From contig JBHGNT010000021.1 in assembly GCA_043228905.1 (NCBI GenBank), positions 6,138,001 through 6,202,000 on the forward strand: a stretch of 64,000 bases of DNA, given 5' to 3'. This DNA comes from Azolla caroliniana. Taxonomy: Eukaryota > Plantae > Polypodiophyta. A program made the translations under genes and the position numbers. The notes under the pieces were generated by a model. The model saw only the letters and a list, made by a program, of their open reading frames with translations. It made no database searches and was not told the DNA's origin. Positions 1-64,000 of the stretch are shown here, one piece after another. Each line of letters starts with the position of its first letter. Position 1 is the first letter of the stretch.

Positions 1-1
1 G

Positions 2-1825
2 ATGAAGAGCTCCAAGTCGACCGGTGAGGATCAACTCTACGAGGAGCAGTCCCGACCGGCAAGGGACCGGTTAGCACTCGAGGATCCGGCCGAAGACGGT
101 GAAGAAACAGAACCGGCCAAGGAAGATGAAACTGATACCGGAACCGGCCCCGATCCCGAAATGGATTCGGATGAAGAGGAAACGGAGGAGCCGGTTACCA
201 AAGCTCCGGAACGGAGATATCCTCTAAGAGAGAGAAGGGCCCCCCGGAGATTTCCGGAACCAGAGCACGTGCTGCTAACCGACGAGGGGGAGCCAGAGAG
301 TTTTGAAGAAGCAAAGCTTGACACCCAGAGCCGCAGGTGGTTAAGTGCCATGCAGGAGGAGATGGATTCCCTGCATGAGAACCACACATATGAACTTGTG
401 GAGTTGCCGAAAGGAAAGCGGGCACTTCGAAACAAGTGGGTGTTCAAGCTGAAACCGGGAGATGCCGGAAACCCCCCGAGATACAAAGCCAGGATCGTGG
501 TGAAGGGGTTCCAGCAGAAGAAGGGCGTCGACTTCGACGAGATATTTGCCCCGGTAGTGAAGATGACCTCCATCCGGACGGTGCTGAGCATAGCGGCAAG
601 CATGGACCTCGAGGTAGAACAGATGGACGTGAAGACGGCATTCCTTCACGGTGACCTCGAAGAAGAGATCTACATGCAGCAACCGGAAGGATTCGAGAAG
701 AAAGGAAAGGAGCACCTGGTATGCCGGTTGAAGAAGAGCCTTTACGGACTGAAGCAGGCTCCCCGGCAATGGTACCGGAAGTTCGACTCTTTCATGACCG
801 ACGAAGGGTACCACAAAACGCAGTCCGATCACTGCGTGTTTGTGAAGAAGTTCGAAGGAGGAAACTTTCTAATACTCCTCTTGTACGTGGACGACATGTT
901 GATCGTCGGACGGGACCAGGTCAAGATACGGATGCTGAAGAAAGCACTTCACCGAACCTTCTCAATGAAGGACTTGGGTCCGGCGAGGCAAATACTAGGG
1001 ATGCACATCATCCGGGACCGGAAGAAAAAGCAGTTGTGGCTGTCACAGGAGAAGTACGTGACAAAGGTGCTTCACTGGTTCAACATGTCGGAAGCAAGAC
1101 CGGTCGGGTCAACCCTCCCGGCAAACTGCAAGTTATCCAGCAAGCAAAGCCCCAAGACAAAGGCTGAGAAGGAGGACATGATGAAAGTACCATATGCCTC
1201 TGCCGTCGGAAGCTTGATGTACGCAATGGTGTGTACAAGACCGGACATAGGATATGCAGTCGGAGTGGTGAGCCGGTACATGAGCAATCCCGGCAAAGAG
1301 CACTGGAACGCGGCCAAGTGGATACTCCGATACCTGAAGGGCACGGCAAACGTGTGCCTCCGATTCGGCTCCGGTAAGCCCAAACTCGACGGCTTTACCG
1401 ATTCGGATATGTCGGCTGATGCAGATACCAGCCGGTCCACGTCAGGGTATGTGATGACGTATGCAGGGGGAGCTGTTTCGTGGCAGTCGAGGCTGCAGAA
1501 GACGGTTGCGTTGTCGACCACGGAGGCGGAGTACATGGCGGCTGTTGAAGCCGGCAAGGAAATAATATGGATGAAGGACTTCATTAGGGAGCTCGGTATC
1601 CGGCAGGAGGAGTACCGACTCTACTGCGACAGTCAGAGTGCCATCCACCTTGCGAAGAACGCGGCCTATCACTCACGGACGAAGCACATCCAGCGAAGAT
1701 ATCACTGGATCCGGGAAAGGATAGAAGACCAGGAGTTCGTGCTGACGAAGATCCACACGGACGAGAACGGGTCAGATATGCTGACCAAAGTGCTCACACC
1801 CGACAAGCTGGAAGCGTGCCGGAAG
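2..1825 (+). mobile_element. Ty1/Copia (Tnt1/Tork-like) polyprotein, RT + RNase H; 5' part lies outside the window; interrupted at 1825 by a DNA-element insertion
   Basis: ORF 2..1891 has Copia RT motifs (KARIVVKGF, QMDVKTAFLHG, LKKSLYGLKQAPRQW, LLLYVDDML) and RNase H motifs (FTDSD, STTEAEY, CDSQSAI, RTKHI). The residues after EACRK are read-through into the insertion. Confidence 0.97.
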
Positions 1826-2151
1826 CCCGGGGGCTTCACTTTGAAAACTTGTATGATAGCACGTGAGTTCATCAAAAGGAGTTTAAATTAACCATTGAGA
1901 TACAAAATGTATATATATAAGGGTATTAACAAATGCATAAAAAATATATTTACATAAGGGTATTATCAATTATGTTATAGAAAAAAATTACATAAGCCCA
2001 TGAAATATTAGATATTTCAATGAGATAATAAATAATATATTGTGCAAACAATAGTCAAATTTGGAGTGGCATCCATACATACATACATATACATGCATAC
2101 ATGCATATATGTACCTACATTTAAACATTACATCCATAAATATGTATATAC

Positions 2152-3520
2152 TGTGGTGTGCATGTGTTCCTTTGTGCCACCCTTTTAGCTCACTCTTTTT
2201 AGGATGCACGTGCCCAAAATGACCCACCCTTTTAGCACACCCTTTTTAGGATGCGTGTGCCAAAATGACCCACCCTTTTAGCACACCCTTTTTAGCCAAG
2301 CCAACCCAAATGGGTTCCGTTGTATCAACTATAAATTGATTAAGAAGTAAGAAGCTAAGGGGACTGGTTTTGATCTCTTATGTGCATTTCACATATTGGT
2401 GGAGACGACGGGGTACCAGTCCCCCACATCCAAGCATCCGCCTCTTCCGCTTCGTAGGTAGCATCACCCTCACCACCATCACCGACACTCTTGTTAGTCT
2501 CTTGTAGTAGTATCTCTTCTATTAGCACCGCCTTAGTTCACTAGTTAGGCCTCCCGATATCCACCGCTTTATCATCAACATCGCTTCATTGTGTCTATTT
2601 TTTAGTTTCTTTCGTGTTCGTGTTCGTGTTCGTGTTCAAGTTCCCGATGAGGGCCACACAAGGCCACTCACACTCCCGTTGGTGTTCGTGTTCCAGTTCC
2701 CGGTGAGGTCCGCACAAGGCCACTCACTCCCGTTGGTGTTCGTGTTCCAGTTCCCGGTGAGGGCCGCATGGTCGCTCACGCTTGTTCGTGTTCGAGTTCC
2801 CGGTGAGGGCCGCATGGTCGCTCATGCCCGTTGGTGTTCGAGTTCCTGATGAGGGCCACACATGGCTGCTCACTCCTGTTGGTGTTCATGTTCTAGTTCC
2901 TGGTGAGGGCCGCATGGTCGCTCACGCCCGTTCGTGTTCGAGTTCTCGATGAGGGCCGCACATGGCCGCTCACTCCGTTCGTGTTCCTGTTCCCAGTGAG
3001 GGCCGCATGGTCGCTCACTCCCGTTTGTGTTCCAATCTCCGGTGAGGACCGCACATGGCCGCTCACTCCAACTATTGTTCGTGTTCCAGATCCCGGTGAG
3101 GACCGCATGGTCGCTCATGCCCGTTGTTGTTCATGTTCCAGTTCTTGGTGAGGGCCACATGGTCACTCACTCGTTCGTGTTCCAATTCTCGGTGAGGACA
3201 ACATGGTTGCTCACGCCCGTTGGTGTTCGTGTTCCAACTCTCAGCGAGGACCGTTCCAGTTCCCGGCAAGGACCACACATGGTCACTCATGCCCCTCAAT
3301 CTCTTGTTTCTCGCAGGGGGGAAATGTGGTGTGCATGTGTTCCTTTGTGCCACCCTTTTAGCTCACCGTTTTTAGGATGCACGTGCCCAAAATGACCCAC
3401 CCTTTTAGCACACCCTTTTTAGCCAAGCCAACCCAAATGGGTTCCGTTGTATCAACTATAAATTGATTAAGAAGTAAGAAGCTAAGGAGACTGGTTTTGA
3501 TCTCTTATGTGCATTTCACA
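2152..3520 (+). mobile_element. TRIM-like non-autonomous LTR element (LTRs 2152-2393 and 3325-3520) with an internal minisatellite
   Basis: Near-identical TGTGG...TTCACA LTRs (the 5' copy has a ~46-bp internal duplication). PBS-like TGGTGGAGACGACGGGG at 2397 resembles the complement of a tRNA-Ala 3' end. PPT CAGGGGGGAAA; 4-bp TSD ATAC. Confidence 0.9.
2610..3295 (+). repeat. ~45-50 bp tandem repeat array (about 14 units) inside the TRIM
   Basis: Unit approx. GTTCGTGTTCCAGTTCCCGGTGAGGGCCGCATGGTCGCTCACGCCCGTTGGT. Confidence 0.9.
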
Positions 3521-4033
3521 ATACATACATTACACCCATTTATACATGCATATTGACTAAACAAGAATATATATACAAATATATATTATCATATGTAGAT
3601 ATGTACGTACACATACATAAATACAAATATGTAAATGCATACATGCTACATACATATTATAATAAGCCCATGAAATATTAGATATTTCAATGAGATAATA
3701 AATAATATATTGTGCAAACAATAGTCAAATTTGGAGTGGCATACATACATACATACATATACATGCATAGATGCATATATGTACCTACATTTAAACATTA
3801 CATCCATAAATATGTATATACATACATTACACCCATTTATACATGCATACTGACTAAACATGAATATGTATAGAAATATATATTACCATATGTAGATATG
3901 TACATACACATACATATTATAATAAGCCATATGTATTGACAAATGTTAATACATGCATAAAAAATTACATATTACATATCATATGATCCATTCATATTAC
4001 ACAATATACAAATTTACATACACTGCATTACAT

Positions 4034-4094
<61 letters not shown>

Positions 4095-4665
4095 GGTATA
4101 GGTTATATGGAACCATAAAACCTACAATACTTACATATATACATACATACACACACACACACACATCGGATATATGACTGCATATTACTTACATATTGAA
4201 AACATAAATTCATATACGATCCATACACATACTAGACATGAAAATATCCCAAAAATAATACATTACATATATACACATACGCACATTCATACATGTACAT
4301 GCATATATTCATTCATAGATTACTACACATATATACGTACATATGCCTACAATGTTACACATAAAAAATTTACAAACATACATCCATACACATACATACA
4401 TACATACATTACATATGTACATACATATCACCACATACACGAACATAGACACACACATGGTCATACACACTATAATAGTACATATATGCATACACATACA
4501 TACATTAGATATATACATACATATTATGCACATATTATAAACACACATCCCTGGACACATTAAATCATGTGCATTGACACGTGCATATATGCATACAGGT
4601 ACATACATACATATTCCACATATCACTATATATATAGGTCATACAGGGTCATACAAGTTACAATA

Positions 4666-4701
<36 letters not shown>

Positions 4702-4865
4702 ATATACTTATGCTTACACATACATTGGATAATATATGCATGCATATTATGTGATATTGCAAACATACATCCATATATGAGCCATACACATACTAAACAT
4801 GATAAATACACCGAAAATATACATACATGAATACATGACATATTACATGTATACACATATATGCA
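3521..4865. repeat. AT-rich (TACA)/(CA)/(TA) low-complexity DNA, including a tandem duplicate (~3660-3930) of the TRIM insertion site
   Basis: ~3660-3930 repeats 1990-2151 joined to 3525-3660; microsatellites at ~4030-4095 and ~4670-4698. Confidence 0.85.
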
Positions 4866-7800
4866 TTATTTATTTATTTATTTATTTATTTATAAAGATA
4901 TCCTGTCATTAGTATAGTCATTTTACAAGATTCAAAGTTCTATGTAATTGGGGGGGGAAACAACCATTTCGGAGGTTGATAATGCCAATAAGGAGTACCA
5001 CAGTTGGCTGTCATGAATGGAGAAGGTTTCCATATAGTGATAAACTCATGCCGTTGAGCAATCTTAGCATCAGAGTCACCAATAATACCATCCCATTGGC
5101 CCTTCAAAGTATGCACTATGTCTAACCAAATATTTGAGACCAATTCGGCCGGTGGTGTTTTCAGTTGTTGGAAAATAAGAGAGCACCTAGTCTTCCAAAT
5201 ATGATATATAGTGGTACTACTCAATATCTCCCATACTGGTTGGACTTCCTTTCGTATTCCTGTAAACTGTAGTGACAACAATGGTACTTTATGTACTCTT
5301 CCAAATTTAGTGCAAAATCCATGGTCCATTGAGTCGTTATCATAATGAAATACATCACGGACAAGAGATGTCCAAACCACCATACCCCAAGTGAAAACCA
5401 ACGGGGAGAAATAATTAGCAAAAATTCTAAGGAGACGTTGCCATATCAATTGAGACTCAATACATTCCCATAAGCAATGTTTGTGAGTTTCCATTTGTAA
5501 ACGACATCGTGCGCAAGTAGACTCTACTCCCATCCTATGCAGCCAGGTGCCAACTGGCAAGGCTCGATGTACAAGCAACAACTGTACATGCAATATTTGG
5601 TGTGGCTGTTTTCTAGCCCATAACACTACCCAAAAATTTGCCAGGAATTGGGGAGTAATACCTTGTTGATTCCAAAATTGAAAAGCAGCCGGTGTCACAT
5701 CTCGTATATCTGAAAGCACATGTCTTCCTAACTGTACAGAATATTGGAAGAAATTAAATTTGTTACCCGTAAAAGGGTCTGTCCACTGATAATCCATTGG
5801 GTCCCATTCTAATCTGAAAACCGGTATTTTAGCCAACACCCACAACTTCCAATGTGCCTTTATTTCCCCAAGCATTGGGTCAATGTACCATTTCCGGTCA
5901 GCATATCCGATGATTCTTATCTTGTGTTCCATAGCATAAGGGTAATCTATCCTCATTTCCCCGGATTGTGTCAATTGGTTTGCTTCATCCACCTCAAAGG
6001 ATCGGTAGGTCTTATCATCTGAATATCCTTTAACAGCCAAGAGTACTTCCAATCTTGAAAAGACCCCAACCCATCTGTGATTAGAGTTATTGGGTGGAAT
6101 AGGAAATCTACTCATAGCCTCTTGAATTTGTTGGTACATTATTTGTCCCCCATGCATACTACCTAGGATTTCTTTTTGTTCTTCCCATGACCTTGATAAA
6201 AAACGTTGCCATGTCTGAACAGTTTTTGCAGGACCTTCTGCCATTTTTCCCCATGATAACCATTGTCTAGAACCCAACAACGAACCATCTGATGTTGTAA
6301 ACAACGGATTCCAAACTATCCTTTGTCTAATATACTCAATATAATGATTGGGCTTAGGTTTATTGCGAAGCAAACCAGGTAATACTTGTTTCCATGCCAA
6401 AAATACTGTTCTAATAAACCTGTCTTCCCACTTGTTAGCTGCAGGTACTCTGAAATTTTCCCTAAATATCCAGTTTACATCCTTAGACCAAGGGGCACCT
6501 AATCGAGGAAAGCAGTCTGAACAGTGGTCGAGTAATAGTATTTTCCATATCTCTTTCCCCGGCGTAAATCCTCTAATGAGCAACTTACTTAATAGTGCTC
6601 TTGATTGGTCTACTGGATCAATAATACTTAGGCCTCCTTTAGAGCGAGGTAAGGTAATAACATCCCATTTTACTTTAGACCGAGCATTTCCTTCCGATTT
6701 GCCAGACCATAGAAAATTACGAATCAATCTGCGTATTTTCAGAATACATGACTTGGAGAATATCCAACATGACAAAACATACCATGTTGACGCCAATAAC
6801 ACCTGATTGGCAACTATAACCCTACCAGCAAAAGACAACTTAGCTGAACTCCATAATAACAGTTTTTGCCTCAAAGACAATAAGAGGGGAGCCACTTGAT
6901 TTTCCATCGAAAGATCAACACCTATAGTACATCCTAGGTACCGAACTGGGCAACCTGATGGTATCCATCGAAATTGCGGGTGCGGGTTCCATAACGGAGG
7001 ATTTACATCTCCCACCCAAAATGCAAAGGACTTGTTCCAATTAACCAATGCACCTGAAGCCTTACAGAATGTGGATATGGCCACTTCTGTTTTTTCCAAA
7101 TTTTCCAAATCACCTTTTAAGTATAGGGCAGTGTCATCTGCAAATTCAGCATCCCTTACTTCTATATGTGAGAGTGGAATGCATAGTCCACGTATACCAA
7201 TATCAGCAGCATTCAAAAAAGAAATCATTGCCTCAGCAAAAAACAGGAATAGAAAGGGAGCCAGTGGACAACCCTGACGAACTGATCGAGAAATATAAAA
7301 CAAAGGGCCATAATCTCCAGCCAACAAGACTCGGCTTTGTGCAGCATTATATAATGAGGAAATACCTTTTATCCATTCTTTTGAAAATCCAAAGCGAATC
7401 AATACCCCTTGTAAAAATTCCCAGTCAACACGATCATATGCTTTCTCAAAATCAAGCATAAGAACAACCAACTTTTGATTAGATTTAGTTGCCAAGGCCA
7501 CAGATTCCCAAAATGTGTACACATTATCCAAAATACTTCTTTCTCGAATGAATCCTGTTTGAGTCGGATGTATAACTGTAGGCATTATGGTGCTGAGTCA
7601 TATACTAATTGCTTTAGCCAAAATTTTATACACTGTATTTAGTAGTGTAATCGGCCGCCATTTCTTGATGTCGAGTGAAGGACCGTCTGATTTAGGAATA
7701 AGATAAATCAATCCTTCTGTAAACTGAGAAGGCATCCTACCCTCGCGAAGAATTTGCTGAAATGCTGTGCATAAATCTGCTTTGAATACGTCCCAATATT

Positions 7801-8593
7801 TAATAAAAAATGTTGGGGTTAGACCATCCACACCTGGACAACAATTTTTAGGCAAAGCGTGAAGCGCTTCAGTTAATTCATGACATGTAAGAACATCTTG
7901 AAGACTTGCATTCATATCCTCTGTTATTCTTGACTTCAACTTATTCCATACATGTGACCGACATACTAATTCTTCATCAGAGAAAGAAACAGCTGATAGT
8001 AGGTTAGAATAGTATCTTGTGGCTATTTCTCTCATTACTTGAGAATCAGATGAGATGGTCCCATTCTCATGTTGTAGTTGTTTGATTGAAACCGCATTAT
8101 AATTAGGTCTCTTTGAATGAAAAAACTCAACTGTACATTTGTCACCCACTTGGGTCCAATTAGCTGCCCTACGATGATATTGAAATTCTGCACGCTTTTC
8201 TAATAGTTCAGCTAGTTCTTGTTTTGTTGACCCACGTTTCTCGGCAATCCAAGTACAGTGTGGGTAACGTTCTTGTAACCGTTGCAAGGAAACAAGAGAA
8301 GCACGAGACCTTTTCTCCCTTTCTTTCATCATAGCAAACCTTTCCTTAGATTTACACCTGAAAAATTCTGAAATTCTTTGTAGGCCATTAGCTACCCGCA
8401 TAGTCATTGATTCTTGCCCAACATCTTTTTGCGACCATAAATCAATCACCTGTGATGAGAAATTATTGTCTAACAATAGCTCTTCAGGAATCTTCAGATT
8501 GACAAATTCTTTATTCTTTTGAGTCGAGAGTGAAAGAATAATTGGAGCATGATCAGAAAAGGTAGTTCCTGGCATTATATGCACGGTACCCGT

Positions 8594-11500
8594 TGTCGTA
8601 GTGTATTTCGTACACTACGTGAAAAAGTAAAAATAATATAACCGATTTAATTACATATAAATAAATAAAATAAGAATATCAAGATATTTATCACGTGCAT
8701 AAGGCAAGATTTGAACCTTGTACCTCCACGTAGCCAAACCTCAACTTTACCATTATACTACCTTATCTTTAGTGTTCTATAAATAGATTTAATAACTATA
8801 AGTGCTTTATTTGCGCCTACCTTTATTAAAAGGTAAATCGTGCATTTTTAGAGTGTGTGAATATTTTATAGAAAAAACGCAAGCAACTAAAAAGTGACTC
8901 GTGCACATCTAGCGTGCATGAGCACTATATTTAGCAAATAAAAGCAAGGATTAGAAAAGCATCACATGCATATTTAGTGTGCATGAACATATTAGAAAAA
9001 AAGCATGTAGCTATGCTTAGTCTCTCCCATCACTACATAAGGATGGGGAGCACAATGTAATAGGTGTGTGAAATATTTGGAAATTGGATATATTTCCGAA
9101 AACACCAACCGATTAATATAATCGTGGGATTCACGAAAATAATATAATCTATACTTGTGGGATTCACAAGTTTCTTATATCTTTCTTTCAATCTAAATAC
9201 ATATTCTTATCTAAATATTGAATAATCGAATAAAATACACTCGTGGGATTCACGAAATTTCTCTTTCTAATAATCTATTCATTACTAGCCTCATCTCATA
9301 TTCTTCTTTCTCCTAGTCCAAAACCTCGGCGGTTCCCACCCGACTCACGCAACGATCCGGAGCCGAAAGGCACGACACAGTTGGTGAACCCGACGTGAAG
9401 GCGGGTGGCAAGGAGATGGAGAATCAACAAGAGGCAATGAGTATAACAATGATGATGATGTTCGAGCGGATGCTACAAGAACAACGAGTGATGTCGGAGA
9501 TCACGGGGGCAGTAAAGCGGCTCGTACAACGAAACGGACAATTCAACGGAAACGATCTGTCACGCTATCTACATGACTACAAGGCGGAGATGATACGATG
9601 TGGGATACCGGAAGGATTGCAAGTGACATCCTTCAATCGGGTGGCCACGGATGAGCTACAAGAGAGAATCCACAAGATACGGCAACAAAACTCGACATGG
9701 GGGTCATTCGAAGAAGCTTTACGAGAGGCATATGATTACAAGAGATCGAAGGGAAAAGATCGGCGAGAATTCGACGAATGGGTGGCATCGGAGAAGACCC
9801 ACCGAAGTGCAACACAAGCATTCCTAGAGTTCGAGCATCGTTTTGCTCGACTCTCGGAGCGGGAACAACGATTGGTGGGAGAAGATAAAGTCCTAATGTT
9901 CGTAAAATCGATCGATCGAAAAGAAAGGATAGACATCGGGATCGAACTCGAAGACGATGAAGGTACGAATGGTCTTACCGAAGATTGGGCCGAAGTCCAA
10001 AGGGTATGCCGGAGACATGATGAGAGGAAGATGAGAATCTTGTCAACGACATGGCCGATGAAGGATGGTCGATTGAAGACAAACGATGGAGCCGATATGA
10101 AGGCCGAAATACAACATGATGGTGCGACGGAAGAGGGTGTAAAACAAGCTACCCTCTTGTCTTGCGAAAGAACGACGACGAAGGATAAGGCCGATAACCC
10201 AAGTGTAGAAGAAGATTTCGGAATACAAGTGTCCGAAACATCAGGTGAAAAAGGGGTAAGCATAATTGATGTTTCCATAATTGATGCAGTGAAAGAGAGC
10301 AAGGAGGACTTGATTGAGGAGGTCACCAAGAAAGATGACATCGAATCGAAGGTGGCTATGGACGAATCAATGGCGGATGGCCATATCGAGATTTCTCCAC
10401 CACTGATTCCAGAGACTCCAGCGGTTGCGTTCGAAAGGCAACGTGAGACCGAAGAGACGGAAGGTGGTGGAGAGAAAACAAAGGTCGAAGCCGATTCATA
10501 CGACGGAGAGATAGCCGAGAAGGAGGCTATGGTTGAAATGACAGAGGATGATAATACCGAGGATTCCTACCCACTAATTCTAGAGACTTCGGCGGTTGTG
10601 TCCGAGAACCAACGTGAGACCGGAGAGACAGGAGGTGGCGGCAAGAAAGGTAAAGTCGGAAGCCGGTTCGGATGGAAGGTGATCCGGACAGGATTCCGAT
10701 CCGAAAGAAAGCCGAACCGGGTAAAAGAGGATTCGACCGAAAGTCGACCCGAAAGAAAGCCGAACCGAAAGGAAGAGAATTCAGCCGAAAGACGACACAA
10801 ACGAGACCGATCCGGAAAGAAGCTAATCCGACTCAACTGGGGGTTGGACCGGTCGAGGCTGGTGAAAACGAGGAAAAGAAAGCCAACCGAAACCAAAACC
10901 GATAGATCGAAACCGGGCCGGAAGGAGACCGACTCAATCGAAACCGAACAACCGATTCCGATTCGGCCGAATACGAATCCGATCGGAAGCCGATCAAACC
11001 AAAAGTCGATCGGACGAGAGCGATCCGGAAAAAAGTCAAGGTTGATGAAGACAACAAAGAGGCCAGTAAAAGACACTACCACGAATGACAAGGGCCAAGA
11101 ATATGATGAGAGAGAACAAGGAATATGGTGGATCGGATGGCGACAATGGTTCGGGTGGAAAGAATGGGTCTACTCAAAATGGAGAGACAAAGTTGACATA
11201 GCGGGACAAACGGAGGATGAAGGGGAGACAACGAGCATCGGCAACTTCGGCACATACCGGAGGATGTGCGGGTTCGGAGGGGGCGAGTGTCGTAGTGTAT
11301 TTCGTACACTACGTGAAAAAGTAAAAATAATATAACCAATTTAATTACATATAAATAAATAAAATAAGAATATCAAGATATTTATCACGTGCATAGGGCA
11401 AGATTTGAACCTTGTACCTCCACGTAGCCAAACCTCAACTTTACCATTATACTACCTTATCTTTAGTGTTCTATAAATAGATTTAATAACTATAAGTGCT

Positions 11501-12071
11501 TTATTTGCGCCTACCTTTATTAAAAGGTAAATCGTGCATTTTTAGAGTGTGTGAATATTTTATAGAAAAAACGCAAGCAACTAAAAAGTGACTCGTGCAC
11601 ATCTAGCGTGCATGAGCACTATATTTAGCAAATAAAAGCAAGGATTAGAAAAGCATCACATGCATATTTAGTGTGCATGAACATATTAGAAAAAAAGCAT
11701 GTAGCTATGCTTAGTCTCTCCCATCACTACATAAGGATGGGGAGCACAATGTAATAGGTGTGTGAAATATTTGGAAATTGGATATATTTCCGAAAACACC
11801 AACCGATTAATATAATCGTGGGATTCACGAAAATAATATAATCTATACTTGTGGGATTCACAAGTTTCTTATATCTTTCTTTCAATCTAAATACATATTC
11901 TTATCTAAATATTGAATAATCGAATAAAATACACTCGTGGGATTCACGAAATTTCTCTTTCTAATAATCTATTCATTACTAGCCTCATCTCATATTCTTC
12001 TTTCTCCTAGCCCAAAACCTCGGCGGTTCCCACCCGACTCACGCAACGATCCGGAGCCGAAAGGCACGACA
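8594..12071 (+). mobile_element. Gag-only non-autonomous LTR retrotransposon (TR-GAG-like) with 784-bp LTRs at 8594-9377 and 11288-12071
   Basis: LTRs TGTCGTAG...CACGACA differ at only about 3 positions by eye. PBS TGGTGAACCCGACGTGAA (9382-9399) is complementary to the plant tRNA-Trp 3' end. PPT GGAGGGGGCGAG; TSD CCGT/CAGT (1 mismatch). Confidence 0.93.
9416..11335 (+). CDS. Gag-like protein (~640 aa): capsid-like N-terminus, acidic middle, basic/Trp-rich C-terminus; no pol motifs
   Basis: Uninterrupted ORF from just after the PBS into the 3' LTR. N-terminus FNGNDLSRYLHDYKAEM...WGSFEEALREAY is Gag-like (inference). No protease, YxDD or integrase motifs. Confidence 0.7.
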   Translation: MENQQEAMSITMMMMFERMLQEQRVMSEITGAVKRLVQRNGQFNGNDLSRYLHDYKAEMIRCGIPEGLQVTSFNRVATDELQERIHKIRQQNSTWGSFEEALREAYDYKRSKGKDRREFDEWVASEKTHRSATQAFLEFEHRFARLSEREQRLVGEDKVLMFVKSIDRKERIDIGIELEDDEGTNGLTEDWAEVQRVCRRHDERKMRILSTTWPMKDGRLKTNDGADMKAEIQHDGATEEGVKQATLLSCERTTTKDKADNPSVEEDFGIQVSETSGEKGVSIIDVSIIDAVKESKEDLIEEVTKKDDIESKVAMDESMADGHIEISPPLIPETPAVAFERQRETEETEGGGEKTKVEADSYDGEIAEKEAMVEMTEDDNTEDSYPLILETSAVVSENQRETGETGGGGKKGKVGSRFGWKVIRTGFRSERKPNRVKEDSTESRPERKPNRKEENSAERRHKRDRSGKKLIRLNWGLDRSRLVKTRKRKPTETKTDRSKPGRKETDSIETEQPIPIRPNTNPIGSRSNQKSIGRERSGKKSRLMKTTKRPVKDTTTNDKGQEYDEREQGIWWIGWRQWFGWKEWVYSKWRDKVDIAGQTEDEGETTSIGNFGTYRRMCGFGGGECRSVFRTLREKVKII

Positions 12072-12206
12072 CAGTTGCTGAAATAAATTTGCCAGATAAA
12101 TAAATTTTCCGGAGAGAGAGAGAGAGAGATTCATCTTTGTTAACTTCTTCTCTTTCTTTTTCTCACAGAGGAACAAGATAGAGAGAGACAAGGTTTACTT
12201 GTAACT

Positions 12207-12552
12207 ATGGACATCTTCACCTTCATCGGCAGAAGTGGCGGTGGCTCTTGGAGTGCTAAGCAACACCTTGCTTCTGAGGATGGAGTTTGCCTTGAGGGAT
12301 CCGCAGATTCTTCCTTCAATCTTTAGCACTTGCTTATGAAGCTCTCTCTCTCTTTTCTGACACTTTTGGATTGGTTTTCCAGATAATCATTGGTGGTGGA
12401 GGAGGGGCGGCTTTGTGTCTAGTGGAGCAATAACATCGGTTGGGGGTGGGGTAGGGGGTAGTGGTGGTGCTCCTATTGTAGAAGAGAAGGAAGAAGTAAA
12501 AGAGAAACAAGAAAAAAGAGATGATGATATGGGATTCTCGTTGTTTGATTAT
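12207..12552 (+). pseudogene. RPP3: Decayed copy of plant 60S acidic ribosomal protein P3
   Basis: MDIFTFIGRSGGGSWSAKQH...LEGSADSSFNL* resembles the P3 N-terminus (MGVFTFVC...WTAKQ). FQIIIGGGGG linker and C-terminal EEKEE...DDDMGFSLFD. Contains stops and frameshifts. Confidence 0.85.
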
Positions 12553-13142
12553 AATTAATTAATTCAACTATTAGAGTAGAAATAATGTCCTTTTGTTTGC
12601 ATTTTGTATTCGGCCTTTTTCCACTTTATTAAGTCTAGTTGCTTAGAAAAAGTGGCTATTGGGAATTTATTTATAAGGGTTTTTTTTTCATGACATGGAT
12701 GTATGTATGTTTACATTTTGGAGTTATCAATAGTGAGTTGCTTTGGTTTGAGAGAGAGAGAGAGAGGAAAAGAAAGCAAAGAGGGCAAGAGAGAAGGAGC
12801 CATGAATGTGATCGACCTCTTAGAAGTGGCCCTCCTTTAGCAAGCAAGGATGTGTAGGATGGGCTACAAGAAGGCGAGAATTTATGGCCATTAGGATCCA
12901 AACCACTTTTCGAGGGTTATTGGTTTAGTACCATATCAATTTTTTACCATATTCATATGTGTGCATTTGTATTTGCATATGCATGGTTGTGTTTGTATGT
13001 GTCTATTTGTATGCATGTATGAATGCATGCACACATGCATTGGTAGCATTCAATCTCATGTTATTTTCTTCCATGTTAATTTGTGTATTTGCTATTGTCA
13101 TTTCACAGGCAAGAAGAGTTCTTTTGGTCTTGAGAAGCCTCA

Positions 13143-13829
13143 TGGGGAGCTCATGATGGCGGTGCTTTCTATAGGAAGGACCATACCAAGTTTGATTCGA
13201 GTAATGCTACATTGTGAGGCACGTTGTGAAGAGTATTGTTGCAACAACAAGACTTGCTCGTCATTGCATTGTCCCGGTATGTATTCTTCTTGTGACCTTG
13301 GTGGATGTTGAGCCTTGTTCTTCACTCATTGTGGCACGTTTTGTCCTTTTTCATGCAAATAAAGTCACGAGAAAAGATTGAACACTATTCTTCTTAGGAG
13401 CTTAGTAGAAACCAAGTTTGGTTGTGGATATTGGTCAAGGAATGTATATTAGTTTAGGAAAATGTATTCATTGTGTTTCCTTTTTATTCTTGAAATTGAA
13501 ATGAAATGATGAGAAATTGTTTTACTTCAGGAAACCCTAATCCCCAATGATTGTGCATATTGGTTAAGGAATGTATAATAGTTTAGGAAAATGTATTCAT
13601 TGTGTTTCCTTTTTATTCTTGAAATTGAAATGAAATGATGAAAAATTGTTTTACTTCAGGAAACCCCAATCCCAATGATTTTCAACCTTAGATTATGGCT
13701 ATCCACCTCGACCTTCGCAGAGGCTGAAACAAACATTACCAGAAGACCCCTACATATGGTCACTTTGGTCGTGATGACCCCGACTTCACATGGGAAATCG
13801 TTAAGCCATTGAAGTGGGAGAAAGCTTAG
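13143..13829 (+). pseudogene. SAMS: 3' portion of S-adenosylmethionine synthetase in two collinear pieces (~13143-13320 and ~13677-13829)
   Basis: WGAHDGGAFYRKDHTKFDS / YIVRHVVKSIVA..RLARHCIV correspond to [20 protein letters not shown] / AYIVRQAAKSIVA..LARRCIV. The second piece reads [39 protein letters not shown]. Confidence 0.9.
13425..13680. repeat. Two tandem copies of a ~127-bp AT-rich unit between the SAMS fragments
   Basis: TGGTYAAGGAATGTAT...TTACTTCAGGAAACCCYAATCCC..ATGATT occurs twice. Confidence 0.85.
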
Positions 13830-14820
13830 CTCGGCTTAACTTTTGATTAGTTATTGTAAAAGTGAAACAAAAAACCGACAAAATTTACTATTATGACTAG
13901 GGTTTTTGCTTATGATCTATGTCTTTCTTTCTATTAGAGAAGTATGCAAAAATAAGAATGAAATGGTTGGAAAGGAAAGTATAGAGGAGATGATATTTTG
14001 CTTATTCCAAATTTTTTCTCTTAAAACTCTTTTTTAACTAATATGGGAGTTTTGTCCCATTTGTTTGAAGTTTTTTCTTCAAATATTTGTTTTCTTTTCA
14101 TTATTTCAAATGGAAGAAAAATAATGGGCTATTTATAAGAGAGCACAACAACAAATATTCATGTACTATGTGTGGTGATGGAGATGTTGAGTTAATTGGA
14201 TATTTTCATCAAAGGCTCAGTGTGCTTAATTGCTTTTCTATATGATATCTTTGTATTTAAGGATATGGAGCTTTCAATACTTGAGACTTGGCTTCACATC
14301 TAACTAGTTTTTATTTTGGTGTTCAGTTATGCTAAGAATGCACCATCAAAGCTCTCATACCATGAGTTTGTTTTGAAGCTAACTATCAAGGGAGGTTGAA
14401 GCATGCATTTCTTCCTATGATTGCCTTTTGTTCTATAATAAGTATGGATGGTCTTCGTTCCTTTCATGACTTTTTGGATTTGGTGGTTAACATTTATTAG
14501 GAACATTTCTGAAGCCAAGTGGGTGTTTATTCATCGAATCCCACCCACTTTAATCTTCACTAACTATGTTTGTGGATTTTTATTATCACCTAACATTGTA
14601 TTCATCTTTCTTGGTGCTACATCATTAGGAGAATGCAAGGTCCTCATTTCTACTTGTTGTAAAGGAAGGAGATTGATAAATAAATCATTGCATGTGTTGT
14701 AATATATTACTTTCCTCTCGTCTAATGAATTATTGTTTGTTTGAAACATTATTTGAACCGTAGGTATGTCATTATTATAGCAAGTTGGTTTTGCATGTTG
14801 CAAACTATATAATCTAAGGA

Positions 14821-14920
14821 AAAGGTGTATTAGAAAGAGGTGTTGTATTGCCAATAGTGTGATTGATATGTATGGTAAATGTGGCTTGATCCATGTAGCA
14901 CAGATATGCTTGATAAGCTT
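14821..14920 (+). pseudogene. Fragment of a PLS-class pentatricopeptide repeat gene
   Basis: IANSVIDMYGKCGLIHVAQIC matches the PLS-PPR signature N.LIDMY.KCG....A..VFD. Confidence 0.7.
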
Positions 14921-15562
14921 CACATATTGAATCGGTCATATATTAATCTCTTCCTCGTTAAATAATGTTGTGATGTGAGAAGTTATTGAGCATTTGAAGG
15001 AACTTGTAGTGATGGGGTATTCATGATGATTGTTGATGAAATTTCATGAAGTTTAAATATAGAATAACTATCAAACCAAATAATGAACTCCTGAGTCTTT
15101 ATTAATAAAAGAATATCTATGATTTAGGTGCAAATAGACACGAGCCCCTACACACATAACACATAGATACATACACACATGTTATACAACTAAGATATAC
15201 CACACATACAATATAATATATACATAAATAAATATGGAATACAATACATACATGCAATGCAATACATACATATGAACACACACATAACACATACATACAT
15301 AAAATATATACAACATATGCAATACAATATAATACATACATACACATATGTATAAAACATACATGTGTCTTCTATGTAAGGGCATTTAAAATGAGTTGTT
15401 GTCAAAATAAATATTGGCACTAAGGGGTATTTTTATTAACCATATTTTTATAGAAGGGTATCCAAAATAGTAAAAAACATACGTATAAGGGGTTTATAAA
15501 AGGTGTCGTGAACGCACGTGATATAACCTCTTTATATATAGTGGAGCCCTCGGGGCCGGAAG

Positions 15563-16209
15563 AGGGTCGGACAGGAAAGACATCCCATGCCGAAGTGAAG
15601 GGGGAGTTTGTTGGGATTACGGTCCCTCCGGATGGGATGGTCAGATGTCCGGGAATCGGGAATGAAGACCCGAATGAGGAGTACCCGGTATCGGAACCGG
15701 ATGATGAAGACCCGGTTTCGGATCCGGATGATGAAGACCCCGGCTACGGAGCCGGATGACGAAGACCCGGTTTCGGAGCCGGATGATGAAGACCCCGGCT
15801 ACGGAGCCGGATGACGAATGTACCCGGAGAGAGATCCGGATGCGGGGACATATTTGTGAATATGTTTGCCAAGGGCCCTCTAGGCTATATTTGTAAATAG
15901 CCCGAAAGTCATATGTGTATAAATATGACTTAGGGCAAACAGTTTTGTAGTTGTTGCTCATTTTTCTGTTTTCCACTTAGAGGGAGCGAAGTGAGAGCAG
16001 CCGAGAGAGAGAGTGAGAGAGAGAGAGAAAGGAAGAGGTCGACGCCTCTGTGTAATACCGCCGCCTGTGGCGAGGACAGCGAGCTCAAGGTCGTCGCCTT
16101 GTAGCTCGCCATTGTACATTCTCTGTGTTTTGATTTACTTCTGCATTGATTCGTGTTTCCTCGGTTGTGGCCGAGAGTTGAAGGTTTTGAAAGCGTCGAT
16201 TTCCTAACA
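15563..16209 (+). mobile_element. Remainder of the same Copia: last codons (RVGQERHPMPK*, stop 15596-15598), PPT, and 3' LTR 15609-16209
   Basis: The frame resumes after the duplicated GCCGGAAG. PPT AAGTGAAGGGGGAG precedes TGTTGGG; the LTR ends CCTAACA. U3 has CCGGATGATGAAGACCC repeats. Gypsy pol sequence follows immediately. Confidence 0.9.
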
Positions 16210-19200
16210 CATAGGTAGGAAATTTTGGTTCTCCGACATCGGAGGTTGTACTATAACCAGCGTCAGCGGCAGGGAGAGGAAGCGAGCGGAGGAGCGGCTC
16301 AGGGGATGCAGAGTCCTCTTCCCCGACGAGGGCATCAACGGCGCCGTGGAGGCGGTCTCTTTTGATGACACCTTGGGCGAACTACGAAAGGTGATCGGTG
16401 AAGACCTTAGAGAAGACCAGACTATTCCGATGGGGTCAATAGGAATATACGAAGTCATCGCAGACTTCGGGGAAAGAATCGGGTCGGATCGGGAGGCCCG
16501 CATGGATACGAAATACAAGACTGTGGACCGGAAGGTAAGGCCAGTCGCGGCACCCTTGCCGGAGGGCAGCGAGTAGCGGATAAAGGGGGTCGCGTCGGAC
16601 CCAAGTTTACGAAATCCGACTGGCATAGGGCACCAGTTCACCGACATAACGCTACGGGAGCTCAAGGTCGGTGGGGGCGGCTTCCTACTGCCGGTGGAGG
16701 AGGACCGGTTTCAGAGAATTCTTGGGAGGCACGGGAAAGCTTTCGCATTCTCACCGGAGGAGATCGGGTGCGTAGACCCGACAGTTGTCGAACCGATGGT
16801 GATCTTCACGGTACCGCATGTACCGTGGAATCTCAAGCCGATTCCGGTGCCGAGAGCTCACATCCCGAAGTTGATGGAGCTCCTTAAGCAAAAGGTGGAG
16901 ATGGGCATCCTCGAACCATCGAGTGCCCCGTATTCGAATCGGTGGTTTACGGTGCCGAAGAAGAACGGCACGTTGCGCTTCATCCAGGACCTACAACCGG
17001 TCAACAAGGTGACCATCCGTAACGTAGGGATCGGACCGACCATAGACCAGTTCGCGGAGGCCTTCGCTGGAAGGTCGATCTATTCTGTCGGTGATCTGTA
17101 CTCGGGGTACGATCAGTTCCAACTAGTTGTAGAGAGCAGAGACGTTACGACGATGCGGACTCCTCTCGGCCTGGTGCGGATGTGTACCCTGCCACAAGGA
17201 GGGACGAACTCAGTGGCTCACATGGTGAACGCGATGAACAAAGTGCTCAGGGATTGTATCCCGGACATCACCATGCCGTTCTTAGACGACATCCCGATCA
17301 AGGGATGCCCGGTGGAGAAAAGGGACGAGGCAATCGGGCCGGACGGATGTTGGAATTTCGTGGCGTCCCACATCGATGACTGCAAGAAGGTACTGCAGAG
17401 ACTAGAGCGCGCGAGGCTCACCTTCTCCGGGGAAAAGTCGACCTTCAGACAGCCGGAAATCTTGGTGGTCGGACACCTGTGCGGGCCTTACGGTAGAAAA
17501 CCGTCTCCAGCAAAGGTAGAGGCCATCTCCGCGATGAGGAACGTTTGCGGGTCGGTCACGGAGGTCCGCAGATTCTTGGGGGCATGCGCGTTCTACCACA
17601 TCTGGATCCCGCACTACGCACATGTCGCGGAACCCCTCTACGGACTATTGAAAAAGGGGCGTAGCTTTGAGTGGAGGACGGAGCACACGGAGTCGGTTCG
17701 GAGACTAAAGGAAGCGCTTACAGCAGCGCCGGCTCTCCGTAAAGCGGTTTACGGCAAGGATGTTCCCATCTGCGTAACGGTGGACACCAGCCTGACCAGG
17801 ATCGGGTGGGTAATCAGTCAGGAGGACAAGGGCGGCGCACGATTCCCGATCTGATTCGGGGCGAAGGTATTGAGCGAGCAGCAGCGAGGGTACGCCCAAG
17901 TTAAGCGCGAACTTTGGGGTGTCGTTTCGGCGGTCAAGGCCGACAAGGATAATCTGATCGGGACGGAGGTGATTATCGAGACGGACTGCCTGCCGATACT
18001 CGGCATGGTTTCTGGATGCGCGACACCAGACCTAGCAATGCTCCGGTGGATAGCGTACATTAAGTCCCTGAACCCGCAGATACGGCACATCTCTGGAAAG
18101 GACAACGCCATGGCCGACATGCTTTCGAGGGCAAGGTTTAACGACGAAGACGGCATGGTTTCGGAAGACGAAGAAGTCGGCGAGGACTTCTTCGGGTCGG
18201 CTAACATAACGACGAGGAAAGGGAACACTCCGGCGCTTAATGAATTTGACAAAAGCAGGTACGACGGGGAGTGGCTCCAAATCGGGAGGTTCCTACGGAC
18301 GATGACGCCGGACGCAGCATGGGCGAGAGAGGAGGCGAGCCGGATACGGAGGAAGGCATACCGATTCTTCCTGCGGGACAGGTGCATATGGAGGCACCCA
18401 AAGAAGAGAAGCGGCATTCCAGTCTGAGTAGTGGCAAAGAAAGAAGAACAGGGGAAACTACTGACGGCATTTCACGAGATCCCCTGGGCCGGACACCGCA
18501 GAACGTGGGCCACTTTCGAGAAGCTAAAGGAGAAGTACTGGTGGTCGGGGCTGTACCAGGACGTGCATCGGTTCGTAACGACTTGCGAGAGCTGTCAGAT
18601 GCACTCCGTAGTCCGACACCGGGACGAGCTACACCCGACCTACCCGCCTACGGTCCATTTCAAGTGGATGGTGGACTTGGTGACGATGCCGATGGGGGTA
18701 GGACAGATGCCATACCTGGTGCTTGCACGGGAAGACTTAACGAACCAGGTGGAAGGCCGTGCACTGCAAAGCAAGACAACCGCGGCGGTATGCCGGTTCC
18801 TGATCGAAGAAGTAGTGTGTCGATATGGGTGCGTCGGGAGGATCGAGGCGAACCGGGGAGAGCTGGATGCGCGGGAGGCTGAGGAGTTGTTCGACCAGCT
18901 AGGTGTCAAACTCTCCCTCACCACGGCGTACAATCCGGAGGCGAACGGAAAGGTGGAACGTGGGCACGGACCGATTGTAAAGGCGTTGGTGCGTGCATGC
19001 AGTGGGCAGGTCGGGAATTGGCCGCGACTCCTTCCTTACGTGCTATGGGCGGACCGGACTACGCACAGTTCGGTGACAGGGTTTATGTCGGCGGAGCTAA
19101 TGTACGGACAAAAGTCGATCATGCCGGTGGAACGGACGGTTTCTTTGTGGGCGGCGGTAGATTGGAAGGACGAAATGAGCCGAGAGGAGTTGCTGGCGGC

Positions 19201-20304
19201 GCGGATTCGGCAACTCGAGCGGAGGCCAGAGGACGTGATACGAGCGAAGGAAAAGTTGCGGGCAGCGAGGGAGCGTAACAAGACCCGGTTCAACCAGGCG
19301 CACCGGTTGTGACCAAAGAAGATCGAGGAAGGCGATTGGGTCTTGGTATACGATAGCAGCCTCGACAATCAGCACAAGGCGGTGCAGAAGTTTGCTAGGA
19401 GATGGTTTGGGCCCTACATGGTGACGAGCGCGAACGGCAACGGCACGTACCACCTCACGGAACTCGACAGGACACGGTTAGCGGTGCCGATGGCCGAAAA
19501 GCGGATCAAAGCCTTCAAAAAGCGGTTCGAAGACGAGCCGGAGCCTGCGAGCGGGAGCAACAACGACGATCAGTTCGGGTCCGGCGGAGAACCGGAGAGC
19601 GACGAGTGAGGCCGGGTTTCTTCGATATCTACCCGTCTATGGCACATACCAGTGGATGCGCGGTTTGGTGGGGATGGATGTCGTGAAGAAAATCGGCCAT
19701 AGGCAGAATCAGAGAGAAAGCGCGTGAACCGGCCCCTACACGGATGGACGCGTGACTATATACTTTGTACACGAACCGATGGATGTGACTACTAAGCCAC
19801 ACGCATTTATTAGAGGGGATTGTGCGTATCCCAGAGAGGGGACAGGGAATAAAAGGAAGAAGAGAAGAGAAAAATGATCATCGCGCGCGAGGGAGAAGGG
19901 AAGCGATGTTGTAGAAGGGAAGTCGAGCTCTCTCTCTACTCCTCGAGCCGTCGTTCTCTATGGGTCCGTCGCCGCCTGTGGGAGTGCATTGCCTCTGCTT
20001 CATGGACAGCCCGTGTGCTTCCAGCAGAGTCGCTCCCTTTTCCCATTGTTTCTTGCAGTCAGGTGACTGTCGTCGATGTGCGTGAGTAGGGTCCCCGTGT
20101 CGGGTCCGTCACCGCCACATCGGTTGTAACTGTCAGGGATTGAAATCTCTTGCCATTATAATTAAGTGTTACAATTCTATCTCTTTCCTTCTCTCTTTTC
20201 GTGTCGGTGAATCTCTCTTTGTCTCTCTCTCTCTCTCTCGCTCCTCGGTCCAAGACCCCCGTGGTCCCGCCCCTTTCCACACGTACGTGCATAATAACGC
20301 GACA
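16210..20304 (+). mobile_element. Ty3/Gypsy element, 3' part: pol (RT, RNase H, integrase) with four in-frame stops, PPT and 3' LTR 19679-20304
   Basis: ORFs at 16346, 16694, 17870, 18431 and 19343 share one frame. RT DLYSGYDQ, LPQGGTNS, FLDD; RH TVDTS, ETDC, NAMADMLSR; IN H..PWAGH...CESC, TAYNPEANGKVER, WFGPY. No chromodomain seen. LTR TGTCGTGAAG...CGCGACA followed by ACGT. Confidence 0.93.
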
Positions 20305-20308
20305 ACGT

Positions 20309-21176
20309 TGTCGTGAAGATTCCGAGCCATGGTGAGAAACCAGGGAATATCAGAAGAATCGGCGGGGTGGAGCATGTGCACTCACCCTTGTACAAATGGT
20401 GTAGGTGAAAGGGGGTGCCTTTATGGTGCCGAGTAGGAATCAAGACGGGATAGAGAATCCCATGCAAATCGAGATTTATCCCACATTGTAACGCATCCCT
20501 CTCCTTGTTCTATAAAAGGGAGGGAGGGTCCCTTGTAGAGGGGTTTCCTGTTTTGAGTTAGGAGGGTAAACCATTAGATTTAGGGTTTGGTAGTTTGGTC
20601 TTTTCACCCTATTTCGTTTAGGGTTTCATCTTGGCAGCTTTCTTCTTCTTCTTCTTCTTCTTACTTTCTTGTTTTGGTTAGGGTTCTTCAACTTCTTCTT
20701 CTCCTTCGTGTCTGTTTAGGGTTTAGTCCAGTGAAGAGCTTGTATGTTCAGTGGGGTTTGCTTCTGCTCGGTCTCCTATGCAAGACCCCGCTCGGCGCGA
20801 CGAGCCCGAGAGCTCCCTGATCGGCGGCTTGGCAACAGACGGCTATTGTAACCTAACCTACCCTGGTCTGGCTCGAAGCCGAAGTTGTATCTTGCTCTTG
20901 TAATTATATATATAAAAGGTTGTGCATATTTGTGTCTCTGTTGGTGTACATAAGAGGCATGTGTTGAGTCGGTGTTGCATGTGTGGTCCCTCTCTCTCTC
21001 TCTCTCCCTCTCTCGTGTTCGGTAGCCGGCGATACGTGTCCGGAATCGCACCGGTTTGCGCCACAACAAGTGCAGCCGAGACCGGAGAGAGTCGGCTTCT
21101 CGACATCCATCTCTTCCTCGTCCGAGACCCTCGTGGTCCCGCCCCTTTCGACACATACTTGCGGAAAACCGCGACA
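20309..21176 (+). mobile_element. Solo LTR (TGTCG-type Gypsy family)
   Basis: TGTCGTGAAG...CGCGACA; TSD ACGT/ACAT; shares the subterminal motif GACCCYYGTGGTCCCGCCC with the neighbouring LTRs. Confidence 0.85.
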
Positions 21177-21199
21177 ACATGGTTCTTACTTAAGGCCGT

Positions 21200-21841
21200 T
21201 GTCGTGAAATTACGCGCATGCACGTCGGAAAGGGCGGAACCACAGGGTTCTCAGACGAGGGAGAAAGGGGTGCCAGGAAAACCGACACTGGACACGACCC
21301 GGAGGTAACCGAACACGAGAGAGAGAAAGAAAAAGAGAGAGAGCATGCGCGCGACACCGACTCTTATACACAAGAAACAAAAGGGCTATGCTCCTGGCAC
21401 CACCGAATACACCAATATGCACAAACAGATATGAATATATATATATATATATATATATTACAAGGGAAAAGATACAACCCCGGCTTCGAGTCGGGCTACG
21501 CTTAGAAGAAAAGAAGTTAATCCTAACATAGCTTTGCCGCCATGGCTGCGACGCCCAACTTCCCAAGAAGGAGAAGGAGAAGAAGTTACTAACCCTAGAA
21601 ACTCTTAATAAAATGACCCTCTACAAAATGGTATACCCTTACAACTCAAAATGGGCAACCCCATACAAGAGACCCCTCCCTTCCTTTTATAGCCCAAGGA
21701 GGGAGGAACGTTACAATGTGGGATCAATACTCCCCCTTATTCTATACACTGTTTTCCTACTATACATGTGCACATGTTGCACACCACCAACTTGCCCTAT
21801 TCCACCCCGGTTTCACACTATAGCCAGAAATCTTCACGACA
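21200..21841 (-). mobile_element. Solo LTR (related family, inverted) inserted in Copia RT
   Basis: TGTCGTG...CACGACA with a perfect TSD CCGT/CCGT. The flanks rejoin as Copia LKKPLYG|LK*EP. Confidence 0.9.
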
Positions 21842-22852
21842 CCGTAGAGTGGCTTCTTCAGTCGGCACACTACTGTTGGATGTGTGCTTGATTCAAAGCC
21901 ATGTGGTTGTACCATGTACACCTCCTCTTCTAATTCTCCTTGGAGAAAGGAGTTCTTTACATCCATCTAGTGGAGGTGCCACCCTTTTGCCGCTGCAAGT
22001 GCAATCATGGTTCAAACAATCGTCATCTTTGCCACTAGGGCAAAGGTCTCTTCATAGTCGATACCATGCATTTGTGCATAGCCTTTTGCTACGAGTCGGG
22101 CTTTATAGCAGTTGACGATGCCATCAACATTATACTTCACTTTGTAAATCCATTTGCAGCCGATCACCTTTTTTGTGTGGTGAGTGGGGAACGAGATCCC
22201 ATGTCTTCTTCTTCCATAGTGCATGCATCTCCTCGTTCATTGCTTCGACCCATCGTGGATCCTTGGCTAGCTTGGAAAAAATTTCCGGTTCACGAACAAT
22301 TGCCACCTTCATCATAAAGGCATAGTGATATGCCATATAGTCGTTGTAGCTGAATCAACTAACTGGATTCTTCTCACATGTGGAGCGTGAGAGTTTTTCA
22401 TTTGCCATGGCAATGGCTTTCTGCACACCATGTGTCCTCATAAGAGGCACATCAAGGCCATCAAGCTCACTGTCAAGTGAGTGAGCAAATTCATTGCCAT
22501 CGAATTGATCGTCTTCATACTCTGCATTTTGGACTTCCCTTTGTCCATCTTTGGACTCGGCCGAGACGTGCTTTGGTCGCGTAGAGGCTCTTGAGATCAG
22601 ACTCTCCTCAACTATTGCTCTTAGTTATTCTTCGTTGTCCGGGTTTCCATCAAAATCTATCGTGATTTGCTCAGGGGAAATCGGCTCGGGTTCGTACCAT
22701 GATGTCGATTTGTCAAAGACTACATCTCGACTTACGCGAACCTTCCAAGTAGAGGGGTTGAAACATTTGTACCCTTTTTGCTCCACAGAGTATCCTATGA
22801 GGATACATTTCTCTGACTTGGGATCTAGCTTTTGCCATTGTCAGGATGTGGC
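21842..22852 (-). mobile_element. Degenerate older Copia internal region (integrase C-terminus to RT)
   Basis: [77 protein letters not shown]; frameshifted. Confidence 0.9.
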
Positions 22853-22870
22853 ATGTCTAGTGGGAGAAAA

Positions 22871-23323
22871 TGTGGTTCCACGCACATCACACAAACACTT
22901 GTAAATATAAAAAATAAGACGAAGGCCTAGAATAATTGGAGTGCATACAACGGGGTGCAACCTTGAAATAATTTGAGTGCATACAACATGTTGCAACAAG
23001 GTTTGAACCTTGCACCTTTAAGATAGAAGACGTTTGGCTTACCACTAGGATTACTATCATGTACTATAAATGTGATATATGTTTTCTTTTCATATTCAAT
23101 TTACACATGAAACAACCATACAAAACCGTGTGCACAAAACCATTGTTCCAATCCCATAGTTTTGTGCATGTCACAAAGCAAAACCATGTGCATAGAAACC
23201 ATGGCTCCAAACCCATGGTTTTGTGCATGGACAAACCTATAAAACCCTAGTAGAGCTTGTGTAAAAGGGGGGTCGAGATCGAGGAAATAGAGTGAGAGTA
23301 AGAGAGACAAAGAATGGCACACA
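22871..23323 (+). mobile_element. Probable LTR fragment preceded by a PPT-like tract
   Basis: AGTGGGAGAAAA followed by TGTGG...GGCACACA; no matching TSD found. Confidence 0.35.
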
Positions 23324-23528
23324 ATATGTAACTGTATTATTTGAGCTCAAAGTTACAATAAAATCGAGACAACAACCTTAACACTAGGTTACAAAGCCAG
23401 TTATATACCAACTAGGCTAGGGCAGCTGCCCTTTGACATATTTACATTATTGTCCTAAACCTAGCCTATCCAAGGGACAATGTGAATACGACCATTATAC
23501 ACTTGTATTCGATATGAGCTACCAAATC

Positions 23529-24109
23529 GCTCTGATACCATGTAAAGAATCAAGTGTGATTCTATACATCGGAATAGGTTACAAATGTGTGTTATGTGTG
23601 TGTGAAAGAGGAGAGAGGAGAGACACAAGTTAGATAGGAAAATAGAATACTCAAGATGTATATTAACAAGGAGTAGAGAATAGCAACTACAAAGGTAATA
23701 GCATTACAATGGAGATTTACCGACGACTAAAATCCACTGCCGAATTAATTCCCGGTGACCTTATCCGACAACGTGTGGAATGGCTGAAAGCGGCGACGGA
23801 CTCTTGGGTATATCTAATCCAAGTGTTGTAGGGTTAGAGAGCCGTATGATGGGCGACTATCACGTACGGTTCGGGGCTACAAAGTAGGAGGGTGCTTTAT
23901 ATAAGCTCGGCCTCTCTCTACTTTATCTCACTCTCTCTCTAGAACCTTGGGGAATGTGGACACTCATTAGTTATGGGGAATATGGAACTCATTAGTTATG
24001 TGTCATAGTTAATGTGTAGAAAGTAGTGGTGACCCTTGGCCTTTAAGTGCTAATGGATTCTCAAAAGGTGTGTTCACACACTAGACTAGGTTGAGGTTGA
24101 TTCTCCACA
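23529..24109 (-). mobile_element. Copia-type 5' LTR (24109-23541) and tRNA-iMet PBS, probably belonging to the older Copia
   Basis: GCTCTGATACCA at 23529-23540 is the reverse complement of TGGTATCAGAGC. The adjacent segment is bounded by TG...CA and is co-oriented with the Copia coding relic. Confidence 0.75.
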
Positions 24110-24279
24110 AACCGGAATGGTTCATCAATACTTAGCTACATGTTTATATAGCATGTTTTATACATGCATGCTCACCACCTCATAGGCATCTCTATCATCC
24201 TCACTTTAGAACTTTACAAAAAAATGAGTATGAACTATAGAGATTGAATCAAAATATGTCATTATAAATTATAATCAAA

Positions 24280-24895
24280 CGTTCAAAAACTCATAAAACT
24301 TATATTCGAGAATATGAAGAAAACATGACATAGGCGGTAGTAGCATCACAACTTACCATTAGGGTGACCTAATTTCTAATAACAAAGAGAAAAAAAGAAA
24401 CCATCAAAAACTCATAAAACGTATATTCGAGGATATGAAGAAAACATGACATAGGCAGTAGTAGCATAACAACTTACCACTAGGGTGACCTAATTTCTAA
24501 TAACAAAGAAAAAAAAAAGGAACATGACACTAACATAAAATTTTGCCATGACATAGGCAGTAGTAGCATAACAACTTACCACTCAGGTGAGCTAATTTCT
24601 AATAACAAAGAAAGAAAGAAATAGAAGAGAAAGGAACATGACACTAACAACAAGATATGAGAAAGTTCGGAATTGGACCCAAGACACAAGTAATAGTAGT
24701 AGAACAACTTACCACTAGGTTGTGCTTAGTTCTAATAATAAAAAGTAAAAGCAAAAACCTATTATAACACTAACATAAAATTTTGTTATTACATGGTACG
24801 AGAGAGAGATGAGAAAATTGGGAATCGAACCCAAGACATAGACAGCAATAGGATGACTCCTTACCACTAGGGTGAGCTGAATTGTAATGAGAATA
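24280..24895 (-). repeat. Degenerate tandem repeats (5 or more units) containing tRNA-like A/B-box motifs
   Basis: Repeated CATGACATAGGCAGTAGTAGCATAACAACTTACCACTAGGGTGA. GGGAATCGAACCC at ~24820 is the reverse complement of a B box. Confidence 0.6.
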
Positions 24896-24936
24896 AATTT
24901 AAAAAAGGAGCACGTATTTTTTCCATTTCAAAACGT

Positions 24937-26845
24937 TGTCGCGATGTTTCACGCGTGTGTGTTACTTGGGCGGGACCACAAGGGGTCTTGAACTAGGGAG
25001 TACTGAAGGGATAAAGAAGACCTGAGGTTTGCTTTACGACAATACTACTTCCCGACCCCTTCCCAAGCAAGGGCGCGTTGCCCATTTTGTGAGGCCGGTA
25101 GCTTTCGTTGATCACGACTAGTCGAGTTTTCAAGATCACTACACGAGCCAAGTGATCAAACAGGTACAAGCAAAGATGAGCACGCAAGATGAACGCACAA
25201 GGGGACGATAACACAAACACGAATGCCCGTATGTCTTTATGAGGAGGAGAGGTGCATGGGCACGCCCGAACGCTCCCTTGTCACAAGACGTCGAACATAC
25301 GAGGAAGACACAAAACACATGCACAAATGCTCGTACGCCTTTATGAGGAGAGGTGCATGGGCACGCCCAAAACGCTCCCTCGTCACAAGACGACCGAACA
25401 TACAAGGAAGACACAAACACAGGCACCAAATGCTCGTACGCCTTTATGAGGAGGAGAGGTGCATGGGCACGCCCGAAACACTCCCTCGTCACAAGACAAC
25501 CGAACGTACAAGGAAGACACAAACACATGCACAAATGCCCGTACGCCTTTATGAGGAGGAGAGGTGCATGGGCACGCTCGAAACGCTCCCTTGTCACAAG
25601 ACGCCCGAACGTATAAGGAAGACACAAGCACACGCACAAATGCTCGTACGCCTTTATGAGGAGGAGAGGTGCATGGGCACGCCCGAAATGCTCCCTCGTC
25701 ACAGGACGCCCGAATGTACAAGGAAGACACAAGCACACGCACAAATGCTCGTACGCCTTTATGAGGAGGAGAGGTGCATGGGCACGCCCGAAACGCTCCC
25801 TCGTCACAAGACGATCGAACGTACAACGAAGACACAAACACACGCAAGAATGCTCGTACGCCTTTATGAGGAGGAGAGGTGCATGGGCACGCCCGAAACA
25901 CTCACTCATCACAAGACGGCCGAATGTACAAGTGGACGAGAACAAAGAAAGAAAAAAAAAATCACGAATGATATTGGCTAAAGAAATAAATAGGTGTTCA
26001 ATTCCAACGCAAGAGGGCCCTTTATAAAATAGGGTTTGATTACAATGTGGTAACTTGTAGTTAACCATAAGCTCAACAAAACATAAATATTAAATGCCCT
26101 TAAAGACAACAGCAAATCCGAACACGGAGCACGAACACGACGAAGACGAACACACGAGCGCCACAAAAATGCCAACCCCAACGAACCACGACCACCCGAA
26201 CGGCGAGGCGAGCAAACGGGCTCGCAACGACGAACGAGGCGAAGCAACGTCGAACCAACGAAGCTAGTCTCACAAGCACTATAAACGAGCACTTCGAGTG
26301 CCAGCTCGAAGAAGACGAGCATGTGGCGATGAGGGGATGAAAGGGTATGAGATGAAGAGAAGTGGTGAAGAAGATGGTGAAGAGATCCGAATGAAAAATG
26401 GTGATAGTCTCCTCCTCCCAAAACGTCCTCCTAAATGGGCCCCCCTCGACCTCATTTTATAGGAAAAAAAAGAAGGGGGGTCGCCAATTTTGTATTCAAT
26501 GTAAAAGGAATAAAATTCCTTAAATCACGTTATATTGTAAGATTGGATTTGAACCATGCACCTCTAGTTAAAAGTCAATGTGACTATCCACTAGTCCATT
26601 AACTCTCTCCTATATAATATATAATTCTATCTCTAGAAATTCATAACCTATCTCCCCTCTACTTTTTATCTCTCCTCTCTCTTACTTTTTACACGAGCTT
26701 CTATACCTCCTTTCCACCCTTTCTTTTCCCTTTTCTTTTGCATGTGCACAATTAATTGCCTTTGTGTGCACACACATTGCACATGCACATTTTGACCCCC
26801 CCTTTCGCCGATTTTTCCCACTCTCGAGCACGCCACATCATGACA
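24937..26845 (-). mobile_element. Long solo LTR (1.9 kb) with an internal ~120-bp tandem array (about 6 units, ~25200-25930)
   Basis: TGTCGCG...CATGACA; perfect TSD ACGT (24933-24936 / 26846-26849); family motif GACCCCTTGTGGTCCCGCCC on the minus strand. Confidence 0.85.
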
Positions 26846-27246
26846 ACGTGTTCATTTCCAAACGTTTAAATGCTTGCACTAACATGAATATTACGTTTTA
26901 TGAATGAATGTATTAAAGTAGAATGAGTATAGATACAAGATAGGCGATGAGAGCTTAAGACTGGTGTTGATTCGAATTGATTTGAGAGTTCATGTATGCC
27001 CTTATTTATAGGTTCCCATAGAATAGCCTACAGATTTCTATAATGTTCTAGAATGTTCTTCTCCTAAAATATTCTAAGATGTTCAAGAATGTTCCAGAGT
27101 ATTTATAGTAATCAGTGTATTACAAGAAGTAGCTTTTATCATCTCATATGATCATGGTCTATCTTAATGGTGGGGTTGTTGATCATGTATTATAAGGTCT
27201 TGGGTTCAGGCCTAGCTGAAGCCATGATGTTTATGTATTCGTGACA

Positions 27247-28300
27247 ACTGATGGTCAAACCAAAAGTACCAATCAAACCTTAGAACAATACCTTTGTTGC
27301 TTCATCAATTATCAACAGGATGATTGGGTGGACTATTTCCATTTTGGGGAGTTTTCTTATAATAATTAAGTTCATTCTTCTACCAAACTTACTCCTTCTT
27401 TGCTAACATGGGTGTTCATCCCCGTTGAACAATGCTTGACCACCCAAAAATCTCGAAAAACCCTATTGTGGAGGATCATCCAGGAAATTCATATTGCTCT
27501 TTTTCATCATTTACATAAAGCTCAAGCCACCTATAAGATATTTGTTGATCACCATCAACTTGACTCATCACCAAAAAAACCCAAATTTTATGTTGGAGAT
27601 CATGTATACCTCTTACGACATAATGTGAAGACCACTAGACCTTATAACAAGTCAGATTATCAACGTTCTGGTCCATATTTAATAACTAAATGGATCAATG
27701 AAGTTGCTTTTCATCTCAATCTCCCACCTCATATGCATATTCATCCAATGTTCCATGTCTCACTCTTGGAAAACCTCAAACTCTATTCCAAATCGTGTTG
27801 TTCCTCCTCCACCTCCTATTGAGCTTGATGAAGGCCTAGAATATGAAGTGAAAATCATTTTGGACTCCAAAGTTGTGAGCAACAAATTGTATTATTTCAT
27901 TGATTGGTTGGGTTATACACCTACAGATCAAACATGGGAGCCAGCTGAAAATCTCAATAATACCAAAAAACTTGAACTTGAAAATCTCATCAACGATATC
28001 CGAATAAGCCAAGTCCTAACTTGTGCATTGCGACTCATGGAACTCGTGGTCAAAGGAAGGGGATAATGTTATGAACATATACCAAAACTTCAAGACTTCT
28101 AATAGAGATTCAAACCCATGACCTCGTCAAAGAGGATGTGTAACCTCAACCACAAGGATACATTACATTTATGAGGTCAGTAGGAAATATAATATTATGA
28201 AATTTGTAACCGCATAGGGTAACGCATGATTACCAAGTGTCATGTGTGCCTATGAGGTGGTGGGCATGCATGATGGTATTATTCAGCTACAAGTTCTCCC
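27247..28300 (+). mobile_element. Chromovirus (Tcn1-like) relic: integrase C-terminus, chromodomain, PPT, start of 3' LTR at ~28067
   Basis: DGQTKSTNQTLEQYL, HPMFHVSLLE, EYEVKIILDSK...YFIDWLGY.....TWEPAENL; AAGGAAGGGGATAA then TGTTATG. The right boundary is approximate. Confidence 0.85.
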
Positions 28301-28399
28301 CATCAATGATCACAAGAACCTAACGTATTTCCAGAATGCTCGAGTCTCAATGATCGTTGATTAACTATGAGATTTGATATGGAGAAACTTCCAAGAATG

Positions 28400-29900
28400 G
28401 GCGTCAATGCGTAAAAGAGCCTACAATAGCCAAAAGCTCCTTGTCATGAATCTCATAATTAATTTCCACAGCTTCAATTTCCGCGAATGAAAAGCAACTG
28501 GATATAATAGCCCGTTTTCGTTGGGTTGTGAGAGGACGTTCCCAAGTGCAAAATCTGATGCATCGGCTTCCAAAATAAAGGGTTTGTCTTGGTCAACATG
28601 GATCAAAATAGGAGCTGATGTGAATGCACGTTTTAAGCTTCAAATGCCTTGATCGCACTAGAATTCCATATGAAGGGTTGGTTTTTATGTGTTAATTGTG
28701 TAAGAGGTAGAACCTTCTTTGAGTAGTTCCTAATGAATTTGATAAAAATTTGCAAATCCCAAGAAACATTGGACATCACACAAAAATTGTGGTGTTTCCC
28801 ACTCTAGAATTGTTTGCACCTTTGCTGGATCCATAGAGATTCTTTCTAGTGAGATTGTGCACCCAAGGAATTCCACTTGGTTGAGATCAAAACTACATTT
28901 CTTGAGTTTGGCATAGAGACCATATTCTTGTAATCGTCGTAGAACTTGGCATACATGCTCATCATGTTCTTCTTGACTCTTGGAAAATATCAAAATATCG
29001 TCCAAATAAATGATGGTGAATATATCCAAGAAGTCTCGGAAAATATCATTGGCGATATATTGAAAAACTACATTCGAAAGTATTTGGCTCCACTCAACCG
29101 CTCCAAAAGTGTTGGTATTAAAGGTAAGGCATACCTATTTCGAATTGTGATTTTGTTTAATCCTCGGTAATCTACGACCAAACGAAGCAATCCATCTTTC
29201 TTCTTGACAAAAAATATCGGTGCACCATCGAGAGATTTGGAATGACAAATAAATCCACTAGCTAAATTTTCATCAATATAGTCGTGAAGAACCTTGAGTT
29301 CGGCAGGCCATAAACTATAAATTGGTTCACATGGAGGATTTTTTCTTGGTTGAAGATCAACAGGACAATCATAAGGTCAATGTTCTGGGAGACTAACAAC
29401 TTTGTTCTTATTGAAGACATCTTAGAATTCTTGATACTTGGTTGGATGTAAGGTACTCGACTTTTGTTCAGCTAGTGTTGGCATTGTTATTATCGCAAAT
29501 ATAAACATTTCTTCTTTTTGTCCCTCTTTGCATAAGGTTTTTAGAGATATTGTTGAGATCTGATGGCACTCTTAGTGGTTTTTCATGGATTCTAGGATAA
29601 CTCGTTTCGTCCAGTCAATTTGGGGGTTGTGAAGCTCAAACCAACGTAGACCGAGGACAATCGGATGCTCAAGACTATAGATGATATCGAATGATATGAC
29701 ACAATCTAAATCACTGACTCGAACTACATGTACTAAGTCAAACTCTTCAGTTATGTCTCTAGAGGCAATAGGTCGACCATCTATGACTGTGACTGATATT
29801 GGACAATGCAATGGTTTTAATAAGATATTATGGGTCAAGGCAAAAATACAGTCCATGAAACAAGAGTTGGCTCTTGAATCTAAGAGAGCATATGCAGAGA
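28400..29900 (-). mobile_element. Chromovirus relic: protease, RT, RNase H (degenerate)
   Basis: ALLDSRANSCFMD (protease-like), [47 protein letters not shown]. Confidence 0.88.
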
Positions 29901-32900
29901 CATGATGACATCTAGAGGTACTAAGCTCAACTTGGGCCGAAAAAACCCTATTAACTTGGTTCGATGAAATGGAACCAATGCTATGGACTGACTCTACAAA
30001 TTCTCAGTTATCCAACCAAATGGCTCCTATTTTGGTTGGATTTACGTGTTTAACACCGCATCTAGTTGGCTAAGCACTCAAAACAATTTGAAGGTGTAGG
30101 GCTACTAGGATTGCTAGATGCATTTGGAGAATCGAGATCAAATTTAGTACTAGCACTTACTTGATTAACTTGACGCCTAGGTCAATGAGAACAATTTATC
30201 ACCATATGTCATGAACCACCACAATATAAACATAGTCAGTTCGCTTGACGTCTCTACTTTTCAGTTTCTGTTAAAGGTCCTCGATGACGTGCAGAATCGA
30301 TAGCCCAACTCCATGGGCTCCTCGACTACCACGTATTCTCATGTGTGATAAGTCCTCATGGGTTTGTCTCAAGTTCTAGGATAAATCATTCCTCGTTTGT
30401 GTTACCTTAAACCATTGAAATTAGCCTTTAGAATCAATGCCTACAATATGCACATCATACTCAAGTTAAATTTAATCAAATGTTCCTCGCACATTCGAGG
30501 TTGAGATAAATGGATCCGAAAGAAAATATCCTTGTCTCACTAATAAGAGTGTCAACATCTCAGTCCTCTTTATATAGCCAACTCTTAAAGCTCCCTAACC
30601 CATCATGGATTCAATTAGCTTTGATAATTGGTCCCTAAGGTTATACCTATCACATTGCGTGTAAAGGAATCATTTATCTCTAGTGCATTTCCATTTTCAT
30701 GACTGAGGTGGTTGATTTCTAATCAAATTTGACAACTTTAAATTATGTATTTATGTTCGTGTTCATACCTATCTGAGACGGATAAATCTATGTGTAAATA
30801 GATGTTTTCTTATTGGGAATTTCATGTCCCTCAATGGCCAACCAATAAATAGCCAAGTTTCCTTCATTATGTTCGTTGAATATGATATGTATGATAAGAA
30901 CTATTGCTTTTGTTTGGACAATGCTATAACCACAACCCATTCCCTAGGTTGATATTCAACAATATTGGCTAGAATTTTAGTCACACAATAGAGTGTACGC
31001 TAGAAGCATTTTCATACCTTTCATTACCTCCTTGTACTTGTACTCAAATGTTTCCATGCATGCATATTAACAAATTGGTCATGCGTTTTTTTCCCTTTAT
31101 GCATAATTGCTCCACATATGTCAAGATTTCAACCTAGGATAAAAGTTCCTCCTTCCATATGATGTCCCTTGATAAATCTTCATTCCCCCTTTGGATGTTT
31201 TTTTATATGTAATGTATATTGTGTCTCCTTGTAATGCGCATATTGATTTCATTTATTCCTTTTAAGGCCATCATAGTCCTTGACTATTGTGGCCATGCAT
31301 AAAAGGTTATATTTTTGCATTCCTTGCATTTATTGCCAAACCATGCATTATAAGATGGCTCCTTTACAACTCATCTCTTTATGTTAATTCCCATATACAT
31401 TCTATAGCTTTGCACAATGCATTTGTTAAGGAACCATTATGCATTCTTTGTGTCATTTGGGATGGGCCCACACAAGGATTTCCAAATATGTGTCTCGATT
31501 AGTACTTATATAGCTTTGTACAATACATTTTTGAAGAACCATTATGCATTCTCTATGTCATTTGGGATGGGATAACACAAGGATTTCCAAAAATGTGTCT
31601 AGATTAGTACTTCTGTTTTGTCGTTTCATTAAAAATGGGGAACATGATGCATGCAATGGTGTGGCTTCCAAACATCTTTAGCAACTCCATCCTTACATGC
31701 ATAAGTGTATGATTCAAATTTGGAAATTTATCTCTAATTTGAGATTTTATTGCACATCTAAGGCATCATGTTTTTCTAGTATATCGTTGCTGCCACTACT
31801 GATCTTGCTTGTTTGCACACTTGTATGAGGTAGGAAAAGCTTTTGTTTCAATAGAGATATGAAGTGCATCCTTGTGCATTTGAACTCCCAACATCATGAT
31901 TATAATTTCCATTTGGGATTTACTTTTGTGTGAGCATGTAAGACATATGGCTACAATGGGAAATGCATGAGTTTTGTATATGCTTGTTTAATCCTTGCAT
32001 TCATGTCTACAATGAGTAAGTAACGCTTTATTGTGATTAACCTATTCAACAAATTCTAGACAAACATCTCTAATAGGTCAATCCAAAGGTGTGATGTCTC
32101 TTTTGTAACATGGTGATTATGCATTGTAATTCTTTTTTATGTGATATTTATAGGATGCTTATTATGCATTGTGGGTCACACAAGCCTCAATCTATGAGCA
32201 GCCTCCAAATGCTCCCATGTTTCTAGAAGGATGAGTGTGATAACCTATGGAATTACCTCATTTAGACATCTTGGGTTGGGTTTCTAATACCCTCTTTTAC
32301 AACTTTATCCAATCCAATTTGCTTATTGGTTATGTATGAGTGCATGCATGTCACATTGCATGGAGGAATGTACAAAAGAGAGATTACTAATGACAATGAG
32401 AGACTCGTATGATCTATGGGTTGGGGTTTCTAATACCCTCTTTTACGACTTTATCCAATTTAGTCCGCTTATTAGTTATATATGAGTGCATGCATGTCAC
32501 CTTGCATGGAGGAATGTACAAAAGAGAGATTAATAATGACAATGAGAGACTTGTACGATCTATGGGTTGGGGTGGAGGCTTTGGTGAGGATGGAACTTTG
32601 CTTTTCTCGAGTTTACAACTTTGTCCTTATGGTGTATACCAACAGGATAAGAAGGAGAAGGAGAAGAAAATTAATGCCTCTAAAGAGGCCAATGTGACAT
32701 ATGTGAACAAACTATACACCTTATATAGCTTTCTGTTCAAGAAATGAAAAACACTAAATAGAGATAAAAAGCAAGAACTTCAATATGGTCATGTTAGGCC
32801 ATCCCAAAGCCCCTCAAGATGCATCATCTACATTGTGCTTTTTTGCTCGAGGAGTCTCTGATGAGTTTGTAGACAAATAATCCTCATACAAGTCAATTAG

Positions 32901-33737
32901 GTGAGTGGAAATCTTTGAACTTACTACGTGGAGAGATAATCGTCATACAATTATTTTGTTTCATATAGGCGAGGACGGGAAAATCTTTGAGGCTTACTCT
33001 AGTATTGTTTCGCCAAACAATTTTATTATTCTAAACAAGCCATCACATGTGTGTGCAGGAACTCTTGGTACAAACACGAAAATTGGATATAGTAAAGTTG
33101 ATATTCACCTTATTGATGATGAACTACACTACTTTTCACCCGATAAGTTACTGTTCCACTATGTGTAAAATATACATATCAACAATAAATAGTGCGCTCA
33201 CCCACTAGCGATAGTGTGGGTCATTAATGCGCATTGAGTGTAAGACCACATTTATTATAGGATTGACTATAAACCAAAATGACAACTGTAGCCAATATGA
33301 ATTGGAGATGTATTGTCTTCATGTGGACAAGCAAGCTATCACAAGAAAACACACACACACACACACACACACTTGCCGGAAGGTTAATGTAATGTAGTGA
33401 GGGTACTCCCTTGAAAAGAAATGGTTGGATTGCGGTTTGCCGCCATGTGTGAATCGAGGATTTTCGAATGGGGAGACATGAAGGTTGCTCGACAAGATGA
33501 TGACATGTTCCCTTAGGGTACACAAAATAAGGCGGGACAAAGGAGCTAAAACGAAAGGTAGAAGGAGAAAACTAAATGTTTCTTCTCGGACTATGCCTAG
33601 CGTGCCGTGGTGTAGTCGTAGTTTTGGAACGCAAAAGACTTTCCCGATCGAGAAACCGAAGCCCATCGATATACGCACCTTCCTCTCTCGTACAATGGTG
33701 GGAGTGCGGAGTCGAACTAAACGCGGTTCGGTTCAGG

Positions 33738-33773
33738 TTTAGGGTTTAGGGTTTAGGGTTTAGGGTTTAGGGT
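33738..33773 (+). repeat. Interstitial plant telomeric repeat, (TTTAGGG)5
   Basis: Read directly from the sequence. Confidence 0.9.
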
Positions 33774-33824
33774 TTGGCGTCTCCACCATGGTGAGAGGAA
33801 AAGCCAGTCACTAGGGCAATGGTG

Positions 33825-34275
33825 TAGAGAGAGAGAGAGAGAGAGACACCGCCCCTCTAGAGAGAGATAGAGGGAGAGAACAGGGGAGGTGGAGAAAGAG
33901 AGAGAGACCCCCTCTAGAGAGAGATAGAGGGAGAGAACAGGGGAGGTAGAGAGAGAGAGAGAGACCGCCTCTAGAGAGAGATAGAGGGAGAGAACAGGGG
34001 AGGTAGAGAGAGAGAGAAAAAGAGAATCAAATCATTGCTTTGTGTTTAGAGAGAGAAAAAGAGAATCAATTCATTGCTTTGTGTTTAGAGAGAGAAAGAG
34101 AAAGAGAGAGAGTGTGTATGTGTGTGAAATTTGAATCAATTCATTGTTTTGTGTTTAGAGAGAGAGAGAGAGAGAGAGTGTGTGTGTGAATCAATTCATT
34201 GTTTTGTGTTTAGAGAGACAGAGAGAGAGAGAGAGAGTGTGTGTGTGTGTGTGAATCAATTCATTGTTTTGTGTT

Positions 34276-34308
<33 letters not shown>

Positions 34309-34945
34309 TGTGTGTGAATCAATTCATTGTTTTGTGTTTTAGAGAGGGAAAGAGAGAATGTGTGTGTGTGTGTGAATCAATCATTGTTTTGTGTTTAGAG
34401 AGAGAAAGTAGGTGGGTGGGTGTGTGTGTGTGTGTGTGTTGTGAATCAATTCTTTGATTTGTGTTTAAAGTTTAAACTTTGGAGAGAGAGAGAGAGAGAG
34501 AGTAAAAAGAGGCAGAGAATAAGGTGGGTAATGGTTAGCAGGAGGAGAGAGCAGTATGTATGTATGTATGTATGTATGTATGTACATATGTAGTAGGAAG
34601 AGTAGATAGAGGCGCAGTTAATGGAGAAAGGAGACTGGTAGAGACAGACAGACAGACAGCTGCTGGTTGGTAGTTAAAATGAAGATGATATAGATCAGAT
34701 ACATACATACATACATACATACATAGTGTAGTAGCCATGGAAGCTTCTTGTCTCATTTGATCTTTTCTGTGTGTATACATACATACAAACATACATAGTA
34801 TAGTAGCCATGGAAGCTTCTTGTCTCATTTGATCTTTTCTGTGTGTATACATACATATACATATATTATACATACATACATACATAGTATAGTAGCCATG
34901 GAAGCTTCTTGTCTCATTTGATCTTTTCTGTGTGTATACATAATA
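33825..34945. repeat. Three adjacent microsatellite-containing minisatellite arrays upstream of the LTP gene
   Basis: 3x CCTCTAGAGAGAGATAGAGGGAGAGAACAGGGGAGGT (~33850-34010); about 8x GAATCAATTCATTGTTTTGTGTTTAG(AG)n(TG)n (~34020-34460); 3x TAGTAGCCATGGAAGCTTCTTGTCTCATTTGATC (~34725-34940). Confidence 0.85.
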
Positions 34946-35433
34946 CATATATATGTATATATATATATATATATGACTGCATGTAGAAAGGAAGAAGGAA
35001 AGGAAAAGAAGGGAAGAAAAGCCATCACCCCATACATTTATACCTGCAGAAAGTAAAAACCCCACCAACTCTAGAAGAAGTTAAGGAAAAGAAGTACAGA
35101 ACAGAGCCAAGGGGGAAGGAGAGCTGCCTTTTATATTATTGCACCCTTTTTTTCGGTTTTCCTCTTCTTCTTTTTTAAAAACTGCTCCTCCTACCAAGCC
35201 ACCATTAATCTAGAAACAAGGTGGAAGCAGGTGGAGAAACAGAGGAAACAGGGGGGGGGGGGTCCAAAACAGAGGAAAGAAAGCAAAGGGAGTTGCTTAA
35301 GACATCAATCAAGCAAGAGACAGAATCCCTAAGGAAAACAAAGATAGAGACATTAGACATTAGAAATTGGACATTAGACATTGGACATTGGAAATTGGAC
35401 ATTAGACAGAGGCAGAGATTAAGAGTGACCAAG

Positions 35434-38400
35434 ATGAAATCCATGAGGCAGATGAAGATGAAGAACACCATGGCATTCCTGCCATGCATGGCCATGATCA
35501 TGTGCTTCCTATGCAGCCTGGGATCAAATGCACAAACACCCAGCCCTTCGGCTCCTCCGCCGGCCACCACCACCGACTGCGTGACATCTTTGCTCACTCT
35601 ATCCGATTGCATCGAGTATGTGACCGGGAACGGGAGTGTCGGCCCGACCCCTAAGTGCTGCCAAGATCTCTCGGGGGTCATCAATGGTGAGCCAATCTGC
35701 CTCTGCCAGCTCTACAACACGACACTCGTAAATGAGTTCGGGCTCCAAATCAACTTCACCGCAGCTACCAGCCTCCCCAATTCTTGCAACCTCACCACTC
35801 CCCCTGTTAGCCAATGTGAAGGTAAAATTGACTTTCAATTTATTTTAAAACCCCCCCCCCCCCCCACACAATCTCAATTCACTATCTTCACATGCATTGC
35901 TTGTTGTGATCACCCCATTGGACCTGTTTTGTGTCTCTGGTTGGCTGACCACTTTCAAGAAAGTTTAGGTTTTAAGCTCTTAAGCTTTGTCCTCTACTCT
36001 ACTACCTCCCTCCCTCACATTTAAGGAGTTTAGGTTTTAAGCTCTAAGCTTTGTCTCTACTACTATTACCTCACATTTATGGAGTTTAGGGTTTAGCTCT
36101 AAGCTTTGTCTCTACTACTACTACTATTACTACTACTAACTCACATTTAAGGAGTTTAGGGTTTAGCTCTAAGCTCTGTCTCTACTACTACTACTACTCC
36201 CTCACATTTAAGGAGTTTAGGGTTTACCTCTAAGCTTTGCCTCTACTACTACTACTCCTCCCTCACATTTAAGGTGTGTTTGGATATAGCTCTAAGCTTT
36301 GCCTCTACCTCACATTTAAGGAGTGTTTGGGTATAGCTCTAAGCTTTGTCACTACTACTACTACTACTACTCCTCTAAGATTAAGGAGTGTTTGGGTGTA
36401 GCTCTAAGATTGAGAAGCTACTACTAGCTCACCATTAAGAACTTAGTTTAGGCACATCCACTTGGGTCTCTGTCAATGGGGTAGTCTGCCTGCAATACCC
36501 ACATTAGCATTAACTCTAGAAATCTTAGGGCTTTTACCTCCATAGCTGAGCTCTTACACATGGGAAAACATTTGGAAGATGTTGGGTCTTTCACACCCAG
36601 GAAGTAATTTCAAAATCCTTCTTTATGTGCAACACAATGAATTGAGTGTTAACACACTTTCTTTCTTCTTCAATCAGCTGTTGGTATTCATGTTCCTGGA
36701 AGCTCTGCAAGTGCCCCGACTGCAATATCCCCAGGTACAGACATACATTACATGCATGCATTCATACATTCATTTATACATACATTACATACATATATAC
36801 AGACATTCCTCCTCTCCTGTCTTTTGCAATGTAATTTTATGGCTCACCAGTGTATGTAATTTTATGCATACATTCATTCTTACATACTCACATACTTACA
36901 TTCATTTATACATACATACTGTACATACTTTCCTCCTCCCCTGCCTTTTGCCATGTAATTTTATGGCTCACCAAATGTAATTTTCTGCATACATTCATTT
37001 ATACATACTTACATGTATACACACAACAAACCATACATACATACATACATATATTCCTGCACTGTCTTTTACCATGTAATTTTATGGCTTTCCAATTTAA
37101 GAAAGAACAAGTGCCCTAAACCCTAACTACATTTTTGCCAAAAACTCGTCTTCAAGCAATGTGCTTTTTCTTGTTTTTACACCAGTATCATCTCCAACAA
37201 CATCTCCAACAACATCTCCAACATCATCTCCAACAACATCTGCTCCTGCATCACTAGCTCCATCTCCAATCCAAGCGCCGTCCCCCTCAGTCGATTGCAG
37301 TGCATCTGTTCTCTCATTGTTGGATTGTGTTGAATATGTGACCGGGAATGGAAGTGTTGCGCCGACTGCGACCTGTTGTTCGGAGCTCTCTGGTGTGCTC
37401 GACGGAGAACCTCTATGCCTTTGCCAACTCTTCAACAATACCTTCATTAGCTCCCTTGGCATTGAAATCAACTACACTACTGCCACTGGCCTCCCCACTG
37501 CTTGCAAGCTGTCTGCTCCACCAGTAAGTGAATGTGCAGGTACATCCTCTCTCTCTCTCTCTCTTTCTATATATACATTTTATATACACACTAAGTTTTG
37601 ATCCTTTTGTGCCACTCTGTCTTTTCATCTAATGGCATGCTGACTTGAATTTCTTGCAGCTATTGGTGTGCCAGTTTCCTCTCCAGTGAGTGAGGGTAAG
37701 CCACTTTTTTCTTTTTACTAACTCATGAAACCATGTACAAATCTCACTCTATGCACTCCTGTACTAGAAACCTGTGCAATTTCTCTGTCTCATAACTCAC
37801 ACACCATACATACTAGAAGAATCTGTTTTTAACTTTCAGTCGCATAGTTCAAAACTTCGATCTCTGAGTACTCATTTGGAGGAAGTGTTTTGCTTGCTTT
37901 TGGTAGTGTCATATTCAACCTCCAGATATTTGGAGGAAATGTTTTTTTGCTTCTTGTCGCGTAGACCACATCCGACATCTTGAGTATGAGAGCGGTATCT
38001 ATTCATTTCTTCTCACTTCTCTTTCTCCATAGTAGATGTAGTGAGCCCTCCCTCTCAATATCTAGGATTGGTTCTGGCATAAAGGCCAGTTGTATGTAGC
38101 ATGGGTTATGTCCTCAAAAGGCCATTTCTACCAAATTCGGACATTGCCATAGAAAGGCTGTTTCTTTTGGGCTGAAAAAATGCTACTTTTAGTATGGGTT
38201 CTTGACTTCGTTAATCCTGAACTACAAATCAAAGACTAGGATTCAATTAAATCTTCCCTACGCCATATCCCAGATTTTTTTTCTTTCCAACACCATACAT
38301 ACCACATCCTGTTTTTGTACGAGAATCTGGACCACTACACATTATCTTCCCAACTCCATATCCCAGATTTTGTTCTTTCCAACACCATACCATACCACCT

Positions 38401-38864
38401 CCTGTTTTTTGGTATGAAAGTCCGGACCACCACACATTTTTTTCTCGATCTCATGCATTTATTTCTGATTTTCGAATCTACTTTTGGTTGTTCATCTTCG
38501 AATAACACCTTGTGACTTTCTTCTTTTTCTCCTTGTAATAGCCCCAGGGCAATCACCATTGAGCGAAGGTCCATCATCCTCTTCTTCGGATTGTTTCGCA
38601 TCTCTCACATCCCTCACAGATTGTTTCTCGTATGTGACGGGCAACGGTAGCGCCCCACCGGAGCCCGCGTGCTGCACCAACCTCTCCAGTGTCATTAACA
38701 ATGAACCAATCTGCCTCTGCCAGCTCTTCAACACATCGTTGATCAATTCATTCGGCATCCCGATCAACCTCACTGCCGCTACTGCCCTTCCCACTGCTTG
38801 CGGCCTAACTGCCCCACCCGCCAGTTCATGCTCAGGTAAAACCAAAATCCAAAAACCTTAATAC

Positions 38865-38920
<56 letters not shown>

Positions 38921-39217
38921 ATATATGAACCTCACACACATTATTCTATTGTTTCTCATCATTTCCGTGTTGTTTTATGGTTTTTGTTAGTTCTTGGCTT
39001 CGATGTTGGTGCACCAGGGTCAGCCCCTGCACCAGGGTCGGCCCCTGCGATATCTTCTGGTGGTGACAGTTCACCAGTATCGAGTCCCCCCCCCAGCACA
39101 GGCACACCCTCATCTCCTGCATCTCCGAGCTTTGCACCATCTTCTTCGTGCTCAAATTCCATGGTGGCATTAGCTTCCATGGTGGTTCTGCTTTCCATTA
39201 TTATGCTCATGCTTTGA
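35434..39217 (+). CDS. GPI-anchored non-specific lipid transfer protein / xylogen-like AGP with three 8-Cys domains, ~451 aa. Exons 35434-35821, 36678-36734, 37186-37539, 37660-37695, 38542-38835, 38991-39217
   Basis: Signal peptide; three C-X9-C-X15-CC-X12-CLC-X26-C-X9-C domains; P/A/S/T-rich linkers; hydrophobic C-terminal tail. All introns are GT-AG and phase 1; the spliced frame is open (1356 nt). An alternative start ATG lies at 35470. Confidence 0.9.
35960..36420. repeat. ~55-bp minisatellite (about 7-8 units) in intron 1 of the LTP gene
   Basis: Unit CTCACATTTAAGGAGTTTAGGGTTTAGCTCTAAGCTTTGTCT(CTA)n. Confidence 0.85.
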
Positions 39218-41908
39218 GCATCCTTCCCCCCCCCCCCCCCCCCCAACAACCATCAGTTTGTGTCTTTCTTTTGTTTCCTATCTATATCTGTCACAATGTT
39301 TTTTGTGTTGTGATTCATTCGAGCACAAATAAATTCAAAAAAACAACATATTTGTCACGAGTTTGAGTGAAATTTGAGCAAACATTTGCTTCTGTTTATT
39401 TATTTTTTGGCAATTTCCAAACATCCGATGATTGTGGAGGAGGAATTCATAGGAAAACTGTGTGTTTTTTATTCAAAGAGTTGCTCTTTGAAGAGAAACT
39501 TTATAGGAAAACTTTAATATTTTTATCCAAAGAACTATTCTCTGAAGGAAAACTTAATATTTTTATTTAAAGGATTATGATCTGAATTCCCATGTTAGAG
39601 CAAATCTTGGTGTTTGCCATTGAAACCATTGCTTTCATAGAATTTAGTTCAAACTGATGATGATGAGATTTTTTGACTTTGATACAATTCTTTTTTGCCT
39701 TTCTTTTGAGATCATATTTCATTATGCTTTATAGATACAATGCTCTGCCTCATATCAAATTCTGACTATTGCCTTTCAATGAATCTTTGATCAAACCCTA
39801 ATCCTTGCACGAGTTTCTCTTCACAATTGCGACATGCATTAGTAAAGTCCTTGAATGTGCATTATGTGAAAATGCTATATTGTTTTGTCTTATGGATCAA
39901 TTTCCACACCCGAAGATGATAATTGAATCTGTCTACCCATCTCTTTCTTTGGGAGCTTGCAAAGTAAAGTTACTTGATGTTTAACACTTCTATTATTAAT
40001 AAAACAACTTGTCGAACATGGAGATAATTAGAGTGTTGGTGTGGTTAAACGCAAGAATGGTCCCAATCACATGGGATAAATATAAATGCACAACACTATT
40101 CGAGTTTAGTTTGGATTGCCCATACTTGAACATAAGCGGAGTAATGGTCCAAATTTATATCATTAAAATGGATAGTGAAAGTACATGCACAAACCCCAAA
40201 TTGACTCTTTGTAGGAAGATGACCCATCATGAGGCCCTCTTTTTACACAGATTATTGGATCCATTACTGTGTAACACTTATTCAACGGTTGTTTTAAAAT
40301 CTACAGTAAATTAGGAAAAGTAGTTGCTTATGGATGGTAGCCCATTGAAGTAGTTTGTCCTCACTTATATAAAGTCTACAAAGGTGCATATTTGATATTG
40401 GTGCTAGCTATACTCTATTTTCTTTTTAACTTGCTTTAAATATATTAGTCAAAAACTTAATGTGGTGTAATGTGACCTTGTTGCATTCAGTCTAAGTATT
40501 GAGCATTGTTCTCATTGTGCAAGCGAATGTTAATTAGGTAGTGAGCACGTGCCTTTGGTTTGTGTAGTTCTCTTTAGTTATAAAACCTTAGTTATTAATT
40601 GGATTGTTTCCCTTTCTGGGTTCCAAAAATTGAGTGTAACATCCATGTCGTCATAGCTTTCATCCTCTCTATTTGAGGTATCAAAGACATTATGTAATCT
40701 CCTATTGTTGCGGTCAGAGAACAACATTATATCATTGGCTTCATTCCTTTATTTACACCTACAATTTTGGCATAGATATGCATGTGAATCCATGGAGGAA
40801 TAGATATGCCAATTGTGCCATCCACAAGTGGATTCCAAGGAACACTATGTTTGCCATTTGTTGAGATGTCAAGCTCAAGCCCTTAAATGAAGAGTTGGTG
40901 AAGTCAGGGACCATGGGGGTGATCTTTGTGGTTTACAAACTAGTGGTCAATGTGCAATGTCAATCAGCTAACCTTTTGACAAAAGCCAAAATTAGGCAAA
41001 CCACAAATTATTGGCTTCATTTGTATCAAGCCACTGTGTTACCCATGAAATTTCTCCCTCATGCTTGACATGAGGGAAGCTCCTCATAAAAGTGCTCCAC
41101 TAGAAGGTGCGGAATCCACAAAAGTTTCTCACTCTTGAAGCTTGAAGTGAGTTACAAATTGAGTCACCACTCAAATGATTTATCTATTCACCCCTAATTA
41201 CTTCCATCACAGTGACTTAATGTGAAAGAAGCTCCTCGTAAAGGCCCTCTGCTAGAGGATGCTCATCCTCTCATGGAACTCACAAAGTTACTCAATCATG
41301 TAGGCCAAAATGATCTACGTTTTGAACCACTACTAAAGAAAACCAAATTTATTAGTAACCCCTCAATATTCCCTCCATGGAACTCACAAAGTTACTCAAT
41401 CATGTAGGCTCTCCACTAGGGGACACTCATTCTCTTGTGCAACCCACAAGTTTCTCTCTTGTGAAGATCGGAGTTTTGAGGACCAGGCACACATTCAAAA
41501 TATTGATCGAAAAAGTATATATTAATGTTTGAACCTCATACTTCTAAGTTATATCCTTATACATACCACTAGAATAGTCTCGATATATAATATTTTGAGT
41601 TTATCTGTATGGAATAATTACTCACCAAGGCAAGGTGCCATATGACAACCATGCTCATGATCGACACTTGTATATAAAGAGGGCTTACCTCACCATTTTT
41701 AATATAGATGCATAGATTCTTGGATACTTAATGACGCCCTTACTCACTCTCCCATTATCGTAATATTTTTTCAAACGACTATGTATACATATGTTTACTT
41801 GTAAATAGTGTGTAAACCTTCCCCCAAAGTTATATAATTAATAGGTTTATCAAAATTGTATAGTTATCCTTGGGTTTGGTAATATACTTTGACTTTGTTA
41901 ATCTCATG

Positions 41909-41996
<88 letters not shown>

Positions 41997-42554
41997 ACTT
42001 ATTTCTATTGCAAATTTAATCGAACCTCAAAAGAACTACTTGCCTTATGATTCACAATGAGAAGATATAGTTGGATGCGTCCAACCAATTCCATTTTGGT
42101 GTCCGACAATATGTTATGTTTTATGTGAATATAAATAGTATGCAATTTCTTATTCTTGGCCTCCTTCCTCCACTTTGTTGTGAGTGCATCTTGGCATATT
42201 GTTAGGATATCGAAACATGATCAATAACACATGAGAATATTTTTGGATAGATGAGAAAGAGAGAGACAAAGAGAATATTTTGGTAATTGCAACGTCGACA
42301 AAATCAATCATGAGTATCCATGTAGATGCCACATGAACTCCTCCTTGACATAAGGAGATGGAGGATGGGGCCATAGGGTTATGGCTACCCTTTGGTAGGC
42401 ATACTATGTCGAGGTTAAGTTCCACCCATAGCTTGTCATGGAACTAATTGTAAAGGTTAAAATCCCAATCAATCATGATTCTTGAGATTGTTAGCTCCAA
42501 TTAACCTTTCGTAAGGTTATTATTAAGGAATCAAAATTACAACTATGTGAGATA

Positions 42555-42826
42555 TGACAGGAATTATGCGGAATAATCTTCGGCCACAACCGAAACTTAG
42601 ATCACTTAATGGTAATCAAACACAGAAAGATGAGAAATGGAAGTAAGTACACAAACAGAAGAGAATGCATATGATGTTAACGTGGAAAAACCCTGAGAGG
42701 GAAAAACCATGGGAGCCCACAGACTCCAACTATCACTATATCAGAGAGGAATACAACAAGTAAACACAGAGGCAGCGACCTCGTGCTCACGATCTTTGCC
42801 TGGTGGCGGTTACAATAAAGACTCAC

Positions 42827-42895
<69 letters not shown>

Positions 42896-43132
42896 CTGCT
42901 ATGCTCTGTACAACAGTTACACCAATAACTCTATACAAAATAATGACCACGACACTCTGTTTGCCCTAGGTCATATTGATACTAGTATGACTTTCGGGCT
43001 ATTTACAAATGTAGCCACAATGGGTTAACAGAGACATATTTACATATATGTCCCTTCATCCGGTGAGAGGTTCTCACCGGGTCTTCCTTGCCGGGTACTC
43101 ATATCCCATCCGGAGGGACCGAAACCCTAACA
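42555..43132 (-). mobile_element. Copia solo LTR related to the LTR at 15609-16209
   Basis: TG...CA ends; perfect 5-bp TSD AGATA; shares CGGTCCCTCCGGATGGGAT and TTTGTAAATAGCCCGAAAGTCATA...ATATGACYTAGGGCAAACAG with the 15609 LTR. Confidence 0.9.
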
Positions 43133-46100
43133 AGATATGGTATCATATTCATCATTCATCACAATGTTTTGATGACAACACCAAATATTAATGTGAAGTA
43201 AAGAACAGATATTTTCATATTGTAAAGTTATGTTCAATCCTAATAACCCAATTGAATCATCTATAGTTGCACATTCACCAAGGTGATATGTTGACTAATG
43301 GGATATTAGGTGGAAATTAACGGAATCTACTTTATTTTGCTATGAATTACTTAAAAAGCTAAAACATTTGTTACGATGTGAAGTGTTGATAAAATTTATA
43401 TGTTTAAAAGTTCCTTCTCAATTTATGCTTGAATTATTCACAAAAATATAAATGGTGCACAATAAATGCATAATATGAACTATTTATCCAACTTAGTCTG
43501 TTATGTTACATACTTTGTGTGAGATAGGCTTGGGTGACATGCTCTAGTGCTCCTCATAGCAATATCTAGGCTAAAGGTCCTAATAATTAGACAAGGTCAT
43601 GTGACAATGAGCTAAAAAGTATGTAAATTCCTACCTACTAATAAGACAATTGAGTGGGTGTAGTGATTTAAACATTTGCATTCTATTGCCCATCAAGAAA
43701 GGTTTATATTGATCTATTTATTGCTTCCCACTTGTCAAGAATTGATGCCCCATACTACGCCCCATGTTTTGGTTAACTATACAAATCATTTTTTTGTAAT
43801 TTACTTTCTAAGGAAGACAACTTTAAAGAATATGTTTTTTTGTTTATGTGGACCACAATATGGACTTCAAGTTTATATGTTGACTTTATTGGAATTACGA
43901 ATAATTGCAGCTTCACCCTTGCAAGATGCATTCATCTCTCTCTACGGTATCTATTGTGCGTCAACTAACTTTTCTTTTATTGAAATTGATATGCTTCAAT
44001 GTAAGTAAAGTGTTTTATAAGTTGATACAAATGTTTTCCCTAATATCTCTCTCAAGTCAACATTATATGACCTTTGTGCCACAAAAGCACTAGTTACGAC
44101 ATTGAACGTTGGTTTGGGTGAACATAAAAAACTGGTTTTCTCTCATGAGCACATTATGGTCTTCAAAGTTCATGCCTAGATGTTCACCTCACCCATTTAT
44201 TAGATTTTGGTGAGATAACTACAACTCATCACAACTCCGGGTGTCTTTGTAGTTGTATCTTTTATGGTGAACTAAAACATAATACATTTTCCCACGTTCG
44301 CTTCTAAAGAGAAGTTCTTCATGCTCAGATGTGGAGTATGTTTTCTTATTTCCCATGTATGACTATCCAATGAGATTATCACAATACTAACTTATGGTGA
44401 ACTAAAAACACTTGTTTTACCCACATCTCCTTCTCACTCTAAAGACAAGGGCTTAAGAAGACGCATTTGTAAAATTTTCTCCCTAGTGCACATTTTGTGC
44501 TTCAAAAGTTCATGCCTAGATGCTCAATTCCCTTTTTTATTGCAAATTTCGAGGAGATAATTGGAAATCTAAGTAAAACATCATTAGTTACCTTGAAAGT
44601 GTTCACCTTGGCAAGAAAAGCCTTACTTTTGTGTCTTATCGACATTTGATAAGATAATTGTGACAATATATTTGGTGAACAGAAAAAGAAACATATAGTG
44701 TTTCCTTCCCAAAGGAAGCACTTACAAAAGAAGTCTTTTGTCTCTACATGACATGCCCTAGTTCACCTATTTTTGTTGGTTCTTATTGAGATTCCACAAG
44801 ACATAATTGACAACACCCGAAGGAAGTAAAGTCCTTACATAATATCATGGGGATTAGGTCTCCTTGTGAAGTATGTTAGGCGCCTATAACGGAATGTGCA
44901 AATGACGTTTGTTTTCAATGTTGGTGTGTCCCTAGGGAAGGTGTCCTAAGAAACATTCTGTTTGCTTGGGGTAAAACCAATTTGTACAAAAATAAAATGA
45001 AGTGTGTGAGTTCAAAATCCAATTTTAGTCAATTATGTATATAAATACATACATATATATAGATAGTTCGATAGATAGATAAATAAATATTTTTAGTGTC
45101 CATAGTGAGGTCAATATTGAGCCATAGTGAATTATGTGTATAAATACATATATCCGTAAGTATGTACATACATACATGTATGCATATAGATAGTTCGATA
45201 CATAAATATATTTTTTTAGTGTCCATGACTCCATAGTGAAGTCAATATTGACCCATAGGAACTAAGTGCAAAAGTTATCTTGATTTATTTCTCCTTCCTA
45301 AGAAGGGATACTCATACTTTGATGCACCAAGTCTCAAATGTGTGAATACGGCATACACAACCTTCTAGGTGTTCTCTTTAGTGTGTCACTCAAATCGTCG
45401 CCCCTTCTTAATATATCATCATAGCTTTCACGAATTGCACTGTATGCAGAGCATGGAAGAAGCAAGTGATACTCATCCTCCACTAGTCCTTCCTTTTAGG
45501 TCTCTACGAGAGCTAATACTCATGTTAATAATGAGGTAAGATTGAAAATAATTAAAAGGCCTTCTTGCCTTATATAGAACCCAACATTCAAGATTGATGT
45601 TTGCAATGCAATATTCTAGTAATGAGGTAAGGTTGAATATGATCAATAGGCCTTCTTTCCTTATATAGAACCCAACATTCAGGATTAATGTTTGCAATGT
45701 AATATTCTAATTTTTTTCTTTGTAGGATCTTTCCACTCATTCATTCATGAGAGAGAGAGAGAGAGATGTGTTCACACACACCACACAGGACAAAAAATGC
45801 CATCTCATGTCTCATCATGTCATCCTCCTCGTTCCTTTTTCCTTTCTCATTATATTTCCTTGTATGATATCATTTTAACCTCAACTAAAAAACCAAGAGT
45901 ACTACTAGCACCAAGTGTGTGTTGGCGTTGTCATACCTTCACTACACACAAACAAAAGCTTTACTTGCACTTGCACTTCGTTTATAAGCTTGTTAGAATA
46001 GGTAAAACAATCCAAAACAAAAGACTATGTATGTATGACTAAAGTTTCGAACATTGCTCATTTAATGTCTTGGTTGGAATCCAAGGCATTGCATTTTCTT

Positions 46101-47512
46101 GTCACTCTACCCAAGGGAAGATAAGGTAAGGAATGAGACTTTACACAAAGCCCAACATACATATACACATGTATGTGTCCATGCCTTCCATTGCTTTCTT
46201 GTTTTTTTCTTCTTGTAGCTTCACAACTATAAGTTACTTCGAAGTTCAAAGCTCAAAGTTCAAGGTTCAATGTTCAACACACAATCTAGTACAGTCTGGT
46301 TGGGATTCATTAATTGTAGCTGGATTTTTGGTGACCAAAATTTAACTATGATAATCCTTCCCCCCTCCCCCTCAACCCCCCCAAAAAAATAAAAATAAGA
46401 TAAAATGATTCGTAAGTCTGTCACGTCACAATTGTTGCATGTACACAAAGTCTTTCGTGCAATTATGGACCCAAGATTCCGCACATGCTTATACATAGAT
46501 ATATATATCATTTTTTTTGCAACTCACAAACTTTGTGCATCTTTCTTATAACTTTTAAATGTGATATATGCAAAGATGATTCATGTCTCGCTCTACAAGG
46601 GAAATCAAGTCCACACATCTATAAACATTTGGTATGTTATTCACCAATATCCCAAATCATTTCTAACCATGATCACCATTACAATTACATTCGATTCTCA
46701 TCCTGATACTTTCATAACTTTCATGTGTGTATATATATGATGGTATTACATGTAAATATGCACACTTGGATACCATTTCCCAATTGGAGACCCATGGATC
46801 ACATAAGGCATCACCTGATCGAAAGCCAACTTTGGAAGTACCCTTCCCTCTCAATGACCGATCATCCATCCATTGCATTCTTTGTGATGCAAAAACAGCA
46901 TAGGCAAACACCATACAATTGTACTGTGATTACAAGTGGAAGCATGTACACATTGTTATTATACAATAATCTCCCCTGTTTTTTTCATTCACAACTTCAG
47001 TCCATATATATCATTGATGGGATTATGTTGTTAAGCATGTATGTATGCATGCAAGAATGTCTGTATGCATGCATCTCTACATGTGTGGTTCAGAAGGGAA
47101 AGCTTAAAACACGGGAAAACAGTCAATCTATAAACTGACTCTTTTTATTTATTCGAAAGTTGTAATAACATTAGGAGAGCAAAAACTACAGAAGTGAAGC
47201 CAGATCTGGCTATATATAGAAGAGAATCTCTCTTAAAAATGCTGTAGAAAGTGTGGACACTAAGCAAAGAGGAGCCGAAAAACACATCTGTGAAAAAGTA
47301 CAAAGAAGTACCGATAAAAATACATGATATGACTTGTACCTAGGGGAACTTCTGCTATTGACCTTGTCATCAATCCACATAAAGACCAACTAGAGAGCCC
47401 TCGCCCTTTTTCTACATTCTAGAATGCTTCACCGAAATGCCGAGTATCTTTCTATAACATATATATATATATATATATAGATTACAACATCTTTATCAAT
47501 ATTTAACAAAAT

Positions 47513-50500
47513 CTACGCTGAATCCATTCCTTCGATTTGCTTCTTTGCGATTCGTTTTTCCCGTTGTTGCTCCTTCTATGGAAAGTAAAAAGCAATAAAT
47601 GCATGAGGCTAGTTTATAAATCGTTACTTATTTTTCTCCATTTCTCAACAAATACCCCCAAATATTTACAAATCCTCGCAACAGTATATATACCTTGCTG
47701 CAAATTTGCAAAACTCACAACAATACCATAGATAATTTCAAAATTTCCCAATAATATCCCTTGTCAGAAATTCACAAACACGCTTTGATTTTTTCTTTCT
47801 TTTTTTTGTATCATTAGGCTATATCATCATGGCAATGTCACGTTTCCACTAGCTCATGTTGCACCCAGGTTTGAATCTCACTACATGCATTTCTTTACAA
47901 GATCCCATTGTGGAACGTACAGGTTTAATCCTTGCCATGGGTTAGGCCCCATCCCATAGATCACAATCCGTCTCCCATGGACAAATTAAAAAGATAACTA
48001 TCTATCTCCACACATGTATGTATGTGTCTATACTGTCGAAATTGGAGGTAATTTGGTAATACTATGGGGGTATTTTGGAGAATTTGGAGTATACTGGTAA
48101 ATTTCCCTTACAAAGAATCACATTGAAATTTGAGAGAAAATATGCATTCACAGTTATCTTATAGTTACCCATTCATCTAAGCCTCCTCCAGGGATGATGG
48201 GGATCCTTTGGACCTTTTCCTCAGGTGGCTTTTTCCGAGCTTGCTGAGCTGCTTCGGCTTCAGCCAAACGCTTTTTTAATTTCTCAATTTCCTAAAAATA
48301 AAAATAAAAGAGACCCCAAAAAAGACATAAGCTTTTTTAATGAAAAACCTCATCTATATGAAACAATATTATTCTTCTGCCTCAAAATTCTAATATATAT
48401 ATGAGTGAAAAACATCATATTTTGTGGTTCAACTAACATATACACATTATGTCTCTGCATGAAAAACCTCATAGAGGTTCCATGTATGAAAAACACTGTA
48501 TCTTGGTTCATATATATGAACAGCATTATACTTGTGCTTCAAAATGCAAATCTATATGAGCAACAACATGTGTGTGTGTGTTGAAAAACATCACATGTCA
48601 ATGAATCACACACTCCATTGCTGTATAAAAGACTTTATATGCACCTCAATACTCACTGGTGATTCACTTTGTGGATCCAAAAACACCACTTGAAGAACCC
48701 TTTCGACAACAACAAACTCCTTTTGCTCATCAAACTGTAAAAGGAGAGAGCAAAATCAGATAAATCTGTTTGTTTCTTTTGTGTTGCATTGTTTTGATTT
48801 TGACTCCATTCCGAGAGATTGAGGTTGAAGGATAATAAGAAGCACAGCAATACCAATTCAGGCGTAAAGTCTATCCCCTGCTTCACTTTCAAGCTCACTA
48901 TCTTGAACTTGTCTTTGCATTTCTTCTCCTGGTTTAGCTCCGGAGGCTCGATGAATTTCACGACTAGTGAGAAAAAATAAACCATCTTAGCTTAATACAT
49001 ACATGGGCCATTTTCGTTTTGCTTCTTAAAACAAAGTATATACCATTTATAGGTGCCATGGAACTTATAAATGAACCCAATATCTATCTAGGAATCTTTA
49101 GTGTCAGTTACGAACTTAACATCAAAATTTGAAGGAACCCGAGTAGCCAAAATATGTGATCAAATAGATGAGAATTACCTGTCGCCAAAACAGTATCTCC
49201 AGGCAATAGGATACCACTAGGTGGCCTCATGAAACAACTCTTGGGAGCATTTGTTTGAAACTACAGACCACAAAGGAGAATATGTATAAGTTTCAACTTT
49301 ATATATTTATCAATGAGGATGATCTTACCAAAAAGCAGATTTTGTTTTCTTCATCCAATTGCTATATAATTGAATTTCTTCCATATTCACAAACAAATGT
49401 GATTCCGAATGAAGATGAATATGGAACTTAAAAGCACACCTTAAAAGCAACAGGGGATCGACTTGTATTCTTAATCTTGACGGCACTAGAGACTTGTTTA
49501 CCTGGTTCATCTGTTGAACCAAAAGCAAAATCAAACAAAAGCCATGTAAGGAGTATAGACAAAATATCTCGACCATCTATATACAAAAATATGTCATACG
49601 TCATGAGAAGAGTGAATTCACCTTCCATGGATCTCTCTCTCTATCTGTAATGTTTAATAAATTTGAAGTTCAAATCCACACATGTGAGGAATTATTATTT
49701 TTTAACAGGATTGAGTGAGGCAACTAGTTTGTGAAGTGTTCTAGACATAGAGGAGAACCATGTGATTGAGAATCCAAATGAATCATCCAATCTATTAGTT
49801 TCATACATAATAAGCATAAAAAATATTTCAGATTCAGGTTTCGACTGAACCTGAAAGAGAAAAAGCCCAATCTCATTATTGAATGGGAGGAGTCTCATTA
49901 TATAAAGGGTTTACTTCCAAATAGAACCCTATGTTTTTTATCACATACTTGGAATCTCAATGCGCCAAGGGTTAGCTTCCAAAAAAAATCAAATTTTATG
50001 ATCGACGGTTGGAAGCCATATATAAAAAAAACAAGTCTGCAGGAACCCTAATCTCATGATCGAGTGTGACAGACCCCAATGTGTGAGATTTGGTTTGTAG
50101 AACACTCCTAATAACCTCATGATTAAATGGGAAAGAAACCCAATATGTGACTGTTGATTCATAAGAACCCTAATCCCATGATCAGATACGATACTCAAAC
50201 ATGCACACATATGTACATATATATATATACATGAATCAGAAGAATGAGAGAATTGATGAACCATTGCTGGAGCTAAACTTTGAGCTTAATTGAGAGAAAA
50301 CTTACAGATGAAGAAGAGGCGCTTGTCTGGGGTGAGCCTGAGCCTTCTTCTGGTAACAAGGAGAGCTTTAGCTATGGAGGAAAAGGAAGGGGATTTCCCC
50401 CCTTGTTCGTGGCTGTCACTGGATTTGTTGCTGTGGATGTGATGAGAATGGCGACTGTTACTATTATTGCTGCCACTATTATAAGCGGCCATCATAGCTT

Positions 50501-50540
50501 GTTCTTGCTGATCGGAATGGCCTCTCTGCCACCAAGGCAT
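47513..50540 (-). CDS. VAMP-associated (VAP27/MSP-domain) protein of the VAP4/MAMI type lacking a C-terminal TM helix, ~253 aa. Exons 50540-50306, 49510-49440, 49260-49179, 48963-48854, 48734-48657, 48291-48169, 47575-47513
   Basis: RRRLRLTP...YEPGKQVSSAVKIKNTSRSPVAFKFQTNAPKSCFMRPPSG...FKIVSLKVK...FDEQKE...LAEAEAAQQARKKPPEE...DEWKE. All introns are GT-AG; the spliced frame is open (762 nt). Confidence 0.93.
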
Positions 50541-50579
50541 CTGCGTTTGTATTTCGTGGTTTTCTGTCACTCTGGTTCA

Positions 50580-51167
50580 ATCTGTGTATGCGTGTATGTG
50601 TGTGTATGTGTGTCTCTGTGTGTGTGTGTGTGTTCAAAATAGGAACAGGAGGGGGAAACAGAGGATAAAGGGACAGAGGAAGAAGAAGAAGAAGAAGAAG
50701 AAGAAGAAGAAGAAAAGAAAAAAGAAAAAAGAAAACAGAGTAGAAAGGAACAGAGGAAGAAGAACAGAGTATAGAAGGAACAGAGGAGGAGGAAGAGCAG
50801 AGTATGGAGGAACAGAGGAGGAGGAAGAACAGAGTATGGAGGAACAGAGGAAGAAGAAGAACAGAGTATGGAGGAACAGAGGAGGAACAGAGGAGGAGTG
50901 AGGGACTGAAGATGAAGATGAAGATGAAGATGGAGATAGAGATGGAGATGGAGATGGAGATGGAGATGGAGATGGAGATGAGAAGGGAGATATGAAATAG
51001 AATTTTCAGAGAGAAGCTTTCTTCTCCATAGACAGAAGCAGAGCCAGAGGCATCGCCATCGCCATCGCCATAGACATAGACATAGACATAGACATAGCCA
51101 TCGCCATAGCCACACAGGTCAGAATCATCAGAAGAAGAAGAAGAAGAAGAAGAAGAAGAAGAGGGAA

Positions 51168-51202
<35 letters not shown>

Positions 51203-51330
51203 CTTTTCTTTTTCTCTCTCTTTCTTTTTGCTTTTTTGGCCCCTCCATGCTTTTTTGCTTTTCTTGCTTTTCTTGAGCTCTCTCTCTCTCTCTCTCTCTT
51301 CCTCTCTCTTTCTTTTTGCTTTTTTGGGCC
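50580..51330. repeat. Compound microsatellite tract in the 5' UTR/promoter of the VAP gene
   Basis: (TG)n, (GAA)n, (GAGATG)n, (CATAGA)n, (CT)n and ~27-bp AGAGTATGGAGGAACAGAGGA repeats. Confidence 0.85.
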
Positions 51331-51872
51331 TTCCATCGCTTTTTGCTTTTTTTGCTTTTTTGCTTTTCTGGAGCTTTTGCTTTTTTCTAATCTAATTCTC
51401 TTCTTCTCCTCCTACTTCCTCTTCTTCTCTTTTCCCCTTTTTGTTTTTTCATTTAATTCAAATTTTTTTTGTTTTTTGATTTTACTTTTTTTTGTTTTTT
51501 TAAATGCCCCTCCAAAAGTCAACGACCTCCTCCCATAATCCACTAATCCTAAAAGAAATAAGAAAATGGAAAAGCATTAAAAAAAAAATTTGAGATACTT
51601 AAAATCAAAAAGAATGTCTGCCCTTAATAAATTAATTAAACTTGCCTCCTCTGCTTTTTTTGCTTTTTACTCTGATTTTTTTTCCCCCATTTTTTTATAT
51701 TTTTTCTTTTTATTTTTTTCATTTCTCCTCCTCCTCCCATCTTCATTTCATTCATAGTTGATTTTTACTGTCTTTTTTTACCTCCCCAACCCCACACTTA
51801 AATTCTTCTTTGCTTTTTGTAAATTAAAGTTATAAACATTGGGTGAAATTTGTGTGTTATTTTGAGAGAGAG

Positions 51873-51918
<46 letters not shown>

Positions 51919-54399
51919 GTGTGTTTATTTGGAGGGGCTTGGTCTAACCCTAATGTGTCATGATCGGGTGACCTAAAAACACTTAGGATCTATCGGAAGG
52001 TGACCTAATCACACTTCGGATTTATCGGAAGTTCGTAGGAGAAACACAAAGGAAACAACACATCTACAAAGTGCATGATTTCGAAACCTTTACCATTGAC
52101 TTTTTGCAACATGAAAACACATACATAAATACATGGTTGTCACTGAACCACCTCTATGCCGGCTTTAAATCGGCCACTAATTAGAACAAACATGTGTCTT
52201 GAGAACTATGGAAATACACGGAACATTTTGGTCTTTTTATGTTTCTCTGGACGAGCCGACACATATTCCTGAATCATCTGCATAACATGAGTTTTATTGG
52301 TGTCTCTCGTTAGAGCTCTTAGAAAAGACCGACCAAAACGGTGACCAACAAAAAACAATGCAAGAAAAACCAAACAGAAGATGCTTATGAGGGGGAATAA
52401 TTTAATCGACGATGGAAGCGTAGAAATAAAGTGTGATAATACATTATTGCACATATGTCGTGACACCATGAAGAGGAAATAGGTTGGGGTGGGCTTGAGT
52501 GTGCCCTCTGATATGAACTAACTCTATGCCTAAGAGTGTGAGAAAAACGCATTGTGGTAGATTATGGAAAGGAGGGAAGGGCGCACACACAAGATTTTGT
52601 CTCTTACAATGATTATGAGTGAATACAAAGTCCACTGAGATGACGATAAAATAATCGAATATATATCACAAGCCATCTCAGTGTCTCCTAGAGTCTTGGA
52701 CCCCTGCATGTTGAAATCGTCCCCTTCTGTCTCATTGGAATTTGTTCTATGGAACGAGGAACCTAGTGGCGCACAAGAAGCATCGATCATTGTGCCACTG
52801 TTGGTTGTCGTCCAGAAAACATAAATAAATGTTTGTTTGTTTTTTAAATCCATTTGTTTGCGGTGTGTTTCCTATTTACAATTGTGTAAGATTCTCAAGC
52901 AATAGTAGAGGTCTAGAGTTTGTGTAACATTATTCTGTCATCACCCCTTGTATAACAAATAAAGGACAAGACCAGTAGTCCTTTTTTTCACTTTCAACCA
53001 CGTGGTTTTCTCTATGAAATTTCCTTGTAATGGGACCTAACACCTAGTAAATCTCTTTGTATGCATGTCATCAACACATGTTTAATTGTGCTAGTAATCA
53101 AAAAAGCCCTCAGAAATGCACTTTACTGTATATATATACTCTACCATTGTATTTTGTGCTTCAAGTATGTTCATACACATGTAACTATGCGCATAGATAG
53201 ATAGAAATACAAAATGCTCATGGGAAATGAGCCCCATCATCCATTTTAAACGTTATATTGAAAAATTAGCTTACTCAAAAGTTCACCTCCCTTGATCTTC
53301 GGACCCTTACCCTCAAAACGTTCGAGCTATGCACTTTCTTCTAACATCACACTTTTTATTGCTCCCAAAAAAGAAGAGCCCTCGGGTCATATGATTTTAA
53401 TCATTCCCTATGAGCAAACTACTCAAAGGAAGGAAGTTTTTTCATCGTGATGAACGACTTTCGAGTTTTTCAAGGCATCCCAAGAAAGGTTACACCATCT
53501 ACATGTGAAAGGAAAACAATGGTTTACCTTCAATAAGAATGAATTCTTCTACGAGCCATGCAACGTTTCATGTCTTCAAAGCTCCCTTTCTTGATTGTGG
53601 TCAAGAAAGCTTTTTTTTAAATGTTTTTTCTTTTCCATTTTATATAGTTAAAAAATATAAGTTAATCGGAATGTAACACGTATGATGACTTTGCATGGAA
53701 ATGGACATGGATGATTCCATTAGGTGACATCCAAACATACCGTTTAAAGATTTTTTAAAACATGTCAAGCTTATAGAAAGATAACAAATGTTTAGCTTAT
53801 TGTTTTATGATTAAGAAAAATGAATGTATTACTCACACTTTCGATGTCGCTCTCTGCCCCTCCCAAATGTGCTAACAAGTTATCATAATCTACCATTTTG
53901 TCTAGTGATGCAATACATGTTAGTTTTATTTAATGAGCTTCAGTATAACATTGTTAACGAGAGAGAGAATTCATAATTTAGTGTGCATTATTTGTAGTGA
54001 GATTTGACAAAGAGAGATTATGGTCCCTTATATAGTAGCTTCATGTAGTATCTTTTGCAATTGAGCTTTATTTTGACATTGTTTGACCAATGCAAGTAGC
54101 AAGGCATGCAATGTACATCATGTTTTCTTCCACACATGCACGCTCGTGTGTATGTGTGTGTATACACACATGGCATACAATTATATATTTAATATACATT
54201 TTTTGGCTTATATAAGAAGAAGGTGCCACAAGCTCTCGAAGAACCATTTTTTTGTTTCTCTTCTCACATTCGTGCATTAGGATGAAAGAGAGCCTAATTT
54301 TGTGTTTTGTCATACATATGATACATACGATCGTCATCGTATACCTAGTGACAACGATGAGAATGAGAGCATGTATAGCCTGACTTTGTAGATCCAATC

Positions 54400-55300
54400 A
54401 CCATTGAACTAAATGTATCTTTTATTGTTGGAGTTTAGCTTCTTGGAAACCATGTCTTTTCTAATAAGTTCACATCAAACACAAAATATATCAAATTAAG
54501 TTTGATGGTATGTACCAAGAATAATGCTTCATGGCAAACCCTTGTGCATCTTAGAAATTTCCATAAATCCAAAATCTTGGGCATGCATTTATTAGTTTCT
54601 TCTTCTTCTCCCAAAGTGCTTGCCTTAAACTACATTGAATTGTGCATGATGGAAAACCAATTACATTTTTAGGTGAAATATTGTAAAGTTACCTTTGCTA
54701 GACAAGGTTTGTGTATTTTCATTATCATTGAATAATATGTTGTCCGCATCAATATACTTGATTCACGGCTTCATAAATCCATTTCATACTTGGATAAGTG
54801 GCAACAATGTACGATAGTGTAGGGTAATGCCACGTGATGTATGTGTGTTTCAATGACACAAATTTCTTTCTCTTTGTTGTTGGTTGAATGCATTTGCATA
54901 CTCATCCACCTTTTTGGATAGGCACCCTTTATTAGAATGCCTTTGTTAAAACCTTGATGCTACCTACTCACCATCTTGTCCCTCCCTTTCACTTGTAGTC
55001 CAACACTAGAATGCAACTAACTATTGATCATCCGCATTGGTCCATTACAACCATTGCAAGTGAGCATCGATGGTACAAACTCCAAATGTACCTAGACAAT
55101 TGACTCTTGAACCAACTAACAATTTCATGCAAGGGGGGTAATTTCCAAACACAATATCTTCATAAAGCAATTGAGTGTTATAACCATGCTTAGACATGGT
55201 CATATGAACCATATAACATGATGGGATTTTTCTTTGGGCAAAACAACATGATATTCTATCATTAGCCCAAAACTTGATCAATATCATGATCATCTGGATG
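54400..55300 (-). mobile_element. Possible highly decayed hAT-like transposase relic
   Basis: Short hAT-like motifs only (QLLYEDIV; PSMKWIYEAVN); no long ORF or termini found. Confidence 0.3.
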
Positions 55301-55545
55301 AGGGTAATATGTCAAACAAGGCATAATTTTATGACACTCATATACATAGATGACTAGCTGAGATTTCATATGTGATCTTTGTATTGCCGATTGCCTACTT
55401 ATATGGACATTGATAACCCACTTTGAGGGTAATATGTCAAAGAGGGCATTATTTTATGACACATATACATAGGTGACTAGCCGAGATTTCAAATGTGATC
55501 TTTGTATTGTCGATTGCATACTTATTTGGACATTGATAATCCACT
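55297..55545. repeat. Two tandem copies of a ~125-bp unit
   Basis: TGAGGGTAATATGTCAAA...GGACATTGATAAYCCACTT occurs twice. Confidence 0.8.
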
Positions 55546-58500
55546 TCGAACCTATGGATGCTAAAGTAATCATCATAATACATGAATGATAGGCTATGGG
55601 CATCTAATATAAAGGCAAATGTTCCAAGGAAACACATTTATATGCCTAAACCATTGGACATGCAATTTACAGTTTTAGGTGATACCTAACAACATAGCCT
55701 TGTAAGTCACTGAACTAATTTGAATGAGATGATGGTATACGTGTCAAGAAAATGATATTTGGGAAAACATTTTATGTTCATCTTCCAATAAATTGAATTC
55801 TTGAAATTGGTCAGAGTTTCACACAAGTTTTGGCCCTACATTATCTAATGTTACCAATCTTTCAAATTATTCACCTAAAGAAGCCACTCACACATCTTTC
55901 TATGTTTTAGAAGTGTTTTATGAAACATATTTTAGGTTCTTACCAATCATGCGCTATTTAATTCTAAGTTGAAGTATTTTCGATATAATCGATTTTCTTA
56001 TCTGAAACATAATTTACTTGATCATGTGTACATTAAACCTATTCACACTTTCTTGTGCTTTAGTTAAGGGAAGCAAGAAAATGGTCCTAATTATAATTCT
56101 ATTTCAATAACCCAAATACTGTCAGTTTGAACATGACAAATCTTCAATAATTTGATAATGAATCTAATGCCAACTTTATTCTCTATCTTATTTTTACACC
56201 CCAAGTTTTGGAATCAATCATGATATGATCTTTTGCCTTCATGTCATAATTTCTAAATTTCCTATTTTCGAATTGGTTTAAGGACACATTTTGCATTCCC
56301 TCTCAATTATCAGTTCGATCTTAAAGGAACTCTAAGGTGACATTACGTTCACGTCTTTTAGAATGTTGTCTACCTGGGAAAGTTTACGACGTTTTTTAGT
56401 ATACTAGAAAGTGTTATGTCGTCTAAGCATAGCTTTGTGTGTGTATTTTTGATAATGGGATAGGGAGGAAATATGCCCCTTCTGTCACTTAGCGATATTA
56501 AAATATTGAGGCCTAAGTTTTGTGAGTAAGCACCTAAATACATGTGTGTTGAAGCTTGACACAAGCAATAAACAATACATTATCAATGAGGGATAAATGG
56601 TTCCTTATGTATAAAGTGTCAATGACTTGATACCATGCATGTGCTTTATGAAAGCTAAATCGAGCTGTAGGAAAACAAATGTTCTACAGCCTAGTATGAA
56701 ATAGCTATAGAATATGTGAAAGTTGAGATTGTTATAAATATTAGATTATTTGATATTTGTTTTGCACTAGTATTGTATACATGATTTTGAATGTTTAGGT
56801 TGGTCATTACATCATTGATAATTTTCTCATAAGAGACAACTTCAAACATCGTCCCTTTTTTGTTATAAATGTTTTTCAATACTAACTTCTAGGCACTTAT
56901 CAACAATAATCATGAGCAGTGATGGAAGTAAAGGTTGAGATGTAAATGTCTTAGCCATATTTGATTTGATGATAGGTAGCCAATTTGCCAAAAAAATAGA
57001 TGGTCTCCACACATCCATGATATATACATAATAGTTGGAATTGTATATTGGAAGGTAAGACCACCTATGGTACACACGTTGTTCATTCTTCTCTCTCCAT
57101 ATTTGGCATGGGTGATTCCCCAACATTGGTGTTGGCTACCGATGACCTATATGACCTATCTTCATAAAGTATAAACCACTCAATTTTGTATGGGATGCAC
57201 AAAGCTCCTGAGCAATTGTCGAACTGCGACGTCAAGGAATTTGGTTGTTCAACTGATCAGACAATGATCTAGCTCATACTTTGTTTACGCATTACATGCT
57301 GGCGAAATGTTGTCAAGTAACTTACATAGTTGTGCAAAAACCTTGATTGTTAGCTTTGCCTTTTAAAGGGAAATGTTAACATTTTAACTCATGTATTATA
57401 GAAAATGTCTCAAGCATTGTAATGTTATCACATAGTGCCTTTTCATGCAATGGCTTGTTTTTAATTATTACCTTGTAAAATTGCTTTTCATATATGTACA
57501 TTTAATCTAGTCCATATTTTGCCCTTGTTTTAATCATTGAATGAATGAATATATTTAAATGTACACACAACTAATGATTGAATTATGAAAATGTGACAAT
57601 GAGTTTAACATTGTTTTTCTCAACTTGTAAGAATTAATAAGATCTCTTATACAACTAGAGGACACGTTACGTCATTTTTGTACTTGACACTTCATTGTTT
57701 CTTGAAACCTTCTCTTTAACTTCTCAAAAATAATTCAAGCCTCTCACCTTTATATTGATTTGTTCTCTCATGACAATACTCCGTGCAGTAAGTTTTCTCA
57801 TTGCAATCTTTACCAATCATTTGTAACACATGTTCCAAATTTGGGCATACGGTCCATCATTTGTGACAATCAAACTGGTGTGAAGTCACTTGAAAGCATC
57901 AAATTTATGTTCCTAAATTGTAAAGGGTTGCAACTTCTTTTTAATTTCCCCTTAAGTAGATTTATGCGATGACATGTAAGTTGTAAAGGAATAACTTCTT
58001 GCTAGGAATTATGGTCACTAGAGTCAAGATATCACATGTTGGACATTGATTTTCAATGTAATTAGTTTTGTTTATGGATCATGCCGCAATACATATTTGT
58101 TAGGAAGTTTTTTGACCTAATTCATTGAGCCTTTTAAGCATTCCAAAATTATTCTCTCTCAAGTAGTGGGAAACGGCTTGCCTTGGGGAACTTTTGAAGG
58201 AAATTTTGGAACCACCTCCCTAAGATATTTCCATTGATGGGTCATATGGTAGGATGTTGGTAACATTCATTCAAAGCTTAAGTATATTGAATGACATGGA
58301 ATTTCTCAAAAACACTCAATTAATTCAGCCCAAAGATTTGCTAATGCTATAATTTTGTGCCTTACTAAATGGAGAGCAAGAATACACAATATGATGGGTT
58401 TATAATGCATAAATTCCTATTGTTGCAATATAAGTTTATGTTTAGATGAGGATGCAATGTTTATCGACAAATGGAAGAGGATATACAATCAATGTTGCCA

Positions 58501-59235
58501 TATGAATGGAATAAAATACTTGAGAGGGATGTGGAATCCACGGCCTAAATGATAAGTGATGAGTTTATACAAAAGGCCTTTGACACGGGAATATCACAAC
58601 CTAACCAAAGATTAATTATAGAGAGGGCTTTTGAGGGATGTGACAACAAGCAAGTGGAATGTATTATGTAAATGACAAAAGCACAAATGTGTTGATGAAA
58701 CGACCCAATGTTTATTGCACAAATTCGATAAGTTGGATTGGCAATCATGTACTGGTTCATTTTTAGATGGGCAATCCCAACATATTTATAGCCGCATTTC
58801 ATTTTATATCAATCACATTGTAACTAATGGAGGGATAATTCTTTTGTGGGGTGCAATGATTTAGGATTGATTGAATGTCATCGCATTCTTGATGATTGTG
58901 GAATTTTGTGGGGCAATTCAACTACGAATGCAATATATTGCAATTGGTAATCATTATTAACACGATGATGATTGTGAGAGGTGACATTGCAAAGTTGGTA
59001 AAATGTGCATATGAAAGAATTTTGAGAGGGGTTGGTGAAACGTAACCAACATTGGCGATATTGTACCATGAAAGATGGGCTTGCTAAGGGGGATCACATG
59101 AGGCAAAGAAAAGCATATAATGTGGGGCAAAGATTGTGGGTCACATAGAAAGCATGAAGACGAAAAAGGGAAAGAAAAATTGAAGGTATATGGGAGAGGA
59201 GGGGACAAGGTAATTAGAATGCCATTGAAGATGGA

Positions 59236-59277
<42 letters not shown>

Positions 59278-59282
59278 GATCT

Positions 59283-59706
59283 ATGGAGAGGATGAAAGAC
59301 CTTACGATATTGTTGTTAAAACTAACTATCATGATTAATAGTATGGCCATTAATAAGAGATCATATGTGGAATGTCGAAGGTGGCAAATGCTTGATGGAG
59401 ATTCCAAGGAATCTTCCCGAGGTTTCAAGGAACATTCCAACCACAATATAACGATGGCACATCGGTACTTGACAAATAATGATACATTGCAAGATGGAAC
59501 CGAGTCCGCAATTGCTTCGATGTTCAACATTTGTCCTCCAACTGTTGCCATCTATAGCTTTGGTGACTCACTAGCAGACACGGGGAATGTGGAGTACGTG
59601 TTTCCATACACCACACCTGCGGAGCACCTTCCATATGGCGAACAAAACCCCTTTCGTAAACCGTCATTCCGTTACTCTGATGGCCGCCTTGTCATTGACT
59701 TCATTG
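59283..59706 (+). CDS. First exon of a GDSL esterase/lipase; later exons not found in the window
   Basis: AIYSFGDSLADTGN...LPYG...RYSDGRLVIDFI followed by G|GTTAG at the usual phase-1 donor position. Confidence 0.85.
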
Positions 59707-61880
59707 GTTAGTTCATTTGAATGTAAATCTTAAGTTTAATTTGACTAGATCAATAAGAGTAATTTAACTCGTGTGTGTTCTAAAGTCAACTATATAGAGA
59801 GAGACTCAAATTATTTATAGGCTTATTTTTAGTCAAGCGATAATAATTTCCTAGGCAAGTGCAAATCAAGTTTAATACACCAATGGTTGACTTAATACAA
59901 TAACTAATATGTGGCGCATAGAAGAAGTATATTTGCATCTCTGAAGAGGTCAATGGGACCCATGAGACTAAGACAATATGCATATTATGTATTGTTCAGG
60001 CAATGAAATTTAATAAGCAATAAACAATCATAAATGAAGGCAAGAGACATTCACCCATCCCAATTATGGCTTGCACCTATTTGTAGAGAGGGTGTTTTGT
60101 TCTACTCCAAAGTGTTCTTGGGCATTTCCCAATTCAATGTGATTAAGCTCTCTTTAAAGCGATTCCCTTGAATGAGTTCACACATTAAGAAAACTTTTGT
60201 GCTTAGGTACCATGGGTCAGCATTGGCCTCTTTATGGATGCTAAAAATATCTATCCATCTATCTATTTGCTCTATTGTCCACTCTATTTGTGCTCATATG
60301 ATTTGGTGGGCATATAGTATGTTAGGAAGCCAAGTTACATGGGTGGTACATCATACTCTCCGATTGTAAACAAATCATAATGTTACCAAGTAAATAGTTA
60401 GTGGTAATTTAAATGCTCACCTCCTTGTCTTCAATTTAATTGGGCACCCCACCCAAGATGTTGTACATAACCTATCAATACATACTTTAACTCTCAACGA
60501 GACATCTCATTTAGCTTAACCTAGCTACTATCCATGCACTCGAGTCAACTTAATTTTGTCATATTGTATTTTATTTATGCTCATGGACTTCATTGATTAG
60601 TCCAAGTAGATTCTTTAGCTCAATTAACCCTCTAGTTTTGCTCTTTTTGTTTGACGGTTCACTCTAAGACACTCTTCAGTAGTTGATTCAATTTGCAACA
60701 TTATCCTTGTCCTTGTACTAACACTTTCATTTGGTTCAATCATGTCATTGTCCATTTTGGTTGAAATAGTAATGTTATCAATTTGTCATCTTCCAAGTAA
60801 AACTAATGCTTATTGCATTCCTCTCTAGTTTCTTCCCGTTCCCTTATCTTTAGGCCATTCCTCCCTAACATAAGGTAATATCATTTACTTCATCTCAATC
60901 ATTTTCCATTGCATGTCACATTGCACAATTTTTTATCTGTCATGTTATATTGTAATGGATATAATTGATTTAGCTTTCCTATAACTTACTCCCTTTCAAC
61001 ATTCAACTTCCATTAATTGAACTAAACTTGTCCTTTCAGGTTATTGTTAAGAGTAGGATTAATGTTCGTTGAATACACCTTTACACATTATGTAATTTGT
61101 TGTTCTTAATCATGAGTCTTACATGTCATGAAACAACCCGTTTTGTTGTAGGACACCTAATTACCATGCTAATGGAAAAACAATGCTACTTCATATTGAA
61201 AAATATGTCATATTCTTCTTCTCTAGACTTAGATGTATAATATTATCATATTCCAAGGACTTGAAAAGAGTAGAATGCATCCTCCTCGAAGTCTACATAA
61301 ATAAATAGATATAGCCTCCCAAACCCCTAGGTGGGGGATACTTTATGCACATACGTTACAACTAGATATAGCCGCCCAAACCCCTAGCTGGATGATACTT
61401 TACAACTGATGAAAGTCATTTGGATATGTTTTTCTTTTATGATTACAGAATGAAACATGTAAAGGAAGTAGCTACCAATAAAATTTAAAATGAGGGTTTT
61501 TTTTAGGTCATTAAGTGTAACTAGGACAAAAAACATAGATAAAAGCTCTTGAGAAGCAAAAAAAAAGAGATTAATGCAATTTTTCTTTGTAAATGTTTGA
61601 AACAAGGAAGATAGATGACAATTTGATGCCTTTCTTGTGTAGAAACGAAAATATGCACAATGGTTGTTGGGACTTTTCATAGATTCAATTCAGTAATTCA
61701 ATTAAGCTAAAGACAATGCGAATTCTAGCAAGGCTCATACTAGAAGAAGTAAGTAGTATACAAATGGAATATGAGTATGGAACAAATCCGGAAGAAGTTC
61801 AAGCTCCAATACTATGGAACACTAGGCTTGCATCTAGTAAAAAGTGGGAAAATTTTCATTTCATATTAGAGTTAGAAAAT

Positions 61881-62204
61881 TGACACATGTGAGTAGAGTG
61901 AGTAGTTTGTTGACTCCTTGGCCTCCAATTGTCGCTATAGGCATCAACTTTTACGACCAGTTCTAAAGCTAATTTTAATGATTTACAGATAGAATAAATG
62001 GTAAGCCACTTATCTTAGGACTTGGGAGAAACCCATAAGGGCATGTGAGATATGGGAACATGTGGTGGTTGAGAGGTGTTGGGGCTATATAAAGGGAAGA
62101 AGCTAACCCCTTCATTACGACATGTTGGGTCATTGTCAAGACTTTATGGGTGAGACAAAGCTCTCTTCTTTTGGACATGTTCACATCATATCCAAGGTGT
62201 AACA
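61881..62204 (-). mobile_element. Probable solo LTR
   Basis: TG...CA ends; flanks AAAAT/TAAAT (1 mismatch). Confidence 0.4.
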
Positions 62205-62893
62205 TAAATTAATAATGTCTAGTGGTATGGAACACCTTCATTTAGATACTCTGAATATGACATAACCCCAATATTTCAAGAAGTGAAAGAGTGTTTGAAC
62301 TTGTGACACTGGCCATTTCAAACCAACCTAACGAAACACCTTTTGAAATGGGGATTTTGAAACCTCGGTTATGGAAGCCGAATCTCCTTAACGTACTTAG
62401 AGTAAATAAAGAATAACATTAGAGCATTGCATTTTCATAAACATATATAGTTAGTATTAATAACTATACATATTGTAAGCCTTTCTCCCACTAACACCAA
62501 TGGTCCTTTCGTCCATAGAAGAGTGCCATTGTGAGTTGCTTTTTTGTTTTGTTTATGAAAATCCTTCATAATTTGTATCGAGCATTTCGTCATTGAGTTA
62601 CTTAGGGCCAATGACTCAATAAGCATTATGTGGATAAAAGTTTAAGCAAAAAGAGTGAAGGTCAACTTATCGTCCTCGTACTGAGGTTTACATTGGTTGG
62701 CAAGCTCAAATCATGGTGGGAATATGTATGTATACATATTTCCATTTGTATTTTAAAAATAAGACCTTTATTTCTTACACATGAATGATAGAATCATCTA
62801 GCCTTTCTTCTTTAAAATAGTATGGGATATTCGGATTGCAGGTGCCCGTTTTTTACATATGCATAAAATCAATCATCTAATTTTTCTCAATAT

Positions 62894-63079
62894 TGTGGTG
62901 TACCTTTTGAGCAAGCGCATGCCTTCATGCTGTGTTGTACCTTCGTTCCTATGTGCCACCCTTTTTAACATGCATGTCGCCAAACCAACCCAAATGGGTA
63001 TCAATGTATCAACTATAAATTGAGCAAGAAGTAAGAAGCAAGGCAAGCAAGTTTGGATTCTCTCTATGTGCATTTTACA
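62894..63079 (+). mobile_element. Solo LTR related to the TRIM LTRs at 2152 and 3325
   Basis: Shares TGTGCCACCCTTTT, CCAACCCAAATGGGT, TGTATCAACTATAAATTGA..AAGAAGTAAGAAGC and TATGTGCATTTYACA; 4-bp TSD ATAT. Confidence 0.88.
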
Positions 63080-64000
63080 ATATGTTCGTTGTTATCTATT
63101 TAGGAATATGTATTCCTTTGTTATAACGTTTATTCATGTCTTTCTATCACCATCCTTATCTTCGACTATATACATTCATACAGATATATAGATATAATCC
63201 CCCCCCCCCCCCCCCCCCCCCCCTCTCTATCTCCTCTCAAAATGCAAACTTAATTGTGCATGTCATTTCTCAAGAAAAGGGTATAATGAGATGCATGTGG
63301 ATATATGAATTAGAGGATAGTCCTTGCACTATTCTTAGAAGATATTAACAACTTGTTAAAAATGTTAATGTCATACATTAGTAATGTATTGTTATATTCA
63401 GCCATAACTCCAAGTAGAAGTGTTTTTTCAAACTAATTTTACGAATCCTCATTTTTGTCGTCTAACAAATTCATCGTGCAAATTCTCTACTATCACATGT
63501 ATTTACAGGTTATCCTTTCTAGAACTTTATGGAAGTACTTGCCTCAATATGTTTTTGTGTCACTCATAGTGCACAAAATGAGCTTTGAGTTCCTCGTATT
63601 ATTACAAATGGCCCCATGCTATACTTGGGAGCTGTGTTAGTTTTTATGTTACCAAATTCTCTACATTCATAGATAAGCATTATTTCTTCGATAGTACATG
63701 TACTATTACCCAAACTAGAAGCTTTTTACAAGATATGTTAAAGAAAGCTATTACAATTTTCTATTCTTGAAAGGTTTTCAATGTCAACATTAGTATTTAT
63801 GATATTATTGGTAAGTCTAGATTAAGATCTAGCTTTCTAAAATGGACATGTTTCTTTCATGTCTAATGGGTGTATATTAAATAATTCATGTAATTCTCCA
63901 CTTACAATTAGAGAGAAATGCATTAGTGGATGTGCAAATTTTTCTTTCAATTCTTTTTATCTATATCTAACATTCAACTTTTGGCAATGCAGCCCAAGCA

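Follow-up and report, generated by a model that had tools for sequence, protein, structure and literature searches.

The window, a stretch of 64,000 nucleotides from Azolla caroliniana (GCA_043228905.1, contig JBHGNT010000021.1, positions 6,138,001 to 6,202,000, forward strand), contains a cut-and-paste element at 1826-15554 that is flanked by an exact 8-bp target site duplication (TSD). The element interrupts the forward-strand pol frame of a host Copia element (2..1825; RVT_2, E 1.3e-75). The frame breaks after ...EACRK and, as seen in the translation and as originally predicted, resumes past the right TSD as RVGQERHPMPK* (15563..15598, +), an assignment to which Copia copy L027 also contributes. 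The octamer GCCGGAAG, described in the original prediction as duplicated at both junctions, is found exactly at 1818..1825 and 15555..15562. In L027, which is 98% identical to the host Copia, GCCGGAAG occurs only once at the corresponding position, which provides the empty site. The left terminal inverted repeat (TIR), in the family form CCCGGGGRCTYCAC, spans 1826..1840 (+) and the right TIR 15540..15554 (−), and the inner 12-bp inverted boxes lie at 1860..1871 (+; CACGTGAGTTCA) and 15509..15520 (−; CACGTGCGTTCA). The left repeats were defined by comparing the ends, together with genome-wide pattern counts for the TIR and the bipartite pattern for the inner box. The ends align without gaps at 13/15 terminal, 7/19 spacer and 11/12 inner-box positions, in agreement with the bipartite arrangement first described.

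The left arm (1826..4865, +) begins with approximately 330 bp that are 88% identical to transposase-bearing copies and continues into CATA/TACA-rich repeats, and the right arm (15370..15554, +) is 84% identical to those copies over 185 bp. A TRIM-like LTR element with an internal tandem array (2152..3521, +) splits the left arm and is absent from most sister copies. A 5'-truncated LINE with a (TAAA)n tail and matches to RVT_1 and zf-RVT occupies 4866..8593 (−), with its final piece at 12074-12110; relative to sister copies, this site lacks about 1 kb of the element core. Within the LINE lies an LTR element (8594..12073, +) whose LTRs agree at 782/785 positions. Its single 672-aa frame gave no Pfam match, and a clean 5-bp TSD was not found around it. 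The TRIM, LINE and LTR element all sit inside the window copy and may have entered it before or after its jump into Copia. Removal of these nested elements leaves a core of about 5.1 kb, close to the 5 kb first estimated, and tblastn with the family transposase returned nothing in the window, in line with the transposase-less core initially described. The sequence next to the LINE contains a (GA)n tract (12111..12129), and a second such tract near 12750 ends a ribosomal-protein copy.

Genome-wide, 129 sites match the terminal 14-mer exactly, versus 0 for its reversed control, and 161 match the bipartite end pattern, again versus 0. The 8-bp duplication length first read from this one site holds across the family: among 51 copies with paired ends, the 8-mer is exact in 36 and has one mismatch in 9, and no other length fits more than two copies. 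The termini are CCC..GGG in nearly all copies, and no target-site consensus emerged among 45 insertion sites. Because copies were chosen by best matches and exact patterns, the sample is biased towards young insertions. Another 29 matches, from metagenomes, seem to stem from the same host species; one has a flank in common with a genome copy, and they are therefore not independent. These observations confirm that the window element is genuine and that it represents a copy, lacking transposase, of a multi-copy plant transposon family with about 250 members.

The core carries several pieces of host genes. The largest (12139..12751, +) derives from the spliced mRNA for a 60S acidic ribosomal protein, probably P3 judging by its likeness, and includes a 5' UTR, a broken coding sequence and a 3' UTR (Ribosomal_60s, E 3.3e-7). 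Its parent lies at G000 C7:4.870-4.872 Mb, with exons 82% and 85% identical. The parental 1.3-kb intron is absent from the copy, which has no poly(A), and most of the 36 genome matches to the copy lie within family copies. Two pieces of SAM synthetase (SAMS) follow. The upstream exon piece (13143..13284, +) runs into an intron-like GTATGT where host paralogues have their intron, and looks unspliced; it is 75% identical to the paralogue at C10:18.68 Mb, with a SAMS_C match in a sister copy, and its parent was not found. The downstream piece (13676..14130, +) comprises the 3' coding end and 3' UTR and is 82% identical to the C10 paralogue. In run X4, the poly(A) RNA reads that match 13691-14130 (at least 92%) probably stem from a host SAMS gene. 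The translation of 14840..14927 (+) yields a possible PPR-like piece, suggested by likeness only, with no Pfam match. The original prediction of host-gene fragments was accordingly correct as to host origin, while its main fragment proved to be an almost complete copy of a spliced mRNA, UTRs included.

This pattern extends to other family members. Introns are also absent from two RPS8 cargoes, derived from two paralogues, and from an S12-type cargo in 6 copies with exon identity mostly of 89-99%. Of 278 candidate cargo frames, counting those of the window, 150 went through the Pfam scan. RPS7 was dropped as a cargo of this family, since its intron-free copy is carried by a different element, a nested hAT, indicating that retrocopy uptake is not special to the family. 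The hallmark of Pack-MULEs is capture from genomic DNA with introns retained; here, the cargo is spliced in 4/5 traced cases, SAMS being the apparent exception. Gene capture in the Pack-MULE sense consequently fits only part of the cargo, since the four are intron-free copies of intron-containing genes. The family does correspond to the broader Pack-TYPE definition, in that non-autonomous TIR elements contain host coding DNA and have spread together with it. The intron-free cargo likely entered as mRNA. Ordinary LINE retrocopies usually have a poly(A) tail, and none was found on the spliced cargoes. The exon-joined cargo sits inside a split (GA)n tract, which would take up reverse-transcribed mRNAs, probably made by LINEs inserting in the same tract; later transposition may then have spread each cargo as a subfamily. 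A competing explanation, to which we give a substantial minority share of the probability, is that cargo was taken up when breaks in (GA)n were repaired, or following excision, through template switching to cDNA, RNA or genomic DNA rather than by LINE target-primed insertion. The tailless cargoes and the intron-like sequence of the SAMS piece agree with such repair, and PMC8277862 reports that P elements can capture sequence by gap filling. However, the four exon-joined cargoes with their UTRs require an RNA step, and LINE pieces occur in the same (GA)n tract in several copies.

A subfamily of 10.2 kb that shares these ends encodes a protein of about 1,370 aa, from a gene model with a predicted 80-nt first intron, so that the copies with a long open reading frame envisaged in the original prediction do exist, whereas their classification by profile HMMs yielded no Pfam match. 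The window ends are 88% and 84% identical to a 10.2-kb copy, and all fall within one tree; this identity of only 84-88% suggests that the mobiliser of the window copy may have been an older variant. Pfam was scanned with 10 + 39 family proteins, none of which showed a catalytic-domain match or a TNP-like match in the catalytic core, and PDB sequence searches with the family protein returned nothing. The transposase search gave 59 matches among 62 candidates, all of one family. Inspection of 23 loci revealed both family ends in 13 (9 with exact and 4 with one-mismatch TSDs), one end in 7 and none in the stretch fetched in 3. The gene lies at the same place and in the same orientation in the 20 loci that have family ends, and no intact transposase gene was seen in the 23. 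Four further copies, three of which have both family ends located, retain only the first ~66 codons, and the gene shows a deletion series. The first 46 copies, picked by likeness to the window ends, contain nothing of the transposase except these first ~66 codons in four of them; the transposase-bearing copies were recovered only by a looser two-box end pattern. Relatives of the transposase are present in Adiantum and Riccia. Run X4 contains 0 reads on the transposase, a single run that is no test of its expression.

The predicted structure of the transposase core (pLDDT 85.8) gave only two Foldseek matches under 1e-3, both of them P transposase. Model residues 1-397 overlay chain residues 228-566 of the Drosophila P transposase with a VIA Z of 20.5 and an rmsd of 3.0 Å (316 residues aligned) at 14% sequence identity. 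The next best among 48,161 chains was the MULE-related ISCth4 (Z 7.7), and Hermes reached Z 5.6-6.6. The fold is predicted to be a split RNase H with a D-D-E triad and a helical insertion like the GTP-binding domain of P. Conservation among relatives is high at D3 (53/54), D123 (62/65), E360 (72/73) and D357 (66/73); D3 corresponds to D230 by alignment range, and D123 and E360 were placed against D303 and E531 by motif and spacing. At the GTP site, as tentatively mapped by motifs, D357 lies three residues before E360, as does D528 before E531, and position 275 is acidic in 64/70, the other residues being not clearly kept. The ESM Atlas neighbours that have a family belong to TNP-like P families, and the top clusters are unnamed and mostly basidiomycete; the N-terminal half of one relative gave no usable match there. 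PF12017, the P-element HTH family, was matched by three relatives, one of them above the cut-off (P0186, E 6.4e-5). The THAP domain is described for Drosophila P and THAP9, perhaps not for all members of the superfamily; no THAP match was obtained in exon 1, P0001 and 48 relatives. The sequence instead contains two zinc-finger-like CxxC..H..H motifs. The C-terminal domain folded alone matched BAH, chromo and Tudor domains at Z≤7.2, with no Foldseek match under 1e-3, and this likeness may reflect only a common barrel. P-superfamily elements have CA..TG termini and TSDs of 7-8 bp; the family shares the 8-bp TSD, while its ends are CCC..GGG. The predicted fold, the D-D-E residues and the TSD together place the cognate transposase as P-element-like, a predicted variant of the P superfamily.

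The same anatomy could belong to a separate superfamily that is sister to P rather than a member of it, which we regard as unlikely. The 14% identity, the lack of a TNP-like Pfam match in the catalytic core of the 49 family proteins, the missing THAP, the CCC termini and the extra C-terminal β domain would suit such a lineage, and 1,005 clusters at E≤1e-30 make up a large group of their own. In contrast, the entire split RNase H with its insertion overlays P far better than any other transposase, and the 8-bp TSD and the PF12017 matches likewise point to membership. The original prediction was right that the element is a non-autonomous DNA transposon, that it makes 8-bp TSDs and carries host-gene cargo, and that its superfamily is an unusual one in plants. 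Its candidates hAT, MULE and KDZ received no support. The hAT frames in E_C18c/F_C9b and G_C7 have TIRs and TSDs of their own and are nested elements, as is the Sola2-like frame of G_C9. As for MULE, there were 150 matches; the three nearest a listed family end, in two copies, read as nested or adjacent, and the family has TIRs of 14-15 bp plus a 12-bp box in place of long TIRs. The genome search for KDZ (PF18758) returned 0 candidates, but its controls were silent as well, and a profile scan of the family protein gave no KDZ match. That a hAT, MULE or KDZ enzyme is the true mobiliser and the P-like gene itself cargo is very improbable: 8-bp TSDs are described as typical of hAT and KDZ in sections of PMC10741241 and PMC12810828, and some copies do contain hAT and MULE frames, but these are accounted for as nested or adjacent, and the P-like gene keeps one position and orientation across a deletion series.

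We consider it highly probable that the window element is one of the non-autonomous copies in a multi-copy family of cut-and-paste transposons that generate 8-bp TSDs, that it was likely moved in trans by the family's own P-fold-predicted transposase and that it carries cargo that is likely mRNA-derived. The transposase would recognise the ends by binding to their terminal repeat, to the CACGTG of the inner box and to subterminal motifs of the AAGGGTAT type, excise the element and reinsert it with an 8-bp stagger. Internal deletion may have stripped the transposase gene from most copies, and the window copy, its cargo already acquired, would then have jumped into the Copia element.

Comparison with the P superfamily (P, 1360/Hoppel, Galileo, THAP9; PDB 6P5A/6PE2), as described in parts of PMC7776569 and PMC3698922, reveals a shared 8-bp TSD, terminal and inner inverted repeats, internally deleted non-autonomous copies, the predicted split RNase H with helical insertion and D-D-E, and possibly a short spliced product. 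Unlike Drosophila P, the plant family has two CxxC..H..H motifs in place of THAP, CCC..GGG ends, an inner box that begins just 34 bp inside the terminus, a protein of about 1,370 aa with a weakly matching BAH/Tudor-like C-terminal domain, and a 10-kb element with a long CATA arm, in a land plant. Non-animal P-like transposases are also known from fungi (Pucciniales, Allomyces; excerpts of PMC5751038) and from the repeat class 'P-Fungi', compared here by description only. Pack-TYPE elements (Pack-MULE, -CACTA, -hAT, -PIF and -Mariner; PMC8903248) and animal Pack-TIRs (PMC8277862) likewise amplify host coding DNA between TIRs, with different cargo in different subfamilies. The plant family differs in being P-like, a superfamily absent from those named in the relevant parts of these two papers, and in that most of its traced cargo consists of whole spliced mRNAs in the (GA)n tract rather than genomic fragments.

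The portion of a review on plant TIR superfamilies lists seven without P (PMC10741241), and seven, none of them P, are given in part of a survey of 1,007 plant genomes that screened for P by Pfam (PMC12973397). The lack of a Pfam match to the family transposase would explain misses in such surveys. The results listed by our literature searches included no account of P-like elements from land plants; Repbase, Dfam and supplements may contain such families. A more far-reaching reading, which we hold to be less likely than not, is a eukaryote-wide, unnamed P-like branch or sister superfamily, recently active in seed-free land plants, in which THAP would have been swapped for two zinc fingers and a BAH-like chromatin reader added; P-like self-regulation might splice out the catalytic core to give a repressor of about 347 aa, and non-autonomous copies might trap host mRNAs in (GA)n and multiply retrogenes. 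Apart from that reading, the family illustrates a likely two-step gene duplication, in which mRNA copies land in a DNA transposon that then multiplies them. With defined ends, TSD, gene model and deletion series, the GTP dependence, 17-nt staggered cleavage and splicing control of P become testable far outside animals, and the stop-free exon-2 frames present in public assemblies make a plant-derived P-like transposon tool conceivable. Finally, two oppositely oriented copies with exchanged TSDs on G000 C3 represent a single case of a candidate inversion, comparable to the BuT5/Galileo inversions of Drosophila described in part of PMC3698922.

The window element (window 1826–15554) is flanked on either side by GCCGGAAG, and a 98%-identical Copia copy elsewhere (locus L027) is uninterrupted and carries a single GCCGGAAG, providing the empty site. 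This confirms the original prediction of a Copia frame interrupted by an insertion with an 8-bp target-site duplication (TSD). Recomputation of the end identities returned the predicted figures of 13/15 terminal and 11/12 inner-box bases (CACGTGMGTTCA), with 7/19 in the spacer. Nested within the element are a TRIM-like element with an internal 46–54 bp tandem array (2152–3521), a truncated LINE (4866–8593 and 12074–12110), and an LTR element (8594–12073) whose two LTRs carry 3 mismatches over 785 sites. The last contains one 672-aa frame, in which a Pfam scan found no match, and shows an overlap of just 2–3 bp where a 5-bp TSD is expected. Removal of the nested elements leaves approximately 5.1 kb, in agreement with the predicted core of about 5 kb. 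A second TRIM-like copy lies within another family copy, F_C11 (L098). A Gypsy-type pol region (window 16200–19300) directly follows the 3′ part of the Copia element, and an isolated CCCGAGGGCT match lacking the inner box (53378–53386, minus strand) is probably due to chance.

The ends define a multi-copy family in the 523-Mb host assembly, in which the terminal 14-mer occurs 129 times and the two-box end pattern 161 times, against 0 for each control. The genome search yielded 246 left-end and 263 right-end candidates, and 40 of each were scored. Both ends are present in 51 of the 71 stretches fetched, a sample biased to young copies. Among these 51 paired copies, the predicted 8-bp TSD is exact in 36 and has one mismatch in nine, while other lengths fit at most two copies each. 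One of the six remaining copies becomes exact with an alternative end placement, one has its TSD swapped with a neighbor, two look shifted through terminal change, and two have no TSD. No target-site consensus was found in 45 sites. Two-ended copies span 3.7–26.6 kb, the longest because of nested elements; most copies above 8 kb reach this length through elements inserted in the CATA-rich left arm, a frequent target of LINEs, LTR elements, hATs, MULEs, and one Sola2-like element. In one opposed pair (C3:1184526–1190606 and C3:1205708–1211756; L202–L205), the 8-bp TSDs are swapped between the copies. By analogy with the inversions reported for BuT5 and Galileo (PMC3698922), which it resembles, we read this arrangement as the signature of a roughly 15-kb inversion via recombination between the two copies.

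The copies most similar to the window element have no cognate transposase. A looser end pattern retrieved a subfamily starting with CCCGGGGAC, of insertion-free size up to 10.2 kb, in which a long gene of two main exons (together about 1,370 codons) separates the CATA-rich left arm from the right end. A genome search with the transposase core gave 59 matches among 62 candidates, all of a single family. Of 23 such loci read, 13 carry both family ends (TSD exact in nine, one-mismatch in four), seven carry one, and three carry none in the fetched stretch. None of the 23 contains an intact gene; in public assemblies, a cluster of 58 members has as its representative a stop-free exon-2 frame of 1,122 aa with 97% identity. 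Several copies retain just codons 386–625 or 386–1122 of the exon-2 protein and four just the first ~66 codons of the gene, forming a deletion series. The window ends share 88% (326 bp) and 84% (185 bp) identity with a full-length coding copy, and a tree of the ends of 51 copies places the coding and cargo subfamilies as supported groups inside one family.

Pfam and PDB sequence searches with the transposase gave no match. The relatives that carry a name come from the fern Adiantum nelumboides and the liverwort Riccia and are annotated as hypothetical proteins; the majority of the 107 matches are nameless, and a profile search returned 1,005 clusters at E ≤ 1e-30. On this basis, a seed-free plant is the likely host. 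An AlphaFold model of 720 residues (pLDDT 85.8) yielded two Foldseek matches below 1e-3, both to Drosophila P transposase. VIA aligned the predicted model with P residues 228–566 at Z 20.5 (rmsd 3.0 Å, 316 residues, 14% identity), the runner-up among 48,161 chains reaching Z 7.7. Asp3, Asp123, and Glu360 are almost invariant, as is Asp357, whose spacing is as for Asp528 of P, a residue reported to contact GTP (numbering of PMC7776569). Furthermore, ESM Atlas neighbors having a family assignment are P-type, and three relatives match the HTH family of P, with one of them exceeding the cut-off. Relative to P, the protein has two zinc-finger-like N-terminal motifs, read from the sequence, and a predicted additional C-terminal barrel weakly resembling BAH, chromo, and Tudor domains (Z ≤ 7.2). 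Run X1, presumed to be RNA, gave contigs in which the predicted 80-nt first intron is missing, along with a 3′ intron; each of these introns has GT..AG borders. A stretch of 3,157 nt, likewise bounded by GT..AG, is left out of an X1 contig of equal depth (L219:1243–4399; short side 29 letters). As a lead from this one presumed RNA run, such a possible alternative splice would stop the frame after about 347 codons, retaining the zinc fingers and losing the catalytic core, a product that may be likened to the 66-kDa repressor produced by P via splicing (PMC7776569).

The cargo varies between subfamilies. Pfam names among 150 frames comprise 60S acidic ribosomal protein (which we take to be P3), SAM synthetase (SAMS), WD40, TIC20, RRM, PDDEXK_6, S8e, L7Ae/S12e (presumably RPS12), and DUF1068. 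The predicted host-gene fragments are host-gene cargo, and the acidic-protein copy is more than a fragment: window 12139–12751 aligns with both exons of a C7 gene (82% and 85% identity), covers the UTRs, and lacks the 1.3-kb intron. This cargo gave 36 matches, mostly within family copies. Two RPS8 cargoes have joined exons and derive from two paralogues (91–94% and 85–93%), and an S12-type cargo, present in six copies, aligns with a C6 gene over four exons, mostly at 89–99% identity, and lacks three introns. The spliced cargoes whose flanks were read are each bracketed by the halves of a split (GA)n tract, which also harbors LINE pieces, and show no poly(A) tail. We consider it highly probable that a P-like transposase mobilizes full and deleted copies in trans, that mRNA-derived DNA enters the (GA)n tract, with the LINE machinery as the probable route, and that each cargo would then have spread through transposition; how the transposase would bind and cut the ends, and what supplies the reverse transcription, are inferred. 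For cargo entry only, capture during break repair from cDNA or DNA is a weaker but credible alternative, and gap-filling capture is known for P in flies (PMC8277862). The upstream SAMS piece in the window passes into intron-like sequence at the intron position of its paralogues; its parent was not found, the nearest paralogue showing 75–82% identity. At the SAMS 3′ end (window 13691–14130), a highly expressed transcript in X1 and X4 (poly(A) RNA reads) is a closer match than all three paralogues located in the assembly, so the parent may be absent from the assembly or have been missed by the search. One X1 contig (depth 3.6) omits 236 nt at window 12872–13109, the skip ending at an AG acceptor, and may represent a spliced chimeric transcript from a cargo-bearing copy.

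As far as these features show, the element appears to resemble the P element in fold, catalytic residues, TSD, and deletion derivatives. A search of the transposase for the THAP domain of P found none, and the family ends are CCC rather than the CA termini of P. For these reasons, we file the family as P-like and not as a plain P member; that it forms a superfamily sister to P, outside P proper, seems unlikely. Pack-type behavior is known in five plant superfamilies (PMC8903248). P is absent from the superfamilies listed in the available text of a plant transposon review (PMC10741241) and of a survey of 1,007 plant genomes (PMC12973397), and none of the papers listed in our literature search described a P-like family from a land plant. 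Mobilization by a hAT, MULE, or KDZ enzyme is very improbable. The frames behind the originally proposed hAT and MULE candidates do occur inside copies but are nested or adjacent, the hATs having their own ends and TSDs; the hAT, MULE, and Sola2-like frames were all rejected as mobilizers.

A complete RPS7 copy, free of stops and introns, lies inside a hAT whose ends read CAGTGTTGCC and whose TSD is 8 bp long (L221, C5:12.975–12.980 Mb; L303–L309); it occurs at seven places with 92–98% identity to a C20 gene. This hAT element is a Pack-hAT with a retrogene, and the RPS7 copy was rejected as cargo of the P-like family because it belongs to the nested hAT. Since an intron-free RPS7 rides on a nested hAT, mRNA uptake at (GA)n would be a property of the genome and not of the P-like family alone.
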